Position numbers and translations under genes: made by a program. 64,000 nucleotides of DNA from Desulfurivibrionaceae bacterium. GTDB taxonomy: Bacteria; Desulfobacterota; Desulfobulbia; Desulfobulbales; SURF-16. Of this stretch, positions 1 to 64,000 are shown piece by piece; within the stretch, counting starts at the first letter, position 1, and the number at the start of each line of letters is the position of its first letter. The stretch covers positions 26,440 to 90,439 of the forward strand of contig JAVLBA010000001.1 of NCBI GenBank assembly GCA_031581485.1. Reading direction: 5' to 3'. Below the pieces are notes generated by a model. The model was not told where the DNA came from, searched no databases, and saw only the letters and a list, made by a program, of their open reading frames with translations.

Positions 1-1
1 T

Positions 2-30
2 AAAAAAAGGCCCTCAAAAGGGCCCTTTTT
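2..30. terminator. intrinsic terminator hairpin downstream of SH3-domain gene
   Basis: A7-GGCCCT-CAAA-AGGGCC-C-T5 inverted repeat with A and T tails. Confidence 0.65.
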
Positions 31-40
31 GCTGGTGAGG

Positions 41-502
41 TTACGGCCAGACCAGGGATTGATGGACCCAGGCCCGGGTGCCATCCATATGGGTAACCTG
101 GAGCCATTCGCCATCTGTGCGGCCCGGAGTGAAGACCACCCCGTAGAGGGCGGAGGCAGATATCTCGTAATTTTTGCCCGGCCCTACTCTGAGATTGGCC
201 TTTTTCACCCTGATAATGACCTGGCGCTTTTTCTGGAGGAGGGGCCCGTAGATCCAGCCGGTATCGCCCTCGAAATCTTCGGTGTTGACCCAGTCTCCCT
301 TGCGGGCAATGACCTTGAGGGGAAAATTCTTAAATACCTCCCAGTGGATCTCGGCAGATGTGGAAGGGGCTGAGCGGACATTGACCCCGTCCTTGATAAC
401 GGTGAGATACTCAGCCGCCTGAGTGGTCCCGGCCAGAGCAGAGATGGCCAGGGCAAGAAGGAGGGCAAGGGTAAGGGGCGATGATTTTTTGCAAAATTTC
501 AT
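41..502 (-). CDS. exported protein with two bacterial SH3 domains
   Basis: Signal peptide MKFCKKSSPLTLALLLALAISALAGTTQA; two SH3b-like repeats VNVRSAPS and ANLRVGPG; start moved to the ATG at 502. Confidence 0.75.
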   Translation of the reverse strand: MKFCKKSSPLTLALLLALAISALAGTTQAAEYLTVIKDGVNVRSAPSTSAEIHWEVFKNFPLKVIARKGDWVNTEDFEGDTGWIYGPLLQKKRQVIIRVKKANLRVGPGKNYEISASALYGVVFTPGRTDGEWLQVTHMDGTRAWVHQSLVWP

Positions 503-753
503 GATGGTGGACAGCTCCGTCATAAATGAGGATTCAGGGTGAACTTTCCGGGGGGATTGGCAGCGGCAATATTTTTTTAAAATAGCATTCCAAATCCCGC
601 AAGTCAAGACGCCAGAGGCCTTCGTCTCAGGCAATGACGAAGAGGAACCTCTTTAATGATATGTAAAATTAAAGAGGACATTTTGCTGATTTTGTTCCTC
701 TTTTTTTACTGGAAAAGGGGGAGATGGGGGCAAAGCACCCCTGTTGCCCGGGG

Positions 754-1494
754 TTACTCATTCTTACTAATAATATGGATCAGAAACTCCTTATTGCCCT
801 TGGGACCCAGGATGGGGGATTCTGTCACCCCTTCATGGCCAAGGCCAAGCCCGGCAATGAATTCCTTGATCGATTCCACCACCTCGTCATGGAGGGCCGG
901 ATCGCTGACCACGCCACCCTTGCCCACCTTGCCCTTGCCCACTTCGAATTGGGGTTTGATGAGGGAGAGAATGCTCACCGGCTTGGGAGCAAAGAGGGGG
1001 ATGAGGGCGGGAATGAGAAGTCGGATGGAGATAAAGGCCGCATCAATAACCGCCAGGTCAAGGGGCTGGGGAATAGCCTCCCGGTTCAGATAGCGGGCAT
1101 TGGTTCTTTCCAGGACCACCACCCTGGGGTCTTGACGTAACTTCCAGTCGAGCTGGCCGTAGCCCACATCCACCGCATAAACCAGGGTGGCATTCTTTTG
1201 GAGGAGGCAGTCCGTGAAGCCGCCGGTGGAGGCGCCGATATCCGCGCAGATCAGACCGCTGGGATCAAGGTGGAAGAAATCAAGGCCCTTGGCCAGTTTC
1301 AGGCCGCCCCGACTGACAAAGGGGCAGGTTTTGCCCTTGATGGTGATTTCCAGGCCGTCATCCACCTGGCTGCCGGCCTTGTCCATTATCTGGCCCGCCA
1401 CCAGGACCTGGCCGCTGCCGATGATGGCCTGGGCCTTGTGCCTGGTTTCCGCCAGGCCGCGCGCCACCAGTAATTTGTCGAGACGTATCTTCAT
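754..1494 (-). CDS. tlyA: TlyA family rRNA methyltransferase
   Basis: S4 domain RLDKLLV, FVSRGGLKL, DIGASTGGFTD, KPQFE, GPKGNKEF. Confidence 0.93.
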   Translation of the reverse strand: MKIRLDKLLVARGLAETRHKAQAIIGSGQVLVAGQIMDKAGSQVDDGLEITIKGKTCPFVSRGGLKLAKGLDFFHLDPSGLICADIGASTGGFTDCLLQKNATLVYAVDVGYGQLDWKLRQDPRVVVLERTNARYLNREAIPQPLDLAVIDAAFISIRLLIPALIPLFAPKPVSILSLIKPQFEVGKGKVGKGGVVSDPALHDEVVESIKEFIAGLGLGHEGVTESPILGPKGNKEFLIHIISKNE

Positions 1495-1601
1495 GATGGT
1501 GGGGAAGCCTTGTTGAAGCTACGGCATCCATGGAAAAGAAAAAGAATTTCTTCCGGCCTGCCGTGGCGAAATATTTTAAAGAGAGGATCCCGCCTGTTGC
1601 C

Positions 1602-2954
1602 TCAGGCGATGTCCGCCTGGCGGATCAGTTCGCATAGTTCGTCGGCCATGGCCTCGATGACCTCTTGATCCTTGCCCTCAAGCATGACCCGGACCACCGG
1701 TTCGGTTCCGGAATGGCGGACCAGAATCCGGCCCTCGCCGGCCAGTTTTTTCTCCATGTCGGCCATGGCCTGATTGAAGCCGGGTACCAGGTCGAGATTC
1801 ATCCTCTGGGCTGTGCGGACATTTTTCAGGACCTGGGGGAAAGAGTCCATCACCGTGGCCAGCTCTGAGATCGGTTTATTCTGTTTGATCATGATGGCCA
1901 GAAGCTGCAGGGCAGCCAGGATGCCGTCACCTGTGGTGTTGTGGTCAAGGAAAATGAGGTGGCCCGATTGTTCGCCGCCAAAGGAGTAGTTGTTTCTGCG
2001 CATCTCCTCCACCACATAGCGGTCGCCCACTGCTGTTCGCACCATCTTGCCACCCATCCTGGCCATGGCAACCTCAAGACCCATATTGCTCATCACCGTG
2101 GTGACCAGGGTTTTTTTGTTGAGCTTCTTGGTGGCCAGAAGGTCCTTGGCACAGATGGCCATGGTGTGGTCGCCATCAACAATTCTGCCCTTCTCGTCGC
2201 AGACAATGAGGCGGTCGCCGTCCCCATCCAGGGCAATACCGATATCCGCCCCTACTTCTCTGACTTTGGCCGCCATCACCTCAGGGTGGAGGGCACCGCA
2301 CTCCTTGTTGATATTCTTGCCGTCCGGTTCAACGCCGATGGTGGTGACCTTGGCGCCCAGCTCTTCGAAGACATGGGGGGCCACGCCGTAGGTGGCGCCG
2401 TGGGCACAGTCCAGCACGATGTGGAAACTGTCCAGGCTGTACTGTTTGGGAAAGGTATTCTTCAGAAAGACGATATAGCGGCCCCGGGCATCATCAATAC
2501 GGAAGGCCTTGCCTACATCTTCAGCCACCGGCCGCAGGGCCTCCATCTTCTGCGAAAAGATGAGCTCCTCGATATCCGCTTCTTTTTGGTCAGGCAGTTT
2601 AAAGCCGTCCCTGGAGAAGATTTTGATGCCGTTGTCCTGAAAGGGGTTGTGGGAGGCGGAAATGACCACCCCGGCATCAGCCCGCATGCTGGTGGTGATA
2701 AAGGCTATGCCCGGGGTGGGCATGGGGCCCAGCAGCATGACATCCACACCCATGGAGCAGATACCGGCGGCCAGGGCGTTTTCCAGCATATAACCGGAGA
2801 TGCGGGTGTCTTTGCCGATGACGATGCGATGGGTCTTGCGCATGTCCCTGACCTGAAAGGCAATGCCCCGGCCGATCTGCATGGCGATCTCTGTGGTCAT
2901 GGGGTGGATATTGGCTACCCCTCTGATACCGTCTGTACCGAATAATTTACGCAT
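1602..2954 (-). CDS. glmM: phosphoglucosamine mutase
   Basis: [35 protein letters not shown]. Confidence 0.96.
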
Positions 2955-3000
2955 GAAAAAAACCTGTGACAGGGTTGTGGGAAAGGAAAAAGAGAGACCT

Positions 3001-3966
3001 CTACTGGCCGGCAGGGGGGACTGTCACCGACACCTCGCTGGGTTCCACCTCAAGGATCTTGATCCCCTCCGCCGTCTTGACTCTCACCTTGACGGTATGG
3101 GTACCGGCCTCCAGGTCAGCAATGCTTATCAGGGCGGTGAAGAGCGCTTGGTAATCATCGCTCTTCTGTGCCACGGAAGAGGGAATGGCAGAGTGGACCG
3201 TCACGGTGGGGGGTGAAATCTGCAGCAAGGGCACCCTATCCCCTTCGGCCACTATCACCGGGATATTTTTTACCACCCGCAGGACCTGCTTTTCCTCGAT
3301 GAGGATACTGGCCGTGACCACGGGGTGGCCGATGAGTTCGGAAATCTCCGGGGCCAGGTCAAGGGAGGTGTGGGTGATGGTGGGGCCTTTTAAGCCACTG
3401 ATGTCAATGGGCAGGGTGTTGATCATGCTCTCGCTGCCGATGATGCTCTTGGGGGCCGTGATGGTGATTTCCCCCGGTTCCAGGAGGACGGCAACCAGGG
3501 AGTAGCCTTCTGGGACCTGGCCGGTGGTAACGGCATGGATGGGCAATCTCTTTTCAATAAGCTTGTCGAGCTGCAGGATAAACTCAGATGGTTTTGCCCT
3601 CAGCACCCTGACGCCCCAGGGCACCGGAATCGAGCTGGGGTCGTTTTTGACCACCACCGGCCCGGGAGTGGCATTGGAAAGGTCCACGGTGCGGGAAACC
3701 TCGCCGGCCAGGTTGCGGATAAGGCCGCGGGAGCCGCTCACCGTAATCTCAAGCTCCCTTTTATACTCATTGGTTATAATCAGGTCTTGGGGCAGGTTGA
3801 TGACCTCCACCGGCACCCTTACCGTCATGTCGACATTGTCCTCGCCGGCGACGAAATACCACATGAAGACGGCGAAAAAAAGACTGAGAAGTTTGAGAAC
3901 CCAGTTCTTCGGCCATTTCCAGGAGCCAAAGAGCCGGTTCAGGCTCTGTTTAACCAGTTTTTCCAT
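3001..3966 (-). CDS. cdaR: CdaR/YbbR-like regulator of diadenylate cyclase
   Basis: N-terminal TM helix [15 protein letters not shown], repeated beta domains, position between cdaA and glmM. Confidence 0.85.
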
Positions 3967-4748
3967 ATATTCCTCTGGAATTCCTTGGGGACAAAAATTG
4001 CTTCCAGGCGGTTGCGCAGGGAGGTGATGTCAAGGTCACTGGTAATGCCGCCATGCATGACCAGGGAGATGGCTCCGGTTTCCTCGGAGACAACAATGAC
4101 CACGGCGTCTGTTTCCTCGGAAAGACCAATGGCGGCCCGGTGGCGGGTGCCCAGGGAGCGGCTGATGTAGGGGTTCTTGGTGAGCGGCAGCACGCAGCGG
4201 GCATTTAATATCCGGCCCTTGCGGACCATGACCCCGCCGTCATGGAGGGGCGAGGCGGGCAGAAAGAGGCTGATAAGGAGCTCTTTGCTCAGCTTGGCAT
4301 CCAGGATGACTGCTGATTCCATATAGTCGCGGAGGCCGGTTTCCCGTTCAATCACCATGAGGGCGCCGATTCGGCGCTTGGATAAATAGTCGCTGGCGCC
4401 AATGACCTCGTCCAGGGACTGGCTTTCATCTTCGCCCGGAGTGGTGGAAAAAGGGGTCTGGCCCATCTGGGTGAGGGCACGACGGATGTCACGTTGAAAG
4501 ATGATGATGATGATCAGTAGGATGGAGCTCAAGAAACGACCCAGCAGCCAGTAGAGGGTGAGGAGCTGGAGTTCGCGGGCCACAAAATAGGCAATGACCA
4601 GCACAAAGATCCCGGCCACCATCTGCACGGCCCGAGTGCCCCTGATCAGCAGGATGACCCGATAGATGATAAAGGAGACAATAAAGATGTCTGCCAGGTC
4701 AAAAAGAATTCGATATGATTGGAAAAAATGGTAGAGGCTTTCTGTCAT
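3939..4748 (-). CDS. cdaA: diadenylate cyclase CdaA
   Basis: Three N-terminal TM helices, GTRAVQM, PLHDGG and LGTRHRAAIG motifs, VSEETG. Confidence 0.93.
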   Translation of the reverse strand: MTESLYHFFQSYRILFDLADIFIVSFIIYRVILLIRGTRAVQMVAGIFVLVIAYFVARELQLLTLYWLLGRFLSSILLIIIIIFQRDIRRALTQMGQTPFSTTPGEDESQSLDEVIGASDYLSKRRIGALMVIERETGLRDYMESAVILDAKLSKELLISLFLPASPLHDGGVMVRKGRILNARCVLPLTKNPYISRSLGTRHRAAIGLSEETDAVVIVVSEETGAISLVMHGGITSDLDITSLRNRLEAIFVPKEFQRNIWKNWLNRA

Positions 4749-5046
4749 TTAGGAAAAAGAAGTCAGGGGTTATGTCTCGCGGCTCAAGAAGAGCATGTTT
4801 TTTTTATACTATAAAAGATATGGCAACTTTGCGAGATTAAAGAAGTTTATCCATAAAGAAAAAGGGAGAAAGTTTTCCAGCGGCCAGCCGCTCTGCCGGA
4901 GCTCGCTCAGCCCAGGGGCGTCATGGCCGCTCTCTGGTTTTCTTTTTCTGGGAGGCCGCGCAAAAGGTTTTGTGGTTGTTTTTACGTAAAAACAGTATGT
5001 TAACAGATATTTTTTGCGGCGGGATTTTTTTGGCCTGCCGACAATC

Positions 5047-5075
5047 TTGACACCCTGATAAAATTTATTTATATG
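5047..5075 (+). promoter_or_regulatory. sigma70-type promoter for rpsT
   Basis: TTGACA-17 nt-TATATG. Confidence 0.5.
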
Positions 5076-5274
5076 TACGTGTTTGGTGCGTCCCCACTGA
5101 CGACTATTCCTGTTTTTAGGGGGCTGCCGGGTAGGGATACATATTAAAAATAACGACTCTGTAAAAAAGCCAGGCTCTTGTCCGGAGGCATCGCCCATCC
5201 CCATTAAACTCGAAAGAGGGGAGGCGTTTTTTTGCAGGGTTCTTCAACAGACGTTTTGACAACGAGGAAAAATA

Positions 5275-5550
5275 GTGGCTAATCACAAATCAGCAATCAA
5301 GAGAACCAAGCAGAATGCAGTTCGCCGGGCCCGCAACCGTGCCATCCGTACCAAGATGAAGACCTTTATCAAGCGCATTGATACCGCCATTGCCGAAAAT
5401 TCAGTGGACAATGCCCAGGTGGCCTTGAAAGAGGCGGTTCCGGTTATCATGAAGGCGGCCTCCAAGGGGACCTTGAAGAAAGAAAATGCCTCGCGCAAGG
5501 TATCTCGTCTCACCAAACGGGTTAATACCTTTATCGCCAGCGCAGCCTAA
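5275..5550 (+). CDS. rpsT: 30S ribosomal protein S20
   Basis: MANHKSAIKR...ASRKVSRL; GTG start after GAGGA. Confidence 0.97.
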   Translation: MANHKSAIKRTKQNAVRRARNRAIRTKMKTFIKRIDTAIAENSVDNAQVALKEAVPVIMKAASKGTLKKENASRKVSRLTKRVNTFIASAA

Positions 5551-5736
5551 TTTTTTAGTCTCAGTAGGAATTGCAGAGACGGGGTTTGAGCGGCGCCTGT
5601 CGCCGCGGCATGGCAATCATGGAATATCAGGGCAAGACAAGTGGTGACCGCATAGCGACAAGGTCGGTGATCTTTTTGCCCTTAGTGTCCCGGAGAGCCA
5701 TTTCCCTGGGACTCAGGAATGCCGCCTCTCTTCTGT

Positions 5737-5783
5737 AAAAAAAAAGCCACGGAACCGTCATAGCGGCTCCGTGGCTTTTTTTT
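5737..5783. terminator. bidirectional intrinsic terminator between rpsT and trpE
   Basis: A9-GCCACGGAACCG-TCATAG-CGGCTCCGTGGC-T8. Confidence 0.8.
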
Positions 5784-5962
5784 GTGACGCTTCTTCTCCC
5801 GGTTCTGACTCTGTTGGCCCGGCAAAAGTCAAAAAAGATGCTGACGTGCAGCGGTTGCCGGGGTGATGTGCCATCGACATGTTTGCGGGCCCGCCTTGGC
5901 GAAACTGCAAAGATGTGAGCCGGTCTCGGCCAGGCCTTATGTGTCAAGAGGATACCAAAAGA

Positions 5963-7447
5963 ATGTATAAGCCAGGATTGGAAGATTTCAGGCAATTGGC
6001 CTTGGAGGCGGGACTCATCCCGGTCTGCCGGGAAATTGTCGCTGATCTTGATACGCCGCTGACGGTCTTTGCCAAGCTGGCCGGCAACGAGTCCCACGCC
6101 TTTTTGCTGGAGAGTCTGGAAGGGGGGGAAACCTGGGGCCGCTATTCCTTTGTGGGCTATGACCCCCTGCTGACCTTTGAGAGCCGGGGCAGCCAGATCA
6201 AAGTGCGCCAGGGTGACGATCTCACTGCCTTGAGCGGCGACCCCCTGGCTGAGCTCAAAAAGCTGCTGGCATCTTTTAAGGCCTGTACGGACAGTGATTT
6301 TCTGCCCCGCTTTTTTGGGGGGGCTGTGGGCTATCTCGGCTATGAAATGGTGCGCTTCATGGAGCGTCTGCCTGAGAAAAATCCGCCCCTGGCCGATCTG
6401 CCGGAAAGCTCCTTCATGGTGCCCAGGTTTATCCTCATCTTTGACAATCTCAAGCAGACCTTGAGCGTGGTCAACTGTGTCAGGGTGGCGGAGAATGCCG
6501 ATCTTGACCGCGTCTATCAGCAGGCCCTTGCTGATATTGATACCGTGATCGCCGACCTCAAATCCTCTCCTCTGCCCCATGACGTGGTGGAGGGGGATGG
6601 TCCCTTTGCCTCCCATGAGTTCACTGCCAATATGGAGCCGGAGGCCTTCCGGGAGATGGTGGCCAAGGCCAAGGAATATATCATGGCCGGGGACATCATC
6701 CAGGTCGTGCTTTCCCAGCGTTTCCATACCAGGACAACTATCCCGCCCTTTCTCCTCTACCGGGCCTTGCGCCATGTTAATCCCAGTCCCTATCTTTTTT
6801 ATGTCAGGATGGGGGATGTTATCCAGATCGGCTCTTCCCCGGAAATCCTGGTCCGCCTTGAGGAGAAGAAGGTTGAGGTGCGACCCATTGCCGGCACCAG
6901 ACCGCGGGGCAAGAACCCCCAGGAGGATCTGGCCCTGGAACAGGAGCTGCTGGCTGACCCCAAGGAGTGTGCCGAGCATCTCATGCTGGTGGATCTGGGG
7001 CGTAATGATCTGGGCCGGGTGGCCAGGTACGGGACGGTTGAAACCTATGAATTGATGGTTGTTGAGCGCTACAGCCATGTCATGCATATCGTCTCCGGTG
7101 TCCGGGGTGAGCTCGCTGAGGGGTATGATCAGTTTGATGTGGTGCGGGCCTGTTTCCCGGCCGGCACGGTGAGCGGCGCCCCCAAGGTGCGGGCCATGGA
7201 GATTATTGAGGAGCTGGAACCTGAGCGGCGCGGCCCCTACGCCGGGGCAGTGGGTTATTTTGGTTTTTCCGGCAATATGGATTTCAGTATCACCATCCGC
7301 ACCTTTATCATGCATGGCAAGGATCTGTGGGTCCAGGCCGGTGCCGGTGTGGTGGCGGACTCTGATCCGGAGATGGAATATCAGGAAACCTTGAATAAAT
7401 TACGGGGAGTGCGCCGGGCCGTGGAGTTGGCTGAAAAGGGCATATGA
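5963..7447 (+). CDS. trpE: anthranilate synthase component I
   Basis: LLESLEGGETWGRYS, NPSPY, PIAGTRPRG, EHLMLVDLGRND, PAGTVSGAPK. Confidence 0.95.
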   Translation: MYKPGLEDFRQLALEAGLIPVCREIVADLDTPLTVFAKLAGNESHAFLLESLEGGETWGRYSFVGYDPLLTFESRGSQIKVRQGDDLTALSGDPLAELKKLLASFKACTDSDFLPRFFGGAVGYLGYEMVRFMERLPEKNPPLADLPESSFMVPRFILIFDNLKQTLSVVNCVRVAENADLDRVYQQALADIDTVIADLKSSPLPHDVVEGDGPFASHEFTANMEPEAFREMVAKAKEYIMAGDIIQVVLSQRFHTRTTIPPFLLYRALRHVNPSPYLFYVRMGDVIQIGSSPEILVRLEEKKVEVRPIAGTRPRGKNPQEDLALEQELLADPKECAEHLMLVDLGRNDLGRVARYGTVETYELMVVERYSHVMHIVSGVRGELAEGYDQFDVVRACFPAGTVSGAPKVRAMEIIEELEPERRGPYAGAVGYFGFSGNMDFSITIRTFIMHGKDLWVQAGAGVVADSDPEMEYQETLNKLRGVRRAVELAEKGI

Positions 7448-7554
7448 CCTTTGGTAGAGCCCGAGGCGGCCCGGAAGCCATAGGCTGCCGCGGAATCTTC
7501 CCCTCTCTTTTTGAGGCCGCCCTTTTTCTTGGTTAAGCAGGAGCAAAGACAAGC

Positions 7555-8139
7555 ATGATTGTCATCATCGATAACTACGATTCATTTACTTATAATATTG
7601 TCCAGACCATCGGTTCCTTTGGCGAGGAGATCAAGGTCTTTCGCAATGACCAGGTGGATATCCCCTTTATTGAGGGGCTGCGGCCGGACCGGTTGCTTAT
7701 TTCGCCGGGCCCCTGTTCCCCGGGGCAGGCCGGCATTTCGGTGGAGGCCATCCGTTATTTTGCCGGCAAGATCCCCCTGCTTGGGGTCTGTCTGGGCCAT
7801 CAGGCCATTGGTGAGGCCTTTGGCGGCAAGGTTGTTCGGGCCGGGCGGGTCATGCACGGCAAGACCAGTCCGGTGAGCCATGACGGCAAGGGGGTCTTCA
7901 CCTCGCTGCCGTCGCCCTTTGCCGCCATGCGCTATCATTCCCTGGTGGTGGCCGAGGATGACCTGCCTGATTGTCTGGAGATCACGGCCCGCACCGACCA
8001 GGGCGAGCTCATGGGCCTGCGGCACAGGGAATTGCTGGTGGAAGGGGTGCAGTTTCATCCCGAATCGATCATGACCCCGGACGGCGTCCTGTTGCTGAAG
8101 AATTTTGTCAGTGCCCACTATCCGCAGATGGTTCGGTAA
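7555..8139 (+). CDS. trpG: anthranilate synthase component II (glutamine amidotransferase)
   Basis: [28 protein letters not shown]. Confidence 0.95.
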
Positions 8140-8210
8140 CAAACAAAATAAGAAGGTTCCTTTTGGTAGGCCGGAGAGGAACGGACCAAGAAAGCGCACG
8201 AGGTGAAGAG

Positions 8211-9251
8211 ATGATAAAGGAAGCCATTGGCAAGATTGTCAGCGGGACGGATCTGTCTGAGGCGGAGATGGTGGCGGTGATGGATGAGATCATGAGCGGC
8301 AATGCCACTGATGCGCAGATCGGCGCCTTTATCACCGGTCTGCGCCTCAAGGGTGAGACCGTTGACGAGATTACCGGTGCCGCCCGGGTCATGCGGGAAA
8401 AGGCCACATTTGTGGATGCCGGCGACAAAGACCAGGTGCTGGTGGATATCGTCGGCACCGGTGGTGATTGCTCAGGCACCTTTAATGTCTCCACCACTGC
8501 TTCTTTTGTGGTGGCTGGGGCCGGGGTGGCGGTGGCCAAGCATGGTAACCGCTCCGTCTCCAGTCATTGCGGCAGCGCCGATGTTCTGGAGGCCCTGGGC
8601 GTTGATCTGGCCATGGGCGCGGCCGACATCGGCCAGGCCGTGCGCCAGGTGGGCATCGGCTTCATGTTCGCCCCTGTGCTCCATGGCGCCATGAAATACG
8701 CCATTGGTCCCCGCCGGGAGATCGGCATCCGCACCATCTTCAACATCCTGGGTCCCCTCACCAACCCGGCCAGGGCCAATGTCTATCTGCTGGGCGTCTT
8801 CACCCCGGATCTGGTGGAGACCATGGCCCATGTCCTGGGGCGTTTCGGTGTCAAACGGGCCCTGGTGGTGTGCGGCGAAGGCAATATCGACGAGATCACC
8901 ATCAGCGGTTCCACCCTGGTGGCGGATTATCAGGACGGCAAGGTCTCCACCTATACCATCAGCCCGGAAGATGTCGGGCTGACCAGGGCCGCGCTCCAGG
9001 ATATCAAGGGAGGCGCCACTGCTGCCCTTTCCGCCATCCAGCTCCGGGAGATCCTGGAGGGCAAGCCCGGGCCCTGTCTTGACACGGTGCTGCTTAATGC
9101 CGGTGCGGCCCTCATGGCAGCCGGCCGGGCCGCTGACCTGAAGGGCGGGGTGGAACTGGCCCGCCAGAGTGTGGTCTCCGGGGCCGCCCTTGCCAAGATG
9201 CACAGTCTGGTGGCGTTCTCCGCCAGGGGAGCGGTAGAGCATGATTCTTGA
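8211..9251 (+). CDS. trpD: anthranilate phosphoribosyltransferase
   Basis: DIVGTGGD, FNVST, KHGNRSVSS, GPLTNPA. Confidence 0.95.
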   Translation: MIKEAIGKIVSGTDLSEAEMVAVMDEIMSGNATDAQIGAFITGLRLKGETVDEITGAARVMREKATFVDAGDKDQVLVDIVGTGGDCSGTFNVSTTASFVVAGAGVAVAKHGNRSVSSHCGSADVLEALGVDLAMGAADIGQAVRQVGIGFMFAPVLHGAMKYAIGPRREIGIRTIFNILGPLTNPARANVYLLGVFTPDLVETMAHVLGRFGVKRALVVCGEGNIDEITISGSTLVADYQDGKVSTYTISPEDVGLTRAALQDIKGGATAALSAIQLREILEGKPGPCLDTVLLNAGAALMAAGRAADLKGGVELARQSVVSGAALAKMHSLVAFSARGAVEHDS

Positions 9252-10005
9252 TACCATTGTTGCACAGAAAAAACGTGAGGTGGCGGCCCTGAAGAAGCGT
9301 GGCATCAGGCCTCCGGGCGAGGTGGACCCGCCCCGCGGTTTCCAGCAGGCCCTCACCTCCTATGCCGGCATCGCCCTCATTGCCGAGGCCAAGAAGGCCT
9401 CTCCTTCCAAGGGCGTGATCTGCGAGGATTTCAGGCCGGTGGAGATCGCCAGGCGCTATGAGGCCGGCGGGGCCCAGTGTTTGTCGGTACTCACGGATGA
9501 GAATTTTTTTCAGGGTCATCTTGATTATCTCTCCCAGGTGCGTAAGGCCGTGGGGCTGCCGGTGCTGCGCAAGGATTTCACCATTGACCAGGTGCAGATC
9601 CAAGAGGCCCGGGCCCACGGTGCCGATGCCATTCTCCTCATTGCCGCCATCCTGAGCCAGAACCAGATGGCGGAGTTCCTGGCTTTAGCCCAAGAGCTTG
9701 GCATGGACGTGCTGGTGGAGGTCCATAACGAGAGGGAGCTGGAGAGGGCCCTGGCCATCAACAGCCCCTTGATCGGCATCAATAACCGCAACCTCAATGA
9801 CTTCAGCGTCGATCTGGGCACCACCCTGCGCCTCAAAAAAGAGATTCCTGCCCACATTCCGGTGGTGAGTGAATCGGGCATCCGGGATGGGGATGATATC
9901 AGACGACTTGCTGAGCATGATATCTGCGCGGTGCTGGTGGGAGAGTCCCTGATGCGCGCCGGTGGCCGGGATGTTTTTCTGCGCGAATTGATGGGGCGAA
10001 GCTGA
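9241..10005 (+). CDS. trpC: indole-3-glycerol phosphate synthase
   Basis: IAEAKKASPSKG, PVLRKDF, GINNRNL, SESGI. Confidence 0.95.
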   Translation: MILDTIVAQKKREVAALKKRGIRPPGEVDPPRGFQQALTSYAGIALIAEAKKASPSKGVICEDFRPVEIARRYEAGGAQCLSVLTDENFFQGHLDYLSQVRKAVGLPVLRKDFTIDQVQIQEARAHGADAILLIAAILSQNQMAEFLALAQELGMDVLVEVHNERELERALAINSPLIGINNRNLNDFSVDLGTTLRLKKEIPAHIPVVSESGIRDGDDIRRLAEHDICAVLVGESLMRAGGRDVFLRELMGRS

Positions 10006-10118
10006 ATTTGCGCTAAAACGGTGGCAGCAGGATAGTGGCTGGCCCGTTAATCCAAGGCGCGGCCTTGGCCGGGCGTCTTGCCGCTTGCATGAGATTACCT
10101 AATGAAGGAGGAGGGCCA

Positions 10119-10760
10119 ATGGTTGGTCGAACACGGGTTAAGATCTGTGGCATGACAGACCCTTTTGAGGTTGAAAAGGCGGTTGCCGCCGGGGTTGATG
10201 CCTTGGGATTTATTTTTGTGCCGCAGAGCCCTCGGGCCATAGATCATGAAAGGGCCCGGGAAATTATCGCGGATCTGCCGCCCTTTGTTGATGCGGTGGG
10301 TGTCTTCCTGAACGAAGATCCTGAGGTGGTGGGCGAGATCGTTAATTTCTGCGGACTCACCGTGGTGCAGCTCCATGGTCAGGAGCCGCCCGACTATTGC
10401 CAGATGATGCCCTGCCGGGTGATCAAGGCCTTCCAGGCCAGGGCAGGCATGGGGCCTGATGTGCTTGAGCCTTATGCTGAGGTGGTTGGGGCCTTTCTGC
10501 TGGATACCTATCACCCGGAAATGGCAGGGGGCACCGGTCTCTCCTTTGACTGGAGCCTGGTGGAGAATCTCATGCCCGGCAGGCCCCTTATCCTGGCCGG
10601 CGGTCTCAATGTCGACAATGTGCGTGCCGCCATCGATCAGGTCCACCCCTTTGCCGTGGATGTCAATTCCGGTATTGAGGTGAGTCCCGGCCGCAAAGAT
10701 CCCGAGAAGATTGCCGCCCTCCTGCAGCAGGTGGCCCGGGCCGATAATCGCTGCCTCTAA
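10119..10760 (+). CDS. trpF: phosphoribosylanthranilate isomerase
   Basis: RVKICGMT, VQLHG, GGTG, LAGGL, DVNSGIE; GGAGGAG RBS. Confidence 0.93.
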   Translation: MVGRTRVKICGMTDPFEVEKAVAAGVDALGFIFVPQSPRAIDHERAREIIADLPPFVDAVGVFLNEDPEVVGEIVNFCGLTVVQLHGQEPPDYCQMMPCRVIKAFQARAGMGPDVLEPYAEVVGAFLLDTYHPEMAGGTGLSFDWSLVENLMPGRPLILAGGLNVDNVRAAIDQVHPFAVDVNSGIEVSPGRKDPEKIAALLQQVARADNRCL

Positions 10761-10769
10761 CATCTGTAT

Positions 10770-10818
10770 TGCAAAAAAAAGGCCGCCTCCCTGCAGGGAG
10801 GCGGCCTTTTTTTTTGCA
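10770..10818. terminator. bidirectional terminator between convergent trpF and degQ
   Basis: Near-perfect palindrome A8-GGCCGCCTCCC-TGCA-GGGAGGCGGCC-T9. Confidence 0.9.
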
Positions 10819-10838
10819 GACCTTCTGCAGGTCAGACT

Positions 10839-12308
10839 CTATTTGGTCTTGAGCACCACATAGCGACTGCTGGCGCCGCGCTGGACCAGGAGGAGGATTC
10901 TCTGGTCGGCCTTGCTCTGGGCCAGCAGCCTGGCAAAGGTCTCCATGTCCGTGACCTGAATCTGGTTGATTTCGGTGATGACATCGCCGCGCCTGAGGCC
11001 GGCCAGGGCTGCTGGGCTGCCGCCTTCAACACTGGTAACCAGCACGCCGGTGGCCTGTTCCATCTGCAGGGACTCGGCCAGTTCCGGAGTCAATTCCTGA
11101 ACCGTCATACCCAGGGTGGCGGTCTTTTCCTCTGCCTCCTCGCTGGCAGCGGTCTCGGTTTCGAGTTTGCCGATGGTGACGGTGACACTCTTTTTCTTAC
11201 CCTTTCTAAACAAGGTGACCTCGGCCTTTTCTCCTACCGGTGTCTGGGATACCAGGGTGGGGAGCATGGTCATCTCTGCAATCTCTTTATCTTTATAGCG
11301 GATGATAATATCGCCCTGCTGGATACCGGCCTTGGCGGCTGGACTCCCCTCTTCCACCTGGCCCACCAGGGCGCCGTAGGGCCGCTCCAGGCCAAACTGG
11401 TCGGCAATGTCCTGGTTCACGGGCTGGATGCGGACGCCGAGCCACCCTCGGGTCACGGTGCCGCTCTCGCGGAGCTGGGCCATGACATTTTGGGCCATAT
11501 TGATGGGGATGGCAAAGCCCAGGCCGATATTGCCGCCGGAACGGGAATAGATGGCGCTGTTGATGCCCACCATCTCGCCGTCAAGATTAAACAAGGGGCC
11601 GCCGGAATTACCGGGATTGATGGAGGCGTCGGTCTGGATGAAATTGTCGTAGGCGCCGCCCCCTAAGGTCCGGCCCTTGCCGCTGACAATACCGGCCGTC
11701 ACGGTCTGTTCAAAGCCAAAGGGATTGCCGATGGCCACCACCCAGTCACCGACGCGCAGGGTGTCGGAATTGCCCATTTTGACAAAGGGCAGCTTGCCTT
11801 CAGGTTCGATCTTGATGAGGGCCAGATCCGTCATCTTGTCGCGACCGATGATCTTGGCGTCATACTCCTTACGGTTGGCAAAACGGATATGGATCTCATC
11901 GGCATTTTCAATCACATGGTTGTTGGTCAGGATATAGCCGTCTGCCGAGGTGATAACCCCGGAGCCGAGGCTGGTCCGCGTTTGGGTACGCGGTTGGCCG
12001 TTGCCATGGGGGCTGGGCTGACCATTGCCCTTGGGGTGGGGGCGCCCGAAAAAATATTCAAAAAGATCAGGGAGCTCGTCTGGGGCGCCCTTAAAGTCAA
12101 AGGGATGGAGGGGAGGGGCCTTCACCGTCTGGGTGGTGTAGATGTTGACTACGGTGTCGCCATGGGTCTCAACCAGATCGGCAAAACTTGCCGGCCGGCC
12201 GGCCTGGGCCGAGTTGACCAGGCTGCCCGTCAAAAGGAAAAAGAGGGCCAGAAAAAGGGCCGGGGAAAAACGAGGAGCCGGTAGGGTGTGGGATAGGGAA
12301 GTACGCAT
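10839..12308 (-). CDS. degQ: DegP/DegQ (HtrA) periplasmic serine protease with two PDZ domains
   Basis: Signal peptide, LTNNHV, DLALIK, INPGNSGGPL, two PDZ domains. Confidence 0.92.
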   Translation of the reverse strand: MRTSLSHTLPAPRFSPALFLALFFLLTGSLVNSAQAGRPASFADLVETHGDTVVNIYTTQTVKAPPLHPFDFKGAPDELPDLFEYFFGRPHPKGNGQPSPHGNGQPRTQTRTSLGSGVITSADGYILTNNHVIENADEIHIRFANRKEYDAKIIGRDKMTDLALIKIEPEGKLPFVKMGNSDTLRVGDWVVAIGNPFGFEQTVTAGIVSGKGRTLGGGAYDNFIQTDASINPGNSGGPLFNLDGEMVGINSAIYSRSGGNIGLGFAIPINMAQNVMAQLRESGTVTRGWLGVRIQPVNQDIADQFGLERPYGALVGQVEEGSPAAKAGIQQGDIIIRYKDKEIAEMTMLPTLVSQTPVGEKAEVTLFRKGKKKSVTVTIGKLETETAASEEAEEKTATLGMTVQELTPELAESLQMEQATGVLVTSVEGGSPAALAGLRRGDVITEINQIQVTDMETFARLLAQSKADQRILLLVQRGASSRYVVLKTK

Positions 12309-12368
12309 GTCTCTGAGGCCTCTTTGCTAGGGGGTTATGGAAGAAAAGATGATCCTTGCTTATCAGAT

Positions 12369-12396
12369 TTATGACAGGGGAAAAAAGAAAAAGTTC
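12369..12396 (-). promoter_or_regulatory. putative sigmaE-type promoter for degQ
   Basis: GAACTT-16 nt-TCATAA on the minus strand. Confidence 0.5.
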
Positions 12397-12552
12397 TTTC
12401 GTTTCCAGGCGTAATAATGCTTTCAGGGGTTTTTTGCAGAGAGCCCCTTTTTCTTCAGTCTATAGGGATTGTCAGGAATGTCAAACAGGCATGGCAGAAA
12501 TAAAGGAGGAGCTGGTGCCAGGTGAAACCTGGTGCCTCATTATCCAGTTTTT

Positions 12553-13434
12553 TTACTGAAAAGCCACTGCCACCGTCATAAGCCGTGAAGGGGCATTTTT
12601 GCCGAGACGGGCAAGGACGTGGGGATTGATGCGGGGTTTGGCCGGGCCGAAGAGATCCTGGAAGCTGCTGATCTGGCTGCAGGGCAGGGTGACAAGCAGG
12701 GCATTGCCGCTGATCTGGGTCTGCCAGTTGCTGTTGCCGGTCAGTTGGCTCAGCAGGGTATGTTGTTGGGCCGGGGAACTTGCATGGACAGTAACCACCA
12801 GATCAGGTGCAAGAGACTTGAGCTGGGAAAGGGATGGATGCAGAAACGAAGCGGGGGCCTGGGAGGGGGGGCCGCGGGGATCAAGAAGGGGATAGTGAGC
12901 GCTGCCGGGGGCGCTCTGATTTACAGGGGTAAATTGGATGCCGGGCTGCCGCAGGGGGGCGGGCTCCGGACGAGTATTCTGGGCCAGATAGGGGATGCCT
13001 GGATAATAGTCGCTCTCTTGCTGGTCAACAGCCATGGCCTGGACGATGTTCTTGTCAAGGCTGCTTTTTTCGGCCAGGTTCTGGTCAGTGGCCACGGGGG
13101 AGAGTTGGAGAACAGCGGCACTGATCACTCCCACCGCCAGGGTGGCCAGGGCAGTGGTGGCGGTGAGTTTGTGGAGGCGCATGAATGAAAGCCAGCCCTT
13201 CAGTTTGGCAAAGGGTTCAGGAGAGAGCTTTTCATTAATGCCGACGAGGAAATCGGCGTCAACCCTCTGGACCGGAAAGCTGTGCAGGGTGTGTATTGTT
13301 TGCTGGAAAAGCTGCCATTCCGCAGCGCACTCTGAGCAGGCTGCCAGATGTTCTTTAAGGTTGCGCGCCTGGTTGAGGGGAATGGCGGCATCAATAAAAT
13401 CGGAGAATTGGTTTTGGCAGTCAGGGCAATTCAT
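12553..13434 (-). CDS. zf-HC2 membrane anti-sigma factor
   Basis: MNC...HLAACSEC (HxxxCxxC) motif, one TM helix, directly downstream of an ECF sigma. Confidence 0.85.
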   Translation of the reverse strand: MNCPDCQNQFSDFIDAAIPLNQARNLKEHLAACSECAAEWQLFQQTIHTLHSFPVQRVDADFLVGINEKLSPEPFAKLKGWLSFMRLHKLTATTALATLAVGVISAAVLQLSPVATDQNLAEKSSLDKNIVQAMAVDQQESDYYPGIPYLAQNTRPEPAPLRQPGIQFTPVNQSAPGSAHYPLLDPRGPPSQAPASFLHPSLSQLKSLAPDLVVTVHASSPAQQHTLLSQLTGNSNWQTQISGNALLVTLPCSQISSFQDLFGPAKPRINPHVLARLGKNAPSRLMTVAVAFQ

Positions 13435-13517
13435 AAGAATTTATGGGCTGAGTTTTTCTTTTTCCCCGGGGCAGAGAAATCCTGCCGTTAATAATGGGGG
13501 GCCTGTTTGGTTTTCTA

Positions 13518-14171
13518 TCAGAGCTGTGGATAGATACGCTTTAATTTATTTTTCAAGCTGGTCCGGGCCCGGCTTAATTTCGATTTCACGGTGCCCAGGG
13601 GAATATCTAAAATCTCACTGATCTCTTCATAGGCCATGCCCTGGAGATCCCGGAGCAGGAGGATCTCTTTTTCCGACTCGTTCATGGTGGCGATGGTGTC
13701 CCGAACAAGTTGGATGGTCCGCTGTTGTTGAAGCTCCTTCTCAGGGGATTCACCCCCTGTAAGCTGCAGGGATGAGTTGTCGTCATCCAACGAGGTATTG
13801 CTGAAATAACCGCTTCTTTTAAGCCGCTTATAGCGGTTGCGGCAATGGTTGAGTCCTATCTGGTAAAGCCAGGCGCCGAATTTGGTGTCATCGCGCAGCT
13901 TTGTCAGGGCCTTGTAGGCGGTGACAAAGATATCCTGGGCCAGATCTTTGGCCTCTTCTTCATTCTTTACGTAATTAAAGGCCAGGTTGTATATCCGGTT
14001 TTGGTAGAGCAGCACCAGCCGGTTAAAGGCCTGTTTGTCTCCCTGCAGCACCGCCCGGACAAGGATGGTCGTCTCATCCGGGGTATCCTCGGTGTCCTCG
14101 CCTTTGCCTGCAGCAGGAGCGCTGAAGGCGGCGATACATAAAAGAGGAGCAAGAAGAAAAAAAAGTTCCAT
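13518..14171 (-). CDS. rpoE: ECF sigma factor (RpoE-like); start codon uncertain
   Basis: GDKQAFNRLV, AKDLAQDIF, FGAWLYQI, YEEISEILDIPLGTVKSKLSRAR. Confidence 0.88.
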   Translation of the reverse strand: MELFFLLAPLLCIAAFSAPAAGKGEDTEDTPDETTILVRAVLQGDKQAFNRLVLLYQNRIYNLAFNYVKNEEEAKDLAQDIFVTAYKALTKLRDDTKFGAWLYQIGLNHCRNRYKRLKRSGYFSNTSLDDDNSSLQLTGGESPEKELQQQRTIQLVRDTIATMNESEKEILLLRDLQGMAYEEISEILDIPLGTVKSKLSRARTSLKNKLKRIYPQL

Positions 14172-14535
14172 AAAAAAATTGGCGGGAAATAAAAAAAATT
14201 GATTGTGAAATAAGAGAGATGGCGTGGTTTGACGGCAAGGGTTTTTCCCCTCACCAACACAGGAGACTCTTGTAAAAGGACCATGCAAAAGTATTAATCT
14301 TTACCTACAGCATGAAGTTAATACAATAAAAGAAAAAAAAATGATAGGAAAAGCCGAGGGCAACCGGCCGCATCCTTCTCCCGTACGGAGCCAAAAAGGC
14401 AGGGGGCAAAAGGGAAACAATTGGAGTTTTCAGGGAAACTCTGGCAAGGTGCGGGTATCTTTTCAGCACCAGCTCTTGGGCCGGGCGGAGAGATTTTTTT
14501 CATGGTCCCCCCCTCAAGTTTTGCGGAGAAAAAAT

Positions 14536-14901
14536 ATGGAAGCCCTTGTCCAGGAATTAAAGAAAATAGTCCGTTTCAAGCCCACCACGGAGATCGGTGA
14601 TCTGGTGCTGGTGGTAGCAAAACAACCAGACTCCCTGGTCTACGCCCTGGTCACCGGTTTTGAACGTGACCAGGGAAAACGTGACGAGTGGTGGCATGTC
14701 TCGCTGCAGATTCTCAGTGTGCCGCCTCAAAAGGTGACCTGGACCCTGCGGACCTCCCAGTTTACCGGCCAGGAGATCTTCACCATGGGCGGCGAAAAAC
14801 GTTTTGTGGCAGCGGTTGATTTTGATACCGATGCCCTTGTGCCGCCCCCCTCCAAGAGCAAGGAGAAGGGGGGCAAATCTTCCTTGCGGCTGGTTAAATG
14901 A
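14536..14901 (+). CDS. hypothetical protein
   Basis: GGAGA RBS, coding-like codon usage, no recognised motif. Confidence 0.7.
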   Translation: MEALVQELKKIVRFKPTTEIGDLVLVVAKQPDSLVYALVTGFERDQGKRDEWWHVSLQILSVPPQKVTWTLRTSQFTGQEIFTMGGEKRFVAAVDFDTDALVPPPSKSKEKGGKSSLRLVK

Positions 14902-14996
14902 GGCTCTGCCCCATGGCAGGCCCGCTGCTTTCGGGCAATCGCCGCTATGATTTGTAAAAGGGGGGCTGCGGCCCCTTGCCGTGCACTTTGAAAATT

Positions 14997-16472
14997 ATGA
15001 AAAAAAACCAGATCCCGCCCACATCCAGGCAGCTGCAAGGCCTTGCCGCCTCCCCTGGCCTTGCCATGGGCCGGGCCCTTGTTCTGGTCAATCCCCACGC
15101 CAGAGGAGCCCGCCGATCGGGGGCCCCGCCAGAGATGGACGGCGGCAGCCTTCCTCAGGATGAACCGGTTATTCTGGTGGGGCATGATTTCCCGCCCCAG
15201 GATGTGCTGGCCATGGACCGGCAGCTGGTGCGCGGTTTCGTCATGGAGCTGGGCGGGGTCACCGGTCACAGCGCCATTGTGGCCAGGAGCGTGGGGATCC
15301 CGGCGGTGATGGGCTGCCTGGGCATCTGCCAGCAGGTGGTCAGTGGCGATTTCCTGGTGGTGGACGGCAGCCGGGGCCGGGTGGTGGTCAATCCTGACAG
15401 CAAGGAGTTGGCAGCCTATGAGAAGCTGCAGCAACAGATGCTGCAGGATAGCCGCCAGACTAATCTTTTCGCCCATCTGCCGGCCGAGACCAGAGAGGGC
15501 AGAAAAATGGCCATTGAGGCCAATATCCAGACCCTTGAGGAGATTGAGCTGGCCCTGCAGCATGGCGCTGCCGGGATCGGGCTTTTCCGTTCTGAATTTT
15601 ATTATCTCACCCCGGAAGGCCCCCCCTCTGAGGAGCTGCTGCTGGCTATTTATGAACATCTCCTGACCAGCATGAGCCCCATGCCGGTGACGGTGCGCAC
15701 CCTTGATCTGGGCGGCGGCAAAGAGGTGGAGGGGCACCAAATCCACCAGGAAAAAAATCCTGCCCTGGGCCTTAAGGCCATCCGTCTCGCTCTCCGTGAG
15801 CCGCAGCTTTTCAAGACCCAGCTCCGCGCCCTGTTGAGGGCGGCCGGCTTTGGCACCCTGCGCCTCATCTTTCCCATGATCACCTCCCTGGAGGAGCTCC
15901 TTGCCGCCAAGGAGATGGTGACCCGGGTGCGAAAGGAGCTGCGGAGCCAGGGGCTGCCCGCAGGTGATGATGTGGAGATCGGCATGCTGGTGGCGGTGCC
16001 CGGGGTGGTGGCCCTTGCCGATCGCCTGGCCCGGGAGGTTGATTTCTTCAGCATCGCTACCAATGATCTTGTTCAGCATCTCCTGGCCGTGGACCGCGAT
16101 AATCACCAGGTGGCCTCTCTCTACAACCCCCTGCATCCCATGGTGCTCCGCATGATTGCCCAGGTGGTGAAGGCAGGTCATGATGCCGGCATTGAGGTGC
16201 ATCTCTGCGGGGAGATGGCCGCAGACCCCCACCTGCTGCCGCTTCTCCTTGGTCTGGGGCTGGATGGCCTCAGTATGTCTCCCCCGGCCATGCCGGCCAT
16301 CAAGCAGATGGTGCGCAAGAGCCACTGCCGGCAGGCCGAGGCGCTGGCCGCGGATCTTTTGGCCTGCGCTTCTCCTGCAGCCATTCAGACCAGGCTTGCC
16401 GACCATCACGCTACCTCTTATCATGACCAAAGAGCGGGCGATTGCGGGCTGGCCCAAAAGGGGGAGCAATGA
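14997..16472 (+). CDS. PTS enzyme I-like protein, degenerate (HPr-binding helical domain missing)
   Basis: GLAASPGLAMG, GGVTGHSAIVAR phospho-His motif, GLFRSEF, RTLDLGG, TNDL, CGEMA. Confidence 0.85.
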   Translation: MKKNQIPPTSRQLQGLAASPGLAMGRALVLVNPHARGARRSGAPPEMDGGSLPQDEPVILVGHDFPPQDVLAMDRQLVRGFVMELGGVTGHSAIVARSVGIPAVMGCLGICQQVVSGDFLVVDGSRGRVVVNPDSKELAAYEKLQQQMLQDSRQTNLFAHLPAETREGRKMAIEANIQTLEEIELALQHGAAGIGLFRSEFYYLTPEGPPSEELLLAIYEHLLTSMSPMPVTVRTLDLGGGKEVEGHQIHQEKNPALGLKAIRLALREPQLFKTQLRALLRAAGFGTLRLIFPMITSLEELLAAKEMVTRVRKELRSQGLPAGDDVEIGMLVAVPGVVALADRLAREVDFFSIATNDLVQHLLAVDRDNHQVASLYNPLHPMVLRMIAQVVKAGHDAGIEVHLCGEMAADPHLLPLLLGLGLDGLSMSPPAMPAIKQMVRKSHCRQAEALAADLLACASPAAIQTRLADHHATSYHDQRAGDCGLAQKGEQ

Positions 16473-17455
16473 GCAGTTCAGAGCTGGCATTTATCAAAGG
16501 GGTGGCATCCCTGGCAGCGGCTCCGGTTCCCGGCCTGGTTATGGGCATTGGCGATGATTGCGCCGTGCTCCGCAAAAATGAGGAGCAGGTCCTGCTGGTG
16601 ACCACCGATACCCTGGTCTCAGGGGTCCATTTTGACCTGCAATGGCACCCCCTCCATCTCCTTGGCCGCAAGGCCGCTGCCGTCAATCTGAGCGATATCG
16701 CCGCCATGGGCGGCAGGCCCACCTTTGCCCTGCTGTCAGCGGCCTTGAGCCCTGATCTTTCCGAACAGGGCCTGCAGGAATTTATAAACGGCTTTGTCGA
16801 GATGCTCCAGGAGCACGATGTGGCCCTGATTGGCGGGGATACGGTGACCGCGCCCTGCCCGACCTTCACCATCACCCTCCTGGGCGAGATGGCCGGGGCT
16901 GAGGTCTGTTATCGCGCTGCCGCCCGCCAGGGGGATGAGGTGTGGGTCAGTGGTTTCCTGGGGGAGGCGGCGGCCGGTCTGGCCCTCTGCCAGGGGGGGG
17001 CAGCTGTCCCTGCCGAGTTTGCCGGCCTGGTCCAGGCCCATCTCAACCCCCAGCCCCGCCTGAGTCTGGGCCGTTTCCTGGCCGCCTCCGGTCATGTCCA
17101 TGCCATGATGGATCTTTCCGACGGCCTGGCCACGGATCTGGCCCATATCTGTACGGCAAGCGGTCTGGCCGCGGAGGTTGATGGCCGGTACCTGCCTCTT
17201 TCTGCAGCCACGCAAAGGGCAGGGGAGTCTCTTTCCCATGATGCCCGCCAGTGGGCCCTCAGCGGCGGCGAAGATTATGAGCTGCTCTATACCGTGGCCC
17301 CGGGCCGCGGCGAGGCCCTGGCCCGGCAGATCAGGGAAGAATTGCATCTGCAAACAAGCTGCCTGGGGCGGATGACCGGCGGCCAGGGCCTCTTTCTGAT
17401 GGAAGATGGTAAAAAACGGCTGATATCGTACCAGGGCTATGAACATCACCTCTAA
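16469..17455 (+). CDS. thiL: thiamine-monophosphate kinase
   Basis: GIGDDCA, VNLSDIAAMGG, GGDT, DLSDGL, GGEDYEL. Confidence 0.95.
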   Translation: MSSSELAFIKGVASLAAAPVPGLVMGIGDDCAVLRKNEEQVLLVTTDTLVSGVHFDLQWHPLHLLGRKAAAVNLSDIAAMGGRPTFALLSAALSPDLSEQGLQEFINGFVEMLQEHDVALIGGDTVTAPCPTFTITLLGEMAGAEVCYRAAARQGDEVWVSGFLGEAAAGLALCQGGAAVPAEFAGLVQAHLNPQPRLSLGRFLAASGHVHAMMDLSDGLATDLAHICTASGLAAEVDGRYLPLSAATQRAGESLSHDARQWALSGGEDYELLYTVAPGRGEALARQIREELHLQTSCLGRMTGGQGLFLMEDGKKRLISYQGYEHHL

Positions 17456-17567
17456 TAGAGAGGCATGGGGTGCGCCGGCAAATACCCCGCAAGCAGCCGG
17501 CCTGGAGAGACGATGACCACAAGAGAAGAAGCACACGTGCTCTCTGCAGAGCAAGGAGACGCCTGGC

Positions 17568-19343
17568 ATGGCATTGCATGAAAAATTAGCACGTTTTTAT
17601 CAGGATAATCTGCCTGGCGCGGTTATTGAAGGCACTACGCTCAAGGCGCCCTGTCCCTTTTGCGCGAGCCGGGGCCGCAAAGAGCCGGGAACCCTGGTGG
17701 TCTTTTTGGATGAGGATAGTTTTTTTGCCGGCTATTTCCGCTGTCTGAGCCGCTGCGTGGCCGGTGGCTTTGCCCCCCATTTTGCCCGACTGCGCCTGCT
17801 CGATGCGGACACCGTGCCCGGCTATGATCCCGATCAGCAGCCGTACGTCGACAATGTTGCCTGGCCCCTGAAAAATATCAACCAGGATATCCTCAAGTAC
17901 CAAAACAGCATGACCAGCGCGGTGCGGGAAGGCTTCAGCCGGATCGGGGTGGGCCCGGCGGTCCTCCAGGAGCTGCGGATCGGTTTTAACGGCCGCTATA
18001 TTGTCTATCCCTATTTTCAGGAAAACGGCTGCTGCTATGCCGCCCATTGTCTGGCCCCCCAGGGCAGCGGCGAAGAGTTCTGGTACGGGGAAGAGGCGCT
18101 GGCGGCCGGGGAGTTCCGCCTCTTCAACCTGCCGGATATCGGCCGTTGCCAGGGGGGCGCCCTCTTTGTGGTGGAGGGCGAAGAGAATCTCCTCTGCCTG
18201 CGGGAACAGGGGTATCCCGGCGTGGCCGTACCCAGGGCCGCTGATCTGGCCGCCCTGGACAGCCAAAGGTTTGCCGCTGTTGAGACCCTCTTTATGGTGG
18301 TGAATCATACGCCGGAATCAGAGGCGTCGGCGCGCCTTTTCGCCAGCCGGCTTGGCTTCAAGGCCCGTCTCCTCAAATGGCCCGGCCATGCCCCGCGTGA
18401 TTTCAATCTGGCCCGGATGGCCCAGCAGGAGGGCGATAATTTCAGGGCGGAACTGCAGAAAATGATCAGGGCAGCCCGGGCCTTTTCGCCCTTTAACACC
18501 CCCGATCGTGAATATACCCTTTTTCTGGAAAATCTGGAGCGGCGCCAGAGTGCGAGCTACCAGGCCTTAAAGAGCGGCATGCCCTGTCTCGATGAGGTGC
18601 TGGGCGGCATCCACGGCATCAATATCATCGGTGGGGCGCCCAAGGCGGGCAAGAGCTGTCTCGCCATCCAGCTGGCCAGCCAGATGGCGGCCAGCCAAGT
18701 GCCGGTGATCTATTATGATTTTGAGAACGGCCGCCAGAAGATCTACCAACGGACCATGGCCCGGCTGAGCCGGCTGCCAGTGGCCCGCTTTAACGACCAG
18801 CTGGAGGGCGACGACCAGCATCGTTTCAGCCAGGCCCAAGACGAGCTGCGCACCATGATGTTCTGGTTCCGGGTGGTCAACGACCGCCAGCTCAACCCGG
18901 AGATCATGCGCCGCCATGTTGATTTTCTGCGGCACGAGACCCACCGCCAGGACGCAGTGATCGTCATCGACTCGCTGCACAAGCTGCCCTTCAAGGATTT
19001 CTCGGAGCGCCGCACCGGCATTGACGCCTGGCTGCGGGAGATGGAGTCGATCCGGGACGAGTATAACGTCGCCTTTCTGGTCATCTCCGAGCTCAACCGG
19101 CAGGAGGGGGGGCGCTATGACGGTGTGCCCCATATGGGCATGTTCAAGGGCTCCGGCGATATTGAGTACACTGCGGATAATGCCCTGGTCTTTCTGCCCG
19201 ACTGGGACCCGGTGGACAGCCGTACCGCCAACCGGGTCAATTCCCTGTGGCTGGTGGCCAGCCGGGAGAATTCTCCCGGCCTGGTGGCCCGCTATCATCT
19301 CGACTACCCCTTCTGGGGCTTCAGGGAGAGGGCCGAGGAGTAG
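17568..19343 (+). CDS. Zn-finger/TOPRIM/DnaB-type (SF4) primase-helicase fusion
   Basis: CPFC...CLSRC, VVEGEEN, Walker [39 protein letters not shown]. Confidence 0.8.
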
Positions 19344-19479
19344 GGCGATGTTGCATGGCCCTGCTTCGCGGCAGAAAGGAAAAAGCGAGGCCTCTTTGGG
19401 CGACAATATCCCAGGGGCATGGCTGGCGTGGTCAAAAAAGAGATTTGCACTTTCCCCGGGTTCCCTTTATTTAAGCAAG

Positions 19480-21474
19480 ATGACACTTTTTAAGATCAAC
19501 AGTTCCTACGAGCCGGCCGGCGATCAGCCGCGGGCCATTGCCGCCCTCACTAAAGGCGTGCTGGCCGGGGTGCGGGATCAGGTCCTGCTGGGGGTGACCG
19601 GTTCCGGCAAGACCTACACCATGGCCCAGGTCATTGCGGGCACGGATCGGCCGGCCCTGGTCATGGCCCACAACAAGACCCTGGCTGCCCAGCTCTATGC
19701 CGAGTTCAAGGAACTCTTTCCCCAGAATGCGGTGGAGTATTTTGTCAGCTATTATGACTATTATCAGCCCGAGGCCTACATCCCCCAGTCTGACACCTAT
19801 ATCGAAAAGGACTCGGCCATCAATGATGCCATCGACAAGATGCGCCATTCCGCCACTCGCTCGCTGCTCACCCGGCGGGATGTCATTATCGTGGCCTCGG
19901 TATCGTGCATCTATGGCCTGGGCTCGCCGGACGAGTACAAGAACATGCACCTCTTTCTCCAAAGAGGGGAGGAGTATGCCATGGACCAGGTGCAGCGCCG
20001 CCTGGTCCACATGCTCTATGAACGCAATGACATCTCTTTTCACCGGGGCACCTTCCGGGTCCGCGGGGATGTGATCGAGATCTTCCCGGCCTATGAGGAG
20101 GAGCTCGGGGTGCGGGTGGAGTTCTTCGGCGACACCGTGGATGCCATCACCCTGGTTGATCCCCTGCGGGGCGTGATTATGGATGAACTTGCGGAGATCA
20201 AGGTCTTTCCCTCCAGCCACTTCGTCACCTCCAGGGAGATCATGAACCGGGCCATGCACACCATCAAGGCGGAGCTCAAGGAGCGGCTGGCGTTCCTGCA
20301 GCAGCACAACAGGCTGGTGGAGGCCCAGCGTCTGGAGCAGCGCACCCTTTTTGATCTGGAGATGATCAGCGAGCTGGGCTATTGCAACGGGGTGGAAAAC
20401 TACAGCCGCCATCTCACCGGCCGCCAGCCCGGCGAGCCGCCCCCCACCCTCCTCGACTATCTGCCTGAGGATTTCCTGCTCTTTGTGGACGAGTCCCACA
20501 TGTCCATTCCCCAGATCGGCGGCATGTACAATGGCGACCGGGCCCGCAAAACCACCCTCACCGAATTCGGCTTCCGCCTGCCCTCGGCCCTTGATAACCG
20601 GCCCCTGAAATTCGAGGAGTTTGACCAGCGCATCCATCAGGCCATCTATGTCTCCGCTACCCCCGGTGATTTTGAGATGGACCGGGCCCAGGGCCACGTT
20701 GTCGAGCAGGTCATCAGACCCACCGGCCTCCTCGATCCGGAGATCGAGGTGCGGCCGGCCAAGAACCAGGTGGATGATCTGCTGGCCGAGATCCGCACCC
20801 GGGCTGAGAAGAAGGAGGCCGTGCTGGTCACCACTCTCACCAAGCGCATGGCCGAAGATCTCACCGATTATTATGAAAAGCTGGGGGTGGCGGTCCGCTA
20901 TCTCCATTCCGATATCAAGACTCTGGAGCGGGTCCAGCTGGTCAGGGAGCTGCGGCAGGGGGCGTATCAGGTCCTGGTGGGTATCAATCTCCTCCGGGAA
21001 GGCCTTGATCTGCCCGAGGTCACCCTGGTGGCGGTGCTTGATGCCGACAAGGAGGGGTTTCTGCGCTCAGCGCGGGCCCTGATCCAGACCTGCGGCCGGG
21101 CCGCTCGCAATGCCTACGGCCGGGTCATTCTCTATGGTGATCAGATAACCCGCTCCATGCGGTTCACCATTGATGAGACGAACCGCAGGCGCGCCATCCA
21201 GCAGGCCCATAACGACAGCCACGGCATCACCCCCACCACCATATCCTCTGCCATTAAAAACGCCATGGACAGCGCCTATGAAGTGGAGCCCCCCGCCCTG
21301 GCCAAGGCCGCTGAGGAAGAGGTGATCTACCGCTCCGTGGCCCAGGTACGCAAGGCTATTATCGCCAAGGAGAAGGAGATGCAGGCGGCCGCCAAGATCC
21401 TCTCCTTTGAAAAGGCCGCTGAGCTGCGGGATGAGATCAAGATGCTCAAAGAGATGGAGCTTGCCCTGCTGTGA
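19480..21474 (+). CDS. uvrB: excinuclease ABC subunit B
   Basis: [38 protein letters not shown]-terminal UVR domain. Confidence 0.97.
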
Positions 21475-22151
21475 AAAAAAAATGGCAACATAAACTACTG
21501 CTTTTTCTGGCCCCCTTTGTCTATAAAGTAGTGATGGGTTTTGTCATCACCACGTGCCGCAAAGAGATGCACGGCAAGGAGATCTGGCAGGAATTGGTGG
21601 ATTCCGGTAAGCCCTTTATCCTCACCTTCTGGCATTATAATGTCCTCTATGCCTCCCTCTCCGGCGGCCGGTTGCCCATGGTGGCCATGGTCAGCCCCAG
21701 CAAGGATGGCGAGTTTATCGCCCGCATCATGGAGTCGAAGGGGATCACCACGGTGCGGGGCTCCCGCAGCAAGGGAGGGGTGGGGGCCATCAAGGGTCTT
21801 TTAAAGGCCGTGCGCCGGGGCTTGAGTCCGGTGATTATTGCGGACGGCTCTCAGGGCCCGGCCCAGGTGGTGCAGGGCGGCTCCATCATCATCGCCGGCC
21901 GGGCCGGTATTCCCATTGTGCCCATGAACTGGGCCTTCAGCCGCTATAAGCTCTTTCGCAGCTGGGACAAGACCCTGCTGCCCCTGCCCTTTGCCCGGCT
22001 GGTGTGGGTGGTGGGGGAACCGCTGCAGGTGCCCAAGGGGCTTGACGGTGAGGAGGTGGAGGCCTATCGCCTCCTGCTGGAAGAGAGGCTGGCGTCCACC
22101 TATGAAGCGGCTTGGGCGGCTTTTGGTAAGAAGAATCACGAAGACCTCTGA
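21471..22151 (+). CDS. DUF374 lysophospholipid acyltransferase family protein
   Basis: [31 protein letters not shown]. Confidence 0.85.
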
Positions 22152-22163
22152 GGGGGAACAATC

Positions 22164-22292
22164 ATGCGCAGATTTCAACTCATCCTCGGCCTGCTGGCCC
22201 TGGTTATCCATCTGGTGGCCCGCGGCGGCATGGCGGTGATCTTGCTCGGCATCATCATCGGTGCCCTCTTGATGCCGACGCTGACGGCGTAA
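22164..22292 (+). CDS. 42-aa hydrophobic small protein
   Basis: GAGGGGG RBS then MRRFQLILGLLALVIHLVARGGMAVILLGIIIGALLMPTLTA; below the ORF track cut-off. Confidence 0.5.
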   Translation: MRRFQLILGLLALVIHLVARGGMAVILLGIIIGALLMPTLTA

Positions 22293-22536
22293 TACGGAAC
22301 AAAACCCGGCCCGAGGGAAGGAGCCCTGCTTTGTTCACGCCACCGCAGGGCGGGGAATAGAGGAATTGCCGAGATGCTGACAACCCGGGGAAATATCAAT
22401 TGTATGCAGCTGACCAGCAGGTCCATAACGTCAGCGGCAACAACAGAATGACTGTTTTTTACAACTTTTTTAAACGAGGAAATAGTACGATAGAGACGCA
22501 CCAAGGCTCCACAGGGATGAATAGTCAAGCGGAGGG

Positions 22537-23574
22537 TTGAGTATGGTCATATCTGCATCTGGGAGTGCCGGGAGCAGTGAGGGAAAGGGAAAAAAAGGTC
22601 ATATCTGGCCCGATTGGTATCCGGTGCTGGCAACTTTCCGGAAATCAGACAGCCTGAAAGCCACCTGGCAGTTGCTGAACACGATACTCCCCTATTTTTT
22701 TCTCTGGTATCTGATGATCCGGTCAATTCAGCTCGATTATTCCTACCTGATCACCCTGATTATCGCCCTGCCTGCCGCCGCGTTTCTCGTGCGGATATTC
22801 ATTTTATTTCACGACTGTGTGCATGGTTCCTCCTTCAGATCGAAGCGCGCCAACACCTTCTTCGGCTACTTCCTCGGGGTGCTTGTGTTTACTGCGTATG
22901 AAGAGTGGCGCTTCATCCATCTCCGGCACCATGGGACCTACGCCAATCTTGACTCGCGGGGATTCGGCGACGTCTGGACCATGACACTCACGGAGTATCA
23001 GGACTCGCCAAAGCGGAAACGGGTACTGTACAGACTTTACCGAAACCCCCTGGTGCTCATCGGCTTGGGCGCATTATTTAATTTTCTACTCCACAACCGC
23101 TTTCCGGACGTACGGGTGAAGCGCAAAGAACGGCTGAGTGTTTTTTTCACCAACCTGCTCATCATCGCCGTCGCTTTGCTTGCCACCCGGATTATTGGCT
23201 GGCGGACCTACCTCCTCATCCAGTTGCCGGTGTTGTGGCTTGCCGGGGGGGCAGGAATCTGGCTGTTTTACGTACAGCATCAGTTCGAAGGGGTGTATTG
23301 GGCCCGCACAGGTGAGTGGGAACCCTTGCGCGCCGCCATGGAAGGCAGTTCATTTTATAAGTTGCCGGCTGTGTTGCGTTGGTTTTCCGGCAACATCGGG
23401 TACCATCACATACATCACCTGAATCCCCTGATCCCCAATTACCATCTCAAGAAATGTTACGACGCTGTTCCGGCGCTGCAAGCCAAGGAGCCGCTTACCA
23501 TTATCAAAAGCCTTTCTTGTTATCGCCTGAAATTGTGGGATGAGGATTTGCAAAAAATGATCTCTTTTCCCTGA
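22537..23574 (+). CDS. membrane fatty acid desaturase (Des-like)
   Basis: His boxes HDCVH, HLRHH and HHIHH, plus YVQHQF. Confidence 0.9.
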   Translation: MSMVISASGSAGSSEGKGKKGHIWPDWYPVLATFRKSDSLKATWQLLNTILPYFFLWYLMIRSIQLDYSYLITLIIALPAAAFLVRIFILFHDCVHGSSFRSKRANTFFGYFLGVLVFTAYEEWRFIHLRHHGTYANLDSRGFGDVWTMTLTEYQDSPKRKRVLYRLYRNPLVLIGLGALFNFLLHNRFPDVRVKRKERLSVFFTNLLIIAVALLATRIIGWRTYLLIQLPVLWLAGGAGIWLFYVQHQFEGVYWARTGEWEPLRAAMEGSSFYKLPAVLRWFSGNIGYHHIHHLNPLIPNYHLKKCYDAVPALQAKEPLTIIKSLSCYRLKLWDEDLQKMISFP

Positions 23575-24037
23575 TATGGCCGGCTCTCGCCGGACAGGGT
23601 AATCGTGGCAAGGTCACGATAAGCCAGGCCATATCTGATTGCTTCGCATATCACCGCTGCCATCAAACTCTGCAACGAAGGCATAGCGACGATCTGTGGC
23701 CCTTTTCGTTTTGAGCGTCTCCTTGAACACGTAACATTGATGCCACGAAACACTTACAGTTTAAGACTGTTTTCGCTCAAGCCTCCTCCCGGGTGGCTCG
23801 GTAGTTTCGCAATCTTCTCCGTCATGGGTGAGGCTCATGCTTGTTCATTATGCAGGCCTGTTGCCGTGCACAGCTTCCCCCGGCAGGAACCACTATTAAT
23901 TTGCATTAATAAATTAGATTTAATAGAATTTTTCTTGACCGATGAAGCAGCGGGTTGTTTCGATATTCAGAGGATGGCGCGCCGCCATATAAGGTACCTT
24001 TTTACGAGACCAGCAATTTTAACAGGGGAAAATCTTA

Positions 24038-24568
24038 ATGAAATACGCAGGAATTAAAAAACCACTATCTTGGATCTTTTTTCTTAGTCTCCTTATTTTT
24101 GCGGCACCTGCTGGCGCTGCAACGCCTGCTGATATTGCAGAGATCCCCTCGTGCGGCTATTGCGGTATGGATCGGGAAAAATTTGCCCACTCCAGGGTCT
24201 ATCTGTCATATGCAGACGGCACCAAGGCAGGGGTATGTTCTCTGCACTGCGCCGCCATTGAGATGATTGTCAAATTAGATAAGGAACCCCTGGAAATTAT
24301 GGTTGGTGATTTCAACACCCGGGAGTTAATTAATGCCGATAAAGCCTACTGGGTCATTGGTGGTGATATGATGGGCGTCATGACCAGAAGGGCGAAGTGG
24401 GCCTTTGCTGACAAGGCGGCGGCTGAGAAGTTTATCAAGGAACATGGCGGCACCATGGCCACCTTTGAAGAGGCGCTGAAGGCCTCTTTTGAGGATATGT
24501 ATGAAGACGTAAACATGATAAGAGAAAAGAGAAAGATGATGCGGATGAAAAAGATGCAGCACATGTAA
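24038..24568 (+). CDS. NosL family copper chaperone
   Basis: Signal peptide, CGYCGM, CSLHC, AYWVIGG..GVM, FIKEHGG, Met-rich tail. Confidence 0.85.
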   Translation: MKYAGIKKPLSWIFFLSLLIFAAPAGAATPADIAEIPSCGYCGMDREKFAHSRVYLSYADGTKAGVCSLHCAAIEMIVKLDKEPLEIMVGDFNTRELINADKAYWVIGGDMMGVMTRRAKWAFADKAAAEKFIKEHGGTMATFEEALKASFEDMYEDVNMIREKRKMMRMKKMQHM

Positions 24569-24658
24569 AGGTGGTTGTGGTTACCAGTAAAGAACGGCAA
24601 TTACATATCACCACTAAAATGAGCCGGATTGATTCCGTATCAATTAGGATAGGTTGAG

Positions 24659-25372
24659 ATGAAAAAAATTATAGGCAAGGCTCTCTTATCTCTCTTAAAA
24701 CGGTCGCCAGCCCTGTTTGAGAGATACAGCGAAGAACATAAACACTCCTTGCAAGTGGCCCATGATAAACTGGCAGAAATTAACCTTGAACTGGAGGAGA
24801 AAAGCGCTGAAACTATTCAGGAGCTCATGGAAAAAAATGCCGAACTGGAAAGGCTTTCCATTTCGGATCCGCACACCCGGCTTTACAATCGGCGCCATTT
24901 TGACACATACCTGCTCAAGGAGTGGTACCGAGCCCAGCGCAGTCACGATCATATATCCCTGATTCTTTGTGACCTGGACCACTTCCATGCCTATAATGAG
25001 GCCTATGGATATGAGACGGGCAATGAGTGTATTCATCATGTCGCCCAGGTAATAGCTCACTTCACCAGACGGCCCTATGATATCCCGGCTAGATACGGCA
25101 GCAAAAAGTTTGCGGCCATTCTGCCCCATACCGATACAGACGGGGCCATGATTATCGCAACCGGCATCAAGGATGAAGTGGAAAAAATAGCGATTCCACA
25201 CATTAAATCACCCATTAAGAACATTGTCACCGTAAGCTTTGGCGTCGCCACCGTGCTCCCTGAAAAGGGTAAAGATTGCGCCGCCCTTATCGCCATGACA
25301 GAAGAGGCCCTTTGTGAGGCCAAAAGCGGGGGCCGGGACCGAATATCTGCCAAGAGGGCTGCAGGGATATAG
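24659..25372 (+). CDS. degenerate GGDEF-domain protein
   Basis: Coiled coil, DPHTRLYNRR, DLDHF, RYGSKKF in place of RYGGEEF, VTVSFG, AKSGGRD. Confidence 0.85.
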   Translation: MKKIIGKALLSLLKRSPALFERYSEEHKHSLQVAHDKLAEINLELEEKSAETIQELMEKNAELERLSISDPHTRLYNRRHFDTYLLKEWYRAQRSHDHISLILCDLDHFHAYNEAYGYETGNECIHHVAQVIAHFTRRPYDIPARYGSKKFAAILPHTDTDGAMIIATGIKDEVEKIAIPHIKSPIKNIVTVSFGVATVLPEKGKDCAALIAMTEEALCEAKSGGRDRISAKRAAGI

Positions 25373-25568
25373 CGCCTACTGGAGAGCACCGGGCTTGCAT
25401 GCTTTTAACAGACATCCGCCCCTCTTTTCCTCAGAGGCAGCCCCTGGCCACCTAATTTTTTACCTGGCCAGCCCATCTCTTCACCCTCTTTAAAAGAAAT
25501 CTAAAAAGGGGGTACATAACATGATCCGCCTGAGGTGGATTGATGTCGTATCTGGAGGATAGCTCGAA

Positions 25569-26045
25569 ATGAAAAAACTTCTAGGCACGATTCTCTTATC
25601 TCTTTTTCTTATTATCAGCACAGCCTATGCTGTGGGGATAAAGCCGGCAACGCCGCAGTCAGGTGATAAATGCCCTGTCTGCGGCATGTTTGTGGCCAAA
25701 TATCCTGACTGGGTCTGTGAAATAATGTACCAGGACGGTACGGTCCTCTTTTTCGACGGGACAAAAGATCTCTTTAAGTTCTACTTTGAACCTCATAAAT
25801 TCAAATCCAGCAAACAGCGTCAGAATATCAAGGCCATTTATGTGACAGAATACTATGACTTGAATTTCATTGAGGCCAGAAACGCCTTCTATGTCATGGG
25901 CAGTGATGTCTATGGCCCCATGGGCCTGGAGCTGGTTCCCTTCAAGACCGAAAAAGACGCCACAGAATTTCTCAGGGACCATCACGGCAAGAAAATTATC
26001 AGTTTCAACGATGTGGATGCTGCCCTGATCAAAACCCTTGATTGA
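25569..26045 (+). CDS. NosL family copper chaperone
   Basis: CPVCGM, FFDGTKD, YVMGSDVYGPMG, FLRDHHG. Confidence 0.9.
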   Translation: MKKLLGTILLSLFLIISTAYAVGIKPATPQSGDKCPVCGMFVAKYPDWVCEIMYQDGTVLFFDGTKDLFKFYFEPHKFKSSKQRQNIKAIYVTEYYDLNFIEARNAFYVMGSDVYGPMGLELVPFKTEKDATEFLRDHHGKKIISFNDVDAALIKTLD

Positions 26046-26149
26046 TGTATGGGGCAAAAGTCCATTTTCTGGCAGCAAAAACGCCGATTCCCCGGCATGG
26101 CGAAATATTGCCTGTTCTTTGCCTTCCTTGCGAAATAGGGTCTTAAGCT

Positions 26150-26818
26150 GTGATAGAATTTTACAATATTAAAAAAACCTTCAATCTCGGCAAAGCAAAC
26201 CAGTTTGCCGCCCTCAAAGATATCAGCCTCACTATTGAGAAAAATAAGATAACTGTCCTGAAAGGGCCGAGCGGCTCGGGTAAGACAACCCTTGCCAGTC
26301 TTATCGGCTGCATGTCCAGGCCCACCTCAGGCAGAATCAAAATAGATGGCAGAGAGATCACTTCACTGCCGGAGAGATTTTTGGCCGAGATTAGACGGGA
26401 TAATTTCGGTTTCATATTTCAGCGCTTCAATCTCATAACAGGCATCTCGGTTTTGGAAAACACCCTCTTGCCCACCTATCCCATGGGGCTAAAGTCTTCC
26501 CTGGCCCAAAAAAAGGCCATCACCCTGCTGGAAAAATTAAACATCGGTTCCAAAATTCGCCAGGAGGTTGAGAATCTCTCCAGCGGTGAACAGCAGCGGG
26601 TGGCTATTGCCAGGGCGCTGATCAATGACCCCCTCTTTATTATTGCTGACGAGCCCACTGCCCATCTTGACCAGAATATGGCGGTGAAATTCATTGATAT
26701 CGTCTCACAACTCCACGCTGAAGGCAAAACCCTGCTTATCGCCAGCCACGACCCTTTGCTCTATGATTCAGAAATCGTGCACCGGGTGATTGCCTTGCAA
26801 GATGGTCAATTAGTATAA
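26150..26818 (+). CDS. LolD/MacB-type ABC transporter ATP-binding protein
   Basis: GPSGSGKTT, GFIFQRFNL, LSSGEQQR, ADEPT, ASHD. Confidence 0.92.
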   Translation: MIEFYNIKKTFNLGKANQFAALKDISLTIEKNKITVLKGPSGSGKTTLASLIGCMSRPTSGRIKIDGREITSLPERFLAEIRRDNFGFIFQRFNLITGISVLENTLLPTYPMGLKSSLAQKKAITLLEKLNIGSKIRQEVENLSSGEQQRVAIARALINDPLFIIADEPTAHLDQNMAVKFIDIVSQLHAEGKTLLIASHDPLLYDSEIVHRVIALQDGQLV

Positions 26819-26833
26819 AGGATAGGTCATTCA

Positions 26834-27838
26834 TTGTTTATCAATCCCGCGATTATCGGTCTTACAGCTGCATCATTGCTGGTCTCAGGAGTTACCATCT
26901 ACGCCTCGATTATCGGCGCGGTGATCATCCGCTCATGGGACATCAACAGTGGCAGTGAAAGGCAGCTCCAGCTCGAAAGAAAGACCTATCTGATCTCAAC
27001 TGTCCTCAGCTACGTTCTGGTGTGTGAACTCCTCTCCCTGCTCCTGTTTGTCGTCAACGCCGACACTATGCACAGCCTGTTTACCGGTGCTATGTGTGCG
27101 GCCGGCACCCTTTATGCCAACAGTTATGGCTACCCGACCCTGTTGACTAAAATTGCCGTCTGCATCATGTCAGGAGTCTGGTTGATTGTTAATCATGTTG
27201 ACAACCGGGCCTATGACTACCCGCTGATAAAATTTAAATATGGATTTCTCCAGCTGATCACCGTCATCATTATCCTGGAAGCCGTCCTCCAGATAAATTA
27301 TTTTATGGCCCTGGATCCTGAAATAATTACCTCCTGCTGCGGCACCCTGTTCAGCGGTGAAGCCGACACCCTGACCGGCGAATTGGCCCACCTCTCCCCC
27401 CTTACCGCTAAAATGTCCTATTATCTGACCCTCACAGGCACCTTCACTGCCGGGGCCTGGTTTTTGTTGAGGGGCAGGGGGGCGTTGATCTTTTCCTTCT
27501 TTAATTCTCTGCTTTTTTTTGTCTCCCTGGCCGCGATAATCTCCTTTATCTCTCTCTATTTCTATGACCTGCCCACCCATCACTGCCCCTTCTGCATTTT
27601 ACAAAAGGAATATCATTATGCCGGCTACATTCTCTACCTGGCACTTTTTACGGCCACCATTGCTGGTGGGGGGATTGCGGCACTTGCCCCCTTCACAGGG
27701 CATAAATCCCTGGAAATGATTTTACCAAGAGTTCAACGAAAACTTTGCCTTCTTGCCATGATCGGCCATGCAGTTTTTGCCACACTGTGCACGTACCAGG
27801 TACTGTTTTCTGATTTAAAACTGGGCGGCTACTCCTGA
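26834..27838 (+). CDS. multi-TM membrane protein with Cys/His motifs
   Basis: About 8 hydrophobic helices; GAMCAAG, TSCCG, HHCPFC. Confidence 0.8.
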   Translation: MFINPAIIGLTAASLLVSGVTIYASIIGAVIIRSWDINSGSERQLQLERKTYLISTVLSYVLVCELLSLLLFVVNADTMHSLFTGAMCAAGTLYANSYGYPTLLTKIAVCIMSGVWLIVNHVDNRAYDYPLIKFKYGFLQLITVIIILEAVLQINYFMALDPEIITSCCGTLFSGEADTLTGELAHLSPLTAKMSYYLTLTGTFTAGAWFLLRGRGALIFSFFNSLLFFVSLAAIISFISLYFYDLPTHHCPFCILQKEYHYAGYILYLALFTATIAGGGIAALAPFTGHKSLEMILPRVQRKLCLLAMIGHAVFATLCTYQVLFSDLKLGGYS

Positions 27839-28009
27839 CGCCATTCTTGTCGCCATAATCTGCTTCATCCCTCTCTCTTTCTTAAGGAGTGCCGGCCTGG
27901 CACTCTGCACGGCAATCATGGCGGGGCCGTGAGATTGTGCGGCAAATTGCCCCATGGGCAAGGCGTAAATTCCTGACAATAATTCAAGCCAAGAGTTTAA
28001 GAAAAAAAT

Positions 28010-28039
28010 TTGCCTTTATGTGTGGTGAAGGCCTACACT
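28010..28039 (+). promoter_or_regulatory. putative sigma70 promoter for the cytochrome-porin operon
   Basis: TTGCCT-18 nt-TACACT preceded by an A-rich tract. Confidence 0.4.
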
Positions 28040-28146
28040 TTTCATAACGGCTGGTGCCTACCAGACCCTGTTTTCTGAATTCAAAATGGACGAATATGAA
28101 TGAAGTCCTAGAGCCATAGAGAGGGTGAAAAAAAAATCAATTCAGC

Positions 28147-28188
28147 AGGGGAGAATTATGAAAACAAAGGGGAGGATTATGAAAACAA
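28147..28188 (+). repeat. 21-bp tandem duplication of RBS plus ATG
   Basis: AGGGGAGAATTATGAAAACAA followed by AGGGGAGGATTATGAAAACAA, one mismatch. Confidence 0.9.
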
Positions 28189-29804
28189 AACTAAATTCTT
28201 TTTGGGTATTGTTGGTAGTTCTGGCGGCAATTTTTTTCATGCAGACCAAGGCGGCATGGGCCCTGCCTGCTAACAGCCGGGTGTATCAGACCAGCTGTGT
28301 CACCTGCCACGATTCTCCTCCCAGGCTGAACGCCGTGGGCGAGGCCTTCCGCCTCAACGGTTATAAATTCCCGGACGACGAGACAAAGAGAAAACTGAAG
28401 CCGCTGCCCCTGGGTGATGAAGCTTACCAGCGCCTGTGGCCAGAGGCCATCTGGCCCGGCGAGAAGCCCGACTTCAATCCCATTTCCTTAGTGAGCATCT
28501 GGGCCCTGGAGTATCATGATAACCAGCCCATAGACCCGAAAACAGGTGAAGAGGGACCCACCTACTCTATTGTGGCCCCCCATGAGATTGAGCTGGCATG
28601 GATGTCTCCTCTGGGCGATCATATCTCCGTTTATGGTGACGCCAGATTTATCCAGGAAGACTGGGGCGGCACCGAAATGGATTCCTGGGTTGCCTTAAAG
28701 GCCTGGATCGAATTTGAGGACCTGTTCGGCATCGAGAATAAACTCAACTTGCGAGTCGGCTCGCTGGGGATGCACAGCATTCACCTGTTGACCGCCCGCA
28801 ACGAGCACGCCATGGGTTTTCAGAACTATCTGATGAATACCTATCTGCTACCGGGCCTCTCCAAGAGTTCAAGAACTACGGTCGACGAGTATCCTCAGAG
28901 CGATATTGATGAAGTAGATTTCGACATCAGATCATGGGTGGGCAACAACTTTACCATTGGGCCCAAGGTCGGCATAGAGCTCAACGGCTTTACCCGCCAT
29001 CTTGCCTATAATATCGGCGTGGTCAACGGCAAGACCGATGATCCCACCGACGGGGTCTTCTTCATGGGGTCCGGCTCCAACACGGGCCGCAAGGATTATT
29101 TTGCCAACCTGGCCATCAAGTTCGGCGGCCTTGGCTTTGACGCCTCCACCGGTGCCGAAGAGGAGGAGGACCCCTTTGCCGAAGAGACCGCGGTCAAAAA
29201 AGAAAGCGGTGACAGCCAGTTCTGGCGTGACGACAGTCTGACCGTCTCCTTTATGGGCTATAGGGGCGAGGGGGCGACCGAGCTGATCTACTATTCCAAC
29301 AGCGCAACGGCCATGTTCGCTACAGGCCAGGTAACTGAATACGTCAAGGAAGATTTCTGGCGCCTTGGTGTGGGCGCCATGTGGAAATTCAAAGATTTAA
29401 CCGTGGAAGCCGCCCATATGTGGGGGCATCATGACAATCCTTACGGTGATCTCGATACCAGGCCGGACCCAAGCGTTGAGACCAGGGTCTGGCATGTGGG
29501 TGCGCATTATTATCTCTACCCCTGGCTGGTGCCCTTCGCCAGGTTTGAAGAGCTCAAATTCTTCGATCTGCCCGGCCAAGATGTCTTATTGCTTGATGTC
29601 GAACAAGACAGACAACTGGTTACGGTGGGGGCGAAAATGCAGATTCGCCCCAATATCCACCTCAATATCGAGGGCTATTATTACACGGATACCGGAGATG
29701 CCACGGTGGTCAACCCGGACAGTACTAAATATATCGGAGTTTCTGAGGAGGCGGTATATCTTAATGATGAAACAGTAATGATGATATTGCGGGCTGAGTT
29801 TTAA
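28179..29804 (+). CDS. Cyc2-like monoheme cytochrome c fused to outer-membrane beta-barrel porin
   Basis: Signal peptide ending AWA, ALPANSRVYQTSCVTCHDSPPRLNAVGEAFRLNGY, amphipathic beta strands, terminal LRAEF. Confidence 0.78.
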   Translation: MKTKLNSFWVLLVVLAAIFFMQTKAAWALPANSRVYQTSCVTCHDSPPRLNAVGEAFRLNGYKFPDDETKRKLKPLPLGDEAYQRLWPEAIWPGEKPDFNPISLVSIWALEYHDNQPIDPKTGEEGPTYSIVAPHEIELAWMSPLGDHISVYGDARFIQEDWGGTEMDSWVALKAWIEFEDLFGIENKLNLRVGSLGMHSIHLLTARNEHAMGFQNYLMNTYLLPGLSKSSRTTVDEYPQSDIDEVDFDIRSWVGNNFTIGPKVGIELNGFTRHLAYNIGVVNGKTDDPTDGVFFMGSGSNTGRKDYFANLAIKFGGLGFDASTGAEEEEDPFAEETAVKKESGDSQFWRDDSLTVSFMGYRGEGATELIYYSNSATAMFATGQVTEYVKEDFWRLGVGAMWKFKDLTVEAAHMWGHHDNPYGDLDTRPDPSVETRVWHVGAHYYLYPWLVPFARFEELKFFDLPGQDVLLLDVEQDRQLVTVGAKMQIRPNIHLNIEGYYYTDTGDATVVNPDSTKYIGVSEEAVYLNDETVMMILRAEF

Positions 29805-29813
29805 GAAAAAGAA

Positions 29814-29884
29814 TGAAGGTTGAAGTGGCGTGGGTACGCTACGCCACTTCAACCTTCAGCCTTCAACCTTCAACCTTCAACCTT
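29814..29884. repeat. 18-bp perfect inverted repeat overlapping five CTTCAAC heptamers
   Basis: TGAAGGTTGAAGTGGCGT (29814-29831) pairs with ACGCCACTTCAACCTTCA (29841-29858); heptamers run 29847-29881. Confidence 0.9.
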
Positions 29885-29895
29885 GAGAGCTGAGG

Positions 29896-30570
29896 ATGAG
29901 AATTGCTGCGCTTTATTTTTTGATGTTAGGGGCTGTTGCCCTCATGCTGCCGATGGTTTCCCTCGCCCAGGAAGAGTCCGGCTATGGCTCGGTGGGCGGC
30001 ATCATCATGGTCTGGAAGACAATGGTTGAGACCACAGGCCCCAGAAACGCCAAAGATGTTATCGTCTATCTGGAAAGCGACAAATCCTTTCCGCCGGTAA
30101 CGGACAGACTCATACAGATGGATCAGAGGGGGTTGCTCTTTATCCCCCATGTCCTGGCCATCCAGAAGGGCACCTCGGTTGAGTTCCTCAATAATGACTC
30201 GGAAAAACATAATGTCTTTTTCCTCTTTGACAAAACCGGCGAAACTCTGGATATCGGCACCTGGGAGAGGGGGCAAAGCGTGGTTCATACCTTTAACGAA
30301 ACCGGCACAGTCATCACCCTGTGCAAGCTGCATCTGGAGATGGCGGCCAATATAATCATCCTGGATAATCCATATTATACCCATGCCGAGATTGACGGCG
30401 ATAGCCAGCGGACCACATATCGTCTAGATAGAGTTCCGCCTGGAGAGTATGTCTTGAAAACATGGCATAAAAAACTGAAGATGAAAGGAGGTGAGGCCCC
30501 CATCAAGGTTGAGGCCGGGAAGATGACCAAGGTGAATATTGCCATTACCAAAAGACAGTATGCCCACTAG
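29896..30570 (+). CDS. periplasmic cupredoxin-domain protein with carboxypeptidase-regulatory-like beta domain
   Basis: Signal peptide, MDQRGLLFIPHV, HNVF, type-1-like Cu ligands CKLHLEM, VPPGEYVLKTWH. Confidence 0.78.
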   Translation: MRIAALYFLMLGAVALMLPMVSLAQEESGYGSVGGIIMVWKTMVETTGPRNAKDVIVYLESDKSFPPVTDRLIQMDQRGLLFIPHVLAIQKGTSVEFLNNDSEKHNVFFLFDKTGETLDIGTWERGQSVVHTFNETGTVITLCKLHLEMAANIIILDNPYYTHAEIDGDSQRTTYRLDRVPPGEYVLKTWHKKLKMKGGEAPIKVEAGKMTKVNIAITKRQYAH

Positions 30571-30711
30571 CGGAACTCTCACACTGCAGGTAAGCCACAT
30601 GTCAATGTAAACAGGCGTTTGAATAGTGGAAAAAAACGACCCTCTGTCCCCGTATCCTCCAATGGATCCTTTTTTGACATGGCACTGTAAACTGAGTCTT
30701 ATTTGCAGCTT

Positions 30712-32646
30712 ATGAAAAAATATATAAAATTACTGACAATCGGCTTGGCCATAGTGCTGATTTGCGCCATGATCCCGGTACTGTTGGCAGAACCAGCACC
30801 CGAGGTCGGCCAGAAGAGGGACTTCTATATAAAGGCAGAGCTCTGGGAGTATTCCCCCCATCGCATTGTGGTGGATCAGGGGGATGAAATTCGCCTCAGA
30901 CTTGCCTCCAGGGATGTGGTCCATGGTTTTCACCTTGAAGACCACGGCATCGAGGCCACCATCTTTCCCGGGAAAATCCCTTTTTATCTCCGCAACCCTG
31001 AGACAGAAGAAAAAGCCATCCAGGTTACGGAGACTTCATTTATAGCCGACCGCTGGGGCAAGTTTTTTTACCGGTGCTCGGTTACCTGCGGCACGTTGCA
31101 CCCTTTCATGTTGGGCGAGTTGATTGTCCGGCCCAACTATCCATTTAAGGCCGCTGTCGGCGCGATGCTCGGGCTCCTTTTGGCCTCTTTCATCCTCATG
31201 TTCATGGATGCCAGGCAGCGGCCATCCCCTGACACATATGTCAGCCCGCCGCCCCCCTGGAGGCTGGACCTGTTGGCCAAGATACCTGGCCTCAGGAGGC
31301 TGCTTACCTTTAAAGGCCTGCCGTTCTCTCTTTATCTCCCTATTTTCGGCTGTCTGATCTTTTTTATCATTGCCGGTTTTTATGGCTCACCCATCGGCAA
31401 CAAAAACATCAGTGTCACCGTTGTCTGGATTTTTTGGTGGTTCTTGCTCATCTGTTTCATGATCCCCTTTGGCGCCAGAATATGGTGCATGGCCTGCCCC
31501 TTCCCTTTTCTGGGGGAGTGGCTGCAGAGGGGCAGACTGTTAGGCCCAAGCCGTGCAGACACCCGCACCCAGCCCATGAGGGGCTTAAGGAAAAAATGGC
31601 CAAAAGCCCTTTCTAATATTTGGCTGCCGAACATCCTCTTTCTCTCCCTCTGCACCTTCAGTGCCATGCTGGTCACCCGTCCGATCACCACTGCTGTGGC
31701 GCTGGTGGGTCTCACCATCCTTGCCACGGCCATCCATTATATCTACCGCAAACGTACCTTCTGCAACTATATCTGCCCGGTAGGGGGGTGGATGAGCCTG
31801 TACAGCATGGCGGGCATGGTCGAGGTACGATCCCGGTCACCATTGCTTTGTGCCGGCTGCCGGACCAGGGCCTGCGTCAACGGCAATGAACGGGGCTGGA
31901 GCTGCCCTTGGTCCCAGAACCCCAGTAAGCAGAGCCTCAACAATCACTGCGGGTTATGCATGGAGTGCATCAAATCCTGCGACAACAGCAATATGACGTT
32001 ACAGGCTCGGCCCTTTTGTACTGATACCGACATCAAGGGCTATGATCAGGCCTGGATGGCCTTTATTATGATCACCCTCGCCCTGGTCTACAGTGCCACC
32101 TATCTCGGGCCTTGGGGATTTCTCAAGAGCTGGGCCAATGTCAGCGAGGTTCGTAATTTTCAGGGATTTGCAATTTTTGCCGGCACTCTTTGGTTTACTG
32201 CCTTGATTGGTTTTCCTGCTCTCTGGTTTGTTTTTGCCTGGCTCGGCAAGGTACTCGCCGGCCGGAAAAGTGTTCCCACCAGCAAACTCTTTGTCAAGTA
32301 CTCGTATCTTCTGGTCCCCCTGGGTTTAACGGCCTGGATCTCTTTCAGTCTGCCGGCGGTGCTGGTAAATAATACCCATATAATTTCCAGCTTTTCAGAC
32401 CCCATGGGCTGGGGCTGGGACCTTTTTGGCACCGCCCACATGGAGTGGAAACCGCTTTTCCCGCATTACATTGTCTATATTCAAATAAGTTCATTGTTAA
32501 TCGGTCTGACCTTTTCCATGAAACGGGGCTACGAGATTGCGCAAAAAATTTATCCCGTGCCAAGTGAAGGAATAAGAAGCCTTATGCCCTTGGCAGCCTT
32601 GTGCACAGGAATCTCCATAATTTTGTTAAGAATTTTTGCGGGCTGA
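30712..32646 (+). CDS. CuA cupredoxin domain fused to NapH/NosR-like membrane 4Fe-4S protein
   Basis: DVVHGF...CSVTCGTLHPFM; multiple TM helices; CMACP, CNYICP, CAGCRTRAC...CP, CGLCMECIKSC. Confidence 0.82.
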   Translation: MKKYIKLLTIGLAIVLICAMIPVLLAEPAPEVGQKRDFYIKAELWEYSPHRIVVDQGDEIRLRLASRDVVHGFHLEDHGIEATIFPGKIPFYLRNPETEEKAIQVTETSFIADRWGKFFYRCSVTCGTLHPFMLGELIVRPNYPFKAAVGAMLGLLLASFILMFMDARQRPSPDTYVSPPPPWRLDLLAKIPGLRRLLTFKGLPFSLYLPIFGCLIFFIIAGFYGSPIGNKNISVTVVWIFWWFLLICFMIPFGARIWCMACPFPFLGEWLQRGRLLGPSRADTRTQPMRGLRKKWPKALSNIWLPNILFLSLCTFSAMLVTRPITTAVALVGLTILATAIHYIYRKRTFCNYICPVGGWMSLYSMAGMVEVRSRSPLLCAGCRTRACVNGNERGWSCPWSQNPSKQSLNNHCGLCMECIKSCDNSNMTLQARPFCTDTDIKGYDQAWMAFIMITLALVYSATYLGPWGFLKSWANVSEVRNFQGFAIFAGTLWFTALIGFPALWFVFAWLGKVLAGRKSVPTSKLFVKYSYLLVPLGLTAWISFSLPAVLVNNTHIISSFSDPMGWGWDLFGTAHMEWKPLFPHYIVYIQISSLLIGLTFSMKRGYEIAQKIYPVPSEGIRSLMPLAALCTGISIILLRIFAG

Positions 32647-32650
32647 CATT

Positions 32651-33823
32651 ATGAAAAGAGAGAAACTGGCCACTCTGAGTGTCATCTTCATTATCATTCT
32701 TGTCCCGGCTCTTGTGCTCTCGGCAATATGGTACAGAGAAGAACGCTTTCTGGCTGAGTATCCAGCAGGGGTAAAGGTCTTTGATATTACCGGCGTTGCT
32801 GAAAACGGTGCCTTTACCCTGGATACGGTTAATGGCCTCAACTATTGGTGGAAGAAATTCCAGCCCATGCTCGTGCATGTGTTTGTGGGGGACCAGGTTG
32901 TTTTACGATTAACGACCGCCGATGTTGTTCACCAATTTTATGTACCAGCCCTGAACCTGGGCCCCGTAAATATAAAACCGGGTCATCCCGTCCAACTTGA
33001 GTTCCTGGCTGAAAAGCCCGGGGTCTACCAGTATTTCTGCACCTCCCTCTGCGGCAATTGCCATTTTTATATGAGCGGCTGGATTGTCATAACTCCGGTT
33101 GGAGAGACCGCCTTGACACCGCCACCGATCACCTGTCCCCTTTGCGTACCCGGCTATATCGAGCGGCCTGAGGATGATTTAATTGATCTCGGGGAATATC
33201 TTTATCTGCAAAAGGGGTGCAACACCTGTCACGGCAACGCAGGTATTGGCGGGGTAGAGAATCTGAATTATGCCAAAAAGACGGTGCCGGCCCACAATGA
33301 AACAGCTAAAAAGCTTTTTCTGAAAGAGGAAGAAGATGCCGAGGCCTTTATTGATCTGATAAGCAAATATCCTGACCTGGAAAACCTGCCAGAGACCCCG
33401 GACATTCCGCGATTCCATCTGGTGTTGGCGAGATATCTAGCCACCAAAGAATTGGTAAAGAAAGGGTCGCCCGCCATAAAATTGGATGAAAATGGCCCTA
33501 TGCCCCCTCTGCAGATGCCGGCTTGGGAGGCCCAGTTGCCGGACCGTGACATAGATGCCCTTCTCAGCTATTTTCTCACCCTGCAACCCTGGGAAGAAGC
33601 GGCTATGAAGGATGGAGACGAGCCCAGATTTACTGATGAGCCAAGCTTTGATGATGAGCCAAGCTTTGGAGATGAGCCGAACTTTGGAGATGAACCCGAC
33701 TTTGGAGATGAACCGAATTTTGATGATGAGCCGGACTTTGGAGATGAACCGAACTTTGATGATGAGCCGGACTTTGGGGATGATGAGGAAAAACCGGGCT
33801 CTGAAAAGAGTGCAGGTCCTTGA
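32651..33823 (+). CDS. membrane-anchored CuA (CoxII-like) plus cytochrome c protein with acidic repeat tail
   Basis: One N-terminal TM, DVVHQF...CTSLCGNCHFYM, CPLC, heme motif CNTCH, distal MPAW. Confidence 0.82.
   Translation: MKREKLATLSVIFIIILVPALVLSAIWYREERFLAEYPAGVKVFDITGVAENGAFTLDTVNGLNYWWKKFQPMLVHVFVGDQVVLRLTTADVVHQFYVPALNLGPVNIKPGHPVQLEFLAEKPGVYQYFCTSLCGNCHFYMSGWIVITPVGETALTPPPITCPLCVPGYIERPEDDLIDLGEYLYLQKGCNTCHGNAGIGGVENLNYAKKTVPAHNETAKKLFLKEEEDAEAFIDLISKYPDLENLPETPDIPRFHLVLARYLATKELVKKGSPAIKLDENGPMPPLQMPAWEAQLPDRDIDALLSYFLTLQPWEEAAMKDGDEPRFTDEPSFDDEPSFGDEPNFGDEPDFGDEPNFDDEPDFGDEPNFDDEPDFGDDEEKPGSEKSAGP
33617..33778 (+). repeat. nine tandem 18-bp coding repeats (DEPxF[G/D/T])
   Basis: GATGAGCCGGACTTTGGA-type unit repeated nine times with variation. 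Confidence 0.95.
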
Positions 33824-34191
33824 TGAAATATAAAATTTTCGCCGGAATTTTATTATGTGAGATTCTACTCTTAACAACCCTGGCGGTCTCTGCCGCTATC
33901 TCCTCAACGAAGAGGGCTCCAGCCCTTGAGGCCAACCAGCAGCTGGTTGAAAACCTGATGCTCACTGACCTCTCGCTCTGGACCGAGACCAGCTACAGCA
34001 GGCACCCCTCGCAGGCCGATTTTTTTGCCCCCTTTCAAGATGCTCCCGGAGCCATTGAACGGTTCCCTGCTGGTTCACTGACCGCCCCTGCCGCGCTTTA
34101 TAACATATCGCAAAGAGCGGCTTCCCGGCCAAACTCTCCCGGCCGGATCGCTGAAACAGACTCCGATAATGAACAGGCGGCGAGAAAATGA
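33823..34191 (+). CDS. small membrane-anchored hypothetical protein
   Basis: TGATG and ATGA overlaps with both neighbours; N-terminal TM; LTDLSLWTETSYSRHPS. Confidence 0.75.
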   Translation: MKYKIFAGILLCEILLLTTLAVSAAISSTKRAPALEANQQLVENLMLTDLSLWTETSYSRHPSQADFFAPFQDAPGAIERFPAGSLTAPAALYNISQRAASRPNSPGRIAETDSDNEQAARK

Positions 34192-35360
34192 AGATAGAAA
34201 AACACATCCGCATACTTGAGTTTGCCCTGTCGTCACTCTTCAGGCAGAAACTCAAGAACATTATTATTATTCTGGCCTACACCTTAAATGTCTTCATCTT
34301 CTCGTCCGCTATTTTTTTCTCTGAATCCCTCAAGAATGAGGCGGTTACCTTACTGGAATACTCGCCTGAACTCATTGTCCAGAGAATGAGAGGGGGACGG
34401 CATGAACTGGTGCCGCTGCAATATGCCGAAAAAATTAAAGAGATAAGAGGGGTGACGGCGGTCACCCCTCGGTACTGGGGATACCATTACGACCCGCCGG
34501 TCAATAACAACTACACATTTTTAGGTGCCGACCAGCTGCCCCCAGAGGTATTGGAAATGGTTGAAGGCTCCTTTTACGAGCAGGAGGGCAACGATTTATG
34601 CGTTATTGGCCAAGGTGTTGCAGACGCCCGCTTTGTAGACACAGAGGACATCATTCCGGTCCTGGGGGCTGACGGTGATCTGCATGCCTTAAGGGTGGCT
34701 GGAATATTTACGGCAAAATCAAACATACTGACCAATGATCTGGTGATCCTCAAAACGGCTGATTTGAAAAAAATCTTTCTCATCCCCGATGATATGGCCA
34801 CCGACCTGGTTGTTAAGGTCAGAAACGTCAACGAGGTCTCGACAATTGCCCGGAAGATTCAGGAGATGATGCCTGATAGCAGGCCCATTGAAAAATCACA
34901 GATTATCAAAACCTATGAAGCGATATTTTCCTGGCGGGGCGGCTTGATGGTGGCGATATTTTTCGGCTCCATAACCGCCTTTTCCATCCTGGCCTGGGAC
35001 AAGGCCACCGGCCTCAGCGGCCAGGAGAGAAAAGATATAGGCATACTGAAGGCCATCGGTTGGGATACTTCCGACATTATTGAACTGAAATTCTGGGAAG
35101 GGTTTATCATCTCCAGCATGGCTTTTTTCCCCGGAATTATCTTCGCCCAGGCCCATATCTATCTGTTGGACGGCCTTATTTTTTCTCCCCTGATGAAAGG
35201 CTGGTCCAGCATCTTTCCGCAAATAAATCTGGCGCCGCAAATTGAGATTTATCATCTTATTGTGATTATCTTCCTTACCATTATCCCTTATATAACAGCG
35301 ACCCTGATCCCCTCCTGGAAAGCGGCAATCACCGATCCGGATATGATCATGAAGGGGTAA
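34188..35360 (+). CDS. FtsX/MacB-like ABC transporter permease
   Basis: 1 TM, large periplasmic domain, 3 TM; ERKDIGILKAIGW; PSWKAAITDP. Confidence 0.9.
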   Translation: MKIEKHIRILEFALSSLFRQKLKNIIIILAYTLNVFIFSSAIFFSESLKNEAVTLLEYSPELIVQRMRGGRHELVPLQYAEKIKEIRGVTAVTPRYWGYHYDPPVNNNYTFLGADQLPPEVLEMVEGSFYEQEGNDLCVIGQGVADARFVDTEDIIPVLGADGDLHALRVAGIFTAKSNILTNDLVILKTADLKKIFLIPDDMATDLVVKVRNVNEVSTIARKIQEMMPDSRPIEKSQIIKTYEAIFSWRGGLMVAIFFGSITAFSILAWDKATGLSGQERKDIGILKAIGWDTSDIIELKFWEGFIISSMAFFPGIIFAQAHIYLLDGLIFSPLMKGWSSIFPQINLAPQIEIYHLIVIIFLTIIPYITATLIPSWKAAITDPDMIMKG

Positions 35361-35372
35361 GATCCTGACAAA

Positions 35373-35813
35373 ATGCGACCTATAATTTTCACACTGTTCC
35401 TTATTCTTTTCTTCTCTGGCGGCTGCGGACCCAACAAGGCCCCTGAACACCCCCAGGTGGTTGCTGACGGAGATGTCGTTAAAGTGCCGCTCTCGGAGGT
35501 GGGTGACGGCGGGGTGCATTTCTATACCTATAAATTTGACAACAAGAATGTTAATTTTCTGGTCAGAACCGATGGCAAGGGCAAACTCCATACGCACCTG
35601 GATGCCTGCTACAGCTGTTTTAAGTATAAGATCGGTTATTATGTGGAGGATGGGGATCTTGTCTGCCGGGCCTGTCGCTATCGATATCCCCTGGCCGATG
35701 AGGAGTGGCTGTTTATTCAGGCCTGCGCCCCCATCGCTTTGAGACACAGGATCAAAGGAAACTATCTGGTCATTAAGCTCTCCCGCCTAAAGCGGGCCGG
35801 CAAGTTCTTTTGA
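35373..35813 (+). CDS. DUF2318 family lipoprotein (predicted metal/Fe-S binding)
   Basis: Lipobox-like FSGGC, HFYTY, DACYSC, GYY, VCRAC, CAPIAL. Confidence 0.8.
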   Translation: MRPIIFTLFLILFFSGGCGPNKAPEHPQVVADGDVVKVPLSEVGDGGVHFYTYKFDNKNVNFLVRTDGKGKLHTHLDACYSCFKYKIGYYVEDGDLVCRACRYRYPLADEEWLFIQACAPIALRHRIKGNYLVIKLSRLKRAGKFF

Positions 35814-35973
35814 CAATGAGGTTGGCGTTGTCATGTCACGGCGTTGGCACTCCTTGATCGGCAAGCGGGGGAGCAAGCAGCCCCCTGCCGCCGCCCTGGG
35901 GCGGGAAATAAAAAACGTGGCCTTGCCGGAGCCGACAACCAGGGAGTACCTGTGCCGCCATGGCCACCAGAGC

Positions 35974-36843
35974 TCATTGGGTGAGGCTGAAGGTAATCGG
36001 CATAGTGATCTCGGCGTCTTCCAGGGGGAGCGGGAACGGCGCGACCTGCCGCACCACAGCCATGGCCTGGCGGTCAAGCAGGTCGTATCCCGAGCTTGCC
36101 AAGACGGTGATGCCCTCCACGCCGCCCTCGTGATTGATACGGAAGGAGAGTTTGACCTGACCCGTCCAGCCTTTCTTCCGGGCCACGGCGGGATAGCGCA
36201 AGTTGCGCAGGACCCGGTCGCGGATACCGGCGAAATGGTTGGTCCGGTACTGTTCCTGGCTGCTCTGGGAGTGCTCTCCCGTGACCGCTTCCCGGCTGGC
36301 GGTCTGGGCAAGTGTGGCGGGGTTTGCTGGGCCGGATGGCGCTGGCCTGGCAAGCCCTGCAGCTGAGGCGAGTGGCTTTGGCAAAACTGTTTGTGTTGCC
36401 GATTCTACCTTGGTCGCTGCTCTTTCCTCCTGGACAAATGATTCTGCCGCTGCTGGTTCTGCTGGCGGTGTTTCAGCCACCAATGCTTCCCGTTCTGGTG
36501 CCTGTACCGCTTTTTTCTGGTGGCGCTGCTCGATAATGGGCGGATTGGCATCAACGGCGGCTTCCACAGGCCTCGTGTCTTGGCCGACTTCAGCAGCCCG
36601 TTGCAAAACTGGTGCGCTTGCTGATGCCTCAGCTGCGCTCGCTACCTTTTTCAACGGGCTGTCAGAGGTGACGGGAAGCGCGGGGGCGGACATCTCTTGG
36701 CCATTGCCGTCGAGCATGGTGAAATTCATCAGATCGATGCGCTGGGGAACGCTGACCGTGCGTGTGGCGCCGATAATCGCCAGCACCAGCAGCACATGAA
36801 TGGCACACGAAAGCAGCAGGGCCTTTATCTGTCTGGTCATCAT
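35974..36843 (-). CDS. tonB: energy transducer TonB
   Basis: SxxxH TM motif SCAIH, Ala/Pro-rich linker, YPAVARKKGWTG, SSGYDLLD. Confidence 0.9.
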   Translation of the reverse strand: MMTRQIKALLLSCAIHVLLVLAIIGATRTVSVPQRIDLMNFTMLDGNGQEMSAPALPVTSDSPLKKVASAAEASASAPVLQRAAEVGQDTRPVEAAVDANPPIIEQRHQKKAVQAPEREALVAETPPAEPAAAESFVQEERAATKVESATQTVLPKPLASAAGLARPAPSGPANPATLAQTASREAVTGEHSQSSQEQYRTNHFAGIRDRVLRNLRYPAVARKKGWTGQVKLSFRINHEGGVEGITVLASSGYDLLDRQAMAVVRQVAPFPLPLEDAEITMPITFSLTQ

Positions 36844-37220
36844 ATCTTTTCAGTCTGCAAACTCACCTTGGCAAAACCCAACCCTTTTACCGTGTTGAGC
36901 ACCTTAACAAAGTTCTGCAGGGCAATCTGCCGGTCGGCGCGGATGAGGACAGTGGTTTCCCGTTCATGGGAACGAAGCCGTTCCTCCAGGGCCGCCATGG
37001 TCACCGGTTCCGCATCCAGGACAATGGCCCCCTGTCTGTCAATATCGATCAGGATAGCCTGCTTTGTCGTTGATGTCTGACTGGCCGAGGCCTTTGGCAG
37101 GTCAACGCTGATGGTCCCCTGGGCGATAAAGGTCGAGGTGGTGAGCACAATGGTGAGCAGCACCAGCATGATGTCGATGAAGGGGATGACGTTGATGGAA
37201 TCAAACTGTGTGTCATCCAT
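36840..37220 (-). CDS. exbD: biopolymer transport protein ExbD
   Basis: INVIPFIDIMLVLL, VDLPKA, IRADR. Confidence 0.93.
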   Translation of the reverse strand: MDDTQFDSINVIPFIDIMLVLLTIVLTTSTFIAQGTISVDLPKASASQTSTTKQAILIDIDRQGAIVLDAEPVTMAALEERLRSHERETTVLIRADRQIALQNFVKVLNTVKGLGFAKVSLQTEKI

Positions 37221-37635
37221 ATTGGGACTCCCATTGAACCAGCAGCACCTTGACCCGCCGCAGCAGGAAGTTGTAGAGGATGATGGCCGGTATCGCCACC
37301 ACCAGGCCAAGAGCGGTGGCCTTGAGGGCCAGGGCCAGGCCGACCATGATCTTGCCGGTGTCCATGAAACCCTCTTGGCCGATGCCATAAAAGGTGAGCA
37401 TGATGCCCAGCACTGTGCCCAGGAGACCGATATACGGAGCATTGCTGCCGATGGTGGCGATGATGTGGAGTTTGTCGGTGAGCTCCAGTTTCAGGGTCTG
37501 GTGATCACCATAGTCAGCAAGCCGAATGCCGTTATAAAAGAGCTGGCGTTCAATGGCTATGGCCACGGCGATGACACTCATCAGTAACAGTAAACCGATA
37601 ACGCCGTAGTCAATTGTTGCCTGCAGCCAATCCAT
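37213..37635 (-). CDS. exbB: TonB-system energizer ExbB (short form)
   Basis: TIGSNAPYIGLLGTV, ALKATALGLVVAIP. Confidence 0.93.
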   Translation of the reverse strand: MDWLQATIDYGVIGLLLLMSVIAVAIAIERQLFYNGIRLADYGDHQTLKLELTDKLHIIATIGSNAPYIGLLGTVLGIMLTFYGIGQEGFMDTGKIMVGLALALKATALGLVVAIPAIILYNFLLRRVKVLLVQWESQYG

Positions 37636-37825
37636 TGCTATCTCCTTTCTTTTTTTTCTTGAATCTGGAATAGGCTGCCACTCCCAGCACCGCTACCCCA
37701 CCACCCACGCAGCCGAAGCAGGAGGCGCATCCTCCCCCAGCGCAACCGGCCGATGCCAGAAGCCCACCCACTCCACTTGCCACACCGATGCCGGTCCCGA
37801 ACAGTTTTGCACCCATATTTTTCAT
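37610..37825 (-). CDS. 71-aa Gly/Cys-rich membrane microprotein
   Basis: MKNMGAKLF...CAGGGCASCFGC...RFKKKKK; fills the gap between the Fe-S gene and exbB. Confidence 0.65.
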   Translation of the reverse strand: MKNMGAKLFGTGIGVASGVGGLLASAGCAGGGCASCFGCVGGGVAVLGVAAYSRFKKKKKGDSNGLAAGNN

Positions 37826-37829
37826 AGGA

Positions 37830-38654
37830 TCACCGATAATCAATGGCCTGCTGGGGGCAGGCCTTCTGGCATTCCCGGCAGGGGAAGCAGGAATAATGGT
37901 TGATGGTTGCCTGTTCATCCCGTTCGATGGCCCAAGTGGGACAGACATGTTCGCAGGCCCCGCAGCCATTACATTTATCAGCGTTGACCCGCATTCTTTT
38001 GCCGAACCGGGCACCGATCCTGTTAACAAGAGTGTCCAGGGCGCCGATGGGACAGAAAAAATTACAATACCCCCGGCCGCCGCGGGCCATGAAGCCGAGC
38101 AGGATGATCATGCCCAGATTGATCAGGCCGGCGGTCCGCAGGAAATAGGCAAGATCCGCCTCCATGAAGGCGGACCCGAACAAACGCGGCATGGTGGCGA
38201 AATTGCAGTAGCTGCAGCAGAGGCTCCCGATGCCAAAGAGCGGTGCCAGAAGATAAACGGCAAGGTAGCCGTAGCGCACTGGTGGGGCCGAGATGCCCGT
38301 GTAGTTGATCTGCAACTTTTTTGGCACAAGCCGGCTGCCCAGTTCGGTGGAGCTGCCCACCGGGCAGAGATGGCTGCACCAATGGCGACCAAAGAAAAGA
38401 GTGGAGAGCAGGATGGCGGCGACCAGCGCCACTCCCATGTAACTCCGTAAAAAACCCATGAAGAACTGGCTCACGGTCATGCCCTCGCGCCAGGTGAAAA
38501 ACATGCGCGGGCACCATTCGCCGCAGAAATTCACGCTACCGGTGCTGGCCTGGAAAATGAGGGCCAGGGGCGGCAGAAAGGCCATAACCGCCAGCACCAG
38601 GATCAAGGTTCGGTGTTTTGCCCACAAAGATATTTTTGTCCTGTTCGCATTCAT
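37830..38654 (-). CDS. NapH/MauN-like membrane 4Fe-4S binding protein
   Basis: CGEWCP, CSHLCP, CCSYC, CNFFCP, CNGCGACEHVCP, CFPCRECQKACP. Confidence 0.88.
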   Translation of the reverse strand: MNANRTKISLWAKHRTLILVLAVMAFLPPLALIFQASTGSVNFCGEWCPRMFFTWREGMTVSQFFMGFLRSYMGVALVAAILLSTLFFGRHWCSHLCPVGSSTELGSRLVPKKLQINYTGISAPPVRYGYLAVYLLAPLFGIGSLCCSYCNFATMPRLFGSAFMEADLAYFLRTAGLINLGMIILLGFMARGGRGYCNFFCPIGALDTLVNRIGARFGKRMRVNADKCNGCGACEHVCPTWAIERDEQATINHYSCFPCRECQKACPQQAIDYR

Positions 38655-39253
38655 TCGGCTCGGTCTTCCTTGCTGTTAAAATGAATAGGCACCCGCATGA
38701 CCTGGTTTCCGGAGGCCATGTCATAGAAGGCCAGCGACGGCCCGGTGACAGCGCTATGCTGGTACTGGTTGCCGCTCCGGGCAACCGCCGCGCTGCTTTC
38801 CGGGCAGCAGGAAGCGCCCGGCCCCGGTTCGGCAGGCGCCGCCACAGCGCTTTTAACCATTGCATCAGCACTGCTGCCATCCGGCCGCATGACCACCCAG
38901 AGGACCAACCGATCACGGGGCTGCACTCCTTTGAGAACATGGTCCCGGAAAACCGGCTCCCGGTGCAGACCAAGGGGGATCATCGGTTCGGAGTTGTGAA
39001 TGGCCCAGGTCATGCCGGGGACATTTTCCACCACCACACGCACGTCACCGCGATAGGGCGGTAACACCGTGGCCGTGGCGATCATGACATAGCGGTTCAG
39101 GCCGCACTCAAAATGGGCGGCGTGTTTCACCCGACCGCCGTCCTTGCTGAGCAGCGCCATGGAATGGGCCGAATCACCGAAATGGGACACCACCCCCAGC
39201 AAGGATAGGCCTACGGCGGCGGTAAAGGTGATCATCGTCTTGATGTTCTTCAT
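38651..39253 (-). CDS. exported His-containing hypothetical protein
   Basis: N-terminal hydrophobic segment, GGAG RBS, translationally coupled to the next gene. Confidence 0.75.
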   Translation of the reverse strand: MKNIKTMITFTAAVGLSLLGVVSHFGDSAHSMALLSKDGGRVKHAAHFECGLNRYVMIATATVLPPYRGDVRVVVENVPGMTWAIHNSEPMIPLGLHREPVFRDHVLKGVQPRDRLVLWVVMRPDGSSADAMVKSAVAAPAEPGPGASCCPESSAAVARSGNQYQHSAVTGPSLAFYDMASGNQVMRVPIHFNSKEDRAE

Positions 39254-39265
39254 GGCAACCGCTCC

Positions 39266-41374
39266 TTAAAAGGCGTAGGTGAACTTGCCGAAAAAGGTGC
39301 GTGGCGCCCCGGGCCTGTACCGCTTCTCGTCAGAGTACTTGGTCACCTCCATGGCATAGGTGTCGTCAAAGAGGTTCTGCACATCCAGGGTCACAGCCCA
39401 GGGACCTTTCTCATAGCCGACCATGAGTTTGGTCAGGAAGGTATAGCCCTCATATGTCTCGGAATTAGCGGCATCAACGTAATATCTGCCCCAGGTGGAG
39501 GTAGTGACACTGCACTTGAATCCTTGCGGGTGCCGATAGCGGGCGAACAACGAATACTGGTGCTCCGGGATATAGGGGAGCTGGTTGCCGCTGTGGTCCA
39601 GCAGGACGGTGCTGGTGGTGTGAGTCACCGGATCATAGACCCGGATCGGTTCGCTGAATTCGTCAAATTCGAAATCGCTGTAGGTGTAGGTGCCGCCGAT
39701 GGCCAGCCCGTCCAGGGCCTGGTAGGTGCCTGTAAACTCAAGGCCGTTTTTTCTTGTCTCGCCAGCGTTGTTATAGGAGCTCTCCCCGCCAGGGAGAAGG
39801 GTCTGGATCACCTCGTCGCTCACCTGCATGTGAAAGAGGGCCAGATCCAGTGCATGTCCGCCCTTGAAAAGGGCCTTCATTCCGGTTTCGTAATTGACGG
39901 TGGTTGCCGGCGTCAGGTTAGGATTGTCTTCCAGTTCCGATGACTGAGGTGTCTGGAAACCGGTGGAAACCGTGCCGTAGAGACTGTAAATGCTGTTTAT
40001 TGCGTAGACCACGCCCAGCCGTGGGCTGACCCGCTCAAAGGTTTCATCAATGTTAATGGTCTGCCTGTTGGCCACAAAACTGGCCGTTGCATAGGAATAT
40101 TCCTGGAATATTTCTGAGTCGAAATCAAAGGTGACCCGGTCGTACCGCACGCCGAGATCAACGAGCCAGGCATCCCCGGGCCGGAGGGTTTCCTGGAGAT
40201 AGAGACCCCACTTGTTCACCACTTCGTCACTGGTTTCCATCAGGTCGCCTTTTTCATCGGACAGGGTGGAGAGCAGGCGGCCCGAGTCGGAGGTAAGGAT
40301 GTCACGGTAGGTGAATTTTTCGCTGTCCATGCTGTCCTGTTGGCCACTGATGCCGGATACCAGTTCAGAATTAAGACCAAAAAGCTGGTGCGCGAAGTTT
40401 GCCTGCACATCGGCACCCAAGATATCGGCGCCGCCGTCGTTGATGCCGCCCGTGACCGGATGAAAATGTTCCCAGCTCTGGTAATAGACCAAGGGTTTGA
40501 TGGTAACCGGCCCCAGGGGCTTTTCATATTTCAGGGTGGTGTAGTAGATGGTGCTGTCCCGGGCCGAGTGCCTGAAGGGACCGTCGGTGAGCTGGCTGAT
40601 ATCGCTTTCGAACTGCTCAAGGCTCAAACTACCGGGCAGCTCGATTTCCGCCTCTGTCATATTAAGATTCAACTCCAAAGAGGAGTTATCGTCAAAAGCA
40701 GTGCCGAATTTGATCCCTGCCTGGTCGGATTCAAATTCATTATGCTCCCGCCAGCCGTTGGAGGATTTATGCGTCCCGGAAAGGGTGGCATAGAGGCCCC
40801 CTACATGGCTGCCGTATACCCCGCTCAGCAACGTGGTGTCATCGCTGCCGTACCCTGTCTTCAGGCTCTTGATTTCTTCGAAGGGACTCTTGGTGATGAC
40901 ATTGATGACGCCACCCGCGGCGTTGGCCCCGTACAGGGTAGAGTTGGGACCCTTGGTCACCTCAACCTGCTCGATGAGCTGGGTGTCAACAAAGTCGAGC
41001 CTGGTGAAACCGTCCGGGTCGGTGATGGGCACACCGTCGAGCAGCACCATAATTTCCCTGACTCCATAGCGGGCCTTGAGTCCGGCTCCTCGAATGATGA
41101 GCCGGGCGTCATATCCACCGTTTCGGCTCTCCGCCTGGACACCGGCCACGCCCTCCAGGGCTTCCTTGACGCCGATCAGGCGTGAATCCTCAATGGTCTC
41201 TTGGCTGACCACGGTGACCGCCGCCGGCACTTCCCGAGTGGAGCGCTCGCTCCTCGTGGCGGTGACCACAATCTCTTCAAATTCATGTTTGATTGGTTCC
41301 CCCTCAGCACCGTGGGCGGATCCGACAGCACCCAACAGCAGCGCGCCGCCTAAAAATAAGAGTTCTCGTCTCAT
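39266..41374 (-). CDS. TonB-dependent outer membrane receptor
   Basis: TonB box EEIVVTATR, IRG, IEQVEVTKGPNSTLYG, GGVINVITK, NLFD, terminal YAF. Confidence 0.95.
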   Translation of the reverse strand: MRRELLFLGGALLLGAVGSAHGAEGEPIKHEFEEIVVTATRSERSTREVPAAVTVVSQETIEDSRLIGVKEALEGVAGVQAESRNGGYDARLIIRGAGLKARYGVREIMVLLDGVPITDPDGFTRLDFVDTQLIEQVEVTKGPNSTLYGANAAGGVINVITKSPFEEIKSLKTGYGSDDTTLLSGVYGSHVGGLYATLSGTHKSSNGWREHNEFESDQAGIKFGTAFDDNSSLELNLNMTEAEIELPGSLSLEQFESDISQLTDGPFRHSARDSTIYYTTLKYEKPLGPVTIKPLVYYQSWEHFHPVTGGINDGGADILGADVQANFAHQLFGLNSELVSGISGQQDSMDSEKFTYRDILTSDSGRLLSTLSDEKGDLMETSDEVVNKWGLYLQETLRPGDAWLVDLGVRYDRVTFDFDSEIFQEYSYATASFVANRQTINIDETFERVSPRLGVVYAINSIYSLYGTVSTGFQTPQSSELEDNPNLTPATTVNYETGMKALFKGGHALDLALFHMQVSDEVIQTLLPGGESSYNNAGETRKNGLEFTGTYQALDGLAIGGTYTYSDFEFDEFSEPIRVYDPVTHTTSTVLLDHSGNQLPYIPEHQYSLFARYRHPQGFKCSVTTSTWGRYYVDAANSETYEGYTFLTKLMVGYEKGPWAVTLDVQNLFDDTYAMEVTKYSDEKRYRPGAPRTFFGKFTYAF

Positions 41375-41424
41375 AATGATTCTCCTCGCCTTGCTGGGGA
41401 GGCCAGCAATCTGTATCAGGAAAA

Positions 41425-41526
41425 AATTACGGTAAAAATGTAATTGTCTTTGGCCTTAATGATTATTTCAAGTTCAGGAAAAAGTTTCCTGCAAAGCTGT
41501 AATTACCTTTTATACTTATGTAGTAT
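41425..41526. promoter_or_regulatory. palindromic operator candidates upstream of the TonB-dependent receptor
   Basis: AATTAC-N9-GTAATT, CAGGAA-N5-TTCCTG and TAATTAC-N13-GTAGTAT in an AT-rich spacer. Confidence 0.35.
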
Positions 41527-42268
41527 TTCAACATTGCCATTAAAAATAAAGGGTAAATATATTTAGTTTTGCTTGATGATTTTCTTTCTGTGGTAAATAT
41601 GACTATTGCGACGAATTGCCACAGTGGTAGATTGTAGCAGGATCAGTATAAAACAAGACCTGAGCTGGAGTTGTTCAAGAGTGGTGCATGGTGAATAAGC
41701 GTTGTTTCTCTCATGAGAGAGAACGTGCAAAACGTTGCCACCTTTCTTTTTCGTTTCATCAAGTGGTCATGGCATATCGGTGCGTGTGCTTTCTCAGCGC
41801 TCTTTCATGAGGTGAGCTCAAGGAATCTGCCAAGCCCACCGATTTGTGAAGCAGTTCATCCCGAAGATCTGGAAGATCTCCTTTCTCTCCTCATCGGTAA
41901 AGGTGGTGATGTGGGGCGACAGGTTGGCCGCGATCAGGAAACAGGCCATTCTTCATGCTCTGTGGCGATCTTGACGTTGGAACCTGCGACTATCAACGCC
42001 GGGGAGGCTTCTTCCCGGGCGTTTGTCAGCAAGGGTATTTCAGGGCAGGTGAAAGAGGGGACAACAACGGGGCCAGGGGCTGTTAAAAAGTGTTACCCAT
42101 GTACCGAGAACAAGGTGTAACCTATGGACCAGGACTATACCAAAAACAGCTGTTGGCCGGGCCCAGCAGCTGGCAGCAGGAGGATCTATTCATTCCACGC
42201 CCTTGCAGGGGGCGGTCATTGAGCTTACATGTCTGGATTGCAAAAAAAGAAATATCAGGAGAATTGCT

Positions 42269-43384
42269 ATGGCGACCTTATTCGACCAAACCACCATCAA
42301 CGGCATGACCATGCGCAACCGCCTGGTCCGCTCAGCTACCTGGGAAGGAATGTGCGAGGCAGATGGCCGACCCACTGCCCGGCTGGCAGAGTGGTATAGG
42401 GATCTGGCCCGCGGCGGCGTGGGTCTGATCATCACGGGATATAGCTTTGTGCGGCCAGAGGGCAAACAGCTCCCTGGCAAGATGGGGATACACACCGACG
42501 ATTTTGCCCGGGAGATGCAGGCCCTTACTCAGGCGGTACATGACCAGCAGGGGAAGATATGCGTCCAATTGGTGCATGCCGGGGGGCAGACGGATGCAGC
42601 CACCGCCCACCGCCAACCTCTGGCGCCCTCAGCCGTGCAGGTTGAGCAATTCCCCGAACTTCCTCAGGAAATGTCAAAAAAAGATATCGCCGACATCGTG
42701 GTGGCCTTTGCTGAGGCGGCAAGACGGGCTCAAGCCTTCGGCTTCGATGCCCTCCAGCTTCATGGCGCCCATGGCTATTTGATCAATCAGTTCCTCTCGC
42801 CTCTTACCAACAGGCGTACGGATGAATACGGGGGCACTCTTGACAAGCGCTGCCGCTTTCTCCATGAGGTGTATCATGCCGTCCGTCTGGCAGTGGGTGA
42901 CGATTTTCCCGTGTTGATCAAGCTCAACGGTGCCGACTTTGTAGAAGGCGGCCTGAGTATGGAAGATGCGGTCTATGCGGCGACCATGTTGGCTGATGAA
43001 GGGATCGATGCCATTGAGGTGAGTGGCGGCACCCCAGCCTCGGGGGACAAAACTCCGGTGCGGCTCAAGATTGAGAAGTCAGAGCAGGAGGCCTATAATC
43101 TTTCCCTGGCTAAACAGATCAAGAAGGCGGTCAACTGCCCGGTAATGGTGGTTGGCGGCTACAGAAGCTACGAGGTGGCGGAAGAGTCTGTTAAGGAGGA
43201 AGGGATTGATTATATTTCCATGGCCCGCCCCTTCATCCGGGAACCTCACTTGGTTCAACGATGGCGTCAAGGTGACCTCTCCCCGGCCAAATGCATATCC
43301 TGCAACGGCTGTTTTGAGCCGGGCCTTAAGGAAGGTGGGATCTACTGCGTGATAGAGGCAAAAGAAAGGGAGAAAAAGAGGTAA
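42269..43384 (+). CDS. NADH:flavin oxidoreductase (Old Yellow Enzyme family)
   Basis: NRLVRSAT, QLVHAG, HGAHGYLINQFLSP, NRRTDEYGG, C-terminal CISCNGC..C. Confidence 0.92.
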   Translation: MATLFDQTTINGMTMRNRLVRSATWEGMCEADGRPTARLAEWYRDLARGGVGLIITGYSFVRPEGKQLPGKMGIHTDDFAREMQALTQAVHDQQGKICVQLVHAGGQTDAATAHRQPLAPSAVQVEQFPELPQEMSKKDIADIVVAFAEAARRAQAFGFDALQLHGAHGYLINQFLSPLTNRRTDEYGGTLDKRCRFLHEVYHAVRLAVGDDFPVLIKLNGADFVEGGLSMEDAVYAATMLADEGIDAIEVSGGTPASGDKTPVRLKIEKSEQEAYNLSLAKQIKKAVNCPVMVVGGYRSYEVAEESVKEEGIDYISMARPFIREPHLVQRWRQGDLSPAKCISCNGCFEPGLKEGGIYCVIEAKEREKKR

Positions 43385-43590
43385 TCCACCCTTCGACGAA
43401 GGGGGGCGCAACCAGTACGGCCAAGGGCCGCGGCCCGGCCGGAAAAACAAGAGGGGGTGTCCCTGATTTTTCAAAAAAGGAGATGATGGTGGGCTGGAAG
43501 GATTATTTTACCCCAAAAAAACAACAGGGGTGCTGGCCACCGCCGCTGCTGACGGCAGGGTGGATGCCGTTGTCTATGCCTCTCCCCACG

Positions 43591-43860
43591 TTATGGACGC
43601 TTCCCTTGGCTGACAACGATGTTTGCCGTATTTGACTTGAGGTCGAAAACGATCTGCACCTTGTTGTTTCTCAGCTGGAGCAGGACCTGGGTGATTTTGT
43701 CTTCCAGCGTGCAGCCTGGATCACCCCAGTCTGCGCCGTCCCGGGTCACAAACTCCTCGATCATATTCCGCAGGGTATTCGGATCAATCTGTTCGTACGG
43801 AACCGCTATTCCTTCTTCGTGCATGCCGACTGCGTTTTCCTGAGACATTATCCCGTCCAT
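43591..43860 (-). CDS. YheU (UPF0270) family protein
   Basis: VPYEQIDPNTLRNMIEEFVTRDGADWG...LEDK. Confidence 0.85.
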   Translation of the reverse strand: MDGIMSQENAVGMHEEGIAVPYEQIDPNTLRNMIEEFVTRDGADWGDPGCTLEDKITQVLLQLRNNKVQIVFDLKSNTANIVVSQGKRP

Positions 43861-44444
43861 CCTGTGGTATCGATTTTAATATGGATTAGAGAGGAGCCAC
43901 TTTATTTAATGGTGCCTGGCACTCTCCTGTTTACAAGAGTCCAAAGGCCTGGCTATGCACCATGTACGTCCCTGATCTTCTATGGTTCACAGTTGCCCCG
44001 CCCATTGGGCACATATATTCATTCTGAATGTAGAGAGCCTCCGGGGGATGGCCCAATTCCTCAAGGCCAAGATAACCGGCGACCAGGGTTTTGGAAAGGT
44101 TCTTGCGATCAAGAAGATCCATGCTCCTTCAAAAGCGAGCAGGTGATGCTTTTGCATCAAAAGTAAAAAGCGGATGTGAGTCCTTTATCCCTCAGCTTTC
44201 CATGTCTCTGCCAGGAGGAAGCGAGGCGGCAGTCGAGAGGTTTGCCAGCCGTTACCCTGCTCCACTCTGACTTCCTCCTGCGCCCCAGCGTGGTGTAAAA
44301 AAGCTCTATTTCAAAGAGTTGCCCAGGAGGTGGCGTCGGGCGGCTGAAGTTCGATGGTAATCACTTTTTTTATCCGTTATTATGTATGCATAAGCAGCAG
44401 GTGTTGCCCGCATGGGCAGTTTGAACTCCAGAAGGAGGTTCGCA

Positions 44445-45335
44445 ATGATTGAGAAATTGATGGCGCTCTCAGGTGTCTTGATTGCCGGGGCCCTGGCGTT
44501 TACTGCGCCCCTGCAGGCGGGCGACGTCAACATCGTCCCCGCGCAAGTCACCCCGCAGATATACATGCTGGCCGGTGAAGGCGGAAATATCGGTTTGTTT
44601 ACGGGCGCGGACGGAACTTTTTTGATCGACGATCAGTACGCCCCCCTTACCGAAAAAATTATAGAAGCCATCAACTCAGTTGAAGGGGAGTATCCCGAAT
44701 TTCTGATAAACACGCATTATCATGGTGATCACACGGGAGGTAACGAAAATATGGGCCAGGGCGGCGCCTTGATATTCTCCCACCATAATGTGCGGGAGCG
44801 CCTGCAGGCAGGCTCTTTCATCGAGGCGTTTAACATGAAACGGGCTGCGGTCAGCCGGGAGGGCTTACCGGTGGTGACCTTTGCCGAAGGCATCACTTTT
44901 CATCTTAACGGCGACAGGGTCCGCGTCATCCATGTACCCCATGCCCATACTGATGGCGATAGTTTTATCTTCTTTACGGCGGCCAATGTTATCCACGCCG
45001 GCGACCTGTTCTTTAATGGTTTCTATCCTTTTATTGATGTCAACCATGGCGGCACCCTTAAGGGCATGATCACAGGGGTGGAGACGATTTTGGCCCTGGC
45101 GGATAACGATACTCAAATTATTCCGGGCCATGGTCCCTTGGCGGATAAGGCGGAGTTGCTGAGGTACAGAGAGATGCTCAGTGTGGCCCATGAACGGTTG
45201 TCAAAGCTGAAGGCGGCAGGGAAAAGCGCCCAGCAGGCAATTGACGCCAGGCCCCTGGCCGATCTGGAGGAGACCTGGGGCAAGGGGCTTTTCAAAGGCG
45301 ACCGCTGGATAGAGTTGATCTATTCCGGGGTTTGA
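44445..45335 (+). CDS. exported MBL-fold metallo-hydrolase (cyclase-like)
   Basis: GGNIG, NTHYHGDHTGGN, AHTDGD, HAGD, IPGHG; AGGAGG RBS. Confidence 0.9.
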   Translation: MIEKLMALSGVLIAGALAFTAPLQAGDVNIVPAQVTPQIYMLAGEGGNIGLFTGADGTFLIDDQYAPLTEKIIEAINSVEGEYPEFLINTHYHGDHTGGNENMGQGGALIFSHHNVRERLQAGSFIEAFNMKRAAVSREGLPVVTFAEGITFHLNGDRVRVIHVPHAHTDGDSFIFFTAANVIHAGDLFFNGFYPFIDVNHGGTLKGMITGVETILALADNDTQIIPGHGPLADKAELLRYREMLSVAHERLSKLKAAGKSAQQAIDARPLADLEETWGKGLFKGDRWIELIYSGV

Positions 45336-45480
45336 GACGTGGTTCCTGAACACTCAGGGCAGCCGCTTGTTGCCCTCTCCATCTTCTTATGCCACGCCAC
45401 AACGTTCGATGGCATTGCCAGAGTCGAGTAAGAGAGCCACTCTCCTCTGACAATGCCATGATCATACGAGGTGGAGATTA

Positions 45481-46086
45481 TCAATACGCAATTCTTAACC
45501 CCGCCTGCACATTATGGCTTGCATATTCAATGGCCGTGGTCTCAAAGGTCGGATCGTCCGTTCCCAGGTAAAGATATCTCAAATCAAGGCTGAAAGTTTC
45601 GTTTATGGCATAAGAAACACCAGCACCTGCCTGGTAGGCAAATACCGTGTCATCATCTTTTATTTCACCAGCGAAGTCGACCCTGGCCAGCCCAAAACCA
45701 GCGCTGAGGAACGGTGTAAACCTGCTCCTGTTGGTGAAATCATAATAACCATTTATAAGAAAAGAAAGGCTGGAGGCGTCGCCAGTTAAAGCCCGTGATG
45801 TGTTATCTTCGTTTATCTGATCCAATTGGTTTTGTTGGTATGAAACAGCACCATCGAGCCTGAGGTTGTTACCGAAATCATAACCGACTGCTATACCCAG
45901 AGCCCAACCCGTATCATATTCCATATCGTAGGTTATGCCTGGCTGTGCAGAGTCAGTAATATCAGAATCATTTAGGAACACGCCACTAATATTGTAGCTT
46001 ACATAGTTGCCTTCGGCGCTGTGTGCCATGGAAGAAGTGCACAGCAATACAGCACAACCTGTGGCCATTAAAATGCTTTTTTTCAT
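45481..46086 (-). CDS. small outer-membrane beta-barrel protein (OmpA-TM/porin-like)
   Basis: Signal peptide, GYDFG, NGYYDF, FAYQAGAGVSY, terminal GLRIAY; AT-richer than flanks. Confidence 0.85.
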   Translation of the reverse strand: MKKSILMATGCAVLLCTSSMAHSAEGNYVSYNISGVFLNDSDITDSAQPGITYDMEYDTGWALGIAVGYDFGNNLRLDGAVSYQQNQLDQINEDNTSRALTGDASSLSFLINGYYDFTNRSRFTPFLSAGFGLARVDFAGEIKDDDTVFAYQAGAGVSYAINETFSLDLRYLYLGTDDPTFETTAIEYASHNVQAGLRIAY

Positions 46087-46706
46087 CCTTTTCTCCTATG
46101 CTTCAGTTATGGTGGCGTTGAGGTACGCTAAGTTTCCGGAGCTATTTCCCACAGAGCAGGACAGGAGATATCTTTTCCTTCATTTCCTCTGCTCATAACA
46201 TCTCCTTTGATCAAGACTTACGATACACATCGAAAGAAAAATACGCAACCCTTAGGAGATTGATATGATAGATCTTTTTAGCTCCTCCTTTCTTTCATTA
46301 TGAAGTGGGGCAGCCGCCAATAAAAAAGTTCATTACGGAAAAGAGTGGGGTGGTAAGGAAAAAAAACACCACTCCGAAGAGGGAATTTTAACCCTAAAAG
46401 GGGGTGACCAGGGAAATGGAAAAGTCTAGCCAGGAATTGCCCTAAAAATCGGTAAAATGGTGATATTCCCCTTTGTAAGGAAAAGAATAAGCTTCTTAAG
46501 CAGGACAGGCACGGCTGGCCGGGACACCATAAAGATGAAATCGTGCAAGCAAGGCCAACAGCCGCTTCTCTCTTTCAGGGAGACACAGTACAATGCGGGG
46601 CCATAGCACCCCAAAAGCCACCGGCTTCTTTGTGCTCTGATCATCAAGATTCCCCTGTACAGGAAAACCAACCGACAACCTACACCAATAAAGAGGCCGT
46701 GCACCC

Positions 46707-47942
46707 ATGAGCGCCACCACCATTCTTTATGTCATTATTGCCCTTGTTCTTGCTGATTATCTCCTGGAAAGGGGACTCAGCTTTGTCAATTGCCGGCGTA
46801 TTGCCACTCAGCTGCCGGATGAGGTCAAGGACATTTACAGCGCGGAGAAATATCAGCAGTCCCAGGAGTACAAGAGGGCAAACTGCCGCTTTGATCTGGT
46901 TACGGCCAGCCTGAAGGTGGTGATCCTCCTGGCCCTGCTCGTCACCGGCGGCTTTGCCTATCTCGACCAGCTTGCCAGGGGCCTGGTGGAGACGGAGTTG
47001 CTGGTCTCCCTCCTCTTTTTTGGCTTGCTCTTTTTTGCCTCGGAAATGCTCTTTCTGCCCTTTGAACTCTATCATACCTTTGTTATTGAGGAGCGCTTTG
47101 CCTTTAACCAGACCACCCCGGCCACCTTTATCACCGACAAGCTGAAGGGCTGGCTGCTCACCGTTCTCCTGGGGGGCTCCCTGCTGGCGGCAGTGATCTG
47201 GTTTTACCAGATCACCCAGGACCATTTCTGGATCTATGTCTGGTTGTTGATGGGCGGCTTCATGATCGTGATGACCATGTTCTACTCCACCCTGATCGTG
47301 CCCCTCTTTAATAAGCAGACCCCCCTGGAGCAGGGTGAGCTGCGGGATGCCATTGAGGCTTTTGCTGAGCAGGCCGGTTTTCAGCTGGATAATGTCTTTG
47401 TGATTGACGGCTCCCGCCGTTCCACCAAGGCCAATGCCTATTTTTCCGGCCTGGGTGCTAAAAAGCGTATTGTCCTTTATGACACCCTGATCAACGACCT
47501 GGAGGTGGAGGAACTGGTGGCGGTGCTGGCCCATGAGATCGGCCATTATCAGAAGAAACACACCGCCAAGGGTATCATCCTTGCCCTCTGCCAGACCGGC
47601 ATCATGCTCTATATTCTGTCGCTGTTTATTGCCAACCCCCTGCTCTCAGAGGCCTTGGGGGCGGATATCCATAGCTTCCATCTGGCCCTGATCAGCTTTG
47701 CCCTGCTCTATTCGCCGCTGGCCACGGTCATGGGAGTGGGCATGAACGGCTTGTCGCGGCGCAATGAGTATGAGGCGGACCGTTTTGCCGCCCGCCATTT
47801 TGAGGCTGCGGCCCTGGCCTCGGCCTTGAAAAAGCTTTCCGTCAACAACCTCTCCAACCTCACTCCGCACCCTGCCTATGTGTTTTTTCACTATTCCCAT
47901 CCCCCTCTTCTGCGCCGACTGGGCGCCCTGGCCGCCAGCTGA
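46707..47942 (+). CDS. M48 family (Ste24-like) membrane metallopeptidase
   Basis: IEERFAFN, DGSRRSTKANAYF, HEIGH, EYEAD, SHPP. Confidence 0.93.
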   Translation: MSATTILYVIIALVLADYLLERGLSFVNCRRIATQLPDEVKDIYSAEKYQQSQEYKRANCRFDLVTASLKVVILLALLVTGGFAYLDQLARGLVETELLVSLLFFGLLFFASEMLFLPFELYHTFVIEERFAFNQTTPATFITDKLKGWLLTVLLGGSLLAAVIWFYQITQDHFWIYVWLLMGGFMIVMTMFYSTLIVPLFNKQTPLEQGELRDAIEAFAEQAGFQLDNVFVIDGSRRSTKANAYFSGLGAKKRIVLYDTLINDLEVEELVAVLAHEIGHYQKKHTAKGIILALCQTGIMLYILSLFIANPLLSEALGADIHSFHLALISFALLYSPLATVMGVGMNGLSRRNEYEADRFAARHFEAAALASALKKLSVNNLSNLTPHPAYVFFHYSHPPLLRRLGALAAS

Positions 47943-47974
47943 ACGCTGATATAACCTCGAAAACGGAGAACATT

Positions 47975-48295
47975 ATGAAAGTCTTAAAACTGGATGAAAC
48001 AAGAGAATTTACCCCCGGCGCCATGAAACGCTTCTTTCTGGTGGCAGATTCCGAATTTTTTAAAATCATCAATTTCAACCTGGAGGCAGGGGTCACCTTC
48101 CCGGTCCACTCCCATGATCTTGACGGAGAATTGTCAATCCAGGTGCTCGAAGGGGAGGGCTCTTTTCTCGGCGCAGGAGATATGGAGATAGCCGCCAAAG
48201 AGGGAGACATTCTCATTTCGGAGATCCGGGAGCCCCATGGTGTGCGGGCAAAAACCGATATGCGTATTCTGGTCACCATTGTGCCGCCTATTTGA
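47975..48295 (+). CDS. cupin domain protein
   Basis: PVHSH...E...EPHGV cupin motifs; GGAG RBS. Confidence 0.85.
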   Translation: MKVLKLDETREFTPGAMKRFFLVADSEFFKIINFNLEAGVTFPVHSHDLDGELSIQVLEGEGSFLGAGDMEIAAKEGDILISEIREPHGVRAKTDMRILVTIVPPI

Positions 48296-48399
48296 CGGCG
48301 GGCGGTTGCGGCGGGGGCTCAGGGGGATGGATCTCCGCTGAGCCCTCCATGACATCATCCGCCCGGGTGAGTGCCGCTGCTGCCGCAGCCCTCAACCAT

Positions 48400-48430
48400 A
48401 AAAAAAGGCCAGGGAGAAACTCCCTGGCCT
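48400..48430 (-). terminator. intrinsic terminator of adk
   Basis: AGGCCAGGGAG-AAA-CTCCCTGGCCT with a T run on the minus strand. Confidence 0.8.
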
Positions 48431-48464
48431 GGGGGCCATCATCTTGTGCTGGTGGGCTGAAATC

Positions 48465-49148
48465 TTATTTCAGGGCAGCCAGGATGTTGTCGGTGACTTC
48501 CTTGATGGAAGGTTGGCCATCCACGGAAATAACCTTGGTGTCGCCGTCCAGCTCCTTGAAGAAGTTGACAGCGGCCATGGTGCCTGTTTTCTCGTCATAG
48601 TAGATGTCATGGCGCTTATCAATGGCCGCCTCATCCTGGTCATCGGCGCGGGCGGAAAGGTCGCCGCCGCAGACCCGGCATACCAGCTTGCCGTCTTTCT
48701 CCACCGGTTTGATGGCATCAAAAGCGATGTGGTTGGGATGGTTGTTGTCGTTGGCGCAGAGGCGGCGGCCGGTGATGCGTATCTTGGCAACCTCGCGGGG
48801 CAGGACGATCTCCACCACGTAGTCAAGCTTGATGCCTTCCTCTTTCAGGGCCTTGGCCAGGGTCTCGGCCTGGACCTTATTGCGGGGGAAGCCGTCCAGA
48901 ATCCAGCCGTTTTTGCAGTCATCTTCTTTGAGGCGGTCGAGGATCATGGGGATAGTGATGTCATCGGGAACAAGATCGCCGCGGTCAATATACTCTTTGG
49001 CTTTCATGCCCAGCTCGGTGCCGCCGCCGATATTCTTGCGGAAAATAGCACCAGACTCGATATGGGCGATATTGCCCATTTTTTCCTGGATAATGGCACC
49101 CTGGGTGCCCTTGCCACTGCCATTTGGACCAAACATGAGGATGTTCAT
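48465..49148 (-). CDS. adk: adenylate kinase
   Basis: GPNGSGKGTQ, GDLVPD, LDGFPRN, LID with C-x5-H...CxxC, RADD. Confidence 0.96.
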   Translation of the reverse strand: MNILMFGPNGSGKGTQGAIIQEKMGNIAHIESGAIFRKNIGGGTELGMKAKEYIDRGDLVPDDITIPMILDRLKEDDCKNGWILDGFPRNKVQAETLAKALKEEGIKLDYVVEIVLPREVAKIRITGRRLCANDNNHPNHIAFDAIKPVEKDGKLVCRVCGGDLSARADDQDEAAIDKRHDIYYDEKTGTMAAVNFFKELDGDTKVISVDGQPSIKEVTDNILAALK

Positions 49149-49745
49149 AATATACTCCTTTCTCAATAGGTACTGAATACCATTATCTCAGAATGAAATA
49201 ATGCCTTTTTTACATGGGGTGCCGTCCCGGGTCACCGACAAAAAACGGAAATAAGCAGTTAAAACTATTTGCTATTTAAAAAATAGCTGAAATATATCGC
49301 AAGTTGTCGGGGAGTGCCACCGAAAATGTTATGGCGGGCCAAAAAGGTACGATGTTATGACCAGAAGGAGACAAATCGCTGCACAGGAGAGGATATGTGT
49401 TCTTTATTCCCCGCTTCATGGTTTTTTTCTGCTATATATCATGAGGTGCCGGTGAAATTCTTGGATTTTTTTACCGGTGACAGCAGGTGAGGTCAATAAA
49501 AAAGGGTGCGCAGCAGGCCGATCCATTCCCTTGGCACGCGTGACCATCCCCGGCTGATGATCAGCAAGAGATGGGCATTCTTTTTGCCCTTATTCCTGTT
49601 ATCGGCGGCCACTCCTTATGAGGTGGCGGGGAAAATAGTGTAAGGCCCCTATGAAAAAAACGATCATCTCCATTTTGGTTCTGTGTACCATCCTGACCTT
49701 TGGCTCAGATGGCCACGGTTCTGGAGGGGTGATGGCTAAAAAGTG

Positions 49746-49772
49746 TCAATAAATCGGCACGGATGCCGACAA
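49746..49772 (+). promoter_or_regulatory. putative sigma28 (FliA) promoter
   Basis: TCAA-15 nt-GCCGACAA upstream of the fapA-like gene. Confidence 0.55.
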
Positions 49773-49848
49773 GGAGGAATGAGCACCACCACCCATCTTG
49801 CGGCCGGGGAAATATCTATAAAAAGTTTATTGAATCTAGGTTGGTGTA

Positions 49849-51300
49849 ATGGCTGAAATCACCTTGGGGGCATATCCTCAGAAAATCTGTGACAACAAAT
49901 ATTTCTTGCAGCTCTCCAAGGATAAGCTCCATCTCCTCTTGGCTCTCCAGGAGGCGACAGATCTGGAACCTGCTGACTGGCCGGAGGTGAAGGCCATCGC
50001 CTTGGCGGCCGGAGTCTGTCATGGCTTCCATGAGGGGGTGCCCCTCCTGAAGGAGGGCAAGGCGGTGATCGCCACCGGTACCCCTGCCCGCCATGGTGAA
50101 AATGCCAAGGTGCGGCCTCTGGTCAGACCTGCAGTGGTCCAGGACAAAGATGAGGAACAGGCCCGCAATGTCCGGCGGGAGTTTCGTGAGCTGGGCAATA
50201 TCGTTAATGTCCCTGAAGGGCAGCTTCTCCTGGAAAAGATTCCAGCCACCCCCGGGGTTCCGGGCCGTAATGTCCTGGGGGCGGAGATTGCCGCCCGGGA
50301 TGGCAAGGATGTTCATATGAAATGCGGGCCCGGTGTCTCTCTGAGCGAGGACGGCCTGCGGGTCACCTCCACGGTCAAGGGCAAGTTTGTGATGGAGGGG
50401 GGCAAGCCGGCTGTCTATGAGGAGCATGTTGTCCATTCCGACGTTGATCTGAGTGTCGGCAATATCACCTTCAGCGGCAGGCAGCTGGTCATCAAGGGCC
50501 ACGTACTCCCCGGCTTTCGGGTCAAATGTATGGGCAGTATCGACATAAGCGAAGGGGTGAATAACGCCGAAATCATCGCAGGTACTGATCTGAAGATCCG
50601 TGGTGGCCTCATCGGCGATGAGTGCTCGATACGGGTCTGGGGCGATATGGATGTGGATTTCTGCGAAAACACCGGCCCCGTTGAGAGCCGGGGCACCATA
50701 TCCATCGCCGATTTTGTGGTGCAGGGCAATATGAAGGTGGAAAAGGATCTCAAGGCCTTAAGCGGCAAGGGTGCCCTTATTGGCGGCAGATATGTCCTGG
50801 GCGGTTCCCTCTATGCCCTGGAGCTCGGCTCTGATGCAGAGGTGCTCACCGAAATTGTGGTGGGGCTTAATCCCGGCCTTGAGCAGAAGAAGAAAAAAAT
50901 TGAGGAGGCCAAGGGGATTTGGCCACCGCGCCTTACCGAGATGCTGAAGGATATCAGTGCGCTGTCTGCCATGAAAAAGAAAGAGGGTAAGGGTTTTTCG
51001 CCGCAAAACGAGCTGAAACTCAAAAAGCTCAACGGTCTTATGCCCAAGGTCATGGAGGCCAATAATCACCTGGCTGAGCTGGAAGAGAAGCTGGATGCGG
51101 AAATTGAAAAGGCGGCCACTCAAAGTGTCTATGTCTATGGCAGGGTTCATGCCGGCGTCCAGATCACCATCGGCAAGATATGCCGGGTGTTGACCAGCCC
51201 GGAAGAGGGAGTAATTATCGCCTTTGTTCGGGAGAAGCAGGCCATTCATGTGCGGACCATGACCCCCTCAGAACGGGAGTCGGTCGCTCTTGGTGCGTAG
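49849..51300 (+). CDS. FapA (DUF342) family protein
   Basis: IATGTPARHGENA, FRELGNIVNV, DVDLSVGNITFSG, beta-helix repeats, coiled coil. Confidence 0.88.
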   Translation: MAEITLGAYPQKICDNKYFLQLSKDKLHLLLALQEATDLEPADWPEVKAIALAAGVCHGFHEGVPLLKEGKAVIATGTPARHGENAKVRPLVRPAVVQDKDEEQARNVRREFRELGNIVNVPEGQLLLEKIPATPGVPGRNVLGAEIAARDGKDVHMKCGPGVSLSEDGLRVTSTVKGKFVMEGGKPAVYEEHVVHSDVDLSVGNITFSGRQLVIKGHVLPGFRVKCMGSIDISEGVNNAEIIAGTDLKIRGGLIGDECSIRVWGDMDVDFCENTGPVESRGTISIADFVVQGNMKVEKDLKALSGKGALIGGRYVLGGSLYALELGSDAEVLTEIVVGLNPGLEQKKKKIEEAKGIWPPRLTEMLKDISALSAMKKKEGKGFSPQNELKLKKLNGLMPKVMEANNHLAELEEKLDAEIEKAATQSVYVYGRVHAGVQITIGKICRVLTSPEEGVIIAFVREKQAIHVRTMTPSERESVALGA

Positions 51301-51325
51301 ATCCTGATTGTTTTTGATTCCCTTT

Positions 51326-51372
51326 CAAAAAAAAAGTCCAGGTCACCTTGATGGTGATCTGGACTTTTTTTG
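51326..51372. terminator. bidirectional terminator between fapA and pdxJ
   Basis: A9-GTCCAGGTCACC-TTGAT-GGTGATCTGGAC-T7. Confidence 0.85.
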
Positions 51373-51386
51373 TTCTGTAAAGGGGC

Positions 51387-52553
51387 TCAGGCGAAGCGGC
51401 AGACATCCATCATCTCGCGCACTGCCTGATCAAGGCCCACGAAGATGGCCCGGGCCATGATGGCATGACCGATGGAAAGCTCCTCAATGGTGGGCAGGGC
51501 CGCCACCCGGCCGGCATTCACATAGTTGAGGCCGTGGCCGGCATTCACCCGCAGGCCCGCCTCATAGGCCTCTTCCGCGGCCGCGGCGATGAGGTCAAAT
51601 TCCTGGTCTTGCTCCTCGTCGCTGGTGGCATCGGCATAGCGGCCGGTGTGGATCTCCACAAAGGTGGCGCCCACCTCTTTGGCGGCCTGAATCTGGGCGG
51701 AATCAGGATCAATAAAGAGGCTGACCGGGATCTTTTTCTTGGTCAGCCTGGCAATGACCTTCTTGAGGTTGCTCTTTTGGCCAGCCACGTCCAGGCCGCC
51801 CTCGGTGGTCAGCTCCGCCCGTTTTTCCGGGACCAGGGTAACCATGTCCGGTTTGAGCTCCAGGGCAATCTTGATAATCTCTTCGGCTGCTGCCATTTCC
51901 AGGTTGAGCTTGGTCTGCACGGTCTGGCGCAGAATCTCTACGTCGCGGTCCTGTATATGACGCCGGTCTTCCCGGAGATGCACAACGATGCCCACGGCGC
52001 CGGCCAGCTCGGCAATGGCTGCGGCCGTCACCGGGTCGGGTTCTTTGATGCCCCGGGCCTGACGCAGGGTGGCCACGTGGTCGACATTAATGGCGAGTTT
52101 GACCATCTTCTTTCTCCTTGTTGCGAGTGCTTGTACATAGTGGTGTTCGAGGCCAAACATCTCCTCGGCATCGTGGTCCGAACGTTCATGGTCATAACCC
52201 AGGAGGTGGACAAAACCATGGACCAGCAGGGTGGTCAGGTGCTGGTGCAGGGATATCCCTTGCTCCCTGGCCTCTTGGTCGGCAGTGGTGATGGAAATGA
52301 TGATGTCGCCCAGCATGGGGTGCTGCTCAAAATAATCATCACTGCCCTGGGGAAAGGAGAGGACATTGGTGGGTTTATCCTTTTGGCGCCACTGTAGGTT
52401 GATCTCCTGCATGGCCGGATCGTCAACAAGAAGCAGGGAAAGCTCGTGCTCCTTCAGGCCGGCCAGGCAAAGAAGTGCTTCGCCTTTCTGGATGAGGAGG
52501 GCAGGGCAGACCCGGCAGGGGCCACTGTATTTATTGTTGAGCAGGACAGGCAT
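51387..52553 (-). CDS. ybeY-pdxJ: fused YbeY rRNA maturation RNase / pyridoxine 5'-phosphate synthase PdxJ
   Basis: YbeY motifs PTNVLSF and [12 protein letters not shown] run without a stop into Pdx[27 protein letters not shown]. Confidence 0.9.
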
Positions 52554-52557
52554 AGAG

Positions 52558-53552
<995 letters not shown>

Positions 53553-53556
<4 letters not shown>

Positions 53557-54407
53557 TCTTTTTCCATCTCTGCATCAATCATCGACTGGATGACCGCCAT
53601 ATTGCGGGTCTGGACGCGGTGACCATTGACAAAGATGGCCGGGGTGCCGGTGACTTGGGCCTCTTTGCCGTTCTTGATATCCGCTATCAGCTGCTGGCGG
53701 GCCTGGGGGCTCCGCCGGTCACGGTTGAAGGCCGTCAGGTCAAGGTCCAGGGTGGCGGCAAAGGCCTCATAACTCTCAGGGGCCAGTGTCTTGTGGTTTG
53801 CAAAGAGCAGGTCGTGATACTGCCAGAATTTCCCCTGGTTGTGGGCGGCAATAGATGCCAGGGCCGCTTCCTGGGCCTGGGCATGAAAACTCAAGGGAAA
53901 ATGTTTGAAGACGATCTTTACGGTGTCTGGATTCTGCTCGAGCACCTGCTCGAGTAACGCCCCGGCCTGGGCGCAGTGGGGTCATTGGAAATCGCTGAAC
54001 ACCACCACAGCTACAGGGGCATCAGGGTTGCCCAGGAAGGGGCTGCCCGTGGTGTCGATCTGGGCCACCAGGCTGAAGGAGAGCTTCTGAATCTGGCCGG
54101 TGGCCGAGTTGCTGACAAAGAGCTGCTCAGGCACCCCTGCCTTTTGAAAGCCGCTGAGAAAGACGGTGTCCATGCCGTCGGCAACTTTCAGGGTCCCCTG
54201 GGACGTGCCGGCGGCATCGTACATCACCAGTTCGCCGGCCTGGGTGAGGACAAAGAGGCTGGTGCCGTCAAAGGATATTGCCATGTCCCGGATGGCCGTC
54301 TTGGTCTCAATGGTCTGGTCAACGGACCAATCAATGGCCGCTAAGGCCGGAACAGGAAAACAGAGGGCAGCAAGGATGACAAGAACATACCGCTGTAGTT
54401 TCTTCAT
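53553..54407 (-). CDS. DsbA-like thioredoxin-fold selenoprotein (UPHC active site, in-frame TGA at 53984-53982)
   Basis: The two ORF-track pieces are in one frame: GNPDAPVAVVVFSDFQ-TGA-PHC...KHFPL...VTGTPA; GC hairpin just after the TGA. Confidence 0.85.
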
Positions 54408-54446
54408 AGACTCTCCTTCAATTTTTAAAAACGAAAATACAAAATA

Positions 54447-55640
54447 TCAATCTCTGATTATTTTGGCAAGGAAAACGGCAAGATGCTCTGCTCTCAGGGG
54501 GCTCTTGGCCCGGGCCAGGCCCTGTTGCCATTGCAGAAGGCAGCCGCTACAGGTGGTGACCACTAACCCCTGGGAAAGTTCCGCCAGGGGGGCTAAGGCC
54601 CTGCTGAAAATATCCCGGGAAATATCAGGGTTGGTCAGGTGAAAGAGGCCGCCCTGGCCGCAGCATTGGGCCGGGAGGGAGAGCGGCGGCGCGCCGTTTA
54701 GTTGGGTAAGCAGCTGGCGCGGCTCTTTGGTGACCTGGCAGGGGCCAAAGCGGAGGTGGCAGGGATCATGGTAATAAAGGGTTTCAGCGGGCCTGCTGGT
54801 GGAGAGCTCCTCCTGGGCCAGGAAAAAGGTGGAAAATTCCTGGATACGACTGGCAAAGGCCGTGGCCTTGCCGTGCATCTCCGGGTCATCGGTAAAAAGT
54901 GTCGGGTAGCTCTTGAGATGACTGGTGCAGGAGGCGCAGGAGGTGAGGATGGGGCCGGCAGTACCCTCCGCAAAGGCCTTGATGTTTCTTCTGGCTGCGG
55001 TCTTTGCCTCTTGCTCGGATCCGGAAACATGGGAGGCCAGGCCGCAGCAGGTGAGGGCAGCGGGAGTGTGGAGTTCAAAGCCGCAGTGGCCGGCCATAAT
55101 TGCAGTGGCCTTTGTTATCTCCTTATAGAGATGTTGGGCCAGACAGCCGGGGAAATAGGCCAGCATCCGGGGGCTCTCCTTTTTGGGAAGAGCGGGAAGG
55201 GGGGAGGGGGCGGCCAGGGTCGGGGCCAGCAGATCAAGACGTTTTCGCAGGCCGCTCGCCTTGGGCAGCGTGGCCAACAGGGCGGCCAGTGCCTTGGAGC
55301 CCCCTTCCTGGAGCAGGGGCGTGGCCAGCACCTTTTTGGTGAGGAATTTGGCAAAGCCGTGCGGGTCACGGCCAAAGGGCTGCCTGGCCCGCCAGGCACG
55401 GATATCCTCGCTGGGCCTCAGGTTGCGGGGGCAGGCCGCATCGCAGGCCCCGCATTGCAGACACTTGGCCAACAGGTCGTTAAAATAGGCGGAGTCAAAA
55501 GAAGCGCCTGCCTTGAAGAGATGAAGTTTGCCGCGGGCGGTGTGCGATTCCCGGCCGGTGCTCTGGAAAACGGGGCAGACAGGGGTGCAGGCCCCGCATT
55601 TTGCACAGGTCGATGCTTTTATTTCTGGTTGCCCTGCCAT
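54447..55640 (-). CDS. GlcF/HdrD-like Fe-S oxidoreductase with CCG domains
   Basis: CAKCGACTPVCP, CLQCGACDAACP, CCG twice, YHDPCHL. Confidence 0.88.
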   Translation of the reverse strand: MAGQPEIKASTCAKCGACTPVCPVFQSTGRESHTARGKLHLFKAGASFDSAYFNDLLAKCLQCGACDAACPRNLRPSEDIRAWRARQPFGRDPHGFAKFLTKKVLATPLLQEGGSKALAALLATLPKASGLRKRLDLLAPTLAAPSPLPALPKKESPRMLAYFPGCLAQHLYKEITKATAIMAGHCGFELHTPAALTCCGLASHVSGSEQEAKTAARRNIKAFAEGTAGPILTSCASCTSHLKSYPTLFTDDPEMHGKATAFASRIQEFSTFFLAQEELSTSRPAETLYYHDPCHLRFGPCQVTKEPRQLLTQLNGAPPLSLPAQCCGQGGLFHLTNPDISRDIFSRALAPLAELSQGLVVTTCSGCLLQWQQGLARAKSPLRAEHLAVFLAKIIRD

Positions 55641-56723
55641 AGGAGGTAGGCCTTGATAAAGGGATAGAGGTTGCCATCCAGGACGGCATCGACATTACCG
55701 CTTTCCTGGTTGGTGCGGTGGTCCTTGACCAGGCGATAGGGCTGCATCACATAGGAGCGGATCTGGCTGCCCCAGGCGATCTCTTTTTTCTCGCCGCTGA
55801 TTTCATCATGCTGTTCCTGCTGCAGCCCCTGCTCCCTTTCATAGAGGCGGGTCTTCAGCATCTTCATGGCCGTATCCTTGTTGCGGTGCTGGGAACGTTC
55901 ATTCTGACACTGGACCACAATATTGGTGGGGATGTGGGTGATGCGGATTGCCGAGCTTGTCTTGTTGATATGCTGGCCGCCGGCACCGCTGGCCCGATAG
56001 GTGTCGACCCGGATGTCCTTGTCGTTAATCTCCACTTCAATGTCGTCCTCAAGCTCCGGAAAGACAAAGACCGAGGCAAAGGAGGTGTGGCGCCTGCCAC
56101 TGGCGTCAAAGGGGGAGATGCGGACCAGACGGTGGATGCCCATCTCGGAACGGAGGTAGCCGTAGGCATACTTGCCCCTGATCATCACGGTGACGCTTTT
56201 GACCCCAGCCTCGTCGCCGGGCTGGAGATCGAGAATGTCGGCGGAAAATTTTTTCTTTTCGCTCCAGCGCAGATACATGCGCAGCAGGATATCGGTCCAG
56301 TCCTGGGCCTCGGTGCCGCCGGCCCCGGCATGAATGGTGAGCATGGCATTGCTGTTGTCATGCTCTCCGCTGAACATGCATTCCAGCTCAAAGTCATCCA
56401 GCCGTTTGCCCAGGGCCGCTATGACCTCGGCCGCCTCCTGTTCCGTGTCCGCGTCCTCTTCTTCTGTGGCCAGTTCCAGAAGAATTTCGGCATCTTCAAC
56501 CATATCGTAACAAGCCTGCCAGCTGTCAATGGGATACTGCAGCTGACCAATACCAATCTGGGTCTGGCGGGCCTTGTCCGGATCATCCCAAAAAGCCGGA
56601 TTCGCGGTCTGATGTTCAAGCTCAGCGAGTTCTCTCTGCTTGCCGGCTAAGTCAAAGATGCACCTTTAAGGAGAGGAGGAGATCTTTGTATTCTTGAAGT
56701 TTCTGTTGAAGTTCTGCTGACAT
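55619..56723 (-). CDS. prfB: peptide chain release factor 2 (programmed +1 frameshift at CTT TGA C)
   Basis: 23-codon first frame ends CAT CTT TGA C; the +1 frame contains SPF and GGQ motifs. Confidence 0.95.
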
Positions 56724-56852
56724 GTCTTTTAGATCCTGCCGGTCAAGGCTTTTGGGCCGAGTCGGCACTGGTAAGGGGAGGAAGAATTTTACCCAAGCAT
56801 GGAGAATAATGAGTGCATCATATACCCAAAATGGTCTTGGTCCGTCAATTAT

Positions 56853-58376
56853 TTACTTTTTCCGCCTTTTTTTTACAAAAAGGGCCAGGAAAAAGAGGGT
56901 GACGGTGACACAGAGGAGGGGGAAGGCAAAACCGATCCTGGTGAAAAAGGTGGTGGAGGAGAGCAGAGGCAGGCTGGCGCTCAGATAGCCCGGCTCAAAG
57001 AGGCCGGTGTGGTCCACAATTTCGCCGGTGGGCAGAATGAGGGCGGAAATGCCGGTATTGGCGGCCCGGGCCATGCTCCTTCTGTTTTCAATGGTGCGGA
57101 AGATGGCCATGGCCAGATGCTGGTCAGGGGCGCTTGACCTGCCAAACCAGGCATCGTTGGTGATGTTGGCAAGCAGGGTCGCTCCCTGGGCCGTTTCCCG
57201 GCGGGCCAGGTCCGGATAGATCGCCTCGATGCAGATAAGCACCCCGATTTGAGCGGCCCCCATGTCAAGGGGGGCGCCGGAGGTGCCGGCGGAAAAATCA
57301 CCCATGCCTTCCACCAGGGGCCTGGGGATGGGCAGGATGGAGCGCAGGGGGATATATTCGCCAAAGGGCACCAGGTGCTGCTTGAAATAGATCTCTGTCC
57401 TGCCCTGCGGAGAGAGGAGCAGGGCGCTGTTGTAGTAGGCATACTCTGTCTGGCGGCGCACCACATAGGGGGCGCCGGTAAGGAGGTGGAAGGGGGCGCT
57501 TAAGACGGTCTCCTTTTCCACCCGGGCCATGAGGGGATCAATATTGGGGTAAAAGGGGAGGGCGGTCTCCGGCCAGATCACCAGCTCGGCATCGCTCTCC
57601 TTACGGGCCTGGCGGGTAAGCTGCAGGTAGCGCTCCACGTTTGGTTCCTTGAGATCATCCTGCCATTTCAGGGTCTGCTCAATGTTGGCCTGAACCACCG
57701 CGACCTTGAGTGCCGGCTGACCGGGCAGCTCTGCTTTGACCTGAGAGAACCGGATCCCTGAATAGGTGAGGCTCAGGAGGATAAGGGCGGCAGCGGCCAG
57801 CCACTCTTTCTTTCTCTGGTGGCCCGGTTCCCTGTTGAGGAAAAAGTGGGCAAGAAGGGCGTTGGTCAGAACCAGAATAAAGGTGATGCCATGATGGCCG
57901 GTGAGGTCGGCCCCCTGAATCAGCAGCGGGGAGCCATATTGGCTGTAGCCCAGATCCATCCAGGGAAAGCCGGTGAGAAAAAGACCGCGGCCATAGTCGA
58001 GGCTCACCCAGAGCACAGGGGCAAACCAGAGCAGAGAAAGCCTCTTTCTGGTCTTGCTCACCAGGAAACAAAAAAGGGCGAAATAGAGGGCCATATAGAG
58101 GGCCAGCAGGAAAAGAGCCGGCCAGGCGAGTTGGGGCGGCAGACCGCCATAGGTCTCCATGGAGATGGTTACCCAGTAGAGGAGCAGGAGGTGGTAGAGG
58201 GTGCCGCTGATCAGGCCCCACAGCGCTGCTTGAGCCGGCCTACTTCGGTGGCAGAAGAGGAGAAGCGGCACCAGGGCGAACCAGGCCAGAAAGGCCAGGC
58301 CCGGCCCCGGGGAGGCAAGGTAGAGAAGGAGTACGGAAATAAAGGGCAGAAGAGCGGTTAACATAAAGTATCCCAA
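56853..58376 (-). CDS. lnt: apolipoprotein N-acyltransferase
   Basis: TGFPW, WPETA, KQHLVPFGEYIP, ICIEA, TNDAWFG, RAANTGIS. Confidence 0.95.
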   Translation of the reverse strand: MGYFMLTALLPFISVLLLYLASPGPGLAFLAWFALVPLLLFCHRSRPAQAALWGLISGTLYHLLLLYWVTISMETYGGLPPQLAWPALFLLALYMALYFALFCFLVSKTRKRLSLLWFAPVLWVSLDYGRGLFLTGFPWMDLGYSQYGSPLLIQGADLTGHHGITFILVLTNALLAHFFLNREPGHQRKKEWLAAAALILLSLTYSGIRFSQVKAELPGQPALKVAVVQANIEQTLKWQDDLKEPNVERYLQLTRQARKESDAELVIWPETALPFYPNIDPLMARVEKETVLSAPFHLLTGAPYVVRRQTEYAYYNSALLLSPQGRTEIYFKQHLVPFGEYIPLRSILPIPRPLVEGMGDFSAGTSGAPLDMGAAQIGVLICIEAIYPDLARRETAQGATLLANITNDAWFGRSSAPDQHLAMAIFRTIENRRSMARAANTGISALILPTGEIVDHTGLFEPGYLSASLPLLSSTTFFTRIGFAFPLLCVTVTLFFLALFVKKRRKK

Positions 58377-58474
58377 TTGGTGGCCCCATCGGCAAAGCAG
58401 GCGGCTTCAGTCATGGCTGCGGGGCCGGCGCGGACAAGAGCAGGGGAGATCCGTCTTGTTTCAGAAGGCGGGGT

Positions 58475-59326
58475 TTACTCTTTTTTGAGGTCCGTATGGA
58501 TTTTCACCATCTTGATCCGCCGTTTATCCGCCTTGAGCACGGTGAGGGTGAGAGGGGGGTATTCCACAGTGGCCCCTTGTTCCGGGATGCGGCCCTGCTG
58601 GTCAATGATAAAGCCGCCGATGGATTCATATGCTCCTTCCGGGAATTCAATGTCGAAATATTCCTCAATATCCTCAATATCGATCTTGGCATTGGTGACC
58701 ACGGTCTGGTCGTCAATCACCCGCCACAGGTTTTCCGGTTTGTCCGACTCGTCAGCGATTTCTCCGACAATTTCCTCCAGAATATCCTCCAGGGTAACAA
58801 GGCCGCGGGTGGCGCCGAATTCGTCGGTGACAATGGCCAGATGGGTGTTGTTGGCCTGAAAGTCCTGGAGAAGGGCCATGACCTTGTCGTTTTCGTTGAC
58901 AAAGATCATCGGGGTCAGCAGGGGGGCGATATCGGTGAGCGGCGGCGTATCCGGGCAGTGCAGCAGATCCTTGGCATGGACAAAGCCTTCGATCTTATCC
59001 GGAGAATCGTCATAGACCGGAATGCGGGAAAAACCATATCTGGTGATGAGTTTAATGATATGGCAGGGCGATGAGGTGATGGGGGCCGAGATAATCTCGG
59101 TGGCAGGGGTCATGATCTCTTTGATCCGGGTATCTCTGAATTCAAAGATGGAAGTGAGCATCTCTCCCTCAATGCTGCTGATCAGGCCGTGTTCTTCGCC
59201 TTCTTCAATGAGTTCCTGGAGTTCGGTACTCAGATCGCCGGCCGGATCACTACTATCGGCGAGGCCGAGAAGGTGCAGGATTTTTCTGATAAGGGAGGGG
59301 GGGGAGGGTGTTGAATTGTCGGGCAT
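58475..59326 (-). CDS. CorC/HlyC CBS-domain protein
   Basis: IMTP, FSRIPVY, DEFGATRGLVTLEDILEEIVGEI, CorC_HlyC tail. Confidence 0.9.
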   Translation of the reverse strand: MPDNSTPSPPSLIRKILHLLGLADSSDPAGDLSTELQELIEEGEEHGLISSIEGEMLTSIFEFRDTRIKEIMTPATEIISAPITSSPCHIIKLITRYGFSRIPVYDDSPDKIEGFVHAKDLLHCPDTPPLTDIAPLLTPMIFVNENDKVMALLQDFQANNTHLAIVTDEFGATRGLVTLEDILEEIVGEIADESDKPENLWRVIDDQTVVTNAKIDIEDIEEYFDIEFPEGAYESIGGFIIDQQGRIPEQGATVEYPPLTLTVLKADKRRIKMVKIHTDLKKE

Positions 59327-59517
59327 AAGAGTTGGGATACGACCTCGGCTGAAAATGGCAGCCATGTCAAGAGACAGGTTGGGTAATCTTGAAATGGTTG
59401 AAATAATTATATTATAAATGAAAAGAGAATGTTTAGTTGCCGCAGCAAAGAAGGGAAATTTACAAAACATAAATATAAGAAGAGCAGGGCCAAAAAGCCA
59501 GCTAATTTACAAAAAAA

Positions 59518-59546
59518 TTGACCAAGGCCCCTGAAAAAGGTATAAG
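59518..59546 (+). promoter_or_regulatory. sigma70-type promoter for the acc cluster
   Basis: TTGACC-17 nt-TATAAG. Confidence 0.55.
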
Positions 59547-59795
59547 CTCAGCTGCTTTTTTTATAAGGAAAGAGCTCTTTCTGCTGGCTGGAAATGATAC
59601 CTTTGACCGCTGAGGCGCGCTCCTGCCCCCATAATGGGACCTGCCTTTACTCCCTTCTGCTGAGCTGGTAGGATGGGACCTTCAAGGGTACAAAACGAAT
59701 GCACATATTTTTTTGACATCACTTTCGTTCCCCATACTGAAATATATTTTTAACCATGCCCTCTCAGGCAGATCCTACTTTACCCGAGGTTCATT

Positions 59796-61202
59796 TTGAA
59801 AGCTAAGGTATTGATTGCAAATAGAGGTGAGATCGCCATCAGGATAGCCAATGCCTGTGTGGATCTTGGTCTTGATTTTGTGATGATCTATACGGATCCG
59901 GACAAGGAATCCGAGCATGTCCGTCGTTATGCGGACGCCGCCGGCGCCGGCAAGAAGGTGTGGCGGGTCTCCAGCTACACCGACCCCAATGAAATACTCT
60001 CCATTGCCGATCATACCGGCTGTACCGCCATTCATCCAGGATACGGCTTTTTCTCAGAGGATTTCCGGTTTGCCCGCCGAGTCACCCTGCGGGATCGGCC
60101 CCTGATCTTTATCGGCCCGAAATGGGAAGTGATCAGGGACCTCGGCGACAAGATTAATACCAAAAAGGTGGCAAACAGCCTTGGTATCCCCACCATTCCA
60201 GGCACCTCGGCCCCCATTTATAATGAAATGGAGGCCGAGGCCATTGCCGCCAAGCTCCTGAGTGATCAGGAAGAAGAGGGTATTGCCAGCCCTTCCATCC
60301 TGGTGAAGGCAGCTGCCGGCGGCGGCGGTATGGGGATTGAAGAGGTGAACCGGATCGAGCAGTTTCGGCGCACCTATCGGCAGGTCAAGAATTACGCCAA
60401 GCGTCAGTTTGGTGATGGCGGCGTCCTTATTGAGCAATGCCTGCGTGATTATAATCATCTTGAGGTGCAGATCCTCTGTTCCCAGCACGGGGAACGGCTC
60501 CATTTCGGCACCAGAAACTGCACCATCCAGTCCACAGGCCGTCAGAAAAGGCTGGAGGCGGCTCCCGGCTTTGACAACAGCTGCTTTGCCTATGCATTTG
60601 ATGCCCACAAGGTCCTGGAGCAGATCGTTGACTACTCCCTTAAGCTGGCCAGCCATGTCCACTATGATAATGTCGGCACCTGGGAGTGGATCGTGGCCCG
60701 CAACGGCCAGCCCTATCTTCTTGAAGTAAACACCCGTATCCAGGTTGAAAACGATGTCTCTGCCCGGATTTCCTACTATAAGAAGAAGCACCCCAATCTG
60801 ATTCGGGAACAGATCAGGGTCGCCCTGGGAGAGAAGATCGGCTACAGCCAGCGCCGGATCGAGTTCAAGGGGGCCTGCATCGAATTCCGTATTGTTGCCG
60901 AGGATACCAGCCGTGATTTTGCGCCCTGGATCGGTACCATCAATACCTTTAAATTTCCGGAGCATTCCTGGTCGGCACTCTACACCCAGGTGCCCACGGA
61001 CCGGTCCTATGCCATTCCCAGTGATTTTGATCCCAACCTGGCCCTGGCCCTGGTCTGGGGCAGCTCCATTGCCGATGCCAAGGAGCGGGGCTTGCGTTTT
61101 CTGGATCAGGTCACCATTGAAGGAGAGACCAGCACTGGTGAGCCAATGATGACTAACATTGAGTATTTAAAGGAGAATATTGACAGGTTGTTGACCTTTT
61201 AG
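59796..61202 (+). CDS. accC: biotin carboxylase
   Basis: KVLIANRGEIA, HPGYGF, KAAAGGGG, LEVNTRIQVE. Confidence 0.9.
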   Translation: MKAKVLIANRGEIAIRIANACVDLGLDFVMIYTDPDKESEHVRRYADAAGAGKKVWRVSSYTDPNEILSIADHTGCTAIHPGYGFFSEDFRFARRVTLRDRPLIFIGPKWEVIRDLGDKINTKKVANSLGIPTIPGTSAPIYNEMEAEAIAAKLLSDQEEEGIASPSILVKAAAGGGGMGIEEVNRIEQFRRTYRQVKNYAKRQFGDGGVLIEQCLRDYNHLEVQILCSQHGERLHFGTRNCTIQSTGRQKRLEAAPGFDNSCFAYAFDAHKVLEQIVDYSLKLASHVHYDNVGTWEWIVARNGQPYLLEVNTRIQVENDVSARISYYKKKHPNLIREQIRVALGEKIGYSQRRIEFKGACIEFRIVAEDTSRDFAPWIGTINTFKFPEHSWSALYTQVPTDRSYAIPSDFDPNLALALVWGSSIADAKERGLRFLDQVTIEGETSTGEPMMTNIEYLKENIDRLLTF

Positions 61203-61390
61203 ATTCCGGGCTGCGTGGTGATTGCCTGCACAAGAGGTGAGGCTGCCCAGGGACAATGCGCCAGCAGTGAGTGATTGTAAAGCTGGAAAGGGCCTTGGTC
61301 CCCGAAGGGGCGAGGCATGAACGGCCAGCACTGCTGGTTCAAGAATAGTGCGCGAGCACTATTTGTAAAAAAACACCTGTTTTATATCTT

Positions 61391-63637
61391 ATGCAAGAAA
61401 TACGAAAGCGATTGCTGAAAATTGATGAGAGAATCAATTACCTCATCCAGGTCAAGGGTTCTGCGGTCTGGGACAATGTGGACAGCCTGCAGGAACGGTA
61501 TGTTGCTGTGCGTGATTCCCTTTTTGATCTCAGGCCCGAGATCCTGCGCGCCAAGATTGATGGTTTTGAGGATGAATTGACCTTCCTTGAGGAGCGGGCC
61601 GAAAAAAGCCTCACCAGCATGGATCGGGTCCGTATTGTCCGCAGCCCCCTGCGCTTTTCCCTGCAGGATATCCTGGAAAACGTCTATGACGATTTCACGG
61701 AACTGGGCGGCGAGGAGGAAGCCTCCATTGATCCCTCCATGGTATGTGCCAAGGCCACTATTTCCGCGCAGATCAAGGGGAAAAGTGTGACCCAGCAGGT
61801 CATGGTCATCGGTCACGAAAAGGGGCATGGCGAGGAGTACCGCAATGGCGGCTGCAGTAAGCCGTGGGGCAATGAAAAGGCCCTGCGTTTCATGCATGTG
61901 GCCCAGACCGAAGGCATCCCCATCCATTCCTATATTTTTACCCCTGGTTCCTTTCCTATTGAGGATTATCCCGGGGCCGGCCAGCAGATTGCCCGCAATA
62001 TCTTTGCCATGACCAAACTCACGGTGCCCATTATCTCCCTGATTTCCGAGGGTGGTTCCGGCGGGGCCGAGGCCATTGGTCTTTCCGATTACCGGCTGAT
62101 GTTTTCCCACGGCTACTACTCGGTCATCTCTCCGGAGGGGGCCGCCGCCATTGAGGGCAAGGTCCGCGAAGGGGAAAAGGTGCAGCCGGAAATGGTGGAG
62201 GCCTGCGCTGATCGATTGAAGATTACGGCCCGGGATAATCTGTATCTGCGCACCATTGATCGGATTATTGACGAGCCGCGTCTGGGGGCCAAGCATGATG
62301 ATTTTGCCTTTTTCAAACGTGTCAAGTTTGAGATGATCCGGGCCACGGACGAAGTTGTGCTGAAGACCAAGAGTCTGCGGGCCTTCCGGGCCTATGAACT
62401 GAGTGTCAAACGCTCGGCAGATGAGGATTCCCTTGATCAGCATATTGACGTGTCCTGGGATCTCAACCCTGACGAGATCAAGCGCCTGCTGGAGCTCAGG
62501 TCCAAGAAATATCGCGAGATGGCCTGTCATGGCCTCTGTAAGAAGCAGAGCCTGCTCGGCACCCTGGCCCGACGCATGCGCTGGAAGACCAACCAGTATC
62601 TCTACAATTTCCGCTATGACCTTGTGCACAGTCACAGCAAACAGGTCAAGCAGGTCATGCGTGATGTGTCCGGCGAAAGCACGGCGGTTATCAAGCAGGT
62701 GGCCGGTCCCCTGGCCGGGGTGTTGGGTCTTTTTTCCCGCAAGAACCGCGGTAAGGAGTTGAAGGCCCTTGTTCCCTCTGCGGAGCGGGAAGAGCTTGAT
62801 GATGACACCTATACCAGTCCCCTGGCCAATGAGGACCGCACCGTAACCTGCCCCAATGCAGAACATTCCGGCTGTAAGGACTTGTGGGTGCCTGATCTCT
62901 ATGGGCAATTCGGCGGGGTCTGTGAAACCTGCGGCCATCATTTTCCCCTGGAATATCAGTGGTATCTGAAGAATCTTTTTGATCGGGATTCCATTCGTGA
63001 ATTCAACGAGGATATTGCGGCCGGCAATCCCTTGGGCTCTCCCGGCTTTGAGAAACGGCTGCAGGATGCCATTAAAAAAACAGGGCGGCGCAGTTCCATG
63101 ATTACCTTTGACGCCCGGGTCATGGGGGTTGAGGTGGTGGTGGCCATGCTCTACTCCAATTTCCGGAACGGCACGGTGGGTTCTGCCGAAGGCGAAAAAT
63201 TTGTCCAGGCTGCGGAACGGGCGCGCATGATGCGGCGGCCCCTGCTCTCTTATGTCCATACCACGGGCGGCATCCGGATTCAGGAGGGCACCCTGGGGGT
63301 TACCCAGATGCCCAAATGCACCATGGCGGTGCGTGAATATGTGGATGCAGGCGGCCTCTACATTGTGGTCTATGACAATAATTCCTATGCCGGGCCGGTG
63401 GCGAGTTTTCTGGGCTGCTCCCATTATCAGTTTGCCATCCGCTCCAGCCGCATCGGCTTTGCCGGCCCCCGGGTTATCCGCGACACCACGGGTGAGGAAA
63501 TTCCGCCTGATTACCACAGTGCCCGCAATGCCCTCAAAAGGGGCCATATCCACGGGATCTGGGATCGCCGGGAATTCCGTAACAACCTGTACAAGTCGCT
63601 CATGACCATGGGCGGCAAGAGCCTCTATTACCGGTAG
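61391..63637 (+). CDS. accA-accD: acetyl-CoA carboxylase carboxyltransferase, fused alpha+beta subunits
   Basis: AccA-like EGGSGGA and YSVISPEGAAAI; then AccD-like Zn ribbon CPN..C...CETCGHH, GGIRIQEG, IGFAGPRVI. Confidence 0.88.
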   Translation: MQEIRKRLLKIDERINYLIQVKGSAVWDNVDSLQERYVAVRDSLFDLRPEILRAKIDGFEDELTFLEERAEKSLTSMDRVRIVRSPLRFSLQDILENVYDDFTELGGEEEASIDPSMVCAKATISAQIKGKSVTQQVMVIGHEKGHGEEYRNGGCSKPWGNEKALRFMHVAQTEGIPIHSYIFTPGSFPIEDYPGAGQQIARNIFAMTKLTVPIISLISEGGSGGAEAIGLSDYRLMFSHGYYSVISPEGAAAIEGKVREGEKVQPEMVEACADRLKITARDNLYLRTIDRIIDEPRLGAKHDDFAFFKRVKFEMIRATDEVVLKTKSLRAFRAYELSVKRSADEDSLDQHIDVSWDLNPDEIKRLLELRSKKYREMACHGLCKKQSLLGTLARRMRWKTNQYLYNFRYDLVHSHSKQVKQVMRDVSGESTAVIKQVAGPLAGVLGLFSRKNRGKELKALVPSAEREELDDDTYTSPLANEDRTVTCPNAEHSGCKDLWVPDLYGQFGGVCETCGHHFPLEYQWYLKNLFDRDSIREFNEDIAAGNPLGSPGFEKRLQDAIKKTGRRSSMITFDARVMGVEVVVAMLYSNFRNGTVGSAEGEKFVQAAERARMMRRPLLSYVHTTGGIRIQEGTLGVTQMPKCTMAVREYVDAGGLYIVVYDNNSYAGPVASFLGCSHYQFAIRSSRIGFAGPRVIRDTTGEEIPPDYHSARNALKRGHIHGIWDRREFRNNLYKSLMTMGGKSLYYR

Positions 63638-63663
63638 TAAGGGCCTTTTTCTAGGTTATATCA

Positions 63664-64000
63664 ATGCAAAATGAAATAGATTACGATGCCATATTGAGTC
63701 AGTACCGGCAGGATCCTTTTGCCTATGTGGATATCCACACCAAGCACACCGGCGTCATCCATTTTCATGTCCCTGAAAATGGCAAGGTGGAGGGGCCCAC
63801 TGGCGAGTATCACCAGATCAAGGGGACCCTGCTCTTTGAACTGACCCGCGAGCGCAATAAAAAACCGATCTGTTCAGCCACCAACGGCGAGGTTTCCTTT
63901 CTGCGTGCCGAACTGGAGGGTCAATTTGTGGAGGCGGGGGAGAAAATCATGACCATCCGTCATCCCCTGAAGAAGAGGGAGATTATCGAACGTATCCTCC
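63664..64000 (+). CDS. probable biotin/lipoyl attachment-domain protein, truncated by window end
   Basis: Open frame MQNEIDYD...GQFVEAGEKIMTI running off the window; lipoyl/biotinyl-like hairpins; acc context. Confidence 0.6.
   Translation, partial: MQNEIDYDAILSQYRQDPFAYVDIHTKHTGVIHFHVPENGKVEGPTGEYHQIKGTLLFELTRERNKKPICSATNGEVSFLRAELEGQFVEAGEKIMTIRHPLKKREIIERIL

Follow-up and report, generated by a model that had tools for sequence, protein, structure and literature searches.

Cyc2 serves as a marker gene for iron oxidation. The FtrABCD and FetMP-ABCDEF systems serve iron uptake, and CcoG is a cupric reductase. All Cyc2 proteins characterized so far are Fe(II) oxidases, with measured potentials of -130, +208, and +560 mV (PMC13692758; PMC13741234). 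The rus operon of Acidithiobacillus has the order cyc2-cyc1-cup-coxBACD-rus (PMC10654088, in excerpt). NosZ and the reductive dehalogenases are terminal reductases that are accompanied by NosR and RdhC (PMC5928378, in excerpt).

Here we analyze a cluster within a 64,000-nucleotide stretch of DNA (the window) from a Desulfurivibrionaceae bacterium. No description of this cassette was found in the literature searched. Its products probably form one electron wire over both membranes. At a little under even chances, this wire runs outward: NAD(P)H/ferredoxin in the cytoplasm, or menaquinol, would be the donor, and the acceptor would lie outside the cell and have a high potential. The case for a conduit is built on genes, ligands, predicted folds, co-occurrence, and fusions, while metal binding and direction are predicted. 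New here are the occurrence of the CuA/membrane-ferredoxin module beside NosZ and reductive dehalogenases, its NAD(P)H-flavoprotein fusions in five relatives, and the finding that at some loci the porin-cupredoxin pair is combined instead with Rieske/cytochrome b or Qrc-like modules.

Organization of the locus

Positions 24038-35813 hold twelve ORFs, all on the + strand (Table 1). The intergenic gaps are, in order, 90, 196, 104, 15, 286, 91, 132, -11, -4, -4, and 12 bp, and hence there is possibly more than one transcript. The sequence-only reading had reported twelve co-directional genes and named ten of them. All twelve are present, and the two that it left unnamed are the degenerate GGDEF gene and the conserved 123-aa ORF. 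The porin, the Cys/His protein, and the small ORF match no Pfam family at E<=0.01. The GGDEF gene has the same position in a congener (G004), and there is no GGDEF match in any cassette locus among L002-L125. Promoter/terminator and sigma-54 scans were uninformative, with 71 matches vs 82 expected. Short contigs from two salt-lake RNA runs cover the porin, cupredoxin, and both CuA genes; these are contigs only, lack a silent-stretch control, and are not counted as expression. A TonB receptor/ExbBD operon faces the cassette in the window, and receptor genes recur beside it at two other loci (L002, L003).

Table 1. Genes of the cassette, with positions in the window
Feature	Position	Strand	Remarks
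NosL-family protein 1, predicted periplasmic metal chaperone	24038..24568	+	CxxCGM and CxxHC motifs; Pfam NosL 8e-14
GGDEF-family protein, degenerate motif GSKKF	24659..25372	+	Pfam GGDEF; lineage-local insert outside the conserved cassette
NosL-family protein 2	25569..26045	+	Pfam NosL 1e-36
MacB/LolD-type ABC ATPase	26150..26818	+	Pfam ABC_tran
Cys/His membrane protein, no family	26834..27838	+	~7-8 predicted helices (hydropathy)
Cyc2-like monoheme cytochrome-porin, 541 aa	28179..29804	+	ATG at 28179; ORF open from GTG at 28125; CxxCH at 28296-28310
Secreted type-1-like cupredoxin with second beta-sandwich domain	29896..30570	+	Pfam Copper-bind, fn3_3
CuA domain, NapH/NosR-like membrane core, C-terminal five-helix domain	30703..32646	+	Pfam COX2+Fer4_5; CxxCP, CxxxCP, two predicted [4Fe-4S]
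Membrane-anchored CuA and class I heme c protein	32636..33823	+	Pfam COX2+Cytochrom_C; acidic 6-residue repeat tail
Small conserved exported protein, 123 aa	33820..34191	+	Always precedes permease
MacB/FtsX-type ABC permease	34188..35360	+	Pfam MacB_PCD, FtsX
DUF2318 (Pfam FtrD-like), lipoprotein-like Fe-S protein	35373..35813	+	PF10080 2e-16

Porin, cupredoxin, and CuA-heme c protein

The AF2 model of the porin (pLDDT 85) has 16 long barrel strands, and its best fold match is OprP (2o4v; Z 25.3, rmsd 2.9, 316 aligned). A signal peptide is present, as judged by eye and hydropathy. The single CxxCH (CVTCH, residues 40-44) is N-terminal, and exactly one such motif is found in 118/120 homologues. 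Given its N-terminal heme motif and the modelled OprP-like barrel of 16 strands, the window porin is Cyc2-like, and the earlier assignment as an outer-membrane heme-porin agrees with the model. The downstream PxL motif reads PRL here and occurs in 90 of the 120 homologues. The upstream Cyc2 motif AxPxFAR[Q/K][T/Y] is absent in the window porin, which reads PANSRVY; P-x-NSRVY is common to this protein and its three nearest homologues. Across the family, the strict motif is found in 38/120 and PxFxR in 108/120. Foldseek returned general porins only, and at the sequence level the porin profile had no PDB match at E<=1. A complex prediction of porin, cupredoxin, and heme gave a score of 0.08 (mark 0.32).

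The cupredoxin has profile matches to plastocyanin/amicyanin and keeps its predicted type-1 Cu ligands (H105, C143, H146, M149) in 41/41 homologues. The motif CxxxCxxxHxxM is present in both CuA proteins of the cluster. The full ligand set, His...CxxxCxxxHxxM in a COX2-like fold, is found in 36 of 41 CuA-polyferredoxin homologues and in 23/23 homologues of the CuA-heme c protein; the motif is absent from the chain in the other five. The best PDB profile match of the CuA domain is Thermus CuA (2e-18). In the CuA-heme c protein, H99/C135/C139/H143/M146, CxxCH 195-199, and M294 are all kept (23/23), and its tail is encoded by an 18-bp repeat (33635-33783) specifying the acidic repeat.

CuA-polyferredoxin membrane module

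The AF2 model of the CuA-polyferredoxin has a pLDDT of 89, and its CuA fold is matched with Z 12. Fold searches with this model were filled by the CuA domain and barely covered the membrane part. The Cys-Pro motifs C262xxC265P and C354xxxC358P are found in 41/41 homologues, as are the predicted 4Fe-4S ligands C401/C416/C419/C422/C426; C386 is kept in only 24/41. The predicted copper, heme-Met, and 4Fe-4S ligands of the cupredoxin and the two CuA proteins are thus conserved. The match to NapH is weak (6e-8; 32 bits vs the NapH cut-off of 234). The FMN-binding periplasmic domain of the NosR/RdhC type is absent, and a CuA cupredoxin stands there instead. A conserved His pair for heme b was not found in the membrane part among the aligned homologues, and hence the route of electrons through the membrane is unexplained.

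Elsewhere, the CuA/membrane-ferredoxin module lies directly upstream of NosZ in two Bacillota (L022 and G729; the G729 NosZ scores 911 bits, above the cut-off). In Anaerolineales it lies beside reductive dehalogenase genes, confirmed in L032 and with the same gene family in L035-L039. In one genome (G586) it adjoins reductive dehalogenases three times, with two RdhA confirmed. RdhA presumably depends on electrons of low potential (PMC5928378, in excerpt). CuA would not supply these, and so the RdhA neighborhood is no proof of simple donation. In P0121-P0124 the ferredoxin domain is interrupted by a GltD-like NAD(P)H flavoprotein, and the same fusion occurs in L024; P0124 carries the CuA loop and the flavoprotein on one chain. 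It may be, although we consider it doubtful, that a respiratory complex not described before is built around the CuA-polyferredoxin. This would be an NAD(P)H/quinol:CuA oxidoreductase that conserves energy via the five-helix domain or a bound quinone and is plugged into NosZ, dehalogenases, or here the Cyc2-like porin as terminal reductase. If this is true, copper-based extracellular respiration exists without multiheme cytochromes, and many Cyc2 matches in anaerobes would flag mineral reducers, not iron oxidizers.

Atlas clusters contain the same membrane domain fused to cNMP, sigma-54 AAA, RsbU, and CtaG domains; the cNMP, sigma-54, and CtaG fusions hint at non-respiratory roles. The cassette could sense the external redox state or buffer oxidants rather than carry respiratory flux, its Fe-S domain relaying a signal or spending NAD(P)H on oxidants. 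We judge this very improbable. Fusions to cNMP, sigma-54 AAA, and RsbU in several Atlas clusters, two-component systems upstream of many loci, Rex preceding the porin in G475, and the GGDEF gene inside the window cluster speak for sensing. However, none of the four redox proteins carries an output domain, the GGDEF gene is not conserved, and the NAD(P)H-oxidoreductase fusions and NosZ neighborhoods point to catalytic transfer.

Distribution and accessory genes

Of 125 loci, 20 carry all four redox genes and 11 the ten-gene set, each across several phyla. The neighborhood check proposed with the sequence-only reading hence found the redox genes co-conserved. Co-occurrence far exceeds chance: the cupredoxin gene adjoins the porin gene in 25/25 metagenome loci that have >=800 bp on either side, and in 58/80 overall. 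At four of the 16 testable loci, a different membrane redox module comes after the porin-cupredoxin pair: GltD, Rieske, and cytochrome b (L077, L109), GltD at a contig end (L054), or a QrcAB-like module (L078). From this swapping, the CuA/membrane-ferredoxin module stands where membrane redox couplers stand. A quick, midpoint-rooted tree was built from 62 rows, with L022 and partial or duplicate rows left out. Desulfoluna limicola ASN36 (L016) is a cultured carrier.

Accessory proteins also keep their candidate metal ligands. NosL protein 1 keeps C39/C42/M44/C67/H70/C71/M115 in 6/6 and NosL protein 2 keeps C35/C38/M40/M118/H138 in 14/14. The Cys/His protein keeps M87C88, C168C169, H249, C251, and C254 in 26/26, and the DUF2318 protein keeps C79/C82/C98/C101/C118 in 16/16. 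The small exported protein gene is present in all 11 full-set loci and the C195 copy, always 5' of the permease gene. This second copy, a nosL-small-permease-ATPase-Cys/His set, adjoins a PhsA-like molybdoenzyme and lacks copper proteins. Within the DNA fetched, four loci (L007, L008, L061, L152) keep the four redox genes and lack the accessory set. The earlier claim that the cassette has its own maturation genes is weakened because the second copy adjoins a molybdenum enzyme, and some four-redox loci do without the set; the accessory genes may not be copper-specific.

The accessory genes also invite a reading as metal acquisition or handling, in which cupredoxin and polyferredoxin work like FtrB/FtrD in iron uptake, or the membrane protein is a CcoG-like cupric reductase, and NosL, the MacB-type ABC proteins, and DUF2318 move metal. 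We consider this improbable. It would suit the Pfam name of DUF2318 ('FtrD-like'), one module relative near an FTR1-cytochrome fusion (L030), the membrane domain fused to the copper-assembly factor CtaG in one Atlas cluster, and the TonB receptor genes near the cassette. Yet Pfam finds no FTR1 or P19 match among the twelve cluster genes, the accessory set is missing from the fetched DNA of the four loci and stands without copper proteins on C195, and three copper centers in series with bc-/Qrc-type swapping better fit bulk electron transfer.

Host genome

The host is an anaerobic bacterium of the sulfur cycle, and its genome is 93% complete. Searched for COX1, NosZ, and clade III NosZ, this genome yielded nothing except the cluster's two CuA domains; the NosZ models match these domains only, and no nosZ propeller was found. 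COX1 is absent from the host and the two nearest carriers (G000, G004, G061). The absence of nosZ and oxidase subunit I reported for the window thus extends to the genome, and neither turned up as a distant real partner in this lineage. Two candidate partnerships were dismissed: one with a clade III (lactonase-type) NosZ and, for this lineage given the three genomes without COX1, one in which an orphan caa3 subunit II serves a distant CoxA. Among the 20 carrier genomes, one has a NosZ propeller and 16 have a COX1-family gene elsewhere, so that in other hosts a branch could end at O2. There are no multiheme proteins on the cluster's contig, in keeping with the earlier reading of the window. The sole ORF with two CxxCH motifs encodes the CuA-cytochrome, and one of the two overlaps the CuA loop. 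Many multiheme cytochromes are encoded elsewhere in the host genome, as are NapAGHBC and NrfAH. GltD is missing from the window cluster; the three GltD-like genes found elsewhere in the genome are unremarkable.

Direction of electron flow

The sequence-only reading had left direction open; on genomic context it now leans outward. In the proposed outward conduit, a donor of low potential would reduce either a bound quinone or the two [4Fe-4S] clusters on the cytoplasmic side. Electrons would next reach the CuA domain of the same polypeptide, which the model places at the periplasmic face. From this CuA the proposed order is the membrane-anchored CuA-heme c protein, then the soluble cupredoxin with its type-1 Cu, and last the heme of the porin. 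Candidate final acceptors are Mn(IV), chelated Fe(III), and oxidized humics, as well as conductive minerals and partner cells. Metal delivery would fall to NosL, the Cys/His protein, DUF2318, and the two MacB-type ABC proteins.

The potential of CuA is approximately +0.25 V. That of NAD(P)H is -0.32 V (PMC13741234) and that of menaquinol is -74 mV (PMC5928378, in excerpt). With these values, transfer from NAD(P)H or menaquinol to CuA is downhill, and the reverse is 0.3-0.6 V uphill. The near-invariance of the predicted redox ligands, the module's place beside NosZ and reductive dehalogenases, its flavoprotein fusions, its swapping with other membrane redox modules, and the lack of COX1 in this lineage also count for an outward conduit. 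Against it stand the Fe(II)-oxidizing Cyc2 proteins, the COX1-family genes of 16/20 carriers and the host's Nap and Nrf as possible sinks for inward electrons, the window cluster's lack of a GltD gene, the unexplained membrane route, and the non-respiratory fusions of the membrane domain. A low-potential porin heme would forbid outward flow from copper. The earlier proposal of a Cyc2-Cu-CuA chain ending at quinone is supported in the co-conservation of its genes, its Cyc2-like porin, and its copper ligands. Its quinone end is less certain, since in the fusions the cytoplasmic ferredoxin carries an NAD(P)H flavoprotein.

The same wire could run inward. Fe(II), reduced minerals, or metal would then feed the porin heme, type-1 Cu, CuA, and a reductase in the periplasm (Nap or, in other hosts, a distant oxidase), and the membrane module would drive an uphill branch to quinone or NAD(P)+. 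We regard this as rather unlikely. Bc-type and Qrc-like modules serve uphill or inward flow in other organisms, and variants of both types are found at porin-cupredoxin loci. The host's Nap and Nrf, and COX1-family genes in other carriers, would provide sinks. The Cyc2-like fold and family motif favor it too, although the FA of this motif is lost in the window porin. COX1 is missing from the three nearest carriers, which leaves inward flow in this lineage with no O2 sink, nor any energy-conserving downhill one, at the level of copper. We know of no coupling device in NapH-like proteins for the uphill step from CuA to menaquinone or NAD(P)+, and the recognizable enzyme neighbors of the module elsewhere are mainly reductases. 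The rus operon combines Cyc2, a copper protein, and CuA (PMC10654088, in excerpt), and one neutrophilic Cyc2 has a potential of -130 mV (PMC13692758), both as inward flow would have it.

If the outward reading is right, the porin acts in reverse of the iron-oxidizing role known for Cyc2. A Cyc2-like porin wired to a reductase-associated module, in a host that lacks heme-copper oxidases, would demonstrate that porins of this kind also work in this direction, and that copper can replace multiheme chains in envelope-spanning transfer.

Comparison with known systems

FtrABCD, FetMP-ABCDEF, and CcoG share with the cassette a cupredoxin with a polyferredoxin, DUF2318 with a MacB-type ABC transporter, and Cys-Pro motifs with 4Fe-4S, respectively. 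The cassette lacks FTR1 and P19, and to our knowledge these systems have neither a heme-porin nor two CuA centers, unlike the cassette. MtrCAB-type porin-cytochrome conduits resemble it in the proposed envelope-spanning electron export; the cassette differs in having no multiheme cytochrome, copper carriers, and a 16-strand fused porin. Compared with the nos gene cluster, it lacks the nosZ catalytic propeller, and Pfam finds no NosD among its genes.

The membrane core with two Cys-Pro motifs is shared with NosR, RdhC, and NapH, and the two predicted cytoplasmic [4Fe-4S] clusters with NosR and NapH. Relatives of the module also adjoin NosZ and RdhA (PMC5928378, in excerpt). In contrast to this group, the periplasmic head of the CuA-polyferredoxin is CuA instead of FMN or NapG, its first Cys-Pro motif is CxxCP, it has an additional five-helix C-terminal domain, and it has relatives with NAD(P)H-flavoprotein insertions. 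A CuA-headed member with natural NAD(P)H fusions makes the role of the cytoplasmic Fe-S clusters testable, and with it the long-open question of electron passage through the membrane.

By the feature set of the Cyc2 family (10.1101/228056), the porin shares a signal peptide, a single N-terminal CxxCH, PxL, and a modelled 16-strand OprP-like barrel with Cyc2, Cyc2PV-1, and Cyt572; it has PANSRVY where Cyc2 has PxFAR[QK][TY]. Like the rus operon, the cassette has a monoheme cytochrome-porin, a periplasmic cupredoxin, a CuA domain, and heme c in one cluster (PMC10654088, in excerpt). It differs from that operon in lacking oxidase subunits I/III and in having two CuA proteins instead of one. Its inner end is a NapH/NosR-like membrane Fe-S protein, and its hosts include anaerobes without COX1.

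The cassette and its conservation

The cassette is real and conserved. The twelve co-directional genes proposed in the sequence-only reading are confirmed by ORF calling and Pfam annotation; ten had been named there, and the remaining two encode a GGDEF-family protein whose motif is degenerate and an exported protein of 123 aa. The cassette has a GC content of 0.499; the genome has 0.563 and the flanks have 0.58-0.59. The closest named relative, in the Desulfurivibrionaceae MAG locus L002, is 93% identical.

Coordinates of the cassette and of related features
Location	Strand	Feature
Window 24038-35813	+	Twelve-ORF cassette
Window 28147-28189		21-bp duplication of the porin start region
Window 29847-29884		7-bp tandem repeat in the porin-cupredoxin gap
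Window 33635-33783		18-bp repeat encoding the acidic tail of the CuA-cytochrome
Window 35974-41374	-	Facing the cassette: TonB-dependent receptor, 200-aa unknown protein, NapH-like ferredoxin, ExbB/ExbD/TonB
C195 (another host contig; L001, L157), about 11900-23400		Second accessory set, with 411-aa exported protein (one C-terminal CxxCH), another MacB-type pair and thioredoxin-like gene
L022:10025-15424		Thermincola MAG: two tandem NosZ-like genes after CuA/ferredoxin module, the first without CuA domain
L153 (G586:C24:1-14439)		Three CuA-polyferredoxins in tandem, two preceded by tetraheme cytochrome and reductive dehalogenase
L004:4564-5961		Planctomycete type II DMSO-family operon: EbdC-like heme b subunit and CuA domain in one chain
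L024:2-2185		Same GltD junction as in P0121-P0124

We compared 125 loci, comprising 41 from genomes found via the CuA-ferredoxin, 80 of 103 metagenome matches found via the porin profile, and 4 others. Many are too short for a gene-content test; the presumed co-conservation of the redox genes (porin, cupredoxin, CuA-polyferredoxin and CuA-cytochrome) holds, with all four in 20 of the 125 and the ten-gene set complete in 11. Three of the 20 (L005, L007, L008) have a more distant porin, placed downstream. Named carriers include Thermodesulfobacteriota (the isolate Desulfoluna limicola), Acidobacteriota, Verrucomicrobiota and Methylomirabilota. Of 61 genomes searched, only the host and a congener have a strong match to the porin, with one further weak N-terminal match; the CuA-ferredoxin profile (E<=1e-60) matches 12 of 401 genomes from the phylum, host counted in. 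This patchy distribution would fit a transferred cassette.

Porin and cupredoxin are neighbours in all 25 metagenome loci that have at least 800 bp on both sides. The CuA-ferredoxin comes next in 12 of 16 loci with a downstream cupredoxin and at least 2.5 kb of DNA. In the remaining four its place is taken by a GltD-like NAD(P)H flavoprotein plus Rieske and cytochrome b proteins (L077, L109), a GltD-like gene at the contig end (L054), or cytochrome c and QrcAB-like genes (L078). Porin-linked membrane cores form one 27-row clade in a quick tree (SH-aLRT 91); the clade also takes in a copy associated with a type II DMSO-family enzyme. Read most simply, the cassette would be a modular wire, with a porin-cupredoxin front end joined to an inner-membrane coupler that can be exchanged.

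A variant cassette (L011, L012, L017, L018, L020, L142) has, at the porin's position, a pentaheme cytochrome that includes a carboxypeptidase-regulatory domain. In a more distant porin group (L093, L098, L104, L105, L108, L116, L123) the cupredoxin mostly precedes the porin, and further cupredoxins and mono- to hexaheme cytochromes follow it; L093 lies behind a sigma-54 two-component system.

Redox proteins and accessory genes

The AlphaFold2 model of the porin (120 homologues, pLDDT 85) has 16 barrel strands and a short N-terminal heme region. Among solved folds it is closest to OprP (Z 25.3, rmsd 2.9, 316 aligned), the template reported for Cyc2 (10.1101/228056). The Cyc2 signature is strict in 38 of 120 family members and present as PxFxR in 108, with P-x-NSRVY in its place in the window porin and its three nearest homologues. 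By its motifs the porin is thus classed as a Cyc2-like family member that itself fails the strict motif.

The cupredoxin family keeps type-1 ligands in 41 of 41 sequences and has an additional invariant His85. The CuA-polyferredoxin model (pLDDT 89) runs from an N-terminal helix through the CuA domain, a NapH/NosR-like core containing CxxCP and CxxxCP, and a ferredoxin domain to five more helices. Its ligands are near-invariant among homologues. The membrane part has no PDB sequence match among the 60 matches listed, and no conserved heme b His pair is seen in its alignment. In the CuA-cytochrome, the CuA ligands, CxxCH and Met ligand are each kept in 23 of 23. A second CxxCH falls inside the CuA loop; Cys142 is kept in 22 of 23 and lost only in a sequence that also lacks the linker cysteines, pointing to a disulfide instead of another heme.

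The accessory genes (nosL, ABC, Cys/His, small ORF, DUF2318) had been read as the cassette's own maturation genes. They accompany the redox genes in 11 loci and are absent from the DNA fetched around L007, L008, L061 and L152. C195 carries another nosL-small-permease-ATPase-Cys/His set, followed closely by genes for a TorD-like chaperone and a PhsA-like molybdoenzyme (443 bits, below the cut-off). Both findings weaken the proposal. Judged from NosL, the accessory genes may plausibly supply copper.

The inner module in other settings

The CuA/membrane-ferredoxin unit stands before NosZ in the Thermincola MAG and G729. It is found with reductive dehalogenases in Anaerolineales and, three times, in G586. 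In L004 it comes after a type II DMSO-family enzyme with a CuA-fused heme b subunit, and in L030 an FTR1 fusion is close by. The module matches 6 of 301 Bacillota genomes. Four further annotated loci have NosZ, RdhA, a MauG/MbnH-like diheme protein, and regulators only, one each. In all four longer relatives found (P0121-P0124), the ferredoxin domain contains an inserted GltD-like flavoprotein; P0124 carries the CuA loop on that chain as well, which makes it a candidate for an NAD(P)H:CuA oxidoreductase in a single chain.

Direction of electron flow

The host encodes dsrA, cytochrome bd, NapAGHBC and NrfAH, and its many multiheme cytochromes are all on contigs other than the cassette's. The absence of nosZ and oxidase subunit I, first noted for the window, extends genome-wide: COX1, NosZ and clade III NosZ have no match in the host genome (93% complete) beyond the cassette's two CuA domains. 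Twenty carrier genomes were screened, 15 porin-type (including L019, with no porin seen in its locus) and 5 that have a pentaheme protein instead. A NosZ propeller occurs in 1 and a COX1-family gene in 16, with none in the host, its congener G004, G061 and G075. The Pfam family of COX1 includes NO reductases too.

We tentatively favour export, since potentials would run downhill, most enzymes that can be recognised next to the module are reductases and the nearest carriers have no oxidase. For CuA the potential is taken as about +0.25 V. Transfer to it from NAD(P)H (-0.32 V, PMC13741234) or menaquinol (-74 mV, PMC5928378) would be downhill. Inward flow through the same wire is rather unlikely. 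Speaking for it and against export are the Fe(II) oxidation of all characterised Cyc2 proteins, Cyc2 potentials from -130 to +560 mV (PMC13692758), the host's nitrate and nitrite reductases and the COX1-family genes of most carriers.

The receptor, 200-aa protein and NapH-like genes also lie beside the cassette in L002 and L003, and the TonB receptor/ExbBD-side genes may form a unit for metal uptake that is linked to it. For the cassette itself, a role in metal uptake or copper reduction is improbable. The membrane domain is fused to cNMP, sigma-54, RsbU and CtaG domains in the Atlas; sensing or oxidant buffering by the cassette is more improbable still.

Comparison with known systems

The closest known systems are the rus operon (PMC10654088), the Cyc2 family and, for the inner module, NosR/RdhC/NapH. 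The FtrABCD and Fet systems, CcoG and the Mtr conduits serve as further points of comparison. The cassette is neither a rus operon nor a nos cluster. It is apparently undescribed: no description of the gene set was found in a search mostly of non-subscription literature, and its genes may already be within the Cyc2 alignment supplement or Fig. 5 of PMC11096178. PMC6344600 reports Cyc2 homologues in Fe(III)-reducer relatives and in groups without known extracellular transfer, which offers some hint of an outward role. In its working the cassette would be like a porin-cytochrome conduit, of which it would be a variant with a CuA-headed NapH/NosR-like inner module.

What the first reader, a model, noticed from the sequence alone, without database searches (positions are those of the whole stretch)
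28179..29804. Divergent Cyc2-like cytochrome-porin with acidic loops
Seen: ALPANSRVY-x3-CVTCH-x3-PRL-x2-GEAFRLNGY directly after the signal peptide, then a beta-barrel ending in Phe, with acidic inserts (EEEEDPFAEE, DIDEVDFD). Known: Cyc2 has AxPxFAR[Q/K][T/Y]..CxxCH..PxL; some clusters are Fe(II) oxidases, but distant homologs are functionally unverified. The FAR position is NSR here. Inference: the extracellular electron entry or exit point, with possible metal-binding loops.
Basis: partly seen in the sequence, partly recalled or inferred. Interest (0 to 1): 0.7.

Follow-up and report, generated by a model that had tools for sequence, protein, structure and literature searches.

The report
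Haem porin heading copper electron wire
This gene encodes an outer-membrane pore protein with one haem-binding motif, of the kind iron-oxidising bacteria use, but it sits in a conserved gene set with three predicted copper electron carriers and a likely quinol-oxidising membrane protein, so it likely passes electrons out of a sulfur-cycling bacterium rather than taking them in from iron.

Summary
The ORF and its motifs are real. It is a Cyc2-type monohaem cytochrome-porin: 16 predicted strands, best structural match OprP, as for Cyc2. It fails the literal FAR motif, but only a four-protein clade has Asn there; 112 of 119 aligned relatives keep Phe. The acidic runs are probably not metal-binding loops: they are unconserved even at 86% identity, and EEEED lies on the predicted periplasmic side.

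The context matters more. A blue-copper protein gene occurs in 71 of 79 related loci. It is followed by either a CuA/NapH/CuA-cytochrome module (22 loci, as here) or a Rieske/cytochrome b module (about 28). Both are quinol-linked, and neither is an oxidase. The host has DsrAB, NapA and NrfA, but no haem-copper oxidase subunit I or NosZ was found (93% complete). Best reading: quinol to copper carriers to haem to an external acceptor (0.45); Fe(II) uptake 0.3.

This scan noted the same cassette four times in other genomes. What I add: the signal-cleavage site sits at a fixed distance from the haem motif and no distal His/Met is conserved, which suggests the N-terminal amine is Cyc2's unidentified sixth haem ligand.

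The parts
28179..29804 (+). Cyc2-type monohaem cytochrome-porin, 541 aa (P0001)
28179..28262 (+). Predicted Sec signal peptide, residues 1-28, ending A-W-A; its last Ala is the 'A' of the published AxPxFAR consensus
   Evidence: hydropathy 8-26; Ala at this position in 238 of 257 homologues
28263..28328 (+). Mature N-terminus LPANSRVY, haem motif CVTCH (28296-28310) and PRL; Asn32 (28272-28274) replaces the conserved Phe
   Evidence: Asn codon unchanged in an independent RNA-library contig
28902..28925 (+). DIDEVDFD, in a lineage-specific insertion in the long third loop (predicted extracellular or pore side); not conserved
29157..29186 (+). EEEEDPFAEE, in the 35-residue connector between strands 8 and 9 (predicted periplasmic); not conserved
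29896..30570 (+). Exported type-1 (blue) copper protein, H105/C143/H146/M149; a homologue occurs in 71 of 79 related loci
30703..32646 (+). CuA-type domain (H74, C125, C129, H133, M136) fused to a NapH/NosH-like polytopic Fe-S membrane protein, about 10 hydrophobic segments
32636..33823 (+). Membrane-anchored CuA domain (H99, C135, C139, H143, M146) plus monohaem cytochrome c (C195/C198/H199, M294), with an acidic repeat tail
33820..35813 (+). Small exported protein, FtsX/MacB-type ABC permease, and FtrD-like (DUF2318) Cys/His-rich protein; accessory module
24038..27838 (+). Two NosL-family proteins (24038-24568, 25569-26045), a GGDEF protein, an ABC ATPase (26150-26818) and a 7-helix Cys/His-rich membrane protein (26834-27838); probable copper-supply module

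Best explanation
The protein is a predicted 16-stranded outer-membrane barrel with one c-type haem motif at its periplasmic N-terminus, and it likely forms the outer end of a copper-based wire that would carry electrons from the quinol pool out to a small, soluble, high-potential acceptor such as chelated Fe(III) or Mn(III). Proposed path: (mena)quinol to the NapH-like membrane protein, to its fused CuA domain, to the anchored CuA-cytochrome c, to the blue-copper protein, to the porin haem, to an acceptor entering the pore. NosL proteins and the ABC/FtsX/FtrD-like genes would load the three copper sites. Shown here: fold prediction, motifs, conserved ligand sets, gene order, and no oxidase or NosZ found in the host. 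Inferred: cofactor binding, order of carriers, direction and substrate.
For: Fold: 16 strands; best match OprP 2o4v, Z 24.6, rmsd 3.4 over 314 residues, one of the two templates reported for Cyc2 (PMC8406198). Synteny: blue-copper gene in 71 of 79 loci; the 8 misses are all contigs ending within about 1.2 kb of the gene. NapH-like part in 22 of 79 loci; Rieske, cytochrome b and flavo-Fe-S families in 29, 28 and 29 loci. Ligands: C143/H146/M149 in 68 of 68; both CuA sets in 12 of 12 and 19 of 19. The window protein sits in a 21-row clade (SH-aLRT 100) in which 17 rows carry the CuA/NapH module. Host: DsrA, NapA, NrfA, cytochrome c assembly, bd oxidase; no COX1 and no NosZ found at 93% completeness. 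5 of 23 close-relative genomes also lack COX1 and 17 of 23 lack NosZ. Precedent: 'HCO II-NapH-HCO II' lies in the highly transcribed nitrate reductase operon of Methanoperedens, where NapH is described as the membrane subunit of periplasmic nitrate reductases (PMC4683180, passages). The family of the closest named homologue, Desulfurivibrionaceae, couples sulfide oxidation to Fe(III) reduction (PMC12545173, passages). From established knowledge (recalled): NapH/NosH oxidise quinol; CuA and blue copper sit near +250 mV, well above menaquinone.
Against: Every characterised Cyc2-family protein is an Fe(II) oxidase. 18 of 23 close-relative genomes do hold a haem-copper oxidase-superfamily gene elsewhere, so inward flow is open to them. 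Rieske/cytochrome b complexes can run uphill (recalled). The iron-reduction paper names OmcS and multihaem porin-cytochromes in the passages seen, and its main text has no 'Cyc2' or 'cupredoxin'. The gene is patchy: 1 of 7 other genomes in the genus and 2 of 36 in the family, one a weak partial hit, so it is not core to that metabolism. The host has many multihaem cytochromes that could already do this job. A single haem in a narrow pore could reach only small dissolved acceptors (the same argument is made for dissolved Fe2+ in PMC8406198). There are no direct data on direction.
Confidence: 0.45

Rival explanations
1. Canonical direction: the porin haem oxidises dissolved Fe(II) or another external donor; electrons pass through the blue-copper and CuA carriers to a periplasmic terminal enzyme (an oxidase in most carriers, Nap here), with the NapH-like protein or Rieske complex feeding the quinone pool uphill.
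For: All three tested Cyc2 clusters oxidise Fe(II). The Acidithiobacillus chain also pairs Cyc2 with cupredoxins and a CuA oxidase (recalled). 18 of 23 close-relative genomes have COX1-family genes. The host has NapA.
Against: No COX1 found in the host or in 5 of 23 others. None appeared among the gene families shared by three or more of the 79 loci. Fe(II) to periplasmic Nap would conserve no energy, and CuA to menaquinone is about 300 mV uphill (recalled values). Keffer et al. rate cluster 3 function as most uncertain.
Confidence: 0.3
2. Reductive metal acquisition: the wire reduces Fe(III) or Cu(II) complexes at the pore so that the metal can be imported, with FtrD-like, ABC/FtsX and NosL proteins handling it.
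For: FtrD-like, FtsX/MacB and ABC ATPase genes resemble accessory genes of Ftr/P19/Fet iron uptake (Pfam; the system link is recalled). A TonB-dependent receptor with TonB/ExbBD converges on the operon (35974-41374).
Against: No Ftr1 permease or P19 among the neighbouring ORFs scanned. The TonB, ExbB and receptor genes have no hit in any of 79 loci. The NosL/FtsX/ABC/membrane module appears in only 10-19 of 79 loci, and a second copy stands on contig C195 without any porin, which fits a general copper-loading unit.
Confidence: 0.15
3. The barrel is an ordinary solute porin with a haem plug acting as a redox gate or sensor; the copper/NapH genes serve a separate periplasmic redox task such as oxidant or NO removal.
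For: Conserved charged residues in the barrel are mixed acid and base. CuA/NapH genes occur in Methanoperedens, an archaeon, beside nitrate reductase, and a molybdopterin enzyme follows them in L012.
Against: The porin-blue-copper gene pair holds across about ten phyla, and the haem motif is invariant.
Confidence: 0.1

Closest known systems
Cyc2 / Cyt572 fused cytochrome-porins (PMC8406198; PMC13741234; PMC13692758)
   Same: Signal peptide, single N-terminal CxxCH, PxL after it, length over 365 aa, 16 strands, OprP/OprO-like fold, terminal Phe. Same register from the mature N-terminus to the first Cys (residue 12) as A. ferrooxidans Cyc2 (31-aa signal, His47) and Cyt572 (Edman YPGFARKYNF, His44).
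   Different: FAR[K/Q] reads NSRV. No terminal oxidase in the operon, none found in the host. Partner genes are copper carriers plus a quinol-linked membrane protein. The host is a DsrAB-bearing anaerobe. Fe(II) oxidation is untested.
'HCO II-NapH-HCO II' genes of the Methanoperedens nitrate reductase operon (PMC4683180)
   Same: Two stand-alone oxidase-subunit-II-like proteins with one helix each around a NapH-like protein extended to nine helices, without NapG.
   Different: Here the first CuA domain is fused to NapH, the second carries a cytochrome c, and the linked outer partner is a haem porin plus blue-copper protein instead of NarGH. Sequence homology to the archaeal proteins was not tested.
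rus operon of Acidithiobacillus ferrooxidans (recalled)
   Same: Cyc2 with cytochrome c and cupredoxins in one operon.
   Different: The rus operon ends in a complete aa3 oxidase; this one has CuA domains without subunit I and a NapH-like protein instead.
Clade II nos clusters (NosZ, NosGH, NosL; recalled)
   Same: CuA plus cytochrome c, NosH/NapH-like protein, NosL chaperones, ABC genes.
   Different: No NosZ catalytic domain found in the host or in 17 of 23 close-relative genomes; no NosD, NosG or NosY among the ORFs scanned.

Membership tests
Cyc2 cytochrome-porin | Signal peptide followed by a single CxxCH | tested here: met
   Hydrophobic 8-26, AWA at 26-28, one CVTCH at 40-44; hydropathy and motif only, no SignalP
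Cyc2 cytochrome-porin | AXPXFAR[Q/K][T/Y] motif upstream of CxxCH (PMC8406198; used as a filter for its tree) | tested here: not met
   Reads ALPANSRVY: A, P, R, Y kept; F, A, K replaced. Phe in 112 of 119 aligned relatives, Asn only in P0001-P0004; Phe or Trp in 251 of 257 in the wider set. It fails the literal filter but nests among proteins that pass, so I file it as a variant.
Cyc2 cytochrome-porin | PXL four residues after CxxCH | tested here: met
   P48-R49-L50; P48 invariant
Cyc2 cytochrome-porin | At least 365 aa with a 16-stranded OprO/OprP-like barrel | tested here: met
   541 aa; 16 strands; OprP Z 24.6; 16-stranded porins lead Foldseek
Cyc2 cytochrome-porin | FeGenie HMM score or tree placement in cluster 1, 2 or 3 | not testable with these tools
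   No Cyc2-type model hit in Pfam or NCBIfam for 87 homologues, no PDB chain, no reference sequences in hand. Indirect only: a 37% relative (L019) comes from a MAG listed in PMC9769843, whose text leaves Hydrogenedentota Cyc2 homologues in cluster III by elimination; whether this very protein was on that tree could not be seen.
Cyc2 cytochrome-porin | Covalent haem c and Fe(II) oxidase activity; Fe-binding residues Y262/D308 and D137/D138 of A. ferrooxidans Cyc2 | not testable with these tools
   Needs biochemistry and the reference sequence; the host has two cytochrome c assembly genes
Nitrous oxide reductase (nos) cluster | NosZ catalytic subunit | tested here: not met
   Only the two CuA domains of this operon match TIGR04246, far under its cut-off; genome 93% complete
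Haem-copper oxidase operon | Subunit I (COX1) | tested here: not met
   No PF00115 match in the host genome (control rang in 9 of 14); genome 93% complete
Ftr/P19/Fet iron uptake system | Ftr1 permease and P19/FtrA in the cluster | tested here: not met
   Neither among 19 neighbouring ORFs scanned in Pfam; the rest of the genome was not searched for them

The most novel reading that the evidence does not exclude
A multi-phylum branch of Cyc2 works as an electron exporter on a copper wire (NapH-CuA-CuA/cytochrome c-blue copper-porin haem), so cyc2 hits in anaerobes mark metal reduction rather than iron oxidation. Family-wide, the unidentified sixth haem ligand is the alpha-amino group freed by signal-peptide cleavage, as in cytochrome f, with the conserved Phe at mature position 4 shielding the haem; this protein is a natural Phe-to-Asn variant with a shifted potential.
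Probability: 0.3. Interest if true: 0.8.

Novelty: new variant of a known kind. Interest (0 to 1): 0.5.

Why it matters
cyc2 is widely used as a marker for iron oxidation, and cluster 3 homologues dominate many subsurface surveys while their function is unverified (PMC8406198, PMC8478452, PMC9769843). A conserved link to quinol-oxidising modules in oxidase-free anaerobes would change how those surveys are read. The operon is complete in a cultured strain (Desulfoluna limicola, L017), so direction is testable. The N-terminal-amine proposal addresses a concrete gap: EPR shows two axial ligands in one Cyc2, yet models find only one His.

Tried and rejected
1. Pfam and NCBIfam gave no family for P0001 or a relevant one for 87 homologues, bar one weak Porin_4 hit. 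PDB sequence searches gave only chance LptE hits or nothing.
2. Complex prediction of barrel plus blue-copper protein plus haem gave no answer (score 0.14 against a mark of 0.32); it is not used either way.
3. A single-sequence fold of the CuA-NapH protein was unusable (pLDDT 41.8).
4. Cluster placement: the plasmid search gave two weak Caballeronia hits (E 0.5); supplements of PMC7029218 hold no sequence list, and its detailed tree is on figshare, which I could not see.
5. RNA evidence: one metatranscriptome run with a 0.06 word share gave short contigs over parts of the operon; DNA carry-over is not excluded, so expression is not shown.
6. Rejected readings: acidic metal-binding loops; nos accessory cluster; split oxidase; sequencing error at Asn32 (shared by P0002-P0004 and by the contig); the second 'CxxCH' of the 32636-33823 protein as a haem site (it is part of the CuA motif).
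7. No tRNA marks the low-GC island; promoter and terminator scans were at chance level.
8. The literature search for cytochrome f residues returned nothing useful, so that comparison is recalled.
9. The tree is the quick version; 5 of 80 rows were left out as short or lacking the motif in the called ORF.

Full report
Observation. window 28179-29804 (+) encodes 541 residues ending in Phe; the opposite strand is broken by stops. After a hydrophobic stretch at 8-26 and A-W-A comes LPANSRVYQTS-CVTCH-DSP-PRL-NAVGEAFRLNGY. Both acidic stretches are present (242-249, 327-336). The gene is single-copy in the genome.

Family. The homologue search gave 214 proteins at E <= 0.001 among 7,995 scored candidates, with 120 listed; the wider library gave 828. 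In the alignment of 119 of the listed proteins (one partial sequence left out), R34, C40, C43, H44, P48, G54 and G61 are invariant and the consensus reads AxAxPAFARKYQTSCxTCHxxFPRLN. This is the Cyc2 signature given by Keffer et al. (PMC8406198; passages and section 13 read). Position 32 is Phe in 112, Trp in 3 and Asn in 4, namely P0001-P0004. The Asn is not an error: three independent proteins share it, and a contig from another sample differs at 13 places over 28159-28469 but not in that codon. AlphaFold2 gives pLDDT 85.3 and 16 long strands. Foldseek returns 16-stranded porins, and the wide search ranks OprP first (Z 24.6, rmsd 3.4, 314 aligned), one of the two templates named for Cyc2. 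The protein therefore works like a Cyc2 structurally. It fails the literal PXFAR filter those authors used, so I file it as a variant. Cluster placement could not be tested; an indirect link through L019 and PMC9769843 (passages, section 15 and a supplement search) points to cluster 3.

Acidic stretches. Counting from a periplasmic C-terminus (PMC13692758, passage), connectors alternate: odd ones are 7-66 residues, even ones 1-10 residues except the eighth, which is 35. EEEEDPFAEE lies in that eighth connector, so it is predicted periplasmic; I had no model coordinates, so this rests on parity. DIDEVDFD lies in an insertion in loop 3. Neither is conserved: the 86% relative has VEAADDPFAEE and DIDTSAYD; 3 of 118 homologues are as acidic in either segment; 4 of 118 have any run of five. 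A run of five arises in 3.6% of shuffles. Specific metal-binding loops are not supported.

Haem ligand. No His or Met column other than H44 and the start Met reaches 50% in the alignment; K72 is 98% conserved. In 257 of 265 proteins with an early CxxCH, the residue 12 places before the first Cys is Ala in 238 and Ala, Gly or Ser in 251, followed two places later by Pro (247) and four places later by Phe (245). So the 'A' of the consensus is the signal-cleavage residue, and the mature N-terminus is held at a fixed distance from the haem. Published numbers fit: A. ferrooxidans Cyc2 has a 31-residue signal and His47; Cyt572 begins YPGFARKYNF by Edman sequencing with His44; models of all three reference proteins show one axial ligand (PMC13741234; section 19 and passages), whereas EPR of Ghiorsea Cyc2 shows two, which its authors read as His or Met (PMC13692758; passages). 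Cytochrome f starts Y-P-x-F-A and binds its haem through the N-terminal amine (recalled; one search found no source). I infer the same for Cyc2, with Lys72 as the alternative. Searches for Cyc2 with cytochrome f, amino group, axial, sixth, distal or N-terminal amine terms showed no such proposal in the listings or passages seen; subscription papers are not covered.

Context. The gene heads a same-strand run: a blue-copper protein; a CuA domain fused to a NapH-like polyferredoxin; an anchored CuA-cytochrome c; a small protein; an FtsX permease; an FtrD-like protein. Upstream lie two NosL proteins, an ABC ATPase and a Cys/His-rich membrane protein. Of 324 confirmed genomic stretches, the best 79 loci were fetched. 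The blue-copper gene is in 71, just downstream in 69; all 8 misses are contig ends. The NapH-like part is in 22. Flavo-Fe-S, Rieske and cytochrome b families are in 29, 29 and 28, usually followed by a multihaem cytochrome. Copper ligands are fully conserved where covered. The quick tree puts the window protein in a 21-row clade from Desulfobacterota, Acidobacteriota, Planctomycetota, Myxococcota and others, 17 rows of which have the CuA/NapH module; kin share labels, so this shows clustering, not co-evolution. The NosL/FtsX/ABC module is in 10-19 loci and has a porin-free paralogue on contig C195, so it is accessory. GC is 47-53% across 22-36 kb against 56% for the genome, and only 2 of 60 relatives match, one weakly: a patchy, probably mobile island.

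Host. The closest named homologue is from a Desulfurivibrionaceae MAG (86%, with the same upstream genes); host taxonomy was not tested with core genes. The genome (93% complete) has DsrA, NapA, NrfA, a bd oxidase and 26 ORFs with three or more CxxCH motifs, and no COX1 or NosZ was found. Among 23 genomes behind the closest or cassette-bearing loci, 18 have COX1-family genes and 6 have NosZ; completeness was not given for them.

Mechanism. Both alternative membrane partners are quinol-linked and neither is a terminal oxidase. The CuA-NapH-CuA arrangement is known from the Methanoperedens nitrate reductase operon (PMC4683180; passages). With high-potential copper carriers and a menaquinone host (recalled), outward flow is downhill and inward flow would lack an energy-conserving sink here. 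Desulfurivibrionaceae are reported to reduce Fe(III) with sulfide, though through multihaem proteins (PMC12545173; passages). I put an electron conduit of either direction at about 0.75: export 0.45, uptake 0.3. Against export: all tested relatives are oxidases, most carriers have an oxidase elsewhere, and no experiment bears on direction. He et al. already allowed that Cyc2 homologues may serve other electron-transfer roles (PMC5566968; passages).

Novelty. Searches for Cyc2 with cupredoxin, NosL, NapH, Rieske or the host taxa showed no description of this operon in listings and the passages read; figshare and Dryad files of the Cyc2 phylogeny papers (PMC7029218, PMC12442345; passages only) could not be seen and may include relatives. 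PMC8478452 (passages) shows how common cluster 3 calls are. This scan had noted the cassette four times in other genomes. I had found the synteny independently, but the Methanoperedens lead and the preference for export came from those notes. Verdict: a real, new variant of a known kind; interest 0.5.

Noticed in passing
window 33600-33823: The CuA-cytochrome c ends in about eight acidic repeats (DEPSF, DEPNF, DEPDF); relatives are about 315-335 aa and appear to lack this tail.
   Followed up: partly
L002:7944-8298: In the closest relative, the gene after the porin starts like the blue-copper gene but has a lipoprotein-like Cys followed by long Ala/Lys/Glu repeats running off the contig; possibly a tethered version.
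   Followed up: partly
G000:C195:11916-18282: A second NosL, small protein, FtsX, ABC ATPase and 7-helix membrane protein module with a thioredoxin-like gene and an exported 382-aa one-CxxCH protein, near a Psr/Phs-like molybdoenzyme; no porin.
   Followed up: partly
L047:11951-19127 and about 28 other loci: Cyc2-type porin plus blue copper followed by a flavo-Fe-S NAD(P) oxidoreductase, Rieske protein, split cytochrome b and an eight-CxxCH cytochrome; present in two cultured Geothrix strains (L033, L044).
   Followed up: partly
L012:15340-19758: A 1472-aa molybdopterin oxidoreductase directly follows the CuA module in a betaproteobacterial MAG, echoing the Methanoperedens arrangement.
   Followed up: no
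L005:5682-8294; L065 and L069: Two Cyc2-type genes in tandem in L005, and two copies on one Ignavibacteriae contig.
   Followed up: no
window 35974-41374 (-): TonB-dependent receptor (best NCBIfam hit PqqU, far under cut-off), unknown 200-aa protein, second NapH-like protein, ExbB/ExbD and TonB converge on the operon; not found beside any of 79 homologues.
   Followed up: partly
window 28158-28190: Tandem duplicated start region (two ATGAAAACAAA, each with a purine-rich ribosome site) giving two possible starts seven codons apart.
   Followed up: no
window 29840-29885: Short repeats of TTCAACC between the porin and blue-copper genes.
   Followed up: no
window 17568-19343: Fused primase/DnaB-like helicase-type ORF (591 aa) between thiL-like and uvrB-like genes; identified by eye, not scanned.
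   Followed up: no

Follow-up and report, generated by a model that had tools for sequence, protein, structure and literature searches.

To our knowledge, nearly all studies of CuA concern the site at which electrons enter oxidases and N2O reductase. Genes for Cyc2-like proteins are widely taken as markers of iron oxidation. Several described systems share features with the locus reported here. In NapH, paired cysteine motifs and two cytoplasmic ferredoxin-type clusters belong to the membrane core; for its membrane segments a role in quinol oxidation has been proposed, by which a periplasmic partner, NapG, is fed (PMC5928378, in extract). In the flavinylated NapH-like proteins NosR, NirI and PceC an N-terminal periplasmic redox domain is set on a membrane Fe-S core (PMC8238504, in extract). 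CcoG, a distant relative, is a Cu(II) reductase according to the accessible part of a review. In Acidithiobacillus ferrooxidans the rus operon unites Cyc2, a cytochrome c, a blue-copper protein and a CuA subunit in a single operon (PMC10654088, excerpts). Iron uptake systems of the FtrABCD and P19-FTR1 types cluster a cupredoxin, an FtrD-like protein and MacB-type ABC genes, as described in excerpted sources.

The window, i.e., the whole stretch of 64,000 nucleotides analysed here, stems from a Desulfurivibrionaceae bacterium (GenBank assembly GCA_031581485.1, contig JAVLBA010000001.1, positions 26,440 to 90,439). Coordinates are counted from its first letter and all genes discussed lie on the forward strand. 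The gene at 30712..32646 codes for a protein of 644 aa with 11 predicted transmembrane segments, in which a CuA domain is fused to a membrane Fe-S protein.

The fusion protein and its relatives

The fusion protein begins with a cupredoxin domain, residues 34-141 (30811..31134), in which inspection of the sequence discloses the CuA ligand pattern H71...C122-x3-C126-x3-H130-x2-M133. A protein-collection search returned 928 matches from 7997 scored candidates. In the query and the best 120 of these homologues, full length and 47-85% identical, each of the five ligands is kept (121/121). Pfam COX2 matches residues 50-133 with 30.1 bits at a cut-off of 22 and the Fer4_5 match is weak. The FMN-binding domain of NosR and NirI is absent from the N-terminus, where Pfam gives COX2 instead of FMN_bind. 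In the AlphaFold model (pLDDT 92.6, pTM 0.92) residues 34-141 match Thermus ba3 CuA constructs with Z 12.6-13.1 and an rmsd of 1.2-1.3 Å over 92 residues. Judged by its ligands and its modelled fold, the N-terminal domain is a genuine CuA cupredoxin, and the complete ligand set noted at the first reading stands. Just two of the 13,718 ORFs of the host genome carry the CuA motif, the fusion and the gene next downstream. When the whole model was used for a structure search, CuA-domain matches filled the lists, and no solved structure of the membrane part was among the matches listed. Longer fused forms (1128-3220 aa) were not seen among 3142 candidates, which is weak evidence. A disulfide between C18 and C631 was considered and rejected, covariation being absent (p 0.73).

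In the loops that separate the 11 hydrophobic segments, K+R-rich ones (6.1, 5.3, 5.8, 4.0, 3.4) alternate with poor ones (0.9, 1.0, 1.3, 0.8). From this alternation the CuA domain is predicted to face the outside and all cysteine motifs the inside, in agreement with the periplasmic N-domain of the first-pass annotation. For the CuA loop, which itself has 3.3 K+R near its ends, the side is therefore assigned by the parity of the remaining loops. On the predicted cytoplasmic side a first cysteine motif, C259, C262 and P263 (31486..31500), is followed by a second one, C351, C355 and P356 (31762..31779), both identified from sequence and alignment. Two CX3CP motifs had been claimed; the second is of this kind, the first reads CX2CP. 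The adjoining ferredoxin-type domain (31849..31980), recognised by alignment and weak NapH-model matches, is predicted to hold two clusters. Of the two 4Fe-4S-type motifs announced for it, one is canonical, with C413, C416, C419 and C423 each present in 121/121 sequences. The other, C380-x2-C383-x4-C388...C398-P, is atypical, C380 being found in 116 and C388 in 98 of the 121. Five extra helices, 7-11 (32050..32637), are located C-terminally to the Fe-S domain; in the alignment they carry Y460, W542 and F545 at positions which are invariant histidines in the CuA-free sister clade.

The proposed membership in a NapH/NosR-type family could not be upheld. NapH models score the fusion with 32 bits at a cut-off of 234 and with 31.6 bits at a cut-off of 213, the host's own NapH gives 23.5 bits, and the NosR model NF046105 has no match at E<=0.01. 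By these profile scores the fusion is outside the NosR and NapH families. Residues 145-644 align with Atlas clusters at TM-scores of 0.76-0.88 over 420-477 residues; these relatives are long Fer4_5 membrane proteins, some standing alone and others joined to cNMP, sigma-54 activator or CtaG domains. Fusions with phosphatase-named Atlas clusters show this membrane fold too. The closest family of the membrane part is presumably the 'FesM-like' membrane Fe-S domain, a comparison by name only, and with this domain and its NosL/YHS-fused branch the fusion shares the fold and the cysteine pattern across the whole membrane part. Identity to the nearest CuA-free branch is about 30%, and the core cysteines are common to both clades. 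When 401 genomes from the phylum were searched with a profile, up to three candidates being scored in each, 11 genomes had a match at E<=1e-60, five reaching into the N-terminal cupredoxin and six not.

The CuA-free relatives are informative with respect to the supposition that CuA replaces a flavin. Among 120 of them listed, precomputed Pfam entries, which many rows do not have, give YHS in 42, NosL in 6, a heavy-metal-binding domain in 4 and FMN_bind in none; the CuA motif is in none of the 120. A domain scan of seven confirmed an N-terminal domain of the YHS, NosL or heavy-metal-binding type in six. CuA thus stands in for a metal-chaperone-like domain or for nothing, and a replacement of flavin is not borne out.

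The C-terminal helices of the two clades were also compared. In the CuA-free clade H460, M464, M490, H542, H545 and H549 (query numbering) are present in 120/120 listed sequences, E553 in 117 and H599 in 101. Within helices 7-10 this His/Met array occupies the periplasmic halves. Sequences of the CuA clade show instead Y460, W542 and F545 in 121/121, L549 in 116 and N553 in 120; HxxHxxxH occurs in 0/121 and the intramembrane array is gone from all 121. The deepest-branching fusion (G121) retains H460. Quick trees of 40 and 19 sampled membrane domains join the CuA fusions in one group (SH-aLRT 99 and 100). An AU test, with a long-branch outgroup and a tested group that was named after the first tree was seen, rejects a tree in which the lineages with these histidines form a single clade (p 0.0045). 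These sequence comparisons suggest that the array was lost on the CuA stem.

The 'transmembrane wire' of the first-pass annotation fared less well than its CuA domain. In the main CuA clade the alignment of 121 shows no conserved intramembrane histidine for a haem. A wire that leads over haem b from the Fe-S clusters to CuA is thus unsupported, and direct transfer from Fe-S to CuA has no visible relay.

The cassette and its distribution

The first-pass annotation overlooked the cassette around the fusion, chiefly the gene for a Cyc2-like haem porin. Upstream of the fusion are the genes for this Cyc2-like monohaem cytochrome-porin (28179..29804) and for a secreted cupredoxin with type-1 (blue) copper ligands, H...C-x2-H-x2-M (29896..30570; Pfam Copper-bind above cut-off, motif in 28/29 copies). 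Downstream, a membrane-anchored protein combines CuA with a class I cytochrome c and an acidic repeat tail (32651..33823; domain search and alignment). It is followed by a small protein of a NosL/ABC accessory module (33820..34191; neighbourhood conservation), a MacB/LolE-type ABC permease (34188..35360; family models) and an FtrD-like cysteine-rich protein (PF10080; 35373..35813). Ahead of the porin are two NosL-family proteins (24038..24568 and 25569..26045; both by Pfam), a LolD/FtsE-type ABC ATPase (26150..26818; family models) and a conserved cysteine-containing membrane protein of the accessory module that has no family match (26834..27838; neighbourhood conservation).

The porin of the window has 541 aa (criterion >365 aa), a signal peptide, a single N-terminal CXXCH and a porin barrel. 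Its model matches general-porin barrels (Foldseek E 1.7e-11 to PorB) at a pLDDT of only 64, and below 50 in the haem region. The single N-terminal CXXCH is seen in 22/24 copies; two matches are broken ORFs. The Cyc2 motif is defined as AXPXFAR[Q/K][T/Y] before and PXL after the haem site (10.1101/228056, in extract). When 18 copies are aligned, the strict form is found in 2, the relaxed form in 17 and PXL in 12; in the window's copy the motif is degenerate, Asn replacing Phe.

A scan of GTDB genomes yielded 38 loci, 29 of them with close relatives of the fusion and nine distant; the cassette is absent from all nine distant ones. The 29 close loci belong to Desulfobacterota, Acidobacteriota, Verrucomicrobiales, Methylomirabilota, Betaproteobacteria, Chondromyces and Ignavibacteriales, the nearest (93% identity) being again from Desulfurivibrionaceae. 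Among the carriers is Desulfoluna limicola ASN36, a strain in culture. Where enough flank is available, the type-1 cupredoxin is directly upstream and the CuA-cytochrome c gene downstream of the fusion in 24/24 loci each, and the porin gene is present in 23/24, the 24th being interrupted by N. Small protein and permease are found in 19/22 and the FtrD-like protein in 20/22 such loci, ATPase and membrane protein in 13/17, NosL in 12/17. The cassette is patchy, since merely 2/61 relatives of the host have the full-length fusion. A TonB cluster converges on the cassette in 4/30 loci. A second module of NosL, small protein, permease, ATPase and membrane protein is located on contig C195 of the same genome without copper carriers; the NosL/ABC genes are therefore a general accessory.

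Twenty further regions were read. In five genomes of one family (L079, L082-L085) the porin-cupredoxin pair is followed by a Rieske protein, a cytochrome b, and octahaem and monohaem cytochromes c, a set which we take to be a quinol:cytochrome c oxidoreductase. As all these loci come from one family, the swap counts as about one event. In L078 an octahaem cytochrome follows the pair without Rieske protein or cytochrome b, in L080 and L081 signalling genes only; in L042 the two CuA genes come before a gene for an Fe-S flavoprotein of NAD(P) type and before bc-type genes as in the five genomes. The inner-membrane partner of Cyc2 varies between loci. In two genomes, G299 and G224 (100% and 99% complete), the fusion is accompanied by a blue-copper protein, a CuA protein of a single domain and a multihaem cytochrome of the periplasm, and Cyc2 has no match at E<=1e-10. 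Cyc2 is thus not obligatory. The constant core consists of the fusion, a second CuA and a blue-copper protein, and the outer partner varies.

The host genome is 93% complete. In it neither a COX1-family gene (oxidase subunit I) nor NosZ nor an FTR1 permease (0 matches) was found; FTR1 is likewise missing from the cassette, and none of the cassettes includes an oxidase or NosZ gene. With neither oxidase subunit I nor NosZ found in the genome, an electron-transfer terminal, as initially assumed, is the simplest reading of the CuA domain. The host carries NapA/G/H/B/C, DsrA, a bd oxidase and a multicopper oxidase, the latter as the only other copper enzyme found. That the fusion is an orphan subunit II of an unassembled oxidase operon is unlikely, although the genome is 93% complete, since the cassette is intact to either side and is conserved in a form that lacks subunit I. 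A NosZ accessory role is rejected as well: NosZ is present in 6/30 host genomes, three above cut-off and three in pieces, and absent from the cassettes.

The promoter scan comprised 21 promoters; nine loci with too little flank were skipped. Sigma-54-like motifs are present at 10/21 cassettes versus a background of 3.6%, mostly in related Acidobacteriota, and none is at the window's own cassette. Fur-like boxes (2/21 promoters versus 5.1%) and FNR boxes are not enriched. Sigma-54 activators or PAS kinases are near several loci and are not conserved neighbours. Two salt-lake metatranscriptome runs from one study share 5-6% of words with the cassette; the contigs are short, mostly 80-99% identical and scattered over it, and do not demonstrate its transcription.

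Direction of electron flow

The reading we prefer, tentatively and with somewhat less than even confidence, is that the fusion oxidises menaquinol and passes the electrons via CuA to a periplasmic copper/haem chain which ends at the Cyc2-like porin and reduces a soluble external acceptor. Quinol would be bound by the part of helices 7-9 that lies towards the periplasm; there Y460, W542 and F545 would have replaced an ancestral His/Met metal site, and CuA would play for the fusion the role which NapG has for NapH. The path may lead from CuA to the CuA-cytochrome c, the blue-copper protein and finally the Cyc2-like haem, an order guessed from gene order and location. The NosL and ABC module would load or mature the copper sites. 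Between the cytoplasmic clusters and CuA the distance is probably too great for electrons to pass directly; the clusters may have a part in assembly, in sensing or in a second branch. As external acceptors chelated Fe(III), Mn(III/IV) and Cu(II) are candidates.

The potential of CuA is near +250 mV. Cyc2 of PV-1 is at +208 mV according to an excerpted source and menaquinone at -74 mV (PMC5928378, in extract), so that across these carriers outward flow would be downhill. Together with the NapH precedent (extracts of PMC5928378 and PMC8238504) the potentials argue for the outward direction. Conservation of the cassette across phyla, the porin fold, the swap with Rieske/cytochrome b and the small number of NosZ hosts support the reading further. 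It is weakened because the membrane-domain relatives carry copper-chaperone-like domains and the distant relative CcoG reduces Cu(II), because G299 and G224 have no Cyc2 match, because the swap represents about one event, and because the Cyc2 motif of the window is degenerate. A COX1-family gene is present somewhere in 24/29 other host genomes; an unlinked oxidase or NO reductase may therefore be connected in those hosts, which also counts against it. Lastly, the Cyc2 proteins tested, in the accessible parts of the sources, are Fe(II) oxidases, pointing inward.

An inward flow is unlikely, though far from negligible. Here the Cyc2-like protein would take electrons from Fe(II) or from some other metal in its reduced form, the blue-copper and CuA carriers would feed mostly nitrate reductase or an oxidase, and the fusion would be an uphill branch which reduces quinone or a cytoplasmic carrier, comparable to the bc1 complex in Acidithiobacillus. 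Fe(II) is oxidised by Cyc2 of PV-1 and by a cluster-3 Cyc2 of one member of the Nitrospirota from anoxic sediment that has genes for nitrate reduction and Dsr, and the rus operon likewise unites Cyc2 with cytochrome c and cupredoxins, all according to excerpts. The NapA/G/H/B/C, DsrA and bd oxidase of the host would fit, as would the swap with Rieske/cytochrome b, since a bc complex can run in reverse. However, this branch would have to climb about 300 mV, and the fusion has neither a haem pair nor another visible coupling device. The named hosts, moreover, we assume to be mostly from sulfate-reducer and heterotroph lineages which are not known as iron oxidisers. Finally, the function of cluster-3 Cyc2 was rated most uncertain in the Cyc2-defining paper (10.1101/228056, in extract).

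Metal handling we regard as improbable. In one form of this idea the cysteine motifs and Fe-S clusters would act as a Cu(II) reductase like CcoG; in another the cassette would, like FtrABCD, prepare iron or copper for uptake by altering the redox state of the metal. The cupredoxin domains would buffer metal or electrons. The sister clade with its NosL, YHS or heavy-metal-binding domains and invariant His/Met array fits such a role, yet the loss of this array in 121/121 sequences of the CuA clade argues against a metal channel. The CuA clade has invariant intramembrane residues of its own, C314 (121/121) and M453; C314, however, is absent from the three deeper-branching fusions. NosL, the MacB-type ABC system and the FtrD-like protein in the cassette, an Atlas neighbour fused to CtaG and the converging TonB cluster point to metals, but the second NosL/ABC module marks the NosL and ABC genes as a general accessory, FTR1 was not found in the 93% complete host genome, and Fur-like boxes are not enriched. 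Of the loci without Cyc2 one adjoins a multicopper oxidase (G224) and one a gene of a heavy-metal-resistance family (G299), whereas in the host of the window a multicopper oxidase is the only other copper enzyme found.

It is very improbable that the membrane Fe-S domain is a sensor which follows the redox state of the copper chain in the periplasm and signals it to a regulator with a gene of its own. The fold is fused elsewhere to sigma-54 activators, cNMP domains and phosphatase-named clusters, and the enriched sigma-54-like promoters and nearby activators or PAS kinases would agree, but an output domain is absent from the fusion, the regulator genes are not conserved in its neighbourhood, the window's cassette has no sigma-54 motif, and the exchange of the slot with a bc complex suggests flux over sensing.

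A bolder proposal is possible but doubtful. The fusion would represent a fourth setting of CuA beyond oxidases, NosZ and CuA-NOR, i.e., a haem-free quinol:copper oxidoreductase. At its origin a copper-handling membrane Fe-S protein would have given up its intramembrane His/Met site and received, in exchange, a pocket of aromatic residues for quinone together with a fused CuA. The product and a Rieske/cytochrome b complex would be alternatives to each other where, in anaerobes of sediments, a Cyc2 conduit wired by copper carriers ends at the inner membrane. Were this quinol:copper oxidoreductase real, some Cyc2-like proteins would export electrons rather than oxidise iron. Two CuA domains are present here with neither oxidase nor N2O reductase. 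The cassette names partners of Cyc2-like proteins in anaerobes and makes the direction of electrons testable. Further, the paired clades, one with the His/Met array, the other with CuA and aromatic residues, constitute a natural comparison with defined residues for transmembrane electron movement of the NapH/NosR type.

Comparison with described systems

No published description of the fusion or the cassette was found in the full-text literature as far as it is searchable, a scope which leaves aside most subscription journals and supplements; Cyc2 tree files and flavinylation cluster tables could list such loci. PMC5566968, PMC9040806, PMC13741234 and 10.1101/2024.09.20.614158 describe, in their accessible parts, other systems. 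The parts are of known kinds; their combination is undescribed in the searchable literature.

Unlike FtrABCD and P19-FTR1, the cassette has no FTR1 permease and no enrichment of Fur boxes, and its cupredoxins have canonical CuA and type-1 ligands. CcoG, likened here by description, differs in that the fusion has no cbb3 operon or linkage to one, and no COX1-family gene was found in the host. In comparison with the rus operon, oxidase subunits I, III and IV are missing, two CuA domains are present, the membrane end is an Fe-S protein, and the hosts are mostly from anaerobe lineages. From NapH the fusion is set apart by 11 helices, a CX2CP as first motif, a built-in CuA rather than a separate NapG, and no adjoining napA. 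NosR, NirI and PceC have the FMN-binding domain which the fusion does not have; the latter shows no match to the NosR model and five extra helices after the Fe-S domain, and no nosZ is in its cassette or in the host genome as assembled. The FesM-like domain and its NosL/YHS-fused branch are nearest. Compared with them, the fusion is without a regulatory domain, has Tyr, Trp and Phe in place of the His/Met array, and has gained CuA.

The CuA-cytochrome c downstream of the fusion

The downstream neighbour of the fusion is a CuA-cytochrome c (window 32651-33823). In all 23 of its 23 copies a CXXCH haem-type motif overlaps the CuA loop, and it is followed by a further CXXC in all but one (22/23). 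The extra cysteines may form a disulfide or may shield the loop from haem attachment. The acidic tail of the protein is encoded by an 18-base unit repeated about eight times (window 33635-33783); this tail is absent from most distant copies.

CuA-free relatives and a divergent fusion

A sister family of membrane Fe-S proteins devoid of CuA is widespread (the 120 relatives P0123-P0242; loci L071:8739-10271 and L072:8900-10885). Its N-terminal domain is of the NosL, YHS or heavy-metal-binding type, and among the matches listed, P0123-P0242, a His/Met array is invariant. The family is a candidate copper reductase or transporter; a literature search found no paper on it. In a distant fusion from genome G474 (L077:404-1531) the Met ligand of the CuA motif is replaced by Glu; in this assembly the gene is split over two frames.

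Genes accompanying the cassette

Eight of 29 loci, from several phyla, encode a large secreted protein of the choice-of-anchor O type no more than 10 kb from the cassette (L017:2677-5652 in Desulfoluna limicola ASN36, L022:930-4856 and six others); two of these proteins are confirmed by NCBIfam. Beside the cassette a convergent TonB cluster (window 35974-41374, minus strand) comprises genes for a TonB-dependent receptor, a 200-aa protein, a shorter NapH-like polyferredoxin, ExbB, ExbD and TonB. Of 30 loci, 4 show the first three of these genes in linkage with the cassette. The nosL pair is split here by a GGDEF gene (window 24659-25372); in other loci the two nosL genes are adjacent. Between the porin and cupredoxin genes a 7-base unit is tandemly repeated in 5.4 copies (window 29847-29884). 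A second NosL/small protein/permease/ATPase/membrane protein module, with a thioredoxin-like gene, is located elsewhere in the host genome (L053:2642-10286, contig C195 of G000). It is adjoined by a 411-aa secreted protein which has no Pfam or NCBIfam match.

The porin and cupredoxin joined to a bc-type complex

In L079 (2744-9941) and L082-L085 a Rieske/cytochrome b/octahaem complex is directly joined to the Cyc2-like porin and the cupredoxin. This arrangement belongs to one Desulfobacterota family.
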